A stretch of 64,000 bases of DNA from Ostrea edulis (lineage: Eukaryota): NCBI RefSeq assembly GCF_947568905.1, contig NC_079173.1:36332001-36396000 (forward strand), given 5' to 3'. Below, one piece after another: positions 1-64,000 of this stretch. A program made the position numbers and the translations under genes. The notes below the pieces were generated by a model that saw only the letters and a program-made list of their open reading frames with translations, was not told the origin of the DNA and did not search any database. Position 1 is the stretch's first letter. Each line of letters starts with the position of its first letter.

Positions 1-224
1 CTTGTCCCAAAGATGCTTCTTACCAAATTTGAAGAAAAAATGGAATGGCAGTTGTCAAGAAGTTAAAAATATTCATTTGTTAGCACATTCAATAACTGAC
101 CATTTCCCCCCACCCTGATACCAAAACCTCAACCAATGGGATCATGAAATTTACAATTTTCGTGCAAAGTTATAAGGTGAAAATAACAGTGATATTCATT
201 TTGACCCCACTGTAATATCAAATC

Positions 225-470
225 CCTCCTTGGCCGAGTGGTTAGAGCATTGCGCTCAAAATCACACGGCCTCTCGCCTCTGGTCGGCGCGGGTTCGAGT
301 CCCGGACGCTCGCGCCGGTAACAGCGAAAGTTTCCCAGTTTCCTTTCGGAAGGTCGGTGGTCGCTTCGCAGGTACAGTGTACCTAGGTTTTCTCTTCCAC
401 CATTAATAACTGGACGCCACCAGATAATTGAAAAATTGTTGAGTATAGCGGAAAACAGCAAACAATCAAA
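225..470 (+). mobile_element. tRNA-derived SINE (V-domain-like bivalve SINE), copy 1
   Basis: Pol III A box (TGGCCGAGTGG) and B box (GGTTCGAGTCC), followed by a non-tRNA body that recurs almost identically at 27273 and 41927, and a CAAT-type tail. The V-domain assignment is from recollection of family consensus, not a search. Confidence 0.8.
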
Positions 471-599
471 CCCCTACCCCTGGGATCATGGAATTTACAA
501 TTTCGATAAATGACCACTTGCTCTTTCTATATATCAATTGAGTTTCACTTTTGTATTAACAGCAATAAAGAGAATGTTATCAAATGTTTTACAAATAAA

Positions 600-702
600 C
601 ACTATATACCAAGTTTGACCCTGCCCTAGAGTCAGATCCTCTGCCTCGGGGATCATGAAATTTACAATTTAAGTAGAGACCTTCCTTCTCTGCATCACAA
701 TG

Positions 703-749
<47 letters not shown>

Positions 750-992
750 GATGTGCGGTTGTAGAGAAGAGTTTGGGTATTGGTCAGTTTTTGCCCTGCC
801 CCTAATACTCTAGGGGTACAGGAATCCTGAAATGTACATTTCATGTCCCTCTTGTCCCAAATGTTTCATACCAAATTTGAAAAGATTTGGTAATCATCAT
901 GAAGTATCAAAAATGTTTAATTGTTAACACACATCAGAGACGCACAGCGGATGACGACGGGCGCTGACCTATTGCAATAGGTCACCTGAGTT
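600..992 (-). repeat. Helentron/pearl-like non-autonomous dispersed repeat (related pieces at 1-190, 3585-4070, 4800-5300, 35730-36240, 57320-57730, 63640-63790)
   Basis: Recurrent motifs GGGATCATGAAATTTACAATTT and TTGTCCCAAAGATGCT..TACCAAATTTG, plus the terminal palindrome AGGTCACCTGAGT..CTCAGGTGACCT (seen at about 980, 5272-5298 and 28585). Superfamily is inferred. Confidence 0.55.
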
Positions 993-1283
993 TACACAAC
1001 AGTTCAGAGTTTGAAATGCCGAGGTGACTGCATCACAATCTTCTCCTCTCTAGCACCTTTATTTATTTTAAAACTATAAACATGCCTGTCTATTGACGTT
1101 AGGTGATGCTAATCTAACACCCTATATTTCTGGTAGATGTCAAAACGATAACGAATGAAAATACGCCAAGGCAAGGTCAAGGTTATTATGCATTTATAAA
1201 GACATGTCATTCACCAGTGCGAAATAGTGTCTACATGGATCTTGTCCCAACACACTCTGTTAATCACTAGCTGACTAGACAAC

Positions 1284-3394
1284 ATGATGAACTGGAGACG
1301 TAAATCCTATTTGTTTCAGTTTGTGTCTTTAGTCTTGTGTTCGGAGCGGATACTCGTAGCGGGTGAAAACTTTACGTTTACTGGAAAGAGCATTGCTGAT
1401 AGTAAGAGTGATCGCGCGGATGATGAATTAGGTGTGGACCCCGGCTTTGATCTTTTCTTTGCTTCTAATGACCGGGAAATGGAAAATGTTCCAATTTACT
1501 TCGCCGAACCTCTACCATCTTGGTTAAAAGGCACATTGGTAAGTAATATTTCGGTGTTATTGTTCAAGTCTTAAATAAAACATATTGTTTAGTTAAATAT
1601 GTCCATACGTTTTGGGACGATCTTTATTTATCAATCTTAAAGATCAAATTCATACAATAATTTAAATTATATACAGAAATATGTCTCCTACCTGGGGGAG
1701 CAACTGACAATTACAACACACACTGACATCTTACTGTCTGTCCTGACTTAGGGTTACGTAAAGTGTGTGTTTGTTTTAAAAGAGAAATCACTTGCAGCGT
1801 GATAAAATTTAGTAAAACTACACTTGGACGGTCAATAGTTTGTCAATGTGACATGCCTCCGACAATGTAGATAAAATTGTGCATTATGTTTCGGCATCAT
1901 AGTTATGCCAATTTCATATAGTTTTGACATGATTATGCTTCTCAAATTATTGCACATATAATGTCTTATTTGTTTAAAATATGGTATAACAAATTCGTAT
2001 ATCTATTGTAGATTCGGAACGGACTCGGGAAGTATGAAATTGGCGGCCGGCGTTTCACGCATACGTTTGATGCATTTGCCAAGCTCAGCAGTTGGAAATT
2101 TCCCGGCAATGGCAGTATTTTCTTTTCCACAAAATTCCTCCAAAGTGAATTTTACACAGAATCTATAAAACGCAATGACATTGCTCCCTATCTCTTGTTT
2201 GAATCCGTCAATCCACCATTCAATATGATACAAAGATTAGAAGCATTGGTACGGGGTATTGACAATATGAATGTGAACGTTTATAAGTTTGGAAACGGTG
2301 ATGTGGTAGCCTTGAATGATTTCTGGAAAGTCTATAAAATAGCACCTAGTTCGTTGAAAACTCTTTTTTCAGTGTCAGCCCCTGTCAACATGCAGAAAAC
2401 CCCATCAACATTTTCGTTTCTAAATTTCCTCTCCTCTGCACATCCGCTACCGGAAATGGGAACTGCCAATCATTTGACATACTTGTCGAGTGTAAATATC
2501 ATTCCGGGTTTGAAAAGCAAAATATCACTTGTCAGAATCAAATCGTCTGAAGAGAGGGACATTATTACCTCTTGGGAGGTGGACCGCATTCCTTACATGC
2601 ATTCGTTTGCTGCAACCGAACACTACGCCATATTCTTTGCATGTCCATATTATATCAATGTAGAGAAAATGGTTCAGTATGCAATTCCAGAAAAAGCGTT
2701 AGACTGGGAACCCGACACACCAACAACTCTATATGTAGTGCACATTAAATCTGGAGAAGTGTACACTTTAAAAACGGAAAATGTTTTTATGATGCATCAG
2801 ATTAATGCTTTTGAGCAGGACAGTTCGAAAATCATCGTTGATATTTCGTCATACAGAAATCCGGACTTCGTAAAGAATTTAGAAATAAAGAATTTATTAG
2901 ACCCAGTAAAACGGAACCAGTTTGACACAAGGGCATCTGTAAGGCGATATTCCATTGATATTGACTCATTAACGGTGACATGGAAAACATTCGAGGACTC
3001 CCGAGAAGCACCGTGTGCGTCGGCCCTGGATCTCCCATCAATAAATGAAAACTTTCGATATCGATCGTATTGCTTTGCGTATGGTGTGGCTTTGAAATGC
3101 AACAACAAATCTCTGAGTGATATAGCTCTGGTCAAGAAAGACCTATGCGGCCGTGGGCAGGATAAAATGTGGAAAATAACCAATCATTATGTCGTGGAGG
3201 CGTGGTTTATCCCGACTCCAGGGGGGAGCGACGAGGATGATGGTTATCTTGTTCTTCCGGTGTTGAACGGAGAGAAAAAGTACAGTTATCTGGCTTTTCT
3301 GAACGCACGCACTATGGAGATTGTCAATTCCGCCGAGCTCCCTACCATTGTGCCCTTTAATCTTCACGGACGTTTCTTCCAAGATTTGATATAA
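1284..3394 (+). CDS. Carotenoid cleavage oxygenase, RPE65/BCO family (BCO-like), about 545 aa, 2 exons
   Basis: Exon 1 is 1284-1538 (ends WLKGTL|gtaagt). Exon 2 is 2012-3394 (ttgtag|IRNGLGKYE), giving a phase-0 intron that restores the family motif WLxGTLIRNG. Four iron-ligand His motifs are present: SAHPL, YMHSFAATEHY, MMHQINAFE, PFNLHGRFF. ATTAAA at 3473. Confidence 0.92.
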
Positions 3395-3771
3395 TATATT
3401 CAGTCACGTGAATTTTTTTTTCATATCTTCATAATGTATTGTGTGAATTATTTTGCATATAGTTTTCCTTTTATTAAAATGAATATACGTGTATATAATT
3501 TGTAAGCTTTTCATGAAAATATTTTGTACGTTTTTATGAAAAATGTTTTGTACGTTTTTATGAACTATTTATAAATGCTATGCTATTTCTAAGCCTTATA
3601 GCGTTTTTCTTCAAATGAAGGGCCATTTCCTCTTGAAAGGGAAGGTAACACAGAAACGGCAAAAATAGGGTGGGGTCATTTCAAAATCTTCCGAAGAACC
3701 ACTTGTCCAGAAAAGTTGAAATTTATACAAAAGCTTTCTGACATAGTGTAGATTTAAATTTGTTCAAATCA

Positions 3772-3804
<33 letters not shown>

Positions 3805-4552
3805 TGGGTAGGGTGAGGTCACAATAAGGAATCAAAATTTTACATGTGAATGTATAGGGGAAACCTCAAATAAAGCAAGGTTATCATCACTCAAATTAAT
3901 ATGCAAGAATCCCAGGCAGTTCAGATTCATGGAGTTCAAATCATGACCTTTGTGGGTAAGGTGGGGCTACAAAAACAGATAAAGGCTTTATGTGGGCAAA
4001 TACAAGAAAATGATTAAAACAAATCAAAACGTTTCAGCGTTGTGTTGATTCAAGTTTTTTTTATAACCCTTGACTAATATCGAAGGTCATATTATTTTTG
4101 TACTCCACGTCTTCATACATGTTTGTGCAAGATGCACGAAGGCCTTGTCGATCACCTGAGTATTAAGTTAAAGGTATCACTATCCCCATGGGCAACGAAA
4201 TCTGTAATAATTTCCCTGTTCTGCAAATCTAAAGTTTAATATTCATCTGGAACATAAAACAAAAGAGAACCAATGCTCTGAAAGTGCCTGATGATGAAAT
4301 ACCTTGGATGATATAATACATGTTATTTTAAATCTAATGACTATTTTGTACCCGCCCAAAACTCATAACTCTTGGGTGGCGAAAATCACAATTATCGTAC
4401 ACCCCTTTCTCCTTTTCCTATATATGCACCTAATTTTTCATATCAAATCAGCAAAAATTAAAGTCTTTCAAGATAAAGACAATTAATCGTTATGACTATT
4501 TTGGTCTCAATTTGGTACCAAACATAAAGTTAGTTTTTCTTACACATATGCG

Positions 4553-4796
4553 CTATCCCGTGGGGATCCGGGTTAAAACAGGTTCTCAGTACCCCCTAGC
4601 TTTTCGTAAGAGGCGACTAAATGGGGCGGTCCTTCGGATGAGACCACAAAAAACTGTGGTCCCGTGTCACAGCAGGTGTGGCACGATAAAGATCCCTCCC
4701 TGCTCAATAGCCATAAGCGCCGGCAGTGGTGATGTCTCCAAATGAGTGTAATATTTACAAGCGGGACATTAAACGGTATTCAATCAATCAATCAAT
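4553..4796 (+). mobile_element. SINE-like retroelement with non-tRNA head and Deu/Nin-like 3' body (family B2), complete insertion with TSD
   Basis: 10-bp direct repeat CACATATGCG at 4543-4552 and 4797-4806; (CAAT)n tail. The body GTCCCGTGTCACAGCAGGTGTGGCACGATAAAGA is shared with copies at 8262, 18045, 34542 and 56130. Confidence 0.8.
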
Positions 4797-5586
4797 CACA
4801 TATGCGTTTATAGAGAAGATAATTAGAAATTGGTCAATTTGTGGCAGTCCCCCAGGCCGCAGAAATCCTGAAATTTATAATTAATGCCCCCCCTCCCCCC
4901 TGTCCAAAATATGGTTTATACCAACTTTGAAAAGAATTGGAAAGATAATTATCAAAATGTTCAGCTGTTAATGCACATATTCAATTCCCAAAACCACTTT
5001 TGCCCCAACCTGGTACCAATATCCCTAATCCTGGGATAAGTAAATTTACACTTTTAGCAAAGTAAAGGGCTACCAGTACCTTCTAAATATCCATTTAGTT
5101 TCAATTTCGTATCAATAGCATTAAAGAAGATTTTATTTAGATAATTTACACAAACACTACATGCCAAGTTTGGTTTGTTTGTTTTACATGTATATTGTTT
5201 AACGTTTTGCATTGGAAGAGAATATTTTTGAATTATTTGAGCATGACGACGGCCGCAGACCAATAGTAAAAGTCATCTGGGTGACTCAGGTGACCTAATA
5301 AACACGCAACCAATGGACGGATGTAATGACGTTTTATGAAAGCGCTGAAACACCGAGATATAATTATTGTGATATGATATACAGAGGGATTGCAGGAATA
5401 GCAAGAAAGCTTTTACAATTTAAAAATGTCCTCACCCTTACAAAATATAGATACCTGTACATGTGACTTTTCATGCACTGTATACTTGATATACACACAA
5501 TCACTTAAATGTAAATGTGATGAACTTAAAGAGCAGAATAAGTTTGATCTGTGTCGCTTTTAGGATGGACATCACCTGATAAGATC

Positions 5587-8293
5587 TCAAATAGTGAGTA
5601 CTACAAGGTGTATGAGCACTGGTACTAGTCAGCTGATATCGTATTTTCTACCGTCCGATGCCGAGCTGCCGCGGTGCGGAGTATTCTGATCTGTAAATGA
5701 AATTACTCCAGACTGACATTCGTATGACACATGAACATAACACCAAATTACAGTTAGTCTACAATACCAAAATTGTTTTTTTTTCTTCTTTAACCTGCCA
5801 ATAAATTCTATTTTCGGGTCTGTTTGCATGCGTGTTTATGCATATTTTCTACGAAAAATATTGAATAATGAACCACAACTTACATTTCACTCAAATCCGA
5901 AGATTTAGGTCACATGACTGGGATTGAGAGGTACATGTATCAATGCATAATTTAGCAGTTCCAGATACAATCGGAACACCTCGCCATTTACTCCGTTGCT
6001 TCGTAAAAAGAACAAATTCTTTATATATAGTAAAGGGCGAGGGGTTCCGAATGTTCCAGACACATATGGATAATGCATCCTACGCGGCGCTTTCTGATTG
6101 TTGAATCATCCTAATTCTTTTTATTGTATTCATCTTACGAACTGAAGGATCAAAATGATACTAAACATGTACTCTATTACTAGCAAGTAAAAATGTATGA
6201 CAAGATAGACAACTCTTACATAAATGAAATACAATGATTCCTTTACCTACTGTCCTAGTTTGAATGAAGTGGTGTAACCTGCTTTCATTTTTGTATTCTA
6301 TATAGGTTTTATGAAATGTATCACTGCTCGTTATCTTCACCTGTCCTGTCTTTACTTGCATGATTTTAATTTTTCTTTTTACAATTAAATAATATCAAAT
6401 ATAACAGATACTGCAGAATTTTTATCTTACGCGAGTACTCGGTATCGCGAAATACCTCGTATACGTCAATATCGCGAAATACCTCGTATACGTCAATATC
6501 GCGAAATACCTCGCATAGGTCAGTATCGCGAAATACCTCGTATACGCCAAATCGCAAAATACCTCGCATAGGTCAATATCGCGAAATAAATCGTATAGGT
6601 CAATATCGCGAAATACCTCGTATACGTCAATATCGCGAAATACCTCGTATAGGTCAATATCGCGAAATAAATCGTATAGGTCAATATCGCGAAATACCTC
6701 GTATACGTCAATATCGCGAAATACCTCGTATACGCCAAATCACGAGAGCATAAATTCGCGAGTTCTCTATTGATCAAGACTTTTTATATGTATTTTAGCA
6801 ATATAAAAATAAAAGCGGGTAATTCTATTTTGCGAGTTATGCTTCTCACGAAATTACGCGATAATAAATTTCTCGCGTATATTTAGGCATTTACAGGGTA
6901 CTCTATATTATATTTCTGATACTCTATGTGTATCTATAATTTTGATAAAGGTTTTGAAAGATAAGAACATGTCTATTTCAATTGATTATGAATTACTCAC
7001 CAGCAATTGGTTGTGCCGCTGCTAATATAGCATACGTCTTGCTGCGAATTTCAATTTTTACATTTCCATGAAACGAAAACTGCATCCCCTTAGTAACTCC
7101 TTTTAGCAGGTGCTTTGTATGGTTTATCATTAAAATCTCACTATCAGTAGTGTTTGTGGCTGGGGATGAGCAATGAATATCCATGATGGTCACCGTGAAC
7201 CGATGCATTGATGAAATGGTCCATGAACATTGAGACATCAGATGTTCGAATCGTGGGTATGTTGGGGTACTGATATATCTCGTGGACTTATTAATCATTA
7301 GGTCTTCTCCACATTCTGTAGTAATGATGGGATCAACTTATCAGCGAACTGCTAGACTAGTGGTTTTGAAAACTTTACGAAGAAATGAAACAAGAAATCT
7401 TATCTTCGTTTACTATGACCTAAAATTGGAAATTTTGAAATCTTAATTAAGCAGTAAATATTTTTATCTAACACAGTATTAACCTGAAATACAGGTTACA
7501 GGGTGACAAAAAAAAATATAAAAGCAGATTAAACTTGTAAAATAGCTACCCGACAAAGCCTGCACGCTGTCAGTTAGTTCACTATCGTCTGCTTCCCCAA
7601 TGGCAGACATCCATACTTCAAACAGAATCCCCGGATACAACCTTGTGTTGATGAAAGCCACATTTTCATTGGATGATACGATGGTTTCTTTTACATCTGC
7701 TTGTCCATAACATCTATAATGAATTCTGTATCCTCGGACGTAAGTCGGGTTTAATGAAGGTGTCCTCCATTTCAATAGGAGTCCGTACTGCGTCGGAGTG
7801 ACTGTTAGACTCCTTGGTTTACTTGATGGTGGATCTTACAGAAATTTAAAGAAAGAAAAGCGATGAACGGTTAGAAGTACAACATAAAACTGCAATACGT
7901 ATACCGCACTGTAGGTATACATTTGAAATGTTTCCTTAGATTAGAAATCACCTGTAACAAACAACGTTACTTTTTCGTAACGAAGTCGACTTATAGAGAA
8001 GAATATATTTATAGATATACATGTACTAATGAACACATTTTATGTTAGCTGATAAATGTCGCAGGAATTTAATAAACATAACTTCCCTAAGTGAGGAAAT
8101 GTTGAATATAAAAGCACAGAGACATATATTTAATATGGATACCCACTTCCGCCCCTACCCAGGGTTAAACTAACTATATAATCAGTGTGTGTGTGAATTT
8201 TTAAAGGTCTTATGTTTGAAAATTAAAGCAAAGCAAAGATCAATGACATAAACATGTAGTTGATTGATTGTATCTTGCTTAACGTCTCTCTCA

Positions 8294-8324
<31 letters not shown>

Positions 8325-11300
8325 AGACCGGTGAAGGCTTCAAATTTAGGCCTATACTCGGCGCTTATGGTCATTGAGCAGTGAGGGTTCTTTAGCGTGC
8401 CACATCTACTGTGACACGGGACATCCGTTTTTAAGGTCATCTCCGAGGACCCGTGACATTCACACCTGATGCCAAGCGTTTGGCGATGGAACAGTCACTA
8501 CCTGTTTTAACGACTTCGGTCAGTCGCGGCCGGGATTCGAACCCCGGCTTTTTAGAAACGAACATAATCTACACAAGAAACACCACACAACAGTAAAGAT
8601 TTGATGATGACAAACATTGCTACCACCTACATAATGGCGTTAAGCTGCCACTGAAGCCTACACCAGTGTTGCTGTCGTCCGTGACAAACACTACAGTCGC
8701 TTGGTTGTCTTTTATGATGACGGGTGACTGCGTTCCTTTGCCACAGAACTTCTGGTTCATAGGAAATTCCACATAATCTTTCTGGCACATCGAAGAATTT
8801 TCCATATCGATTTTGGTGAATTGGAACTGAAATCCAATTGTAATTGTTATGAGAACAACTGAACAAGGCTTTTAGACTTATGCATAAAATCAGGAACAAG
8901 TAATTTCTCACCCCTCCCAAGGTAATATCAATGTGTTTTAAAAAGGCATTTCCATACAAATGAGATGATGAATTTGCATAATATGGATGTAAAGTAAAAC
9001 TACACTGGTATGTATTTTGAATATTGATTTTGTGTAACATACGTTTCGTGTTTTTGATTATGACATCATAATATGACGTTAGCACTGCTTGTTACGGAAA
9101 TCATTATTGATGTAATATCATTTGTGCAGTAATAACGATATTGGATGGACGATTCTGATTATTCGCGTAACAATATTCTTTCTATTCATTTTGTGTATGC
9201 CCGTGCAACGAGTCGGTCTTGTTGATATAGTTGATTTACCCTCGTAGTACGCTGCACAGTATGTCATATTTGACATTGTCAAAACAATACAGTACAATAC
9301 AGAAGAAATCTCCCATTCCAAAGAACAATCATTTCTAAAGCTAACATTGTATTAGGCGTCACCCGGGAGTGTCATACCGTACAACGGCTGTACATGTACG
9401 TCATCACTCCTTTATAGAGATCTTTCATGTATCATTTCTAAAACTTGAATAGTTTCATACCATTGGGAACAATATGTGACCTGGTTATTTCAACAACAAC
9501 AACAAAAAGAAAAATGAAAAGAAACACACACAAACTTGAAATCTTCAGCAAAAATAAAACAGGAAAAAAATCCACTCGAAATAAAAAAAAAAAAGCACAT
9601 ATCACGAACCCCCAACCCCTGAGGTAATCCTTTAGATATTTAGTTATGTGCGGAGTTTCATCTCTTAAACTCAATGTTATTTGAGAATACATTTCATACT
9701 AATGTTTTCAGGTGACATTGTCCATTGACCGTCTGACTTCAAAATCAAGTGCAACCTTCTGACAGAGACTTTCTTTGTGTTGTTTCATCTTTTAAGTTCA
9801 AACTGTGTGGGGAAAAAACTTTGTAGGTTCATACATGAATTATTCTTCAGCCATAGGGATTCTCCGTGCGAGTGTCATTGTCAATAGTCAAAGAGAGTTT
9901 GGGATATCGCTTACAGTATGTGAGCAGGTGACTCTGACCATTCAAGTCGTTTGCTCAAGTGAAGTTTCTTTGAAGCTCAAATGCCATTAGATGTTTAATC
10001 TGGAAACCCCGACAATCAGCTAGACGGGCGGACACGCCCACACAGATATCACGTTCTCCGTTCACTGATCCACATGTATGTAAGTCATTAAAATGTTAAT
10101 GTTTTATTCACCTTATACCAAATAGACTGGTCCGTCATGATATTCCACTTGCAGTAGACATTTGAAAGGTAGCCGCCATTTATCCCAGGTGATGTAATAT
10201 TAAGGCTTTGGTTATGGTGCAATTTGACCGTGTAACCACATGCTGAAAATAGACATATGTTCGCCGTCAATAGTTTGCCAATGTATAGATAACTTTAATA
10301 AAATCGAACAACTTGCTCTCTTCGTGAAAAGGTGGGGGAGGTATACTCCGAATATTGCCATAATTCACATAGTGATTGCGTGGTCCTCATGTAGAGCCAC
10401 GAGTGTTCAGACAGTATTTTAGATATGGGGTTTGCTGCACACACAGGACCACATGACATAGTAAGAGTTGATATGGTAAATCATTATCATATTTAACATT
10501 ACAGAAAAGCCTACTAAGTTTCAGTCATTGCGTACGCATGACCACGATGGAAATAAATTCCTAACATTACTGATGTGTGTATACAACAAACTAAAACACT
10601 ATCCTTGTTGCAAATACACTTTACGAAGCCAAGCTGTTTAAAAAGCAATTGTTGAATTTTCCACTGATAAACTTTGCTTGTGGTGATCTTGTGGCCGGGG
10701 CGCTCGTTTTGCAGCAAGAAGGTCTCGGGTTCAACAGTCGAGGTCGGCGCCACATCAAACCCAAGATGTTTAACATGAATGTAGGTAATGACTTTCCATC
10801 TCCGAATACCCGGTATTAGAAGTGAACATCATGGGTGAAATTTAAAACGGAGGGCCCGAGTGTTCGTTCGTTTGTTTGTACCCTACCAACCGTTGGTCAA
10901 AATTGCGGCACTTCATCTATAAGCCATTTGGAAGGAACATCTAAATGACTAGGACTATAAAGCACGGCATTAACTGTACATAATTAACTCTTCTGATTAA
11001 GTAGATCTACATGTAGCTACCTATATGTGCTGAGTATATGTAACTAATTATATATAACTTATAATATGTAACTATCAGTATGTTATTTATTATACATAAT
11101 TAGTTATATGTCGCTTAGCTATGTGTAGCTAACTGTAAGATAATAATTAACAATTACTATGTGTGACTTCTGTTTGAAACTAACTATATGTTACTACTGA
11201 TATGAAACTAACTATTTGTAATTATGTAACTATGACTGTGTATAGGTAACTATATGAAGAAATAAGTTCCCAAAGGTCAAGCTATCGATTTTCCTCCTTA

Positions 11301-14300
11301 CCAGCACGCGTTATCACATCTGTATGCACACCCTTATAAAGCTGTAGCCTTAAGATATAATCATTCAATTCTTGATATACCTGATCTAATTATCTTAACA
11401 CTTGACGCAATTCCTTCTCCGCCCTCAGTCAGATAAGATAGCTTGATAGCAAACAGCTGACCCTTGTGATCTCTGGTGTTGATGACATAAAATGTGTTAT
11501 TAACATGTATTGGTATCACATGATACGCCACTTCCGGTACTATGCTATAGGTGACGATGTATCTCAATAATTGCTTTTCCCCGCGATAGGGATTCCAGGT
11601 AACGTTGATGAAATCATGATCGCTCTGTACGTGAATATCATCTATAAACGAGGGTGGGGAATCTGCAAAATGATCAAATAAATGTCATAATTATGAAATT
11701 CTTATATACTGTATTCATTGACAATGTGTTTTCCTATCAGAGATTGCTGATGGTTTTTTCTTTAAACACTTGAAAGTACATTTAAGACAAATTTAATACA
11801 CCGGTAAATTGAATATTTCATAATTTTGAAAAAGGAATATGCACCAAAAGCTGTTGTTCAAGAACTTCTGAATTAACTCTTGCAATAAATAAATTCTATT
11901 CACCACAACCTTGCATTGCACTGTAAAGGACGGGGAACAGTGCGCTTTGTCTACATGGTACGTGTTTCTATACTTACCTATTGCCTTGACGGACACATTG
12001 AAACCCCGCCCACCTAATGCATTAGTGGTATTCAAAATGATGAATGTGCTGTTGCTCTGTATCAGATAGTCTGTCCTTTCTGAAGAACCGGAACAATGTT
12101 TTACAGTTTTTCCAATCTGTAGACACGTTGTTTGACAGTCGTCTTGATTATAGCATAAATCAAGATCCCGGATGGAAACTTTCAAATAGTTATCCTCCTC
12201 TGTACTGATGCTCCATTGACAAATAGAAAAAGGTTGTAAATGGAATGGGTAACCATCCGACACTATGGTTATCTCCATTTCTCCTTTGATAAAAAATTCA
12301 TTATAGCATTCTGAAAAACAAAAGTCGCACATCAAATTTTACATGGTTTTTATCTCTTCAAGGAATAACACATTTTTTGTATAAATTTTATATATCATTA
12401 AAGCTGTGTGACCCGATGTTCATGTATTATGTTTGTACAAAATTACTTTAAAGCAGATTAATTACTTTATAAAGTTATTAACTTTCCCTTAATTACATGC
12501 TTGAAAACATCTGCATGTAAAAGAAAACAGTGAGAATATTATTTAGAAAGTAAATATAGTGTGGTACATATATAAATCATACAGTGTTAGACGTCTATAA
12601 ATAGACCCACGCGCGTCAGGGGAATCCTAACATGATGTATTAACTCATACGCAACTGTCTTGTTTCAAGGCTGAACGAGCGTAAAACAACGAATTGCTAA
12701 GAGGTATTAGATATTTTTATTTCTATTAAACTTATGTAACAAAATACACAGCTTTACACAGATAAGACCACCGATGATCTGAAAGTTTGAACTGGTCACG
12801 TGACTATCACTTGAAATGGCAGAGTGACGCGGTTATTTGTAAACATCGATTCAAAATCAAATAATTTGGGTTAAAACAGGTGAAATAATGTATGACATGT
12901 CACACAGCCTCATAACTACATACGTGCGATGATTGAATAGCGTTTTTACGAGATGGAAAAAAATGTTGTAATTCGGACCATACAGCTTTAAAGAATTAAA
13001 GAAACGATTGGATTGTTCGTCTCTTCCCAAAACGCATTTACCTTTAAAGTTGATTTTTTTAAAAATATTCTGTGATCCTTTTAATACCTACAATTTTTAC
13101 GCGAAGTTGATGTTTACAAAACACATCCAGAGAATGTTTCTGTTTATTCGTTATCAGTGAATGTATTGCTAGTATCAGTAGTGTAATAGGTCTAGTATTT
13201 ATCACCCATGAAATGTATCCCGTATTTGTAGGAACATCTGCTTGTGTATAGTAAAAAATAACGAATACAGAATCAACCGATAGTTGATACATTGTAAGTT
13301 CAGGAGCCAGTAATCATTTAGCCCTCCGATTTAACGCATTTATAAAGCAATGAAAATAAAACAAGGTATGCGCTATGACATTAAATGTTTACATTTGTTT
13401 ATAGATAATCCCAACGTACTAACAAGGGACGTGGGAAATATCACTGAAGTCCGTATACAGTTTGTTTTTGGTCAAATCATTATCAATTGATGTACTGGTA
13501 TGTAATTACGCTACCACTCACCTGATGTTAAGTTAACATAATCCAACCTTTCACTTTCCCAAAAAGATGTTTGTGCGAACATTGAAATCTGGTAGATCTG
13601 ACCTCTGTGAGAACTGGTATCCAATATGTATGAACCATCCCTGCAGTCGCTGGGTACCTTACTGTACACCATGGACGGATGAACGCCATATTCAATCACA
13701 CAACTAAGATCATCATAGTAAGTTCCGTTCCAGACCCAGTCAATGTGGATGGAATCATTGAATGCTGTAGCGGATAGGTTAGCGGGTGGTAATAACTGGG
13801 GTATAACTAGAAGAAAGAAAAGTGAATTAAAAATAAAAGTAGAATACACTAAATTAAATGAAATATATTTCTTACAAAAATGAATTAAAATCAATTTTAG
13901 ACGCAAAAGACTCTGAAAAATATGCATTTAACCCGCAAAGGCCAACAAGAGGAGATGTAAAATTAGAATTCAATTTCTATATGGGTAAAAGTAGATCTGT
14001 ATATAATAATACAACAGTAAGAACTCATAAAAATGAAAAATGTCAATTACAGAGTCATGTACAAATGATCGCATCTCTTTTAATATTATCAAGCATCATG
14101 GTGACGATATGTAAAATACAAGTACCTTCTACGTATATATAAGACGGCGGACCTGATTTTATGGAGGAAAATCTTATATCCAGGGAATCGCTGGGTACTA
14201 CTAAAGTATTGTTTTTCTCTGTCTGTGAGCACAATTTATCCTTAAAATCGCTTTTGAATGACATCAAACATCCAAAGCCACGCCCCTCAGTATAAATCTT

Positions 14301-15534
14301 GAACCATGTGTTATTGCTCACTTTGGTAACGTTCCAAGAACATCGTATGCCTGCGTGATATGCCAGAGGAAATTCTGGCGATTCTATCTTATAATTTTGA
14401 TTCAGATTGAGGTTTACTTGTTTCCTGCAAACTGAAAAGATCACATGAACGACAAAAATTGTAAACCTGTCATGTACTGATTCAATGACAATTTCATGTA
14501 TTATTGACCATAAAAAAGATAATAAATCGGGAATAGTCAGAATCTCCGTACCTGCATGGATGTATCTGGTAGTGAGGAGCGATCTGTTCTGTAGTAGCTT
14601 TATGACGTAGAATCCAGGGTGTGCGACAGTACTGATGTTCAGATTGGTCTCGTTTTGGCCAAGAATATACGCTGATTTGTATCCCGTCCCCACAATCTGG
14701 CAAGATTAGAAACTTTCGAGTAGAATGAAAGTCTTGTGCAGACAAAAATATCCACCTCCATTTCATCTGGTCAAATATTCTAATACACGTGCTTCATGCA
14801 CAATAAGTACAATGCTATATATTATTGATATTAAACTATTTCATCATTAGATATCCTTTCTTAAAAACAATAAGTTCAAAAGCAAATAAGATTATTCCAT
14901 CATACACCGTGTTTAACTCAAGTTTTGCTCTCTACCACTTTCAAAATTACTATTTCCTACCTCAGAATTGTTTGGTCCATTACTATTTTTTAAGAACATA
15001 GAAAACATTTGGAATTTCATAAAGACAAACCGGAACGTGTAGATGAAACATTATGTGCAACGATTTTTCCAAAGGTCCGATAAATTTACTTAATCCAGTA
15101 CAGTGAGTATAGAACCATTTTGAAAACAAAACGAGAACGTTATAAAATTCAGTCTTATAATTAGAGTTTTATTTTATTTTCTTACCTGACTTTCAAGTGT
15201 TAAATTTGTGAGATGAGGTCCCAGTTTCACCGCAATATATCCTGGGTAACTTCTCGTGAGCATATCTGGAGATGACAGTATTTATTTTGAACTCATTCCT
15301 TAGTTCATAAATTCATACAATCTAGCTTCTGTATTGAAAATAAAATTTTGAATCTTATATTGGGTATTTCAATCATACATATCTGTCAATGATTTTACGA
15401 TGGGGCACCGACGTATATGCTATTTATAAAGAAATCAAAATACTACATAACCAATGCTTGCTTTTACCTGTTCTTTGTGTGACACCACATGAAGTTGTAC
15501 AGCACGATGAAAAGAAAATTAATAACAAGAACAT
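5587..15534 (-). CDS. Secreted or GPI-anchored protein with alternating CUB and fibronectin type III domains (4 CUB, 3 clear FN3 plus an FN3-like N-terminus), about 828 aa (about 842 aa with readthrough)
   Basis: Phase-consistent GT-AG exons in minus-strand order: 15468-15534 (signal MFLLLIFFSSCC), 15186-15265, 14552-14696, 14126-14431 (CUB), 13522-13806 (FN3), 11978-12310 (CUB), 11381-11662 (FN3), 10112-10242 + 8631-8826 (split CUB: ...CKWNI..WYK|FQFTKIDME..CQKDYVEF..FCG..GF), 7550-7834 (FN3), 7001-7315 (CUB), 5629-5690 (to TGA; extension to 5587). Exons 2-3 and the terminal exon are the least certain. Confidence 0.8.
6410..6900. repeat. MITE-like element carrying a 27-bp tandem array (about 6440-6745)
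   Basis: Roughly 11 units of GTCAATATCGCGAAATACCTCGTATAC, bounded by TACTGCAGAATTT... and ...TTTACAGGGTA. A related element without the array sits at about 53135-53345. It lies in the last intron of the CUB/FN3 model. Confidence 0.7.
8262..8550 (-). mobile_element. tRNA-SINE of Meta/Deu-domain type (family B1), 5'-truncated at the B box
   Basis: Nearly the same sequence as the full copy at 34542-34877; (TTGA)n tail on the + strand; B box GGTTCGAATCC on the minus strand. Confidence 0.8.
10715..10975 (+). mobile_element. Old diverged tRNA-SINE (a similar fragment is at about 45180-45300)
   Basis: Degenerate B box, followed by GTAGGTAATGACTTTCCATC...AAGTGAACATCATGGGT resembling the B1 SINE head. 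Confidence 0.5.
12402..12987. mobile_element. TTAA-flanked MITE (Kolobok-like)
   Basis: TTAA on both sides; 15-bp imperfect TIR AGCTGTGTGACCCGA / TCGGACCATACAGCT. The superfamily is inferred from the TTAA target site and AG termini. Confidence 0.7.
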
Positions 15535-15929
15535 GTTGAGTAATTAAAACAATATACCAATAAACATTTAAGCACTAATGTTCGTCCTCTGTTGTCTTTT
15601 ATTAACCTATAGTTTATCAACAGACACATCTCTCGACTAACGCGCACCTGCTTCCACCACAAAAGATAATTGATAACAATTATCTCCTTAACCACTACCT
15701 TTGGAGGTAACGAACCAAATTCAATTACTTTAAATAATGAAAAAGTGAAAATAAGGGATATTGATCAATCTTAAAATTGCTATAAAGATAAAATAAATTA
15801 AGAGAAGGACAAATGTGGATCCCTTGACATAGAAGAGGTGGTGTCGGGTGCCTAGGAGGAGTCAGAACCAACCATTATTAACTGGTCATACCCGCCATGA
15901 GCTCTATTTCTTGATACAATCTGTCATTA

Positions 15930-16180
15930 GGTCAAATGCTTTTTAACGTCTTTCATACATTTGTTAGGCCGTTTTTTACATACAGACTACGGATTACTCC
16001 GTTTACCAGATCAAAATATAGTGTTCACGGCGGGTGTGCCTGGTCAACAACAGGGGATGCTGGTCAACAACAGGGGATGCTTCATTCTCCTAGGCACCTG
16101 ACCCATCTCTGGTGTTTCCCTACTCTTAATTTTGTACTCTTTATAGGATTTATGACATGGATCACTGTTCGTTATCTTCA
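15930..16180 (+). mobile_element. 3' fragment of the Naiad-type Penelope-like element
   Basis: Matches the RT C-terminus and 3' UTR of the 48476-50100 copy; contains a local 20-bp duplication GGTCAACAACAGGGGATGCT. Confidence 0.75.
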
Positions 16181-18044
16181 ATTTTTTATTCACTTGTATG
16201 AGCATACACGAGTCACAATATTTCCTAACGATATTGGTTTTTAAAAATTGTACTATCAAAACCTTACATTCTGAATACAAGATTATATGCGAGCTTTAAT
16301 GGCTATTCTTCGTTGTAATCGTAAATCATGTATATACATTTTTAACTTGTAGCTATAGGCATTCAAACATTTTAAAAGTGAAGGAAACAAAGTCGGGCAG
16401 ACATTGATTAAAATAGAATTGAAACCCACACCAATACCTGTGTTGTAATATGCAGAATTATATGCATGTTATCGTAGGCGTTAAATTGACTGTCACAAAT
16501 TTTCTTGATGCTGCAATCATATGAATGAAACATAATAAAACTCCATGATCAAAAACATATTACTAGAAAGAAGAAAATAAACGTATGAATATAGTAAGAT
16601 ATGTGTGAAACATCTGACATCCCCGTTTGTGTTTTATAGACGAATGACAGTAATTGTCAATAAAGGAAGCCTAATAATTATGAACAAAAGATATATGGAA
16701 GTGTCCCCACCGTGAAATGGGGGATAATGGCCAATGACAGTTCCAATAAATAGCCTGGTTCTCCATTCATTCCACGAAGAATTGTGACTACATCGAGAGC
16801 CAGGTAAGTCAGACTTGTACATCTATTTGCTTTCGCTTTGTAGTTAGGCCACATCAATAAAATTTCTTTTTGATTGGATAATTGACAGAAGAAAATTAGC
16901 GCGACGTTAATGATTTTCTCCCAACAATTTCGTCAGGTGAGGCACAAATCATTGGAGCGAGTAATTTACATTTTGTTTCGTTTTTAAAATAAAAAAAAAA
17001 AGATTTTAAATACATATTGAGCAACTGCTAAATATTCTGCATATATCATTGAATCCTATTCTTTTGATTTTTTTTAACAAATGTCTAATCAGGTGGTCCC
17101 TTTTCTGGGGTCTGCCACAGCAGCACTAAGTCGATCTTTATGCACTGCACTATTAGTTTCTTCACAAAACACCTGGCGGCCGTTTCACTAACCGATCGTA
17201 GATCGTAAACGTACGATTACGTTTAAGATCATTTGACTCGCACGTATACGAGCGTTTCACGAAACCTATCGTAGTCGTAACACTTACGATTGCGATTTAC
17301 GTCTGACTTTTTAGAACTCTTTTCTCTATGGAGGTAGATTTAAAATTAATCCTACCATGGACAGAAATATTCATTAATTATTTCCTCATGGTTTTAAATA
17401 TATCCTTATCGTCTGCAGTACCCCATGCAAGTTGACAACAAAAATAATGGAAATTTTGAGCCCTATCTCTAGTGTAACAAAGAAAATTCCTAGAATGTTT
17501 AAACAATTGATAGAATAATTTTTATTGACTTTCATGTAACTAAAATGGGGGGAGGGGTGATATAAGAAATAACATAAAAGATTTACATTTTAGAATTTTG
17601 AATGTCATGTATCGATCATGATTTGTGGGCCAAATTTCCATCAATAAGTAAACTATGTTCAACGGATTAAAAAAAAAAATAAGAAAATGAAATTATATTG
17701 ATAAAAGGAAATAATAAAATGAAAATAAAATTGCACACAAGTAAAGGAAATTTTATCCTGCATCAAACCATGGATATGTACTCCGGCGTTTAATCATTGT
17801 TGTAAAATAAGCTGCAACACTAATGAATATCTATTCACTTATTTGTATTAATTTCAAACAAATCATGGGCTCAATTTGTCCCTAAAATGACTTGAAATTT
17901 ATTTTCCCCATGCGTTTTTCTTTTATATATATTTTTCCGTTTAGGCATGTAAGCATATGCTAACTTTCGTCTTTACGTGATGACGTATAATCCAAATCAT
18001 TTATTAAAAATTATTATTGATATTGCACTTTATGATGATTGATT

Positions 18045-18300
18045 TTTATATTGTTTAACTTCCCTCTCGTAAATTTTCACTAATATGGAGACATCACCAT
18101 TGCCGGTGAAGGGCTGCAAAATTTAGGCCTATACTCGGCGCTTAAGGCCATTGAGCAGGGATGGATCTTTATCGTGCCACACCTGCTGTGACACGGGACC
18201 TCAGTGTTTGCAGTTCATCCGAAGGACCGCCCCATTTAGTCGCCTCCTACGACAAGCAAGAGGTACTGAGGACCTATTCTAACCCGGATCCCCACGGGTG
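18045..18300 (-). mobile_element. Family B2 SINE-like element nested in the TIR transposon
   Basis: Reverse complement of the 4553-4796 element, starting at the same CCCGTGGGGATCCGGGTT head. Confidence 0.8.
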
Positions 18301-18864
18301 TGCACTTTATAAAAAGAGGTCGGAACCCCAAGGGTTCGATAATGACCCTTCCCTTGTATGTGTATACATATAGGTCTAGTTTGTATGTTTAATTTCTAAC
18401 GACCTTCATAAAACTACAGAAACGATCCACTTGCAAAATTGGGATTTTAACCCCTCTCCCATCACCAAGTCATTTTATTATCATATTTTCCTTAAAATGT
18501 GTATGTATTATGCAGTTAGTCAGTTGCATCAAAGGTATTGATCTGACAAGAAAAAAAAAAAAGCTGAGTACGTCGAATCGCAACGTCTCGGATCATTAAA
18601 TCTACTGTTACTAAAGAAACTTAATTTCTGAACATGAGAATATTAATGTCTTGTATCCTGCCTAATGTTAAATATACAGTCATGTAATCTAACGGTGATG
18701 CAGGCATATGTAGCTATACCCCCCCCCCCCCTCTCCTATTACTTTTCTAACAACTGTTCTCGATACTATTACATGCAAAGTTTGATATATTGACCCCCCC
18801 CCCCCTCACTTTTTAAAATATGAATTCTTGCATTGCCTTTACATTTATTTCAGCAGACTGGTCA

Positions 18865-18963
18865 CAGGGGCTAGGCCCGTTTTGGACCCGAACTCTGTGT
18901 TACAATGAATTTACTATATTTTAAGTATCACAGAGCCCGGGCCCAAAACGGATTTGACCCCTG
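18865..18963. repeat. About 100-bp hairpin mini-MITE with CAGGGG termini
   Basis: CAGGGGCTAGGCCCGTTTTGGACCCGAACTCTGTGTTAC pairs imperfectly with GTATCACAGAGCCCGGGCCCAAAACGGATTTGACCCCTG. Confidence 0.65.
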
Positions 18964-19339
18964 CGAGACTGACATTTCTGTGGTTGTGCGTAACAAAGAA
19001 GGACAACTCTAATTGATTTAAGATTCGGGCTCGGACTGTTCAATATTTTTGTGCAAAAGCAGACTGCAAGTCATTGTGATTGTTTTCTTCCTACAAAGCA
19101 TAAACAAACTCGATCAGGTAAATACTACCACAAAATGATCTCAGACGGGGCCAGCATGGCGGCCATATTGCTCATTTACGTGCATGTAGGAGCACTTACG
19201 ATAACCCTAGACCACTCGTAGGGTTACGATCAATACTGATCGTAAATCTTTTAGTGAAACGGTCGTACGTGCTACGTTCACATTTAAATCTACGTTTACG
19301 ATCTACGATCGGTTAGTGAAACGGCCGCCAGATCAGCTA

Positions 19340-20960
19340 AAGAGAGAAAAACATGGGAAAATGACATCTTAGAAAACTGAAAGAGATTTTAAAGGAATTT
19401 GAAAAGCTGTGAGAGGACGGGGTGATTGTATAATCTGTACTTGCCAATACCTTTTTGACATATCTAACCAAGATAACTTGTGATCTGACGATTTCGCAAA
19501 TACTCGTAGCTCTGTGTCCAACACGGTGATGCTATTAAGATTCCTAAAATCAACACAAAATCTAAATGTGTTGTTCGTTTTAGCAACCGAGACTATTGGT
19601 GAGGAATATAAACTGTCTGACATCTTTATAACACACATTTCTAACATTTTATTTACCACTTCAACGGTTTCTACCATTGGAAATGGGATATATCTTGGAC
19701 GTACTCGTACAGGATTGTCTCGTGTTGAATCATGAGTATGTCCTGGCTACTCAGTGAAAATATCACCTGAAGCTCCTCAAAAGTCCTTTCATGATTTATA
19801 TTTCTACATCATCAAGATCGTGGTCCACATCTACATCCTTGTAACTCTGCTGCTTACATGTGCCTCACCATATCCTTCCTGGGAATCATTAGATTCTGAA
19901 TTGTCAATTTGTTCTGAGATTAAAATAGACAAGACAAATTTTACCCCTGTCTCCACACGATCTACATTCTTCTGAAACAAATTTTCATGATAAGCCTGTG
20001 CAATTCCGTTAACATCCAACATGAATATTTACCACTTTTTCCCTTAATTTTGTATGGACCCTTCCATTGTATAAGCTCATTACTTTCTGTTGGAAAAAAA
20101 TACTAATGCCCTCTCACCTGGCTTCATATTGAGAACTCTAGCTTTCTTACCAAAATCTGTCTTGTCTGTGCTTGACGCTTTTTCAAGAAGATTCTGATGT
20201 ACTCATAGATTGACTCCCGTCAGTGGTTGAGATCAAACACGGACTGCTATGTAAATTAAACCTCCTGATCCTTTATATCGTGTGTTCAAAGTTCTTTCAG
20301 GATTCCCATGTGTTCTCGAAAGACAGAAAACCCCAAACTTTCCAGTGGCATCACACGTTAGGAAAAATGATGGAGGGTGAATTCTTGACCCAATCTTCCC
20401 GTCATTCCGTAACGTTCTTTTGAACATTTGCTTTAATGTAATATTAAGGCGTTCAACTAGGCCGTTGCACACTAGATGGAAGGGTGTAGTTACGTTATCG
20501 AAATGAATCTACTAACGTCCATCATTAGATTTGATATGGATTGGCTACCTTACCAGGGAATATCTCCTGCGGGATGTCAATACGGGAGAACATTTGGAGT
20601 AAGACCTTGGTTCCACTCTCCGTCTAAATACATGACAATGAAATCGCCTCTTGATATCTCATGGCATAAAGTTGTTAATGTGAAAAAATGACCTTTGCCT
20701 GTTAGAGGATGTAATGGGCGACTGTAATATCTACAGCTACCCTCTTGAATGGCTGATTTATCAATGACATCTTGTCTACAGGGACTTTGCTAACTTTATC
20801 TTTTTATACTCTTCTCCGGCACACATCATAGGAGTGAGCAAATCGTCTTATATCTGAATTAATACATTGCCAGACAAATTCTGGTTGTTTCCCTGCTATC
20901 AGCCAGATGTCCAGAAATGAATCTCGCAACAAGGACAATGATAGGCCATCAACGAGAGTG
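19340..20960 (-). mobile_element. Degenerate Ty3/Gypsy LTR retrotransposon pol fragment with INT-before-RT order (Gmr1-like)
   Basis: In minus-strand order: integrase Zn-finger relic (FVWQCINSDIRRFAHSYDVCR, about 20880), core PFKRVAVDI (about 20740), CNGLVERLNITLKQM (about 20470), AYHENLFQK (about 20000), then RT YSSPIV...FRFCVDFRNLN...LDMSKRYWQV (19677-19369). Many stops and frameshifts; LTRs not identified. Confidence 0.85.
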
Positions 20961-21233
20961 GCATGGACTTCTGAGTAGTGTTCATGTTGATGTTAAATTA
21001 GTTACCTTAACACTTACCCGAGGATACAACGGCGAATTTTGACAGACGACTAGTATGGTGCAGTGTTTTGAAGTGTATCCAGCCGTATCTCCGAAACTAC
21101 TGCACTTGACGTCTTACCTAAATCACTGAAAGTATTGCTATAATAATACCTTATAGCTTAGCACTACCACCAACAGAGTTAGCCTTGATTATTGCACGTA
21201 CACGTCTGTTAATTCTAAATACAGTAAACCTAC

Positions 21234-21800
21234 CGCGATGTGTATCGATTATTTCATTGATGTTTCTCTGTGTGCATTTTCTGCTTTTCACGAAATTAAT
21301 CTGCAAATTTATTGAAGTAATATTATGCAAAAAGGGCATCTTGTCTCTCTCACCTCTATAAAAGAATTTGTAGACATGTTCAGTTGCTGCAATGACGCAC
21401 ATTTTTCAAACAGTTCGTGCAACGTTCTACCAATGAAATTCACAGCTGTGTAATTCATTCATGTTGATGTATGTACTAAATGTTGCAAAAATGGTACACG
21501 CACATTATCGATAAGTCGGAACTTTAAACGCCTTGCATCCCTGCATTTGCTTACATATACGTTTGATAAAATAGGAGATAATGGCTTCAATTAATGGTGC
21601 ATTCTTGATATTTTCATGTTATTCCTGGATTTGAATGTACATGTTGGTATATCCCTTTTAGGTTTCCATGTTTGCAGAATGACACCCTGCATTGCCGTTA
21701 CCTTGATACTATGCATGTTCTTGTCCAACACAATCCAGCTTCCATTAGACATTGAAGCAAGATCCAGTACACATAAAAGGTACAACTACAAATAAAATGT
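21234..21800 (-). pseudogene. Possible degenerate LRR-protein gene fragment
   Basis: Putative exons 21354-21445 and 21234-21300 join in frame as ...LQQLNMSTNSFIE|INF (LxxLxLSxNxI pattern). The upstream segment has a broken C..L..IP LRRNT-like pattern. The intron is only 53 bp. Confidence 0.25.
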
Positions 21801-23154
21801 AGTGATAAGCAAATACATATTTTGTGTCAATTTGTCTTACATTGTATTTCATTGTATAAGATGCAGTAGCATTGCTCGACACTAAGGGCTTTTCGACATT
21901 CGGCAAAATTGTCGGGATTTGCGAGTTTACAATATGATTAGTATGTCCTTTCGACTGTGTTAGGCAATAGTCCCTGGTATCTATTTACCCTGGCTCCGAC
22001 CATCTCTGATGATCACCGACTGCCCATGCAATTTTTTTTACTCATATGTGTTGCGGTGTGCACACATTTCCTTGCTCCGTGACGCATTTGGTCTCAGTAT
22101 ATTCATTTTAATCCTCAGCTCTCCCCCCATCATCAGCTTTACTTGTATCTCATTAGTAGTTCTAACTGTACATTACAGTACACTAACATAGATATTTCCC
22201 AGTTTCTTCTTTACACTTCCAGAATCGTTCTTGCGCTATTTCAAAAATCGTTTGAAGATCCGAACAAACCGTTAAGCAAGTCCATTACTTAATGGATTGT
22301 ATGGAATAGTCTTTATTTCCTTCATCCCTTTAGAATTAAGGAATTCCCCATACATTCAAGATATGAATTATGAGCCATTATTAGTCTCATTATCGTAACA
22401 GCAAATCTATTGCGTGAGGTATTGTTCTTTACACTTAAATAGTTTTCACTGATGTTGAGGTCACCATGAAAAGGTGGAGATAACAAACAACTCCTACAAA
22501 GAATACAAAATTATAAGTAAAGCTAACACGGACCCCTGGGCATATGCGAAATAGGGTGTACATTAAGCGGGAAGGCTTTTGGTGTCATTTAGAGCAATTT
22601 CAATTTGAGGAACTGGGGAGATATCTATCTTTAACAAAAACAAATGATGTTTCCATTTTACAAGTGATCGACAAAGTATTCAATCTTAGAAGAAATATAT
22701 CAATACGTTTGTTAAGCGTGAAGACCAGCTATGCTGAACCTTTGTCGGACATTTACCATTTTGCAGACAGAACCGACAAATTCCACAATCTTTGATTATG
22801 TAATGTTAATAATCAGCTTCATTATGAGGATAATATATTCAGACATTAAAATATGTTCACAGCATTATTTCTTTTGTTCAGCAGGATAGTCCGAAACATT
22901 TTGGGCGAGTTGGAGATGATGAATGCCCTCGCTGAACGAAAGGACTCAGTAGGATATGGATTGAATATATCTCAATAGTAAGTTTCCACAGATTGTCACT
23001 AAAGTGGGTAGTTAATATATAATTGCCATTGAGTGTAATTAATTGCAAAATTTTCAAGTAAATGGAAGTACATGATTAATTCGATTTATTATATTGCAAA
23101 ATCATATTGATGTAATTGCAATTTCATTTGAATTTTTCTAAACCATATTTATAT

Positions 23155-24030
23155 CTTCTTTGAAAAAAGAAGGGTCATGTTGTTTTGTGCATGTCGGTCA
23201 GTCTGTCAGTATGTAGAAGATGTCTTGTCCGCTCAATATCAAAAGAATTCTTTACGTTAAAGTTACCAAACCTGACACAATGGTTGCCCTTAGACAGTAG
23301 AGGTTCCCAATCAATCTACAGGTCACAAGGAAAATTTAAAAGGTCAATCTGGACATAGTAATATATTAGGGACCCTACATATTGAGAACTATTTGCTTGA
23401 CAGAAATACAACTTGTACACTGGCTTCTAAGAGGTAGATGTTGATTTTGAGGTCACAAAGTCAAAGGTCAAACTGAACACAGTAAGTTATTTCCTGCTCA
23501 ATTTCTTGAGAACCCCTTGCTTTACAGACATTCAACTTAAATTAGTTCACTGGTTCTACATAGAGAGTAGATATCCTCTATTACGTTTGAGGTCACAAGG
23601 TCAAACGTCTCTGGAAATAAGATATTGTCCGCCCAATATCTAAAGACCTATTTGCTTGACATTTATCAAACTTGGTAGAGTATTTACCTGTGGAGGATAA
23701 ATGACACTTATTGCGTTTCGGGTCACAAGGTTAATGGTAAAACTGGACATAAAGATATTGTCCACTCAAACATCTTGAGAACCGTCTCCTTGATAGACTT
23801 TAAACTTGGTACTCTGAGGTGTCCCCTTAAAGAGTAGACAGCCCCCATCGGTTTTTGGATCAAAGGTCAAGACTTGAATAACTGGCAATGTGGATATGTG
23901 TGTTTGGTATCTTGACATCACACTAATTATGGTTACCCCTGACTAGTGGATAACCCACTCATTTTACTATCAATGCAGATATTCTAAATGATATATTGAC
24001 CCTTCTAATATGCCATACGGAGGTATATTG
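23155..24030 (+). repeat. Pearl/Helentron-like element with internal tandem core repeats
   Basis: GTCG/GTCT microsatellite near the 5' end and 4-5 diverged core units, each containing GTCACAAGGTCAAAGGTCAA-like and AGATATTGTCCGCTCAATATC-like motifs. Confidence 0.6.
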
Positions 24031-24911
24031 ATTTCTTAAACATGCATTGCTCTTTTCCATCTAATGACTATTTCTGAATAAGAATATTTGAATAAAAAGA
24101 GAACCGCAAACGGTAGATCATATGCCCGTCGGACAGTTATGACAAAATTCCAATGCAATATCTGTATCCATAATGGGAGAAAGTCCAGGAAACTATTTAA
24201 CAAAAGTTTAGCACTAAAGTATATCACGGTGCACCAATCCAGCTGAAATGCAAACTGAAATTGCATTCCACTGAGAGGAAGCTTGTGATTAAATTTCAGG
24301 GCAATATCTGTATCCGTAAAGAAAATTGTTTGATAAACTTTTACCCCTAAAGTAGGTCACGGTGCACCAATTCAGTTGAAATACAAACACACTCTTACAC
24401 TTCTTGAGGGAGATTTTGTTTCCAAATTTCAACGCTGTACATATCTTTTTACGGAAAAAGTCTGGAAAACATTACCTCGAATGGACACACGGACGGACGA
24501 ATGGACAGCGGTCATGACAGACATATAAATGTCAATTTTACTCTTAGTTAGAATTGAATGTACTTTTCAACAATATACATATGTATATTTCTTCTTTGAT
24601 CTGGGTGTTAGCACATTGCTAAAAGTGTCTGTTCATTAAATGACCCAATCACACCTGTTGTTTAAAACAACTCACTGACTACAGCTTATCTGGGTGTCCA
24701 CTAAATGCCCCAAACTGATGGATGTTTAAATTTATCCAGGGGTGAAAGTGATTAATAGTTCTCTGAGCAAACCTTTCAGTGTATCAGGAAAGATCCTACA
24801 CCGTGACAGCTGCCGAATGAAAGGCGTTACCATTTGAAAATTAAATACATGTAAATATATTTTTCTTACCGACGAAAAGGGTTTATAGACGATATATAAC
24901 TCCGATATATA

Positions 24912-25099
24912 ACTCCGTTTACCTGATCAGGATATGGGGCTCACGGCGGGAGTGACCGGTCAACGGGGGATGCTTACTCCTCCTAGGCACCTGATCCCAC
25001 CTCTGGTGTGTCCAGGTGTCCGTGTTTGCCCAACTATCTATTTTGTATTGTTTGTAGGAGTTATGTGATTGATCACTGTTCGTTATCTTCACCTTGCAT
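24912..25099 (+). mobile_element. 3' end of the Naiad-type Penelope-like element
   Basis: Near-identical reverse complement of 48476-48660. Confidence 0.85.
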
Positions 25100-25837
25100 A
25101 CAAAATAACTCAACTAGAAAATCCTTATCTAATATCTGGCTCAGATTACATAATTGAATGTCAGTGCTGTAAGTAATATACCTTTCAGATGTCTACGAGC
25201 AGCAAATAATTGATGCAGTTAAAGTTGATATGATTTTGCCTTCTTTACTTACAATGTACCATGATGTTGAATCATATACATTAATTTCAGTGGAAGATGA
25301 GTGCAGCGGACTTTGAGCATACTGCCAAGTAGGTATTCAAGATTTACACTTTTACCAAACACTCTCAAGATACAAGATGAATTTATATCTTTATTATAAT
25401 TATGATATACTTAATGATATAGAAATTGAAACTAATATCTTAACACGTAGTTTTTGTTCTTGTTTCGTTGTCAGTATCGTTTCAAATTTATTTCCTCAAA
25501 ACATGTATTTCTTTTCTATATTTCAGACACAACGATACCAAAGAAAAATCTACATATATTTTGTAACGAGAGAGATAAAATCTCAAAAATAAATTTATAT
25601 ATTTTATTCATCAAATTGTCTTTAATAGCTGATTTGTTAGCTAGTAAGAGTTTTTTTTTACAAGGCGTTAATGAAATTTCCATTTGATTGTTTGAGAAGC
25701 TGAAAATTTTGTGGTACATACAGCCACTTGGGGTGTGTAGCACTGGACGCATTTTCTCTATAATTTTCAAAATCTACTTTAAATGTTTTATTTTTTGATC
25801 ATTTTACAATCAGAAAACACAAACAGCAGGTGTGAAC

Positions 25838-26660
25838 AAATTTTATACGCCCGTCTTTAGACGGGACGTATAATGATACAGCGATGTGGGTACGTGCGTC
25901 CGTCCTTCTCTACGTCTGTTCGGGGTTTTCTGTTTCTAATTTCATTTCTGTGTCTCATAACAAGCTGAAACTTGCGATTTATCTTCCTTGTCGATCATTC
26001 TAAATCATATTGCAATTTTGATCCATCTTGACCTCTCTTACAGGAGTTTTTTGCCCCTTTATTTGAACATTGTTTTTATATGGAGGGTACATAGTATGTC
26101 TGTTTAACTTCTCCCACAATTTTCAAGTGAGGACTATCTTGTTTTACAGAGTGTTTGTATGAATATTGAAAGTGTGCATGTGACAAGTATTTTGACTTTC
26201 TTCAGTTTTTCTGAAAATTATAGATTGTTGAATTTAGTCTGTTTTGACGAAAGTTGGTATTATATTTTAGAGAGCACGTGATCTGTACGCTGAACTCCTC
26301 CCATAGTTTTCGAGTGAGAACCTCCTTATTTTGCAGAGTGTTGATATAGGTATTGAAGATGTGCATGTAGAAAGGAGTTTGATTTTCTTCAAGTTTTGAA
26401 ATTGTTGAACTTTATTAGCTTTCAGGAATTATTACATAGAGAGTACATGATTTTTCTGTTTTTCTTTCAACAGTTTTCAAGTGATGACATGCTTATTTTG
26501 CAGAGTATTTGTGTGGGTATGGAAGATGTGCATATGGCAAGGAATTTGATTTTCTTCAGTTTTTGAGAAAATAACAGGTTGTTGGATTTAGTCCGTTTTG
26601 AGGAAATATTATATCAAATAAAAGACACGGTTTGTCCTTTGAACTCCTCTCAGAATTTAG
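25838..26660 (+). repeat. Pearl/Helentron-like element with about 150-160-bp core repeats
   Basis: Starts TTTTATACGCCCGTC with the hairpin CCCGTCTTTAGACGGG and a CGTC microsatellite, then 3-4 units containing TTTTCAAGTGAG..CTTATTTTGCAGAGT...GAAGATGTGCAT. Confidence 0.6.
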
Positions 26661-27272
26661 ATTGATTGATTGATTGTATCTTGCTTAACGTTTCTCTCGA
26701 GAATTTTTCACTCTATGGAGATGTCACAGTTGGGAAGCTAGGATCTTTGTAGATAACTTGAATATGTGTATAATGCAAGGATTTTGATTCTCGATTCTTT
26801 TGTATTTACTTAGATGTTTTAAATATTTACAGGTTGTTAAACTTGGACAAAGTTGGGGAAATATTTAACACAAACTCTTGGTTTGCATGTCTATGTACCT
26901 TGGTTTGTCTATATTTACCTTTGGAAAGGTGAAGATAGCGAACAGAGATCAACCTCATAACAGGTTTAAGTTAAAACCCTTTGCTCATACAATTCAAAGA
27001 AAGTCTGTCAAAGCGTGATGATGGCTGATACTACCTGAAGCAATGTTCTACAAATTATGACATAAGAAAAACACCCTATCTAAGCATTTTCACGGGCGTA
27101 TTATGTACCATTTGCAGTCCTCTTGCTTTATTACATACTTGATCTGGAAAGAAAAGTTTATGGTTTCAATGTAAAGTTTGTTCATGCATGCGCTCAATAT
27201 TGTTAGGAGGAATAACTCACCATCAACGATGACGTAATGTGATGTATATGATGTTATAATTCTAATTCTGTT

Positions 27273-27502
27273 GGGCCTCCGTGACCGAGTGGTTAGAGCA
27301 TCGCACCTCTAGTCGGCGCGGGTTCGAATCCCGCTCGCGCCGGTACATGTAAATGAGAAAGTTTCCCAGTTTACTTTCGGAAGGTCGGTGGTCTCTTCGC
27401 AGGTACATTGTATCTGGGTTCTCTCTTCCATCAATAAAAACTGGGTGCCACCAGATAATTGCAAAATTGTTGAGTGTGGCAGAAAACAGCAAAACAATCA
27501 AT
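27273..27502 (+). mobile_element. tRNA-derived V-like SINE, copy 2
   Basis: A box TGACCGAGTGG, B box GGTTCGAATCC; body matches 225-470. Confidence 0.8.
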
Positions 27503-28009
27503 CTAATTCTACGTTGATTTGGTCAAATGAAGAGTAACTTGTGAGTTGCTTCGTGATCCTTATACAACATTGTCTTCCTTTTTTCAAAAGAAAGTAAACA
27601 TAATAAAAAATCAATGTATTTTGTACATATAAATGACATTTTGCTACTGATTTCGGTATTTTTAGATGGCTTTCAAACACTGCGAGTTTGCAATATCGAG
27701 ATAACACTGTTCCATTGTAACCCCTACCTTTTCAACACCCACGCTAATCTCTACCAGCCACTCTAGTGTCCCAGTCCCTGAAATTTATTTAAAGGAAGGT
27801 TTTCAGGATAGGACAGTCTCTAAATCGTCTACATATTGCCATGACAACGATTTGTATGACAACCGAGCTGTAGTATAAATTTTACAATTCACTGAACTTA
27901 TAAATCTAAATAAATGTTATTTCCCCAAACTTATGAATTCCTAGTAAAATGAGGAGACATATTTCGTACCTCTCATTTCCAAAGAAATAACTAGATGAAC
28001 TTTATGACA

Positions 28010-28480
28010 AGCGAGATGAATTCAGCTTCTCAACCTTCGACTTCCCACATATACATGTATGTGGTAATACTCCACTATCACCTGCTTGTGGTTTATATAT
28101 ATCAACTGATCTGATACGTTAGAGCACGTTCTGCGTATGATCAATATTTCGAAACAGGCTACTGACAAGAAAGTTGATGTTATAGAGGTTTCAACAATCT
28201 GATTTACAAATACAACTTTTCATTAGGTCGAATGCTGTCAGAAGTGTTTCATACCAATTGTTACATGACTTTCTTTACATACTAATTTTGACTGCAGATT
28301 TACTCCGTTTACCTGATCAAAATATAGGGCTTAAGCCGGGTGAGACCAGTCAATAGGATATGCTAACACCTCCTAGACATATGATATCACATCTGGTGTG
28401 TCCATGGGTCCGTGTTTGCCTTACTCTTAATTTTGTATCATTGATAGGATCTGTGAGATGGGTTACTCTTAGATATCTCA
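28010..28480 (+). mobile_element. Diverged 3' fragment of the Naiad-type Penelope-like element
   Basis: Matches the RT thumb region (YDKRDEFSFS..NF) and the 3' UTR of the main copy. Confidence 0.7.
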
Positions 28481-28582
28481 TTCACTTTTTATTGATGAAA
28501 TTGATCTACTACAATTATCTCTGTCCTTTATCTTTACTTTTCATGCTATGTTTATATCATGGATTTGGGATTCCCCAAGGCT

Positions 28583-31500
28583 TTTTAGGTCACCTGCGTA
28601 AGCTCAGGTGTCCTATTGCAATCGGTCAGCATGCGAAGTCCGTTGACAACTGATAAATTTTGACTTTTTTTTGATAACTATGATTCCAATTCTTTTAAAA
28701 TTTAGTATGGGGCACTTTGGGGACAAGGGGAACATAAAGTGTAAATTTTAGGACTTCTGCACTGCCCAGGCCTTATGGGGCGAAGCAAAACAAAGTTTCA
28801 AAACTCTTCTCATCTTCAACAGCATATTTGTAATAATATTAAGGTGGGTCCTTAGTCCTGGATTTTTGGGGTTTAGGTAGCATTTTTTTGTTTGGAATCA
28901 ATAAATTAACATTCAGAGTAATGAAAAAAGGCAAAACAGTTAAGGGTTTCCATATTAATTTTCATTACATACACCACTAAAGTCATATACCCCGATGTAG
29001 ATTTTTATGAAATTCATTGGAAACAGTTATTTGTTGTTATTTTAATATAAAAACAACAAAATATTTTTTGAATTGCATTTATTTATCGGGAAACATGTCA
29101 ATAACTAAAACACATGTCATTTTCAATATGTTCATCAAGTTTTAGAAAAATATGTGCAAAATTATTGAATTAGCGTTATTCCCCAAAATGTTAAAAAACA
29201 AACAAATGTGGACGCATTTTCCTTATAGCATGGTTTACATATCATTTTTTCTGTTTATATTAGTAGAGTTACATCTGTTATAGTTATTCATGGGGGAAAA
29301 TCCATACCTTTCCTTAATAATTTCAAATCTATAGCTTCCAGATTATGTATACCCCCATCAAAAACTGAAGTCTGGCACCATACAGCTGAGCTATTTAAAT
29401 CACTCGGGATTAAAATTGTATGTAATTTCATGAAAAAACACAGATAATGATTCCTTATCACCTTGGTAAAATGTTTGTCAAAAATAAAGGAAATATATCG
29501 CATTATGGACTTGATAAATAATTGAATGAAAACAGAGTTATTGTCCTTGGATTCAATATTTTGACACATATAATTGACTATTTAAATATAACTAAGAATT
29601 TTGAAATATTTTATGGCTAACAAGATTTTTTACAATAACTATTGAAAAAGATTCCAACAAAATTTATGTTCCTATCATTAAATTATTGACTTTGCAAAAT
29701 CCTATGACGTCACACGAGTGTGGAACTACGTTAAATGCATCATGATGTAGAGCAGAAAGGCCTCTCCCAAAATTGTAAATTTTCTGATTCACTGGCGCTA
29801 GGACAGAGTCAAACTTGAGATATTGTGTATAATTTGTAATTACTCTAAGCGCTTTAACAATTTAAAATGTAAAACATGATAAGATTAATCAGAGCATAAA
29901 ATATAACATCCAAATAAAATAAAACAGTTTAAACATTACGAGTCCATGCGACAAACCAGCCTTTACTTTAAAAAAGAAAATATTACAAAATATGTTTATA
30001 AGATTTCATAAAAATATATGTTTTAAGGTTTGTCTTAAAATTTGTCTTAAAACTTCTGACAGTGACACATGAACGGATGTCTATCGGTAAACTGTTCTAT
30101 AGTGTGGCAGCTGTTACATCAAACCTTCGATCTCCATAGGTCTTTGTACGAACGCGGGGTTTTTCTAGCAATCGTGCATTGCATGAACGCAGAGATCGTT
30201 TTGGTTCGTACACAGTGATGAGGTCGCTGATATAGGCCGGTGCCAATCCGTTTAGTGCCTTGTATGTGTGTAGTAAAATCTTGTATTCAACACGGGAATC
30301 AACCGGAAGCCAGTGCAAGGACACAAGCACCGGTGATATATGGTCATGTTTCCTGACCCGGGCAACAAGTCGAGCTGCTGAGTTTTGGATTGTCTGTAGC
30401 CTGCTCAGATCTGTTTGGGGTAGCCCTTTAAATAGTGCATTTCCATAGTCTAAGCGTAATAACACAAGAGAACATACAAGAGTCTTGCAGGCGTCATCAT
30501 TGATGAAAGAACGAATCCGTGCAATATTCCGTAGATGATAATAACAAGAACGAGAGATGGAACTAATATGATTTTTAAAAGAAACTACACTGTCGAAAAA
30601 AACACCAAGGTTTCGAACACAGTCCGAGTTGGAAATAATGGTATTTCCAAAAGACAGTTGAAAAGATGGTGAAACGTTTGAATGTTTCGAAGTAAACACT
30701 ATAAATTCAGTTTTTTCTTCGTTTAATTTCAGCAGGTTGACGTTCATCCAAGATTTTATATCTGCAAAGCATTCCTGTAGCCGCCATGAGATAGTATTCC
30801 ATGTATCTGTAGGTCTAAAAACTAAGTATGCCTGGTTATCGTCAGCATAGCAATGATACATGATATGATGTCTGCGGCAGATTTCACCAATCGATTTTGC
30901 AAAACATTGCATAAAGTCTTGGTCCCAGAACTGACCCTTGGGGCACTCCATATGGAAGCAGAAAGTCCTTAGACTTTGCAGTTCCTACAACCACTTTCTG
31001 ACTACGACCAGTTAAGGAAGATTTGATCCATATAAGTACTGCACCAGTAATACCAAATGATACCTCCAGTCGCTTAATGAGAATTTGATGGTCTATAACA
31101 TCAAAAGCTGCTGAAAGATCTAGCACCACCAAGGCAACACAAGAACCTTTATCCAATGCTGTCACAATATCATGGTGTACCCTTAGAAGAGCTGTTTCTG
31201 TTGAGTGACAAGGACGATATGCAGACTGGGCCACGTCATTTAGGTTGTTTGAATCTATATGGTGCCCTATGCGAGCTCATACCACTCTTTCCAAAATTTT
31301 GGAAAGAAATGAGAGGTTTGAGACAGGTCTGTAGTTCCGTAACGAGTCTGGCTCCAATCCTGCTTTCTTTAATAACGGATGTACAATGGCTTCTTGGAAG
31401 GAAGATGGAAATATACATTCATTCAAAGATTTGTTCACTATTTCTACAAAAATAGGTAGCACATATTCTAAAATGGGTTTCAGAAGTGTATCTTATCTAG

Positions 31501-32255
31501 TACTATTGAATACTAAATTGGAACGATATGAATATTAAGGAAGAGCAGATATTTTTTAACCAAAATGATAAATTTTAGATCCAAGAAGTTGGGATTTCGG
31601 TATCAGGGTTGGGTCAAAATGGTCAGTGATCAACAATTGAATATTTTCAACTTTTTGATAACTACCATCTAATTTTTTTAAAAATTTGTTATGAAGCATC
31701 TTTGCGACAAGTGGGACATAAATTGTTAATTTCGGGATTCCATAACTCCTGGAACCTTAGGATGGGTAAAAAGCTGCCAAAGATTGACTATTTTCAAATA
31801 TTGCCCTCTCTATAATCGCACACTTGCAAGAAAAAATAAATACATAATGAGGTAGAGAGGGGAAAGTCTCTACCAAAGTTATGATAGTTATAGTTTGAAA
31901 GACTTCTGTAAGCTTTATGATACGCTAAAAACTACTACACACATATTAAGGTAAAGCAGAAAAGGATGTACCATACTTGTGAATTTCGCAACCCATTGGT
32001 TTTGACTATGAAGCATGTCCAAATTAATCATATCGTGTTAATGTTACATATATTATGTAAATACTTTCTTTATTAATGGGAATTTCGGAGGGATATTATT
32101 TCAAAGAACACATTTCATTTTATACTCTTCTTGAATATTAGAATTTAGCTTAAATATGCAGAACATAATTTTTTCTAGATAGCATAGCCCCTGGAACTAG
32201 TGATACTTTTAGCTAATATTTAGGTGACCGATAAGACCTATGAGACTCTTGTTGA
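28583..32255 (+). repeat. Helentron-like repeat interrupted by nested insertions
   Basis: Family 5' terminus TTTTAGGTCACCTG..CTCAGGTG at 28583, similar core units at about 28650 and 31630, and a 3' terminus AGGTGACCGATAAGACCTATGAGACTCTTGTT at about 32225-32255. Confidence 0.45.
30015..31470 (-). mobile_element. 5'-truncated L2/CR1-clade LINE, reverse transcriptase pseudogene
   Basis: Frameshifted ORFs 31277-31462, 30884-31234 and 30097-30951 give PLLKK...NYRPVSNLSFLSKILE, QSAYR..HSTETAL, LDLSAAFD, GVPQGSVLGP, YADD and LHWLPV..R, then a (W)NSLP...FKT..KT 3' end. Confidence 0.92.
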
Positions 32256-32541
32256 TAATTTTCTTTATTCTTTGGACTAACATTGCAGAATTTCGCAAAA
32301 TATCATATATCTGAAAATTTCTTATTTAATACAATTATTATCCATGTCTATTTTCATTAATGTATTTCATAAATTACGTTTCTTGTGGGTGTGAACATAA
32401 GCCATATTTCTCACATACATTTATGGTATACTAATGCTGAATACGATATTTCATTAATGATAGCCGTATATAACTTGACCAGTGTCTGATAAGAAGTCAT
32501 ACATTACGACATACACCTTTATCTGGAACATGGTTTCCAAC

Positions 32542-33824
32542 ATGAAGTCTTTAGTTTTCTGCTCACAGATCATTCTTTTATGTGGCTGGTTTACTGTTTC
32601 GGAAGCAGAGGATTCCAAACCTGTAACATCCGAGCTAGAATATCTCCGTGAATCTGTTGCACGTTTGCAAGGAGCACTCAATGATTATGATGATCGTTTT
32701 AACAAAATGGAATCTGCCAATCGCGCTTTGTGGGTGACGGTATCAAAGCAGAACCAACATATGGCCCATATGGAAGACATTATTCAAGGCTTGCAAGAAA
32801 CTGTGCAAAGAGAAAAAATCGAACTAGACAATTTTCCAAAGACACTGAGTGACATTTTAGCGCATGTCAGTGGATATAATGACGAAGTGAAGAACATCCC
32901 CCACAACTACACGACTGATGTAACTGACCAGACAAAAGCTCGAGGACTAATGCGTAAGTCAAAAACTTGATTTAACTGGTATACAATAAAATGTGACATC
33001 ATTTCAATTTCTATATCCATACCTGGGATAATACCAGCCGAATAATAGCTTTATCATTTTATTTGACATTCATGTGTCGCATATCATGTGACATTGTCTA
33101 CAAATAAAAGGATGTCATATACTCCACTGAGTGAAAGCTCGTGCTTTGGTAAAACGTGTCATTTACGTTTAACACATGCATACATTTAAACATGTACATA
33201 ATCATCGGGCATACTGAATATTACCAAGTGATGTTAAATTTGAACTTCATGATCATTAAAAGTAATTATTTAATTCATGATACTTTGACGAATCATAGAA
33301 CGTTGTCACAAGATTCGATTTGAAGTATTTTAAATATTGGAGACCGTTTGTTGATTTTTTTTAATGACGCAGATTAATTGTCTGTATTGCTTGTAGGACG
33401 ACTACTTGTTGGATCCTTGCCTGTACCTGTCGCTTTTCAAGTCTACCTGAGTGGGCGACAAACCACACCAAGTGGTCATCAGACGATCATTTTTGATACT
33501 GTCCAACTAAACATCGGGAACGGTTACCACCAAACATCAGGAATATTCGTTGCCCCTGAGTCAGGAATCTACGTATTTGCTTGGTCTATGCGCCTGTATG
33601 GAACCTCATCACACTCTGCACAACTTGTGGTTGGCAATCAAGAGTATGATGCTGTATATCTTGCGGTGCACGATGGGGACAATGAAAATGTGAGCGGCAC
33701 TGCTGTGGCACAGGTGGAGAAGGGAGAAGACGTCTTCGTGAGAACACACGCAGCTTTTAACTTGGGTAACGTGGAGAGTGATGCTGTAGGGAGGACCTCT
33801 TTCTGCGGATGGAAGATCAACTGA
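32542..33824 (+). CDS. C1q-domain-containing protein (signal peptide, coiled coil, globular C1q), about 279 aa, 2 exons
   Basis: Exon 1 is 32542-32953 (MKSLVFCSQIILLCGW..., heptad-rich, ends ATG C|gtaagt). Exon 2 is 33397-33824 (phase 1), with the gC1q motifs VAF, IIFDTVQLNIGNGY, SGIFVAPESGIYVFAW, GEDVFV and TSFCGW. AATAAA at 33855. An in-frame upstream ATG exists at 32530. Confidence 0.92.
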
Positions 33825-34329
33825 GATTAATCTGTGATCCATATTATAAAATAGAATAAAGATGGCTGCAGTTTCGTTCTAGTCTGGACCATTTTTAACA
33901 ATTCGCAAAAGATATAATTATGATTTTGATACAACAGTACATGTTTATGCATTCATAGCATTTCTAGAATCAAGAATGGTAATCCCTAGAATATATCACA
34001 GGTGCTTTTTTATCGAATATGATATAGTATACATACCAAAGTGTATAGCCTTTCTAACACTGGTACAAACCTCTGTGGCAAAATGTAACCACATGCTGAT
34101 ACACCATTGTAAGACGTTGGTTATTATTGATAGGTTAGCAGCTGGAACTGAAAGTTCGGGTATATTGTTATCCCGGTCCTTCCTGTCACAATATCTACAT
34201 GTACTTTCTACTTTATTATAAATTTCGCAACCCTTTCGGCTATTGATACTTTGACTAACACTTAAGTGACCTTTATGGTCAGTGGACCCCTTGGTTTGCT
34301 TCTACTAACATGTTCTCTCTCTCCGTTTG

Positions 34330-34578
34330 AAATTTGTCAGACAACATTTGACCCATGCTGCATTGGCAAACTAGATCGTTATAACGACCATAGAAATTGT
34401 TAAATGCTGACTTTATACGAAACTGTTAAAACTCCTGCACCATCAACTTGTTAGTAGCCTTCCTCAATTTAAAAACTGATCATAAACATAACAAGCTCTT
34501 GCGTATCGAATCATTCGAGATATATAAACACCATATGCAGGTGATTGATTGATTGTATCTAGCTTAACGTCTCGCTCA

Positions 34579-34609
<31 letters not shown>

Positions 34610-35100
34610 ACACCGGTGAAGGGCTTCAAATTTAGGCTTATGCTCGACAGATACGGCCATTGAGCAGTGAGAGTTCTTTAGCGTGCCACACCTACTGTGA
34701 CACGGGACATCCGGTTTTGAGGTCATCTCCGAGGACCCGTGACATTCACACCTGATGCCGAGCGTTTGGCGATGTAACTGTCACTACTTGTTTTATCGAC
34801 TTAGGTTTGTCGCGGCCGGGATTAGAACCCCGGCCTTCCGCATGCGGGGCGAACGCTCTAATATCTCGGCCACCGCTATAATGCTACATAAAGATGGGAA
34901 GTTGACGATGGAGAAGGTGAAATCATCTGGTTTATCATAAAGTTGAGTTACTGTAGTTTGCCGTTAATATCTATTTTCCATGAAAGATCTAAGTATGAAG
35001 CAGAAGTGGACGACTCTGTGGTGTCTTTTAATTGGAGTTCACATGGATATATCGAATCGACATATGTCATGAAAGGAAACTTTGATCCCACACTACAGTC
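34330..35100 (-). mobile_element. Naiad-type PLE RT fragment interrupted by a SINE
   Basis: 34370-34540 and 34880-35100 are consecutive pieces homologous to 48760-49140. Confidence 0.75.
34542..34877 (-). mobile_element. Full-length tRNA-SINE of Meta/Deu-domain type (family B1)
   Basis: On the minus strand: tRNA head (TGGCCGAGATATTAGAGC, GGTTCTAATCC), central CGCCAAACGCTCGGCATCAGGTGTGAATGTCACGGGTCCTCGG, the shared 3' body, and a (CAAT)n tail. Confidence 0.85.
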
Positions 35101-36237
35101 TCTCTCACATTTGCTTCTCCAACTTGTGCACTGGCATTGTTGTACAAAAATATTTTTTTGGATTCATATGTTCATTTTTGTGAATGTCACTGGTGTCACT
35201 CGTATGCAAACTGTGGTCCTGTATAAATTTAGAACATCTTGAGTAACATTAGAAAAGTTTAATTCATGTCTCAGAAGACGAGTATTTCACGGCTGCTGTT
35301 TCTTTGATGGAAAAATTGTAGGGACTGAAAAGTATAAGGGTCTTTAAAATGTTGAGATTAAATTCATGTATTGTCATTAACATTCAAATTCGTACGACTG
35401 TTCCTCTGATTGGAAACCGCGCGCCTTATGATTTTGTTTTCATTTTAATCAACAGTGACATAACAGCACAAAACAGTTCTTTTTCCCCATCTAAAATATT
35501 GCACAAATTCATCTATATTAAAATATAGAATGTTAACAAGTTTTTTTGTTGATTGTTATATCTAATATTTCCATCATTGGCGAAGATCTACCACTTTGTC
35601 AGTGTGACGATGCATTCTCTAAGCATTAAGTGTACTGCCCGGAAGTTACTCTGATTCATTCGCCACCTATCGGTTCAGTTCGAGATAACTCCGTTAAGTT
35701 GGCATATCGGAAGGGAGCCATTGTTAGCACATATTTAATCACTAAGTCCAATTCATTTTGGCCCCATCCTTGTACCAAATTCCCTACCCCTATCCTGGGA
35801 TCATGAAATTGACAATTTCGTTAAAGATCGATCTGCTCGACATGAGTATTCATTTAGTTTGTCATACAGATGTGCACTTGTAAATAAGCGAATTTTGAAA
35901 ATTGTCAAATTTTTGTCAGTTTTCCCCGCCTCTAAGGCCCGCGAGTGCGAGTCCAGCAATTTACAATTTACGTCCCCCTTCTCGTAACAATGCGTGGTAA
36001 TTCATTTCAAATTCGAAGATCAGTTATCAAGAAGTTGAGAATACTAGCACACATTTATTCACTGACCATTTTGATATGACACCACCTTGCTACTAAAATC
36101 CCTAATTCCAAGAACATTAAATTAATAATTTTGATAAAGGGCTACTGGCTCCTTCTAATTCACCAATTTTGTTTTGATTTTGTATCAATAGCGTTGAAGA
36201 TCTTATAAACACTATATGCCAAGGTTAGTCCCCACAC

Positions 36238-36365
36238 TGGAGTCTGATGTTTAGCAGGCTGGTAAGGGGGAATTGTGTGTTCGCATGAGTTTTATATCAC
36301 ACTGGATTCTGATGTTTAGCAGGCTAGTAAGGGGGAATTGTGTGTTCGCATGAGTTTTATATCAC
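36238..36365. repeat. Two-copy tandem duplication, about 62-bp unit
   Basis: CTGGA(G/T)TCTGATGTTTAGCAGGCT(G/A)GTAAGGGGGAATTGTGTGTTCGCATGAGTTTTATATCAC occurs twice. Confidence 0.85.
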
Positions 36366-36634
36366 CAATTTTAGTAATAGAGAAATTACTCCATGATAAG
36401 TATATTTGTTCTGGATATTTCATGCATGATGAGAGATAGAAAATGCAGATATTGCTGTATATGAAACATATGATAGATACATATAGATGATTGTATAAAA
36501 ACCTCTGCATAAATGACCATTACTCAGCTTTCGATACCTCGCCACTATTAAATATTGAGATTACACAGGCTGTTAATCATGGTGTTCCAATACACTCCAT
36601 ATATTGTTAACAACACACTAACACCTTTATAACA

Positions 36635-37445
36635 AACGGGATGACGCCAGCTTCTCCATCGCCAACTTTCCATATTCATGTAGCAATATTCTATTCACCT
36701 TCATATGGTTTTGATTCGACACGCAAGAATATGTTTTGCGTAAGTTTTTTTTAGAATCGAGGTAGGCTACTTAGAAATATTTTGATGTTACAGGGAGTTT
36801 TAAGTCTCGTTAAAGTAAGCATTTCGCAACGTTTGTATGCGTTATAACGATCTAATTTACAAATACAACCTCTCATTAGGTCGAAGCTGTTTGCCGTGCT
36901 TCATACCAATTTTCAGACATTTTTTGACTAATTGGATTATTCCGTTTACCCGATTGATATATAGGGCAGTGATCAATCTCATAACTCATATAAGCAATAC
37001 AAAATAGATAGTTGGGCGAACAGGGACCCCTGGATACACCAGAGGGGGGGATCAGGGTACCTATTCACAAAATATCTTACGACTAAGATCAAAATTTACA
37101 AACACGGTAATTTCCTTATTTTTCATTTCTTGTATACTTTCTTAATTAATATGTAAAGTACATCCATGGTTTATAAAAGTTGAATACATACTTGTGACCT
37201 TGGGATCGGTATTTGATTATCAGACAGAATTATTTTTTCATCTTAGTCGTAAGATATTTTGTGAATATGGGCGCAGGTGTCTAGGAGAAGTAAGCATCCC
37301 CTGTTGACCGAACACACCCGCCGTGAGCCCTATAACTTGATCAGGTAAACGGAGTTATCCGTAGTCAAAATCAGCATGCCAAGAACGGTCTAACAATCGG
37401 TATGAAACACGTCAGACAGCATCTGACCCAATGATAGGTTGTATG
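36635..37445. mobile_element. Head-to-head Naiad PLE 3' fragments with a small TIR insert (37043-37270)
   Basis: 36635-36965 is RT-sense. 36965-37445 is antisense and is interrupted by CCTATTCACAAAATATCTTACGACTAAGAT ... ATCTTAGTCGTAAGATATTTTGTGAATATGG (about 30-bp inverted repeat). Confidence 0.75.
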
Positions 37446-39023
37446 GTCTCACGCGAGAATTATTTCACTCATGTAAGGATTTCACCAGCCTTAGACAAGG
37501 GACCACACTGGTTTTAATGATACCATATTTAATCACTTTTCCATCCGTTGTATTGACGATATTGTGAATCACAAGTGGTTTGTGACGCAGTTCCTGTTGC
37601 CAAAATTATGACATCAATGTGGTTACACAAAATAGCAATTAATTTAAAAACCAAATTATAGATGCATGTGACTTTATAATGTTAAGAGATTACTTAGCTA
37701 AAGGCGGGGTAGGACTGGGCACAATGTTTGCTGGGTGCCAAAAGTAACCATTGTGGTTGACGGATCTAATTTGACATCGATCTCTTTGATAACGTACACT
37801 TGACTTAAACAGTCTTTGTTTACCCAGTATTTTTAAACCGGATCAATAAAACAGTATGATGGACACGTGCCACGACTTCATAAGATAAGATTCCCATATT
37901 AAATACCAGACACCCGTATAATCTGACAGCAGAAATGTACAGTTAGACGTTTAAAATCAAGACAGCTACTCTACTTTATTCTCGGAATAAATCGTTTGAC
38001 CAAATGCCCTACTCAAATGAGGTCAGTTGGTAAGTAAAGTGTGTAAAGTGTTTTAAATTTATGCTGATTCACTCCGTTTAGAAAGTATTAAATTGATATC
38101 GTGATGTGCGTTGTAGCTTTGTATTGTTAAACTTGTGATTTAATGTTCATGCATTAAAACAAAACGCACATTCTGATGACGTATTTCGTCGAGGAGCTAT
38201 AATCAAAGAACATCTCCAGCAGTCTTTGATCAATTTCAAAATTGATTTTAAATGTGTTTGCACGTAAATTATGAGCAAAGTTCTACACATGTATCACTTA
38301 TTATTAAATAATCATGTTCGATATACTTTTTATTGATAATTCAGATTTCTTTTAAGAGAAAGGTTTCACAATCACCAACCCCATAGCACACTCTACACAT
38401 TGAAATCTACATTGAAACATGCACAATCTGAGTTGCAATATATCTTAGTTTTCTCGCTTTGATTGACTCTTCTGTGAACGAGACACAGAAGAAACTTGCA
38501 CACACACAACATGGGCACCGGTCTCTGACGTTTATCATAACTACAGCGTATATTTAATGTGCAAACATGAAATAACAAGCTGCTGTATTATTTCTTAACA
38601 CAAATGCAGTAAGTTTTGAAGTATTGATGGATTAAATATCTCTTTGTCTTCATTCGAGTTAGGGAACGCGCCGAAGCAGTAATGATTATCGAACATTTTA
38701 TCAGATAACGTTGTTTAATCAATTCTTATTATGCTTCTTTCAAATTAAAGGTGTGTATATGTAACCGCAATTTTTCCACACATATATTTCTAATCAGTAA
38801 TCTCGTCATCTAAGTAGTCGGTAATATAACAATATAAACTGAACCCATTTAATCGTTCGGGAGAATACTCCGGGCTTGACAATTATCATTTGTTCTTCTT
38901 ATGCAGTTTTTTTTTTTATCTCTAAGCATGCATATTTGATCTCTCTTTTTAATGATTAAAAACAGACTAACCAATTTTAAAATAACAATTGATTCAATTC
39001 ATGAAATGTCGTTGTAGAATGAA

Positions 39024-41018
39024 ATGGATCCTCTTTCTACTACACTCACAGACGATTTTCTCACGTGCACAATATGCTATGAAATATACACAGAACCAAA
39101 GACACTGCCTTGTCTGCATTCCTTCTGCAAAGAATGTGTCCTCAATTTCATTCACATGAACTATTCAAAGGGACCGTATCATTGTCCCATATGCCGGGAA
39201 ACATTCGTATGGGGTCTGGAAGGTTTGAAGACGAATTTCTGTTTGCAAAATATGATTGAAATGATTACAAAAGCTTCTGCATCATCCAAAACACCGTGTT
39301 CATTTTGCAAGTTAATGAAGAAAGACTACGCAGCTGTGTCACAGTGCTTAACATGCTTGGATTATCTATGTGAGGAATGTACGACCTCACGACATACATT
39401 TACTCGCCAAACATTCAATCATAACGTTGTGCTGTTGAGTGATGTCAGGGAAGGCAGATATGACAACGAAATACGGCTTGTACAGAAGATTTACTGCTCC
39501 CGACACAGCACTGAAGTATTGCGTTACTACTGCGTTCAGTGTAACATAACCATTTGTCGCGATTGTGTTATCTGCGATCACAGAAACCATGAAATCAAAC
39601 CCATTCCCGACGCTAGAAAGGAAAGGGAGAGCAAAATATCAGAATTAACGAAGCTACTGATGAAAAGGGTGGAAGTTTTAGAACAAAATAATTCAGACAT
39701 TACTATGCGTATGGAAACATTGGCTCAAAGAGAATCTATAGTCCAAAGAGAGATTGGGAGGACTTGCAAAGAGGTCATTAGCAGCATTCGTGAAACACAA
39801 AATAGAATGGAAAAAGAGCTCGAAGCACGACTGGTGTCAGGAAGAGAACGCTTACAAAATGCGTTGGAGAAATCTTCAAAAGCATGCAAAGACATTAATG
39901 AATCGATCATGTTTTCAGACAAAATGCTAAAGAATAGCAACGATGTTGAAGTTTTGTCTTTTCTTGATGAAATGTTCGAAAGGCTTACAAAGCTGAACAA
40001 TGCAGATATCACACAAGAAATTGTGTGTCCTGCTGTAGAGATCCCTGATTTTCAGATGAAGTGGCATGAACCTCAGTATACATTCACATTGCGAAAAGAG
40101 TCAGATTCTACATATTGTGAACAGGAAGAAGGTGACAGAAAAGAAAATGCAATGATTGCTGATCATGAGACTCACAGACAAAAGAATTGTGCGACCAATC
40201 TTTCAAAATCCCTCTCACTGAGTATGCCAAGCCTTAATGTATCTACGTGTAAAAATCGGCATAAATATAATTTAAGACTTCTTGATAGTTTTGAATTGAA
40301 TGAAAGCGACGATAAATTCCAACCTGTCTATTCGAGTGTTGCCTGGATAGACGAAGGAAATATAGCAGTTGTTGACAAGGAAAATGACAAGATCAAGCGA
40401 CTCAATTTATGTACAGGGACTATCAATTCGAAGACCATCAATAAGGCATTGTCAATAGCTGTATACGAAAAGGGCATAGTTTGCAGATCTGCTGATTTTT
40501 GTATGAGAGCATTTAACAAGACATTTGAGGAGATAAAAAGAGAGACTGGGGTGTATACCTTAGTTGTATCTTCACCACAGAACCCGTATTTAATGTGGAT
40601 AACAAAAAAGAAAATATTTATCGAGAAAGACGGCGCTTTATTCAGAATTTGTGTCAGAAGTGAGAATATAAAAACTGCATTACCATCTGTGCCAATATTT
40701 GGATGCTATCTTCCAGATGACACATATGTTGTGTCTGACAGTGGCAATCGGTGCGTTTATGTCATTAACAATCGTGGGGAAATTATTAAGAAAATAAACC
40801 ATTTCCCAGGATCCATTGCATACGATAGAAGTCAGAATATTTTTATCACAGATTTTGAAGGTGGAAGCATTTCAATTTTCGATCAAAGGAAGTCGTATTT
40901 GACGCATTTGAAAATTGGAAAATGGGATTATTCACCACGGAGCATTTCAATATTAGAAAATCGACTTTTGATCACGACCAAACACAAAATTCTCTTGTAC
41001 GATTTAAGTTCTATGTGA
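39024..41018 (+). CDS. TRIM protein (RING, B-box1, B-box2, coiled coil, NHL-like beta-propeller), 664 aa, single coding exon
   Basis: C3HC4 RING CTIC..CLHSFCKEC..CPIC; B-box1 CSFC..CLTC..LCEEC..H..H; B-box2 CSRH..YYCVQC..ICRDC..DHRNH; helical region; C-terminal repeats such as IAVVDKENDKI, YVVSDSGNRCVYV and IAYD..NIFITD. Confidence 0.93.
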   Translation: MDPLSTTLTDDFLTCTICYEIYTEPKTLPCLHSFCKECVLNFIHMNYSKGPYHCPICRETFVWGLEGLKTNFCLQNMIEMITKASASSKTPCSFCKLMKKDYAAVSQCLTCLDYLCEECTTSRHTFTRQTFNHNVVLLSDVREGRYDNEIRLVQKIYCSRHSTEVLRYYCVQCNITICRDCVICDHRNHEIKPIPDARKERESKISELTKLLMKRVEVLEQNNSDITMRMETLAQRESIVQREIGRTCKEVISSIRETQNRMEKELEARLVSGRERLQNALEKSSKACKDINESIMFSDKMLKNSNDVEVLSFLDEMFERLTKLNNADITQEIVCPAVEIPDFQMKWHEPQYTFTLRKESDSTYCEQEEGDRKENAMIADHETHRQKNCATNLSKSLSLSMPSLNVSTCKNRHKYNLRLLDSFELNESDDKFQPVYSSVAWIDEGNIAVVDKENDKIKRLNLCTGTINSKTINKALSIAVYEKGIVCRSADFCMRAFNKTFEEIKRETGVYTLVVSSPQNPYLMWITKKKIFIEKDGALFRICVRSENIKTALPSVPIFGCYLPDDTYVVSDSGNRCVYVINNRGEIIKKINHFPGSIAYDRSQNIFITDFEGGSISIFDQRKSYLTHLKIGKWDYSPRSISILENRLLITTKHKILLYDLSSM

Positions 41019-41926
41019 AGAAATAAGTCATTGAATTCATTTTACTACAGGAAGAAATAAAGGAGAAAGGAAAACGTTATGCAACTTTGGATATTCCAGA
41101 TTAGTGTGTTTACTGATCATCCATATATTTTCTTTAGAGTGTTTGATGGAGTTTTTATTTATTGCAAGCAATGCACGAAATGCAACACTTTCTCACAATC
41201 GAAAAAATACACGAAATGTTTATACTTTAAAATTTTAAAACGGAGGATTTTAAGCATTTATTTGCTGAGCGTTTTTATGTAATGAAATGCAGATGTGTTG
41301 GATGTCACTAACACCCATGAGTAACATCTATTACAGTCAACTCAAATAAAATGAAAAAATACATAAAATGGAAAGTGATCAATATTACGGATACCAAAAA
41401 AAAAAAAAAAAACCCCGAGAAAATTGACAGTAGAGCTTAAGCTGCAACCCTGGAAGCACCAGGTGTGTGATCAGGTGACAAGTAGGAGTAAGTTTTCCAT
41501 GTTGACCTTTCACACGTTCAGTGAACCCTAAATATTGATCGGACAAACGGAGTAATCAGTAGTCAAAATCAGTATGTAAGGAATGGTTTTACAATTGGTA
41601 TGAAACACTCATTCAATTTCATCACATTTTACAAATCAGATCACAAAATGGATAACGACAATACAATTTGCAAAATGCTGACTTTAAGCAAAACTGCTTT
41701 CATTCAAACCCCTGTAACTATCAACTTATTTGGCAGTAGTCCTGCTTCCATTCAAAGTGAGATCAATTCTCGCTAAGCGAATCAGTTGAGAAAATAAACT
41801 AACAGCTAAACTTTACGACAAACGGGATGATTTCAGCTTCTCCAACTTCTTTTCCCATAGTTATGTAGCAATATTCCATTATCACCTACATATGATGTTT
41901 ATATCTCTCAACTAATTCGAAAGAAT

Positions 41927-42155
41927 GGGGCCTCCGTGGCCGAATGGTTAGAGCATCGCGCTCAAAATCACACTGCCTCTCTCACCTCTGTCGGCGCGGG
42001 TTCGAATCCCACTCGGGCCGGTAAGTGAGAAAGTTTCCCAGTTTACTTTCGGAAGGTCGGTTGTTTCTTCCCAGGTACATTGTATCTGGGTTCTCTCCTC
42101 CACCAATAAAAATTGGGCACCACCAGACAACTGAAAAATTGTTGAGTGTGGCGGA
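41927..42155 (+). mobile_element. tRNA-derived V-like SINE, copy 3, inserted next to a Naiad fragment
   Basis: A box TGGCCGAATGG, B box GGTTCGAATCC. It abuts the Naiad RT fragment 41800-41920; further Naiad pieces lie at 41370-41700 and 42700-43040. Confidence 0.8.
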
Positions 42156-43559
42156 CATCAATTTTTAAATCGGGGCAGGCTACGAAGAATAAATACGCCG
42201 GTTTTGAGATATACATGTATTCGAGTTATTTCCCTTTGGAGAACTCTTGTAAATAGTAAGGCGAGAAACAGCTTGTTTACATGCGGGAGTGTGACAATTA
42301 TTCATCACTGCGGCATAAGTGAATGTGCTCAGTAAGTGTCTCATACGTAGTTTCAGCACCCGAATTCGATTGATACATAAACTAAGTAAATGATAAGCAT
42401 TCAGGAAGTAATTAAATACATGGACTTATATCACGTGATTTCGTTGCTCGTACGTATCTTATCTAGGGTATTACTTGCAAATGTGACATTGATCTTACGA
42501 TTCCATTTTAGTAAAACATTTCTTTTAATAGTATTTTGTATTTCCTACATTTACATATTTAAAGAGAAGTCGCTATTGAATACATTTTAATGTCTTCTTC
42601 ACTGACTGAAGGTCCATTCTGTCCCACTTAAGCATTCAAATTCCCACTAAATGCATTTCCTACATAGGCAATCTCTCATCTCAAAACTGACATATTGGTG
42701 TTAGAGGGAGTTCAACAATCTCGCTCAAAGACAGCATTTCGCGAAGTATATGATTTTTATAACGATCTAGTTTGTGAATACAACCTATTATTGGGTCAAA
42801 TGCTGTCTGCCGTGTTACATACCAATTTAGGCCGTTTTAGCGCACTGGTTTTGACTACGAATTACTATGTTTACCCGATCAAGATAAAGGCTCAAGGCCG
42901 GTGTGACCGTTTGATAGGGGATACTTACTTCTATTAGACACCTGATCATACCTCTTGTACATCCAGGGCTCCGTGTGTGGCAAAGTTTCTATTTTGTATT
43001 CCTTGTACATGTAGGAGTTATAAGATTGATCACTAAGATTGATAAATAGTAATAGGAAGAACATGATTAGCATATAGTATTGTCGTCTGCGTTGTAAATA
43101 AGAGATAAACAAGTAAAAGTTTGATCATGATGAAAAACGAAAATAACGGATACAAAATTGTTGGGTTGACAAAGAGGTTGAAAAGGTGAAGGCAAACACG
43201 CTATTTGGATGGGTGAAAAGCTGGGACGTTCCGGAAAAGGAATGACAGGTGATAGCTGACAGACTTAAGTCGTAAGCAAATATGCATACTTTATGTACAG
43301 TATAATTATAAGATACATGTAATTTTGGTCCCAAAGGCTTGAAACAGTCCCAGAATTGAGCCAATATTCTGTTATATGAAAAATGCGGTCATGGATATCG
43401 AATAGGCCAAATTATCGATAGGAGCAAAATACGGAGTCGTGCTAATGATTCCTATGAGCAAAACTAAATTTATTTCATTTTCCTCCCATAAGGTTTTTTT
43501 TTCATTGGCCAGGCTGAAGCTACCTGCTATTAATCAGCATCCGATAATCCCGTAGACGT

Positions 43560-43812
43560 TGATAGCCATTAACGGAAACCATTATAGGACCGAGATTAAC
43601 GGAAACCATTATAGGACTGATATTAACGGAAACCATTATAGGACTGATATTAACGGAAACCATTATAGACTGAGGTTAGCGGAAACCATTATAGGACTGA
43701 GATTAATGGAAATCATTATAGGACTGAGATTAACAGAAATCGTTATAGGACTGATGTTAATGGAAACCATTATAGGACTGAGGAGATTAACGGAAACCAT
43801 TATACGACTGAG
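43560..43812. repeat. 27-bp minisatellite
   Basis: About 9 units of ATTAACGGAAACCATTATAGGACTGAG; this explains the repetitive ORFs 43559-43912 and 43663-43884. Confidence 0.9.
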
Positions 43813-46800
43813 AAAAGATATCCAATCTAATACATATACACATATATCTATTCTAAAGGGAAATGTTGTATTAGAAAATGCCATTTATTTCATGTATGAG
43901 CAACATAGCTGACAGTGTTTGTACATGTATGTAGGGTCAATATTTGCGTCTCTATCCCAAAAGTTATAAATATCAGATAGTTATATTTTGTCTGCAAAAT
44001 AAGAAGAAATCTCAATATATTGGGCAGCGCTATGATTGAAAAAAGTGTACTGAATTCCAGCGTTATTTGTCATCCTGAAAACCATTCACTTTAAAGCATA
44101 GTCCATTCCAAATAGTGTATATAGTGTAATATACATGTAATGTAACGGTCAATTTAACCTGTTCCGGTAGGGATCTTCAACATGCATGTTTCCGAGCCCG
44201 AGGTGTATTCGCTAGCTACATGTAATAAGAATGGGAAAGGCGGATCTCCAAAACAAGAGATTTTTTATAGTGGCGGTAAACACGGACGTTTAGAAAATCC
44301 GTAGAGTTTGGAAAATAGAATTATGCTAAAACTGTCATATTCGAGAACAGAAAGTAGCACAAGGCACTGATTTTACTTGTATATGTTGTAAACCCATGAA
44401 ACACACTATAACCAGTGTGCAGCACGTGCATTTACAAAACATAACATTTCGAATGGCTTACTTCGCCAATACAATATCGTTTTAGAATAAAAGCACACTC
44501 CAGCGACATACAACTGTTAGACTGTTCAGGAATTAACCGGAACCAACAACCGCGCTGCCCATCGGATTTGTCGCAGTTTGTAAGTTTTTCAAGGGGGAAA
44601 ATTCCGGCAGAAATTCGGAAAATGCAATATTTCGTATTTTCGAAAACGCGATGCCGACTTGAATTTCAGCATTTTGCATCCAAACAGCCAATCTCTACCC
44701 ATAGTTATCGTTCCTTACTGTATGCCAAAGTCTCAAAAATGAGAGTATTTCACGTGTAAATTCCCCTTTTTACGGTTGATAAAATGAAACTAAGAACTAG
44801 TTCATGAAATATATCAGGAAATTGTGGGGAAAAGAAACTTATTGTAGTTTTTCCGATTACAATGGTTAACGACAATGCACGTATATAGCATAAACAATAT
44901 ATGTGTTTCGACACGGATCAATGCTTTCTATGTCACAGAAATGATTGACATTTGCTGATTATTGATTTCCTTACGTATATGGGCATAATCATGTTATTTG
45001 ATTCACACATTTTTAATATACTGTTTATTCCGTAATTTAAGAGAAATGTTTGAAAATTTGCATAATCCTATAGTAATTCAACGGAATAAACCAAATTTAA
45101 AGAGCAAATAACTCTTACACTTTCTCGCGAATCAAATAACATGATAATGCCCGTATATGTTTGTAATATTTCGTGAGCTTTGGTCTGTGGGTTCACACCC
45201 TACCCGTAGACGTGTCCTCCGCGTCAAAAGTAGGTAATGATTCCTTCATCGTCAAACGCTCGACAATTATATGTGGCGGTAGTGGGTCTTCAAAACATCA
45301 AGGATTTGTGTCAGCGATTCCTTGGTACATACATGTATGATATATAGTGTGAGATCGAGACTGTGTTACGACATTTCATGTTTTAGATCTCGTTCTGTGG
45401 GTCTTCATCAGGTGATATCGGTTAAATAAGTCCTCGACTTTAAACCAAAGACACAAAACATTATTGACTTGAAAAGTGATATATTTGGTGTTTTGATAGG
45501 AATTTTAATACTGTAACAATGTTCCTATGAAAAACATTGATATCTTTCAGTCATTAATGTTTTGTAAGAAATGGTGATGTTATACAGTGTTAAAAAGTCG
45601 TGTGGGATTTATGAGATTGATCGATGTCCGTTATCTTCATTTTAAAGATTTTCTAGAACTAAACATGACGTCTCCCAAACATATTCTCTAAATAATGTTT
45701 CAAATAACACGGAAACAATTAAATGCACATTGTTAAAATGCATGAACCTTAATTTTTGTATCATTTATGTTATGAAAATTCTAGAAAACGATTTTTGACT
45801 CAGTGTAAAACAACTGAAAGAATTACATGTATAACGGTTGTTGTTTGGTAATGAAATTCTCATTGTCATTGATGGATAAAATTCACAATTCTCTAACAGA
45901 AAAAGCAACTAATTCGCATAGGATATATGAAAATTGTTATAAATGCAAATATCCTGCACAGTTTATCTTATTAAAACCACCTAGAACATTTTGGCAACCA
46001 TGTATTCTTAGGTATGGCTTGGGGACATATTTAATACATTTCGTCATGTATGTTCTAATTTCCACGAAGTCATAAAACTTTTCGCAATGTATTCACAAGA
46101 TTTAAAACCTCAATAAATATATATGCACATGCCATTACGTTCAATTACTAAGTCATTAAAATTCCTAATTTTATTTCTGAAGACGAACTTACTGCTTCAA
46201 CTTTCAAGTAGTTAATGTACACAAAATACATTAATACTGAGATATGTTAAAAGATAACAATATGTTAACCCCATCACGTTTTCTTACATTTGCTATCTAG
46301 GATTTCAATAACTTAATAATGTGTGGTGTATGATTCCGTGTCAATATCTGCTTTTTCATCGATGCACTGGAATTTGTAATAATGATTTATTTACGAGGAG
46401 TCAGTGCAGTGGTCACCCTAAATGATTATGTTTAATAGGCACCTCTTAAACACATCAAATATCCCAGTCAATGGGACAAATGAATATGAGTTGTCGTACC
46501 TATTCTGGATTCCAAATCTCCAGAAAACATCTTACAAATAGAGACAATGCTGGATGAATAAAATGCTCCACCCATCCCCTATCTTTCCATTGCTCCTCAC
46601 ACAAATTTTAACTGCTGTCAAGAAGAAACTTGAAACGTGTTGTGCCAGAACATATGCGAGAGGTGATGTAAATCAAATGTGGCTTCTGGAAAATTCTCAA
46701 TAACTTTTGGTAAATTTGAAATCACAAAACGTTTCTCAAATCAACGTCATAAAAACGTATGGCGGTGGCGATTCACGTGGCTTTGGCATGACCGGGAAAA

Positions 46801-47009
46801 TGACGACGAAAGTCAACGCAAGGGAAAATTCAAATTAATAACAAACACCTTTATCAATAACGAATTGTCACATAATTTATATCAACATTTGCAGGATGTT
46901 CTCAGGACCAAAGGTATACTAAACTGGTAGTTCTACGTGCGATAGAAGCAGAAAACATTAACAAAGTTTCTTGTTTTCAGTCAGAAACTTTCCGACTGCC
47001 AAAATCTGT

Positions 47010-48330
47010 ATCAATGAAAATAAACAAGTGATCGACCTCATAATTCCAACAAAGTATACAGAATTAAGTAGGACATACACAGACATCTGAACACACCAGA
47101 GGTAGAATCAGGTGACTAGAAGGGAATATTCATCCCCTGTTGACCTGTCACACCTGCTGTGAGCCCTCTATTCTGATCAATTAAACGGAGTAATCTGTAG
47201 TCGAAATTAGTATGTAATGAACCGCCTAACAATTGGGATGAAACACGTCAGATAGCATTTCATATAATAGCAGGGTGTAATTGTAAATTGTATCATTAGA
47301 ATGACCATAGAATTGGCAAAATACTGACTTTAAACAAGATAAGCGTTTTGTAAGTAGACTACTTCGATTTAAAACCTAATCATACAGAGAACATGCTGAA
47401 AGACAAATTCTTGAAATCCACATTTGATTTATACGACTTTCTTGCATATGTTGTGGCACAATACGTTTGAGGTTTCTCTGAACTATGTCTGCTGTCCACG
47501 GGCACGAATTGGGCTCCTTTGTTAGCTGACATGTTTATATATTCCTATGAAGCAGAATCTATTCAAAAACTTCTACGTGAGAAGAAAAAAGCACTTGCTA
47601 TGACCTTCAATTTGACATTTCGATATATCGACGATGTATTATCTATTAACAATAATAATTTCCATTTATATGTCTATTCAATATATCCTAGTGAACTCGA
47701 AATAAACGACACCACAGAGTCGTCCACTTCTGCTTCATAGTTAGAAATTTTATTGAAATTTGATATTAACGGCAAACTAACAACTCAACTTTATGACAAA
47801 CGGCATGATTTCAACTTCTCCATCGTCAACTTTCCACATTAATGTCAATTTTCAATAAGATATCTAAGTATACAGCAGGTATGAAGGATTCTTGCGTTTT
47901 TCTTTATTCAGAATTCACGGGGATATATCAAATCGACATAATGAAAACTTAGTCGATATATCTAAATATCTAGTTAAAGGAGGCCACAGCAAGATATATT
48001 TGCTTCTCATGTGGAAGATTTTGAATAAACTCTGCTTCATAACAATGCAAAAACAAGTCAACTAATAGAGGAGTACAATCCATGCCCATGGGAATTCCAA
48101 CAGACTGTTGGAAGACCTGATCACCAAAGACTATGGAGATATTGTCAATGAGGAGCTCCAGTATATTTTATTTTCAAGTTCAAAGTAATTGTGCGTGGAA
48201 TCAGAATGGTGTTTAACAAAGTTATTTTTGATTGACTGATCACTAACTACAATGTATGAATATTTCTTGTTCCAATTTTCTTGAAGAAGTAACTGTCTAT
48301 GATGTCAAAAGTCTAGTTTAAGGAGCTGAC
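47010..48330. mobile_element. Cluster of Naiad PLE fragments in alternating orientation
   Basis: 47010-47340 is a 3' end (antisense), 47495-47820 is RT sense (APLLADMFIYSYE..FRYIDD), and 47825-48330 is a more diverged antisense RT. Confidence 0.8.
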
Positions 48331-48475
48331 GGCATGATTCGGAATGTAATAACATTTTGTGAAATGTAGAATATTGTGCATCTATAATTATATGTTGAAC
48401 ATCCATTTGTAAATTCACAATTTAGTATGTTTTAGTTAAATATTTAAATATTTGATTCAGATACCCGAGTAATGC

Positions 48476-50100
48476 AAGGTGAAGATAACGAACAGTGATC
48501 AATCTCATAACTCCTACAAGCAATACAAAATAGATAGTTGGGCAAACACGGACCCCTGGACACACCAGAGGTGGGATCAGGTGCCTAGGAGGAGTAAGCA
48601 TCCCCTGTTGACCGGTCAAACCCGCCGTGAGCTCTATATCCTGATCAGATAAACGGAGTTATCCGCAGTCAAAATCAGTGTGCCAAGAAGGGCTTAGCAA
48701 TCGGTATGAAACACGTCAGACAGCATTTGACCCAATGCGAGGTTGTATTGACGAACTAGATCGTTATAACGACCATAGAATTTGCGAAATGCTGACTTCA
48801 ATCGAGACTGTTGAAATCCCTGTACCATCAATTTGTTTGTCAGTAGCTTACCTCGATTTCAAAACTGACTATACCCAGAACAAGCTCTTGCATATCGAAT
48901 CAGTTGAGATATATAAACACCATATGCAGTTGATAATGGAATATTGCTACATAAATGTGGGAAGTTGACGATGGAGAAGCTGAAATCATCCCGTTTGTCA
49001 TACAGTTGAGTTGTCAGTTTGCCGTTAATGTCTACTTTCAATAAAATATCTAAGTATGAAGCAGAAGTGGACGACTCTGTGGTGTCCTTTATTTCGAGGT
49101 CACAGGGATATATCAAATCGACATATGAATGAAAGCTATCATTGTTAATAGACAAAACGTCATCGATATATCTAAATGTCGAATTGAAGGTCACAGCGAG
49201 AGATTTTTTCTTCTCACGTAGAAGTTTTTGAATAAATTCTGCTTCATATGAATATAAAAACAGGTCAGCTAACAAAGGAGCACAATTCGTGCCCATGGGA
49301 ATTCCAACAGACTGTTGGAAGACCTGATCACCAAAGACCACGAAGATATTGTCAATGAGGAACTCTAGCATATTTTGTATTTCAACTTCAGAGTACTTGT
49401 GCGTGGAATCAGAGTGGTGTTTAACAAAGTAAGTTTTTGAATGACTGATCACTAGATATGAATATTTCCGTTTTCCGTTTTTGTTGAAGAAGCAACTGTC
49501 TATGATGTCAAAAAGTCTAGTCTTTAATTTATCGTGAGGAATGGTCGTGTATAGTGTTGAAAAGTCATAGGTTTTAATGCTATTGATTTGGGGAAAATTC
49601 TGTGATTTCAAGTTTACTAAAAGTTCTTTAGAATTTTTTAGAATCCACATTTGATTAACACCACTTCTGGTATATGTAGTCGCACAGTAAGTTTGAAGTT
49701 TCTCCTTCACAGTTGTTAACATTTTCCTGAGGAGCAAAGATAGGGCTTGGATAGCACTTACTGGATCCAGCAATGTATCTTTGTTTGAAAGGGTTTTTAT
49801 GTAGTTTAGGAATCCAGTATAGGTACGGTAACTCATATTCATTCGACCCATTGACTGGAATATTAAATGTGTCTAAAACTGAAGCATGGTTTTGAAGAAT
49901 TTCGTCTTTTGAAAGGGCAGTTGGAGTATAAGTATGATTACCAAAAGTGGAATTAATGCCAAGTTCGTTTAAAATACAGTTGTAATAATGAGCCTTACAA
50001 ACAAAGACAATGTTGTTACTAGCTTTGTCAGCTGGAACCAAAACATATTCCTCATGTAACCTATCTAATTCTTTTATCACTTCTGGTTTACTAAACACAG
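48476..50100 (-). mobile_element. Penelope-like retroelement, Naiad-type (C-terminal RT), 5'-truncated and disrupted
   Basis: PLE RT motifs VPADKA, YWIPKLHK, YDFSTLYT, GIPMGTNCAPLLADL, FRYIDD, LYDKRDDF and YISQLIRY. About 80 aa lie between motifs A and B'. The reading frame ends at about 48694 with no downstream GIY-YIG. One frameshift near 49700 and a premature TGA at 48859. Confidence 0.88.
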
Positions 50101-50522
50101 AAGGATAGATGGTACGTAATATGATATTAATTCGACTTAAATGAAACCACTACATTTCCTTTTATACCTATTCTAGTAAACAAAATCTCATAAACACTGA
50201 ACCAAAACTAACTGTTAACGGAAATGATGTTTTGCAATTAGATAACATCTACACAGTAAAGTCATTATATGACTGCAATATTGAAATCTAAATGATAAAG
50301 AGGTAGATTCAAACGTGTCATAAATGGCCTATACAGTTCTTGAAAAAATAAGTTATCGCTTCCTTTGAATTTATATACCTTTTTCTAATCTACATTACTT
50401 GATGATAACATGTATGGGTCATTTTGGTCAAATGGGATGATTACCTAGCATTGCTAACTGCCAAAACCCATAACAAAATTTTCCGGATGAAGATATGTTC
50501 TCAAATATAAACAAAAGGAATT

Positions 50523-50576
50523 GCATCACCGTTATGTCGCTAGAATCACGCATCACCGTTATGTCGCTAGAATCAT
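50523..50576. repeat. 27-bp tandem duplication
   Basis: GCATCACCGTTATGTCGCTAGAATCA(C/T) occurs twice. Confidence 0.85.
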
Positions 50577-51009
50577 GCTTTTTCTTGTAGAAAGTATCCT
50601 ATTATCTAACACAGGTTTCATGTACAAACATTGAATAATTACTTTCAATACATACTGGTTGCGTTGAACATATGCTTTCTCAAGATCAAAGAGTAAACCC
50701 GAGCCTGACATACTACACCTTGGTCTCCTTTAAGGTCGTACATGGTAAATTGAAACCCAAATTATGAAGGGACAATATTCCTGTGATCAAATGTATGAAA
50801 GTTTAAAATGATGATCAACACGAAATGATTTCTAAACGTGTATTCAACAAAATTCAATTTCTACATCTACATATCCTACAGTACTGATATACGCATGCGG
50901 GGATTGCTTTGCGCCGTAAGACCGGTGACATATAAAAGAAAGACGAAAGCAGCTGAATCATTATATCAAAAAGACGAGTTTCGACATCATCTTGAAAATA
51001 GTCCCGGAG

Positions 51010-54000
51010 ATGTATACTTTTACAGCATTTCTACTTGTATCTCTTATTCGACGTTTCGAATCATCATCATCTTCGATTCCCAGAAAATTCAATGAAGAAT
51101 ACCTGGATCCAAAGAGTCTTGATCACAAAACGGTATGTAACAAAATCTTGATTTAAATACTTTATAATTACCTGTCGTACATCTGACTCATATTAGTTTG
51201 ATACATTCTTACTTACTGAACAGATAACTTCAACCTAAATCTATAACTATACGTCAAATCCTTTTTGAATGTACTGATTTTTCGCCCATACGAAATAGAC
51301 CTTTTCAAAATTGTGAAAACAATGCAAGAACATTTTACAAACGTTAGCAATCGTATTAGTATCTTTTGTTTGCAGGAATTCGAGTTCTTTCAGAAAAATC
51401 TTAATACTTTATAACACAAATTGGGTCACATCAGTTCGTTTATTTGATTTTTGAAAACGAGTAGGCTATTTGGGACCTGTCAGAAAAACTTTAAAAAAAA
51501 ACATCAAACCGATGATATTTCAATTATATTATCGCCGTAAGATGGCTGTAATATTGTCAACCGAAAACAAGCACCCGATCCCGTCACCAACAACTATTAT
51601 ATTCTTATGTAAGAGATAATGGGTGTCAAATTGAAACAAGCAGAACGAATGTCACACATATTTCAATACAGAAATCTTTTAAAACGTCTGTGCGTAGAAT
51701 CCATTGCAGCTCGGACGATGAAACAAGAGAATAATGCCAATGATACAAAAGTTAACATTCACTGGGAGTATACAACAATATAAAATGCGTTACTATATTG
51801 AATTTTCTATTTTTGATTCAAAATTTAAAGAAAAAAATTAAAGTTCTCAGAATTTGCACACAAATGGCAGCATGTATGATAACGAACAGTGATCAATCTC
51901 ATAACTCCTATAAGCAATACGAAAAAGATATTTGGGCAAATACGGACCCCTGAACACACCAGAGGTGGGGATCAGGTGCCTAGGAGGAGTAAGCAATAAT
52001 AAATATGTTCTTTTTTCCCGTAAGACAGCAACTTTTGTGATTGATGACTTTTAAAAAAAAAAATCGTCTAGAACGTTTGTAAATATTGCCGTATATATAG
52101 ACAAAATAGCATGTTGATTGAGTTATTGCATATATTGTTTTAATTTTCCTAAACTGCTCCATTTCTACTCATCTACAAAAAATATACTACAAGTGATATA
52201 AACCTGCTAGAAAAACCTACATATGAACTTTTATATATGTATCTTAGTGTAACCACAAAACGACAAAATATGATTTATTTCATCACTACACTAGTGTTGA
52301 TTTAATTGATCCGTATTCAGCAAAAACAGAGCTGTGGTGAGATTGTGCAGCATGAAGAAGCATACATATAATTTAGATAACACAGCAATTGAAAAAGAAA
52401 TTCATTGATAGAGAAACGTCAGATATATATCATATAAGTGTGTAACTTGTAGCTATCGGGACGGTGGTATGAACACATGGACACATTGGATAACGCCATC
52501 AGAGACAATTCCTACGGAGACATTGTGGTTTTATGTGATGCAACAATAAGTCTAGTGGAAGTGATGAATCGTTGGATTCCGTAAGATCTTTTTATTATTG
52601 TAAACATTAAGATCTTCACAATTTAGAAATAAACATAGATGTTGATTTATTTGTCTGTCTCTAACTCAATGAATCAGTTTCCTTGTGTTAAATGTACATC
52701 TTATTTAACGATTCAAAGCAAGTTGATCTTAACTGTCTTAATGACAAAAGTGAAGATAACAAACAGTGTTCAACCTCATAATACTATCGAGAAGTAAAAT
52801 AACAAAAACAGGACAGACACGGGTCCCTGGACAAACCAGATTATTAGAGTGCTGAAAAGAAGTAAGTACCTCCTGTTAACCTATCGTAAGAACTAGATAT
52901 TGATTAGGTAAACGAAGCGATCTATTGTCAAAACATTGAAGCAATTTTCAGGTAGTATTTGCAAATGTATTTTAACGACCATAAAATTTGCGAAATGTTT
53001 AACTTAAACGAGATTATTGCAACCCCTGAAGACATTATCTCATTTATCAGTAGCCAATATCGTCTTGAAGATTATTCATCATACGCAGAGCATGCTTTCG
53101 TGATTGGAATCAGTTGCAAAGCACAAATAACATATGTACTGTAGAGGGTTTTAATTTCGCGAATTTTAGCGCTCAGTATTCCACGATGGTTTATATTTCA
53201 ATGATCAACCCCTTCTCTTGTCTGAACTCATACCCCCAAAACTTTGAACAGCATTTTACGATGGCTTTCTTTTTTGGCGATCGTTTATATAATCGCGAAT
53301 ATAATGAAAATAAAACCCAAATGAATATTTCCCCCTATACAGTGTGTGATAATAGAGTATTACTACAAATGCAAATTGCAACGTTCACATTGGAGAATCT
53401 GAAGTCACCCCTTTGTCATTACATTACATGTAGCTGGTTAGTTTTTCATTAGCATTCTTGCTCAGTAAACATTCAAATATGAAGCACCTGTATAAGGTTT
53501 TGTGTTGTCTTTTAATCATATGTAAGTAGCAGGTCATGACTTGAAGTATGAATGAAAGTGGATATTCATGATATATAAAACGTTGATGTAACAAAACGTC
53601 TAGTTGAACGCCACAAGATATTTCTTCGTTTTAAGTTAACGTTTTGAATTAATTATGCCCCAAAAGACAACAAACATTGATCAATCTCATGTCATCTAAT
53701 ACAAGAATACACATGGAAATTCCAACAGGCTGTTAGAAAACCTGAGCTTCAAAAGCTACGTAAATTTTATCAATGAGGAACACCAACATCTTTCTAATAT
53801 CAATTTCAGAATATGCACTGTATTTCAACTTACAGAAAATCCTTTTTGTTATTCTTTATGAAGGTCTCTTGAAGAGTGTCGAACCACAGCGATAAGAATT
53901 CAGCCTGATAGCCCCAAATCCCCTGGGGGAGTAGTCATCCGGATGTCCACAAATGGTTTGTACACAATCTTGGGGTATTATGCATCGATATTTCTCTCAG

Positions 54001-55126
54001 CCTAGTTTGTAAAATCCTCGATAAAATGTATCTTAGTATTAAAGGGGCATATACACGATTTGAGCTGAAAAAATTAAAATTTTATTTATCCATTTTGATT
54101 GCTTAAAATGCTTAACTAGATTATTTCTAATGGTCAACCAAAATTTGAAGATCAGTTGTTGAGTTACAAGCGAGATACATCACCCGGAATTTTTTGATAT
54201 GTAAACAAGGGTCATGTTTTTGTTTACATGCAGATGGCGAAATAGAAAATAACATGTGTAAAACAAAATGAGATATGCCAAACACTAGAAACTATTTAAT
54301 TGTAATCAGAATTAACTTATGAATTGAAAAAAATCTGCTTTAAATGAAACTTTTACTATTATATCTAACCTACGTAAACAAAACATGGTACGAGCCTTGT
54401 TTACATAACAAAGAATTATGAGCGCGGTATGTCCTATGTACACTGTACCTTGGCAACTGATATTCAAATTTTGCCAACCATTAGAAATACCCTACTTAAG
54501 CTTTCTAAACAATAAATATGGAAATATAAAAAAAAATGTTCATGTCCCTTTAACCTTGTGCCCCCAGTGACATTGAAAACAAATCTATCAAACCTTCCTT
54601 CAACCAAACTTATGATTATCTTTACAAAACACAATAATAGCGTTGTGATTCCAAAAATATCCGGGGCAACGTATTTCAGAGAATCAGTTGATAAGTGTAT
54701 ACTCTACGTGACTTTGTATGATTTACGATACATTCAAGGAAATGAAATAATTTGACTTTTTAAGAGACCCTGGGGAGGTTCACAGTTCGGTACTATGATC
54801 CTCACCCTACACAGGGAATTGCGCTTGTACATCAACAAACACACCTTACTAATGATGGCTACCATATCATGGCGCGTCAGAAGGATCCACGTGACCTAGA
54901 CGATGTTATCAAGCAGGTTCTATCGGCTCTCAATATGAAGATTCGGGACTTCTATGTGAAATCGAAGGACTTCGGTAATATATGTATTTTAATTGTGAAT
55001 TCTAATTATTGAACATCCACAAATCACTATCACATTTACGCCTTAAATCATCCAATAATGATTTCAAATCATTCCCTTTTTATTTTAGGTTGTGAAAGGA
55101 AAGCAGAGAAAGGAATCAAGTTGTAA
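51010..55126 (+). CDS. Lipocalin (apolipoprotein D-like), about 196 aa, 5 exons
   Basis: Exons 51010-51132, 52453-52580, 53864-53955, 54765-54974 and 55089-55126; all GT-AG; phases 0,2,1,1; 591 nt, fully open. Hydrophobic N-terminus; SCR1-like LDHKTLSGRWYE; SCR3-like YHIMARQK followed by a helix and a terminal Cys (KDFGC). AATAAA at 55134. Confidence 0.8.
54043..54549. mobile_element. TTAA-flanked palindromic MITE (Kolobok-like) in lipocalin intron 3
   Basis: TTAA|AGGGGCAT...ATGTCCCT|TTAA, with long imperfect inverted arms (TATTTCTAATGGT..CAAAATTTGAA.ATCAGTTG on both sides). Confidence 0.8.
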
Positions 55127-56129
55127 AGAACAAAATAAACTGAGCTCGAGTAAACATTGCGAAACCTTAATCTTTCATATCATGGTATTGTGAACATGTA
55201 AAAGGTTTTATTTTGCATGAATAGGTCTCACTATTTGTTACAATATTCACAATAAATAGTTTGAGAATTAGATAGGTTTCAGCTCTATAAACAGGTGAAT
55301 TTGAAGTCTTTGACATCTCAACACTTTACACGACCATTTCTAACAACCAATTACGGTAGACCCACCCTCATGTGACTTATATTTAATTGTTATATAATAA
55401 ATTGATATGATATATCATAATCATAGTATTTGTTAATATAATATATTTTAATTATGATATATATTAATATTGCATAATATATATAATGATATTACTTGTA
55501 TCAATATTAAGGGTTGAACGTGGAACAAAAATGTATTAATTTCCACTCAGTATAGTTTCATTCAATTAATAACGAAAGAAAATGTGTATGTGCAACCTTT
55601 TTTAAGATGTCAGACAAACAAAAAGCAAAAGTATAGCACTGGTTAACATAAGAAAACTCACATTTTCGTAAAACAGAATAATTAAAATAGATAAAAACTT
55701 GTTAGAATGAATTATTTTTAAAATTAACAGTTTAGAAAACTGTTAATTCATGAATATGTATAAATCAATTGTGGATATTAGCAAAATCATGGTCTAGTAG
55801 ACATGTAGGTCAGGAAATATCAGCACAGGAGTTACCGTCTTTGACAATATTTTTATTAGACATAACTACACGTGTAGCGACAATAAAAAGATGACCGGAT
55901 CGAGGAGCTGATTTAAATCAGATTGTAAGTTTTTGTTTACATGTTCAGAACATAGCGCATCAAATCGAGGCGCATGCGTGGGGATCCAGAACAAAACCTG
56001 TCCAATTTTTACTACATCACCAACTTTTAACAGATAGATATGTGACTCTATGAACGAAAACGATGCCGGTAAACAATTTTACTCCGTGTTTATAACGTCA
56101 TGTTTCAGAATTGTTGAGGCACCGTTTGG

Positions 56130-56352
56130 CTGATTGATTGAATATTGTTGTCGACAATATTTCACTTATATGGAGACGTCACCACTGTCAGTGAAGGACT
56201 ACAAAATCTACGCCTATGTTCGGCATTTATGATCATTGACATATTTTTATCGTGACACGGGACCTCGGTTTTTGCGGTCTCATCCGAAGGACCGCCCAAT
56301 GTAGTCGCCTCTTACGACAAGCAAGAGGTACTGAGGACCTATTCTAACCCGA
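56130..56352 (-). mobile_element. Family B2 SINE-like element abutting a Naiad RT
   Basis: Same head (CGGGTTAGAATAGGTCCTCAGTACC...GTCGTAAGAGGCGAC) and body as 4553 and 18045. Confidence 0.8.
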
Positions 56353-57225
56353 ATTTCCTCGAAATTTTTCTTCTCACGTAGAAGTTTTTGAATAAATTCT
56401 GCTTCATAGGAAGAGCAAAACAGGTCAGCTAGCAAAGAAGCACAATTTGTGTCCATGGGAATTCCAACACACTTTAGGAAGACCTGATCATCAAAGTCTA
56501 TGAAAATATTGTCAATGAGGAACTCCAGCATATTCTTAATTTTAACTTCAGAGTACTTGTGCGTGAAATCAGAGTGGTGTTTAATAAACTAATTTTTGGG
56601 ATGACTGATCACTAGATATGAGTATCTCCGTTTTCCACTTTTGTTGAAGAAGCTACTTTCTATGATGTCCAAAAAGTTTCATTTTTAATTTATCGTGAGG
56701 AATGGTCGTGTAAAGTGTTGAAAAGTCCTACGTTCTGATGTTGTTGATTTGAGAAAAGTTTTGCGATTTTAAATTTACTAAAAGTTCTATAGAATTTATT
56801 TTAGAATTCACTCTTGATTTACACCACTACTGGCATATGTAGTATTGTAGAACGTTTGAATTTTGTTGATATTTTTGTGAGGAGCAAAGATAAAAAGCTT
56901 GGTAGAACACTTACTGGATCTAGCATCTTTGTTAGGGTTTTTATGAAGTTTAGGAATCCAGTATTGGTACGGTTACTCATAATCATCCGACCCATTGACT
57001 GAGATATTAAATGTATCTAAAACTGAAGCATGGTTTTGAAGAATTTCATCCTCTGAAAGGGCAGATAAGTATAAGTACGATTACCAAAAGTGAAATTAAT
57101 GCCAAGTTTGTTTAAAATACAGTCGTAATAATGAGCCTTACCAACAAAGACAATGTTGTTACAAGCTTTGTTAGCTGGAACCAAAACATATTCCTCATGT
57201 AACTGATCTAATTCCTTTATCACAA
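56353..57225 (-). mobile_element. Second long Naiad-type PLE RT fragment
   Basis: Colinear with 49200-50090 (VIKELDQLHEEYVLVPANKA...GIPMDTNCASLLADL...LLREKK), with frameshifts; both ends truncated. Confidence 0.85.
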
Positions 57226-57461
57226 TGTGTATTATGACAGCACACATAAACAACAAGATATCGCAATACTTCAAGATGTCATGAAATAAAATAATGAAAG
57301 TGAGGAAGCTCACATACCCTACGTTCCAACATTCCTTGACAATGCCTCACATACTAAATGGCATTACTGCAAAAACAGGACAGATGGGTTCGAATTTCAA
57401 AGTTCAAAAGGGTCATACTCCCAGAAAAAATATGCACATCTACACAATATGTCCTTATCAT

Positions 57462-57493
<32 letters not shown>

Positions 57494-60079
57494 CTCCGAG
57501 AATTTGCGCTGAAAAGAACAGGAGAGACTGGGTCGAAATCCTGAGTTCAAAAAGGGCATAACTCCAAGATAAATTAATGAATCAGAATTTCCTGGAATGA
57601 GCATATGTACACAATGTGTCCTTATTAACTACAACGTTTCACAAAATTCTGTGGAGCGTCTCAGAAGAGTTGGGCTGACAAAAAGGGACTGAAGGACGGG
57701 TCAGAAACATTGTATCCTCTGTTCCGTGGGATATAATTATTGTTTCTATTACACAGAAACTGAAAATTAAATGTTTTTATCGGCAACCTAATCTGACACC
57801 TTGTGAAATAAACAAAATCTTGATCGCGATGCACTTGTCATAACTTCATCAAGATAGTCTGGCGCATTTCATATGCAGTAAGTGGCGGATCATCTGGTTT
57901 TCTTAATGAAAAAAATATTTTGTATTTAAATTGAAAAATGTTTGCAAATATTTATAAGACTAAATTCACTGAACTATTTTCTATTGATCCCGTAGGGAAA
58001 CATTAATACATTATTCATTGCTAAGTGGAAAGATGAGAGGGTTTTACAAATATGTTTATTGCAAGGGTATACTCGTAGTGCATCACAATGGGGTTTTTAA
58101 AGTCAATGTTTAAATATGATACTCATTTTCGATGTTCTTAGTTTTTCCCCGTGATTGTAGAAACCACTGTTACGACTGTTTGTAATAATTCAATAACAGT
58201 TACTGATATGTACAAACTCATGAAAAACAGAAAAAAAGGTTTTTATTTTAGTTCATCATGTTTTGTGATGTCACAGATCATGAAAGTAAGAAATAAGTTA
58301 AAAGTTATCCAATATGATGTCAAATATCGAATGGTCCGGGGCTGTTTTGGGAAGTTTGCGCCTTATAATTTTAAAGTTAAAACATTTTATCAAAATTAGG
58401 TTGTACACTATCTGGCAATATCCACGAAATCAGGCTACTGTTTACAATATACATGTAGCAGTTTTTCTGTTTGTCATTCATATAGTGCATTATGTTTTAA
58501 TTGATTATTGTGTTTGACGAGAAGAAAGGACGTGTATTCATAATTTTGCCCTTAAATTGTCACACTCGACAAAAACTACCATTATAAACAAAATCCCAAT
58601 ACCGAGTTTCAAATTTTGAAATTATGAACAACCGTTCATTTTGTCTTCGATCAACTATTCGGCATGACGGATTACAACTGCATTCGTAAAATTATTATCT
58701 AATTTTCAATACGGAGAGAACATTCATACTACGTAAGAAACATTTAATTTGCAGTTCCAAATGATTTCCTATAATCAAGTTTTATTTACAATATACATTG
58801 TATGATATCAAGAAATATAACATAATTAATGCACGCAATTATTCATAAATTGTTCTTAATTCATTTGAATTCAGGATATCTTTCATTCAATACATGAACG
58901 CAACAATTCAAATACGCATCAAAAAAATCCTTCCTCTATGCAATATTATTTATGATTTCTCACACTCCCGCGAGGTTTAGAATTGGTTAAGGAATTGACA
59001 AAACAATTTTTTATAACGTTTGTCATGGTATCGAGGTAATGTAACTTCATAGTTTTTCAATATTTTTCTCTTTGCAATATATATTTATTACGACCCCTCT
59101 CAATTTATTAGAGTCAAAAATAAAAAATCTAAATGTATGAGGTGGTTTTTCTTTTCAAATACTACAAAAGAAAAAAGCACAATGAAATTGATAAATTTTA
59201 TTTAGAAATCAATATTTTATATTGTTAAGTAACAACACTCAGAGTACAATATTAACCATAATTTGCCTTTCTGCATCCATTCGACACAATCTGAAATTAC
59301 TTAGCATGGTGATTAGTGAATGTCACATTTTTAAAAGAAAATAATCTTTACATAGATCTTAATCAGTTTTGTAGAGATTGTGTGAGGTTTTACGCCGTTT
59401 TGGCAATATGTCAGCCATTTTAGGCGGTTAACTAATTGAAATATGTTTGGTTGTGAGTGTTTGACTTTCCCTGACGGCCCCCAGTGAGCCTACGGTTTTA
59501 AATAAGTTTTTAACAAACGTTATGACAAATATAATGAAGAAACTTAGGGTCAAATGTCATCAATTACAAAATGCATACTATATTTACATGTACATCATTG
59601 TCTAACAATATGATGTCCCACTAAATAACAAATATTTTTCTTATTTGATTCAAGATCCCTTATTTACATCATTTCTTTATCTATCGTAATACAATAATAA
59701 TATGATATTAAGTCCAAACAATCTTAAGGAAAGGTGCTTTACAAAAGAGTTTGTTCAGACAAATAGTGTTTATCCCGCAAATTATGACAAAATGCACATT
59801 AAACAATTTGTATGCACAACTGACACAATAGAATTTTAAATTTTCTAATGTATGAAAAGATTGTGTTCTGGACACAATTAAAACAGAGCACAAAATCATT
59901 TTGCAATACGTCGAATATCAATGAGAAAAATTCAATCCTTAAACACACAAAACGAAAATTCCAGGTAAAAAACTTACAATTCGAACAAAACTTTCATCAA
60001 AAGTTTTTATAAGAAGATTTTAACAGAAATCATAAAGAAATGTCCAAACAGTGCAATATTTTAACCAATGTTCAATATA

Positions 60080-60335
60080 TCAGTTACAATAAAAACAATG
60101 AAGTTGTAAAATGGTGATAAATCTAATAAATCCTATAAACAATGGCAGGGTAAACAAGGAGCCCTGGAAATACCAGAGGAGGGACCAGACGTCTAGAAAG
60201 AGTAATAATCCCCTGTTTGCCGGGCATACCTGCCATGAGTCCTCGATCTTGATCAGGTGGATGGAGTAATCCATAATCAGTGTGTAAAGAACGTTAGACA
60301 ACATTTGATCAAGTGACAGGTTGTATTTGCAAAAA
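60080..60335 (-). mobile_element. Diverged Naiad 3' fragment
   Basis: Homologous to 48476-48730. Confidence 0.65.
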
Positions 60336-60744
60336 GAGATAACCAAAAACGACCGATTTTTCTTCTTCAAAATGATGACTCTAAAAGAGTCTGTTGTAAC
60401 CTCCATCATTTATTGAAAAAAAAAGTTTCAATGTTAATCAAATGAGAAGCAAATGTAATATGTGAGTACATGATTACTATGTGAATTATATGCTTTGGTG
60501 GTTAATGATAGTTGCACAGGAAAGATGCCACAGCTTCGTAGAGACTGTAACTACGATATTATCTACTAGTACAGTTCAATTAGATAAAGTAAAAAAAAAA
60601 TCATTATTACATGCATTCTGTTCCCTTCGGTATCATTTTCCTCAGATAATAAAGTTTGCAACTTTTCGTTCCGACACATCAGGACTGTCTTTAGGGTTTC
60701 GGGTTTATCATACAGTGGAATATACCATCAACATCCTGTTGAGC

Positions 60745-63211
60745 TTATACGGCAGTGTCCTCTTGAGTGTTGAGATTGGTGTCGTCTTGATTTCCATGCT
60801 CCTCAACAAGTGGGATGCAGCTGTAATTGACTTCAATACGATTAGTTTTGACGTCGATTGAATGTTCTTCCTGTTTTACATTTAATATCATACAATACAG
60901 ACATTCATTCAAATGAATAGGACACATACATCCACAACAAAGCGTATAGATGAAACGAAACACACAGTTGCAACAACATCGACAGAAATTTTGACCATCT
61001 TCGAAACACCAATTTTCATAGCGCCGATTCCGCCAACACTCTTCACATGTTTCACTTCCTGTACTTCCATTGCTGTCCAATTCAATGTCCGAAGCATTTT
61101 GAGTTTGTTTTGGGACGTTTAATTTAGGATGTTTAAAGTTTGTTTTGTATGTTCTATATATATACTTAAAAAACGCACCGTCCATCAATTGGCGAGTTTC
61201 TGTTTCGGATAAAATGTTAACTGTCGTAACAGAGTTCTCCTTTATTGTATTTCGCATTCCCTCGACAATTTTCTTTATTTCTAAATGCTTCAAATGGACC
61301 CTGCTTGTAAAGTCGGTTACAAGCAGGATTTCAACAATTCGCGGGGGTCCAAACAGGAAGAGAAGTGTTATAAATGTAGTCAAATCTGGTTGGGCTCCAA
61401 TTTTTACATATCCGACTCTCTGCATGGTATCAAATATTATAAGAAAAAATAAAACCGATGATATTATCTTTATAAACAGAAAGAACACCTCTATTCTAAG
61501 AGGAAAATATTTATCAACAATCTCCTTGAAACATTTAATAGGAATGCGTTTATCCTCCGTAAGATCATGGACCTCGTCTAGAAGATTTTTATAAAGTTTT
61601 GTAAATTGATAAATATAGCGACAAATGTATAACACAAGAGAAGTAAGATATATAACATATATAAATGTTTCTACAGAAAAATGAGGTACAGCTAAAAGCG
61701 CAGTGTATACAAAAAACTGAATAAGATAACTTATACCGTAAAAGAAAATGTTAAATGAATACATGTAAGAAGTGATGATGTAGGCCAGAGCCCCTACATG
61801 GGTGAACATACTGCCAATACATTGAAAAATAACAGTAATGCGAGGGCTAGATTTTGAAAGCTTCCTCATAGGAGAGGAAAATATGCACATACCCACCAAC
61901 GAAATGAATTTTACATAAAACGCATAAAGAATAGAAACCAAAGGACAAAACGTATTACATAAGATCAACATAACGTTTAAAGGAAATGTAATAATGCATT
62001 GCACGTGAGGAAAGTTACTACTGGAAGTAATGCTGTTAATGAAGAAAATCTTGGACCAAAACTTGTAGGTTAAAATCAGCGATAACTTTTGAATTTTTAA
62101 CGAAGTCCTTGGTTTTTGATGATCCTTTAGGAAGACAGCCACTGGTATTAGTTTTAGGAAGAAATCACCATTACGTAATCCAGTAAAGTCAACGATTAAG
62201 AAGTCGTCTAGTATGCCATCAGAGTTTAATAACAATGCTACATTGAGAAGAAAAAAATTGACAACGCCCCAGACGAGCAACGCGTTATTTGTTAAGGTGG
62301 TGTAGTAGTTTTCAGCATGTTGAAAATCCTGTTCTATGTTTGTGGATTTCAAAGAGCAGTTGCATTGCTCATATACATATGATTTAAGTAAATACACACC
62401 TGACGTAACAATGGTAATTAGAATTATAATGCGCATTGCTGCGTAGTACTTGTTATTTCCGGTAAAGATCAAACACCTACAAAATCTGGCAGGACTGTAA
62501 GGCGAGTCAGACATGTAGTACATATCAAATCTGTTTTCTGTATCTCGTACATAAAACGATAACTCTATAATAAGCGGGTAGAAAGAATACACCAACATAA
62601 TTATAACAATGACAATGATATTTATATACGATTTTTCAACCATAGTAAATTTGTCTTCATCATCCGCGATGCACATGAAATTATATCCAATCTGAACGCC
62701 CGATATATCACTTACAACATCTCGTATTTTATCGTCTTTTATATTTGAATGACAAAGGTATCCATCTGGTACTTCAAAAGTACGGGTCGTGTTCTCATCT
62801 ATAATGTCTAGCAGGTATTGTGAAAGGTAAATATCAAACTGTGATTTACAAACTTCTGAAAAGTTGCCGATGGATATATTGACACTTAGTGACTCTTGTT
62901 TAGCTTTCAAAAGGCCAAAGCTGTACACGTCTACATCCTCTGGGTACCCCAGGACATATTGGTACTTCTTCCCTATCCATACCCAACGCTGTACTGTTTG
63001 TCTCTCAAGGAATTCAGCATTGTCTGTATTTGCTCCCTCAGAAAACACCAAGTCCATGAATATCACATTGGTTCCGTTTCTAATCAAATTATGAAAAGTT
63101 TCACTCTCAGCCTGAAGTGAATTTGATGTGTGAAAACATTCGACCAGAGTCGTGTCCTGCGCAAGTGCAATTTTCATGGTAAGAATGCATATTGGTAGCA
63201 GCAAGAGAAAC
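60745..63211 (-). CDS. Uncharacterised multi-pass membrane protein (signal peptide, about 190-aa ectodomain, about 9 TM helices, Cys-rich cytoplasmic tail)
   Basis: 2.6-kb stop-free ORF in AT-rich DNA (60745-63390). The probable acceptor tttcag|G at 63211 precedes FLLLLPICILTMKIALA, so the start exon is probably upstream and was not located. Multiple hydrophobic stretches; C-terminal CRCCCNC...LCCGCMC. Confidence 0.85.
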
Positions 63212-64000
63212 CTGAAAGAGGAAATGATATAAAAATGATTTCTTTTGGCACAATATGTAAATAGGTTGAACAGAACATTGATTGAGATACCGTCAAAATA
63301 CACTGAACATGGAAATAATGACAATGAAATTGCGGTTGCAGGAAACTTAAATTCGTGTTGGATTAAAACTATGCTAAAGCAGATCATCACAATATGAACC
63401 GTTCAAATTCATTACATTCATGTACATGGATTTCTGAAAAGAGTGACATGAAGTCCCTTCAAAAATCTTACATTTAACCACTTAAGGTATTCAATTTGTA
63501 ATATGTCATACCTAGTAAATGGATAGTTGGATTTTTGCAATTATGTATGCTTTTGAAGGGTTCATTAAAGAGAAATTATTATTGTGTTTACTGCTTGATT
63601 TATTTCACCTAGAATTTAATATTGAAGTCAATGGGAAAGGCATGTTTTGAAAAGAATTGGAAAGTAAACAAAAATCTTAAAATGTTCAATTGTTAACACA
63701 TTTAATCACTCAACATTTTGGCCCAACCCCGATACCAAAACTCCTACCCCTAAGATCATCGACGTTTCAATTTAGTGCTGATAGCATAACAGAATATGTG
63801 TTGCACCCTAAATCGTCGCCCCAAGATTGCACTATCATTAGGGGCGACAAGTTAGGATGTACTATAGTACACCCCCAATCGTCGCCCGGCCTAAATCGGC
63901 GCCCGCCAATATCTTACTGGCGTCTCTAGGATAGATTACACAGAAGTTAGTATAGGATTAAACATTGTTTTTGAAGAATTTATCGATGTGTAAACTCTGG

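What the first reader, a model, noticed from the sequence alone, without database searches (positions are those of the whole stretch)
5587..5690. UGA-CUAG leaky stop directly in front of a GPI-anchor-like tail: possible readthrough switch between secreted and membrane-bound forms
Seen in sequence: the last exon of the CUB/FN3 gene reads DQNTPHRGSSASDGRKYDIS-TGA-CTA-GTA..., and the same frame continues LVPVLIHLVVLTI-TGA. With the first stop decoded, the C-terminus has the layout of a GPI signal: small residues (GSSAS), a polar spacer, then a terminal hydrophobic stretch. Established: UGA followed by CUAG is the best-known high-readthrough context in animals (e.g. AQP4, LDHB, MDH1, where extensions can add targeting signals). 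Inference: one gene could yield a soluble form (stop) and a surface-anchored form (readthrough). The alternative is a TGG>TGA nonsense allele.
Basis: partly seen in the sequence, partly recalled or inferred. Interest (0 to 1): 0.72.

Follow-up and report, generated by a model that had tools for sequence, protein, structure and literature searches.

The report
Conserved leaky stop splits GPI-like tail
An oyster secreted-protein gene ends at a "leaky" UGA-CUAG stop, followed in frame by a short hydrophobic tail; five oyster species keep this layout although everything around it has diverged, so the gene probably makes both a secreted and a membrane-anchored form by occasional stop-codon readthrough.

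Summary
The last exon of a 12-exon, 828-aa CUB/FN3 gene on the minus strand ends ...ATC AGC TGA(5631-5629) CTAG. Thirteen hydrophobic codons follow in frame (LVPVLIHLVVLTI), then a second TGA (5589-5587).

The stop is not a nonsense allele. It is unchanged in four resequenced individuals from four studies and in one further haplotype.

The syntenic orthologues of Magallana gigas, Crassostrea angulata, C. virginica and Saccostrea cucullata are 52-55% identical to the window protein. All carry the same 10-mer, AGC-TGA-CTAG, followed by a 15-17 codon in-frame hydrophobic stretch. The flanks are otherwise near random: 27-40% identity, 7 of 90 invariant columns, against 10 of 10 in the motif.

A spliced Crassostrea RNA contig uses this exon and keeps the UGA. 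No SECIS element and no unusual RNA structure was found in any species.

Each lineage also has a signal-peptide-like N-terminus (not seen in the partial Saccostrea model) and a cluster of small residues about 9 residues before the hydrophobic stretch. That is the layout of a GPI-attachment signal, interrupted by the stop.

Best reading: programmed UGA-CUAG readthrough that switches between a secreted and a GPI-anchored form. Readthrough itself and GPI attachment remain untested experimentally. No RNA evidence exists for the window species itself.

The parts
5587..15534 (-). Whole CUB/FN3 gene: 12 exons, 828 aa to the first stop. Exons: 15534-15468, 15265-15186, 14696-14552, 14431-14126, 13806-13522, 12310-11978, 11662-11381, 10242-10112, 8826-8631, 7834-7550, 7315-7001, 5690-5629.
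   Evidence: All introns are GT-AG and there is one open frame. The exons are collinear with M. gigas and C. virginica proteins by tblastn. Pfam finds CUB and fn3. There are 22 N-glycosylation sequons.
15468..15534 (-). Exon 1, with a signal-peptide-like N-terminus (MFLLLIFFSSCCTTSCG...)
   Evidence: It aligns with the hydrophobic N-termini of the M. gigas, C. angulata and C. virginica proteins. No signal-peptide predictor was run.
7001..7315 (-). Exon 11, the last (divergent) CUB-like domain. Its phase-1 donor joins to 5690.
   Evidence: It was the query of the big protein search, which found the orthologues.
5632..5690 (-). Coding part of the last exon: polar tail DQNTPHRGSSASDGRKYDIS, with the small-residue cluster GSSAS (candidate omega site)
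   Evidence: Polymorphisms seen here: a synonymous change at 5677, and Tyr>His plus a synonymous Ile change in haplotype L007.
5625..5634 (-). Invariant 10-mer AGC-UGA-CUAG: last sense codon, leaky stop (5631-5629) and CUAG context (5628-5625)
   Evidence: Identical in the window, S. cucullata, C. virginica, C. angulata, M. gigas and RNA contig L006. The anchored flanks are only 27-40% identical.
5590..5628 (-). 13-codon in-frame readthrough extension LVPVLIHLVVLTI (hydrophobic; T at codon position 2 in 10 of 13 codons)
   Evidence: It is invariant in 4 resequenced individuals and in L007. The orthologous extensions are 15-17 codons and also hydrophobic.
5587..5589 (-). Second in-frame stop (TGA), ending the extension
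   Evidence: The second stop differs between species (TAA, TAA, TAG).
5132..5137 (-). First AATAAA downstream, about 450 nt after the second stop: candidate poly(A) signal
   Evidence: Pattern match only.

Best explanation
The gene encodes an oyster-specific extracellular glycoprotein: a signal peptide, then alternating CUB and FN3 domains. Its C-terminal GPI-attachment-like signal is interrupted by a UGA stop in the UGA-CUAG context, the best-characterised high-readthrough context. Most ribosomes stop at UGA and release a soluble protein ending ...DIS, which lacks any hydrophobic tail and is secreted. A fraction decode UGA with a near-cognate tRNA and add 14 residues (X plus LVPVLIHLVVLTI). 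The protein then has small residues (GSSAS), a polar spacer of about 9 residues and a terminal hydrophobic stretch. The GPI transamidase would recognise this layout, cleave at the small residues and attach a lipid anchor, giving a cell-surface form. The 10-nt signal would therefore set the secreted-to-anchored ratio at the translational level. Shown here: the sequence layout, its deep conservation, the lack of allelic sense variants, use of the exon in Crassostrea mRNA, and the absence of SECIS elements or unusual structure. Inferred: that readthrough occurs in oysters (about 0.8 on its own) and that the extension acts as a GPI signal (about 0.7 given readthrough).
For: (1) AGC-TGA-CTAG is identical in 5 oyster species, which fall into 4 deep lineages whose proteins are only 47-59% identical. 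It is the only contiguous invariant block in the last exon plus 3' flank. Anchored flanks are 27-40% identical with 7 of 90 invariant columns, against 10 of 10 in the motif.
(2) The frame after the stop stays open for 13, 15, 17 and 17 codons and stays hydrophobic, although the sequences are no longer alignable. Composition-preserving shuffles give P = 0.005, 0.001, 0.035 and 0.011 per lineage. T sits at codon position 2 in 53-77% of codons.
(3) The loci are orthologous: a convergent RPE65-family gene follows in the window, S. cucullata and C. angulata.
(4) The stop is not a private or polymorphic nonsense allele. TGA and the extension are invariant in 4 individuals from 4 studies and in haplotype L007, while variants occur 4 and 12 nt upstream of the motif.
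(5) Spliced RNA contig L006 uses the last-exon junction and carries UGA-CUAG plus a 17-codon hydrophobic frame.
(6) Every lineage has a small-residue triplet 8-10 residues before the hydrophobic start: SAS, SSS, NSA, SGT. The hydrophobic stretch ends the protein and is too short for a transmembrane helix. Signal-peptide-like N-termini are present.
(7) UGA-CUAG was shown by reporters and mutagenesis to drive efficient readthrough in vertebrate genes, where about 12 nt 3' of the stop suffice without structure (PMC4132726). Here too, no structure stands out.
(8) No SECIS element in any species.
Against: There is no direct evidence of translation past the stop: no Ribo-seq, proteomics or reporter data. 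No RNA run was found for the window species. The UGA-CUAG signal has been tested in vertebrate cells, fungi and viruses, not in molluscs. Among closely related Crassostrea the extension changes as fast as the 3'UTR (0.128 against 0.127 variable sites per column), and most changes are non-synonymous. Only the absence of indels distinguishes it, and that is not significant. The coding signal is therefore maintenance of frame and hydrophobicity, not of sequence. The GPI call rests on a hand-made rule check, not on a trained predictor. The hydrophobic tails (12-17 aa, some with His, Lys or Asn) are at the short or weak end for GPI signals. The current M. gigas RefSeq model ends in the retained last intron and skips this exon, so the tail is not used in every transcript.
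Confidence: 0.58

Rival explanations
1. Readthrough is real and conserved, but the hydrophobic extension is not a GPI signal. It could instead mediate peripheral or short-helix membrane association, ER retention or oligomerisation. It could also act as a hydrophobic C-terminal degron that tunes protein level.
For: The motif and the hydrophobic frame are conserved, but nothing tested here distinguishes GPI processing from other uses of a hydrophobic C-terminus. The tails are short and contain His, Lys or Asn. Sequence-level constraint is absent among close relatives.
Against: A signal peptide, a small-residue cluster about 9 residues upstream in every lineage, and a hydrophobic stretch at the very C-terminus together form the classical GPI layout. 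Selection would not be expected to keep a leaky stop context only to destroy the product.
Confidence: 0.2
2. Termination at UGA is efficient and only the secreted form exists. The 10-mer is then conserved for another reason (a DNA or RNA regulatory site; for example, GCTGAC resembles a Maf half-site), and the hydrophobic downstream frame is a slowly decaying relic of an ancestral GPI signal.
For: There is no experimental readthrough evidence. The extension's substitution rate equals that of the UTR among close Crassostrea. T-rich UTRs favour hydrophobic codons.
Against: The flanks have diverged to near-random identity, yet four lineages each keep an open, hydrophobic frame of 13-17 codons (per-lineage shuffle P 0.001-0.035). 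A relic would have picked up stops and frameshifts over that divergence. The conserved block coincides exactly with the known readthrough signal, stop codon included.
Confidence: 0.12
3. The conserved CTAG is an alternative 3' splice site. Joining the phase-1 donor of exon 11 to ...CTAG| would fuse the CUB domain in frame directly to the hydrophobic tail (V-PVLIHLVVLTI), skipping the polar tail and the stop.
For: The frame works out: the G of CTAG is codon position 1 and the intron is phase 1. The same holds in the orthologues.
Against: No polypyrimidine tract or branch site lies upstream of CTAG in any species; the preceding sequence is purine-rich coding. It does not explain conservation of AGC and TGA. 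The one RNA contig uses the upstream acceptor. One in three AG dinucleotides would be frame-compatible by chance.
Confidence: 0.04
4. UGA is recoded by another route: selenocysteine insertion, or A-to-I editing of UGA to UGG (Trp).
For: UGA is the Sec codon, and molluscs have active ADAR editing (general knowledge).
Against: No SECIS match even at E<=10 in the window's 3' region, none at gathering score in any of the five loci, and none at E<=10 in the C. angulata 3' region. No double-stranded structure surrounds the stop in any species (z -0.1 to -1.0). The 5' neighbour of the A is G, which ADAR disfavours (general knowledge). The RNA contig reads UGA.
Confidence: 0.03
5. A TGG>TGA (or other) nonsense allele, or a pseudogenising mutation in the sequenced animal.
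For: None beyond the layout itself.
Against: TGA is present in all 4 individuals laid, from 4 studies, in haplotype L007, in 4 other species and in an RNA contig. The rest of the gene is intact.
Confidence: 0.01

Closest known systems
Vertebrate UGA-CUAG programmed readthrough genes (AQP4, OPRK1, OPRL1, MAPK10, MDH1; Loughran et al. 2014, PMC4132726)
   Same: A UGA stop is followed immediately by CUAG. The stop and the 4-nt context are invariant across deep divergence, and the last sense codon is also fixed at the nucleotide level. The extension is short (MAPK10's is 13 residues), and no 3' RNA structure is required.
   Different: This is a mollusc (Ostreidae) gene for a secreted protein, unrelated to any of those genes. 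The extension is conserved only in length class and hydrophobicity, not in sequence. No reporter or profiling data exist.
Readthrough-appended targeting signals: peroxisomal PTS1 in LDHB and MDH1 in animals, and glycolytic enzymes in fungi (recalled from general knowledge; MDH1 readthrough is reported in PMC4132726)
   Same: A leaky UGA-CUA(G) stop hides a C-terminal targeting signal, so one mRNA gives two differently localised proteins in a fixed ratio.
   Different: Here the hidden signal is a hydrophobic tail that completes a GPI-like signal in the secretory pathway, not a cytosolic PTS1 tripeptide. The stop sits inside the signal, between spacer and hydrophobic part, rather than before it.
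Secreted versus GPI-anchored isoform pairs made by alternative splicing (for example NCAM and acetylcholinesterase; general knowledge)
   Same: The outcome is the same: soluble and lipid-anchored forms of one ectodomain, differing only in a C-terminal hydrophobic signal.
   Different: The choice would be made by the ribosome at a stop codon, not by the spliceosome. No alternative exon is involved.
CUB/FN3 extracellular proteins annotated 'cubilin-like' in oysters (XP_011445776 M. gigas, XP_052683512 C. angulata, XP_078320460-2 C. virginica, LOC134276943 S. cucullata)
   Same: These are the direct syntenic orthologues (52-55% identity), with the same exon and domain order, the same tail exon and the same stop context.
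   Different: All are annotated as ending at the UGA. The newest M. gigas model even drops the tail exon. None is annotated as a readthrough or GPI protein. They are not true cubilin: they are much shorter and have FN3 domains.

Membership tests
UGA-CUAG programmed stop-codon readthrough | UGA stop immediately followed by CUAG | tested here: met
   Window 5631-5625. Same in L001, L003, L004, L005 and L006.
UGA-CUAG programmed stop-codon readthrough | Stop codon and 3' context conserved across distant orthologues | tested here: met
   10 of 10 invariant positions against 7 of 90 in the anchored flanks, across 4 lineages with 47-59% protein identity.
UGA-CUAG programmed stop-codon readthrough | Protein-coding signature in the extension (open frame kept, codon periodicity, constraint) | tested here: inconclusive
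   An open hydrophobic frame of 13-17 codons in every lineage, shuffle P 0.001-0.035, and T enriched at codon position 2. Among close Crassostrea, however, the substitution rate equals that of the UTR, and only indels are absent. The sequences are too diverged for a PhyloCSF-type test.
UGA-CUAG programmed stop-codon readthrough | Measured readthrough (reporter, ribosome profiling or peptide evidence) | not testable with these tools
   No RNA or Ribo-seq run was available. No proteomics tool is on hand.
GPI-anchored protein (C-terminal GPI attachment signal) | N-terminal signal peptide (entry into the ER) | tested here: met
   Hydrophobic N-termini in the window model and in the M. gigas, C. 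angulata and C. virginica proteins. Judged by inspection only; no predictor was run.
GPI-anchored protein (C-terminal GPI attachment signal) | Small residues at omega to omega+2, followed by a polar spacer of about 5-10 residues | tested here: met
   A rule-based scan finds SAS, SSS, NSA and SGT triplets with 8-10 residue spacers in all lineages.
GPI-anchored protein (C-terminal GPI attachment signal) | Hydrophobic stretch of about 10-20 residues at the extreme C-terminus | tested here: met
   Present only in the readthrough product: 13-17 residues, best 12-residue Kyte-Doolittle mean 1.9-2.7. Absent from the protein that ends at UGA.
GPI-anchored protein (C-terminal GPI attachment signal) | Positive score from a trained predictor (NetGPI, PredGPI, big-PI), or biochemical proof (PI-PLC release) | not testable with these tools
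Selenoprotein (UGA = Sec) | SECIS element in the 3'UTR | tested here: not met
   Rfam scans find no SECIS at E<=10 in window 3300-7400 or L004 15900-18700, and nothing at gathering score in L001 and L003-L006.
Nonsense allele / pseudogene | A sense codon in other alleles or orthologues; other disabling lesions in the gene | tested here: not met
   TGA in all individuals and species examined. The 12-exon frame is intact.
CUB / FN3 extracellular proteins | Pfam CUB and fn3 domains | tested here: met
   For the window exons, CUB reaches E 1.4e-07 and 9.3e-07 and fn3 is weak. For the full orthologues, CUB reaches 4.5e-26 and fn3 5.2e-13.

The most novel reading that the evidence does not exclude
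A stop codon placed inside a GPI-attachment signal and kept in the UGA-CUAG leaky context since the common ancestor of Crassostrea/Magallana, Saccostrea and the window species. The ribosome, not the spliceosome, would set a fixed ratio of secreted to lipid-anchored protein. This would be the first recoding-based GPI switch and the first conserved cellular readthrough gene described in a mollusc. It would also show that the vertebrate-type UGA-CUAG signal works across bilaterians.
Probability: 0.5. Interest if true: 0.85.

Novelty: new variant of a known kind. Interest (0 to 1): 0.78.

Why it matters
Programmed readthrough that unmasks a targeting signal is known for peroxisomal import and a few receptor or channel tails, mostly in vertebrates, insects and fungi. 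Here the same 7-nt signal appears fixed in oysters, in an unrelated gene, and what it unmasks is the hydrophobic half of a GPI-like signal.

If confirmed, three things follow:
- UGA-CUAG readthrough would extend to Lophotrochozoa.
- A new way of making secreted and membrane-anchored isoform pairs would be added.
- Genome annotation and GPI-proteome prediction, which stop at the first stop codon, would be shown to miss such proteins systematically.

All five species' models end at the UGA or earlier. The idea is directly testable with a short reporter and PI-PLC assays. The full-text library held no paper that links stop-codon readthrough to a GPI signal. That is absence from this library only.

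Tried and rejected
- **RNA evidence for the window species.** The look-up of sequencing runs returned only DNA holders, so the 7001/5690 junction could not be confirmed in this species.
- **Word search with exon 11 of the window.** No candidate was found.
- **Exact look-up of the exon-11 ORF.** It is not in the collection.
- **Locus look-up for C. virginica isoform X3.** Not on record; solved by using isoform X1.
- **Selenocysteine.** No SECIS element.
- **A stimulatory or editing-type RNA structure.** None beyond shuffled controls in four species.
- **Nonsense allele.** Rejected by population contigs and orthologues.
- **Alternative acceptor at CTAG.** Frame-compatible, but it lacks a polypyrimidine tract and is not used in the RNA contig.
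- **Sequence-level constraint on the extension among M. gigas, C. angulata and L006.** Not detectable; the rate equals the UTR's.
- **Earlier scan notes.** Nothing relevant.
- **Literature on the gene by accession.** None.
- **Two papers that matched the readthrough searches.** Both irrelevant: one on transcriptional readthrough and one on an amber transgene.
Full report
**What is in the sequence**

On the minus strand an AG acceptor precedes an exon that starts at 5690. With the G carried from the previous exon it reads D-Q-N-T-P-H-R-G-S-S-A-S-D-G-R-K-Y-D-I-S. It continues with TGA (5631-5629), CTAG (5628-5625), thirteen sense codons LVPVLIHLVVLTI (5628-5590) and a second TGA (5589-5587).

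**Chance**

- In this window 5 of 2873 TGA triplets (0.17%) are followed by CTAG.
- Only 16 of 7673 stop triplets (0.2%) are followed by an open frame holding a 13-residue stretch as hydrophobic as this one, with mean Kyte-Doolittle 2.73.

**The gene**

I rebuilt the model using tblastn of the orthologues against the window and canonical splice sites. It has 12 exons (15534-15468 down to 5690-5629), all GT-AG and mostly phase 1, and one open frame of 828 aa. The protein has these features:

- a hydrophobic signal-peptide-like N-terminus;
- a short N-terminal module, then CUB-FN3-CUB-FN3-CUB-FN3-CUB and a 20-residue polar tail;
- 22 N-glycosylation sequons.

Pfam supports CUB and fn3 in the window exons and strongly in the full orthologues. 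A convergent RPE65-family (carotenoid oxygenase) gene lies downstream at about 1284-3394 on the plus strand.

**Is the stop an allele?**

Twenty public DNA runs from nine studies hold this stretch. None is RNA. I laid contigs of four runs from four studies on 5200-7900:

- The TGA, the CTAG and the whole extension are unchanged in all four.
- The only variant inside the last exon is synonymous (5677, CCG>CCA).
- Variants occur in the intron and the 3'UTR.

A further haplotype from another run (L007) has Tyr>His and a synonymous Ile change, 12 and 4 nt upstream of the AGC. Its motif and extension are again identical. Contigs can hide rare alleles, but a private or common sense allele is not supported.

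**Orthologues**

The profile-free search with the last CUB exon found only two close relatives among 1.8 billion representatives. Following these gave the full set:

| Species | Protein | Locus |
|---|---|---|
| Saccostrea cucullata | LOC134276943 | L001 |
| Crassostrea virginica | 'cubilin-like' X1-X3 | L003 |
| C. angulata | LOC128163876 | L004 |
| Magallana gigas | XP_011445776 | L005 |

Synteny with the RPE65-family gene holds in S. cucullata and C. angulata. The window protein is 52-55% identical to each. Pairwise identities among the four deep lineages (window, Saccostrea, C. virginica, and the M. gigas/C. angulata pair) range from 47 to 59%. The gene evolves fast: M. gigas and C. angulata are only 95.3% identical. 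The window species is therefore a further oyster lineage. Its runs are labelled 'organism A' and 'oyster metagenome', and I could not name it.

**The key result**

Every orthologue's last exon ends ...AGC TGA CTAG and continues in frame with a hydrophobic stretch:

| Source | In-frame extension |
|---|---|
| S. cucullata | LVHVTLGVILLIKTL* |
| C. virginica | LDLVLLTLLTVSLFSFS* |
| C. angulata | LVMGIITLNLMMTSLKS* |
| M. gigas | LVMGIITLNLIMTSLKC* |

- In a MAFFT alignment of last exon plus 3' flank, AGCTGACTAG is the only contiguous invariant block.
- Anchored on the motif without gaps, the 45-nt flanks are 27-40% identical between lineages. Only 7 of 90 flank columns are invariant, against 10 of 10 in the motif.
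- At the flank rate, ten consecutive invariant columns have a probability of order 1e-11.
- Shuffling the 60 nt after CTAG within each species gives P = 0.005, 0.001, 0.035 and 0.011 for an open frame at least as hydrophobic as observed.
- T occupies codon position 2 in 53-77% of extension codons, against 0-47% at positions 1 and 3.

At this level of flank divergence, an untranslated relic would be expected to have lost both frame and hydrophobicity.

**Transcripts**

Cluster member P0056 comes from a Logan contig (L006, SRR24489161) that is spliced across the last two junctions, so it derives from RNA. It reads ...CCC AGC TGA CTAG, followed by LVMGIMTLNLMMTSWTS*. So the exon is used and the stop is UGA in mRNA, at least in a Crassostrea. 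NCBI models for C. virginica and C. angulata, and the older M. gigas models, use the same exon. The newest M. gigas model (813 aa) instead ends at a stop just inside the retained last intron.

**Other ways to decode or bypass the stop**

- *Selenocysteine.* No SECIS match at E<=10 in window 3300-7400 or in the C. angulata 3' region, and nothing at gathering score in the five loci.
- *A-to-I editing or a stimulatory structure.* Folding around and after the stop is no better than shuffles in four species, with z from -0.1 to -1.0. The RNA contig reads A.
- *Alternative acceptor at CTAG|.* It would be frame-compatible. However, the upstream sequence is purine-rich coding with no polypyrimidine tract, it would not explain conservation of AGC and TGA, and the RNA contig does not use it.

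**GPI-like layout**

With X at the stop, each lineage shows three features:

- a triplet of small residues: SAS (window), SSS (Saccostrea), NSA (C. virginica), SGT (M. gigas group);
- a spacer of 8-10 residues;
- a hydrophobic stretch that ends the protein.

The position of the small-residue cluster relative to the stop is kept, although tail length varies from 20 to 31 residues. The hydrophobic stretch of 12-17 residues has no hydrophilic residues after it, so it is too short for a membrane-spanning anchor. Together with a signal peptide, this is the classical GPI signal (established knowledge). This is a rule check of my own. No trained predictor was available.

**Limits**

Among M. gigas, C. 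angulata and L006 the extension varies as much as the 3'UTR (0.128 against 0.127 per column), mostly non-synonymously. The coding tail upstream varies just as fast (0.111). Indels occur only in the UTR, with 18 gap columns in 283 against none in 147, which is not significant. Selection therefore appears to act on frame and hydrophobicity rather than sequence. That fits a cleaved signal, but it is weaker than a PhyloCSF-type signal. UGA-CUAG efficiency is documented for vertebrate genes (about 3-31% in HEK-293T cells, abolished by deleting CUAG, with 12 nt 3' sufficient; PMC4132726). It has not been measured in molluscs.

**Comparison with what is known**

The signal is the same as in AQP4, OPRK1, OPRL1, MAPK10 and MDH1, including the fixed last sense codon. 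The logic, a hidden C-terminal targeting signal, is that of LDHB and MDH1 peroxisomal readthrough (general knowledge). The appended function, completing a GPI-like signal on a secreted protein, and the taxon are new as far as the searchable library shows. No paper linked stop-codon readthrough with a GPI anchor, none described a cellular readthrough gene in molluscs, and none mentions these loci.

**Verdict**

The nonsense-allele alternative is rejected. Conserved programmed readthrough is the best explanation (about 0.8), and a switch between secreted and GPI-anchored forms is its most likely purpose (about 0.58 overall). I rate it a new variant of a known kind, of high interest to the recoding and GPI fields, and cheap to test.

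Noticed in passing
L005 13100-13900 (M. gigas) compared with P0039 and P0048: The current M. gigas RefSeq protein XP_011445776.3 (813 aa) ends ...RPING at a TAG just inside the retained last intron and drops the tail exon. Versions .1 and .2 (843 aa) and C. angulata include that exon. Either an intron-retaining, tail-less isoform exists or the newer model is worse.
   Followed up: partly
window 6443-6745: A 27-bp minisatellite, 11.3 copies at 89% match, sits in the last intron of the CUB/FN3 gene. On the minus strand it reads as a repeated YTRYFAILT-type ORF.
   Followed up: no
window 6292-6382, 6747-6928 and 5200-5380: Summed contig depth in four resequenced animals jumps here to 1e4-1e5, against about 30-120 for unique sequence. 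These stretches are very high-copy repeats, in the last intron and probably in the 3'UTR.
   Followed up: no
window 1284-3394 (+): An RPE65-family (carotenoid oxygenase) gene lies convergent with the CUB/FN3 gene (Pfam E 7e-63). The same neighbour is present in S. cucullata and C. angulata.
   Followed up: partly
window 7834-7836 (-), acceptor of exon 10: The FN3 exon 10 appears to use an AAG| acceptor (tttctgtaag|AT). That is unusual, but it is the only choice that keeps the frame and matches the orthologues' ...LYPPSSKP junction.
   Followed up: partly
whole gene; P0046 vs P0048: The gene evolves unusually fast. M. gigas and C. angulata are only 95.3% identical at the protein level, and the coding tail changes as fast as the 3'UTR. 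This suggests relaxed or diversifying selection, as in immune or gamete-recognition proteins.
   Followed up: no
window 30097-31234 (-): Reverse-transcriptase ORFs of a retroelement, with a weak RVT_1 match below the gathering score.
   Followed up: no
window 32482-33824 (+) and 39024-41018 (+): A C1q-domain gene (Pfam E 2.5e-19), and a single-exon 664-aa protein with RING, B-box and NHL domains (TRIM-like).
   Followed up: no
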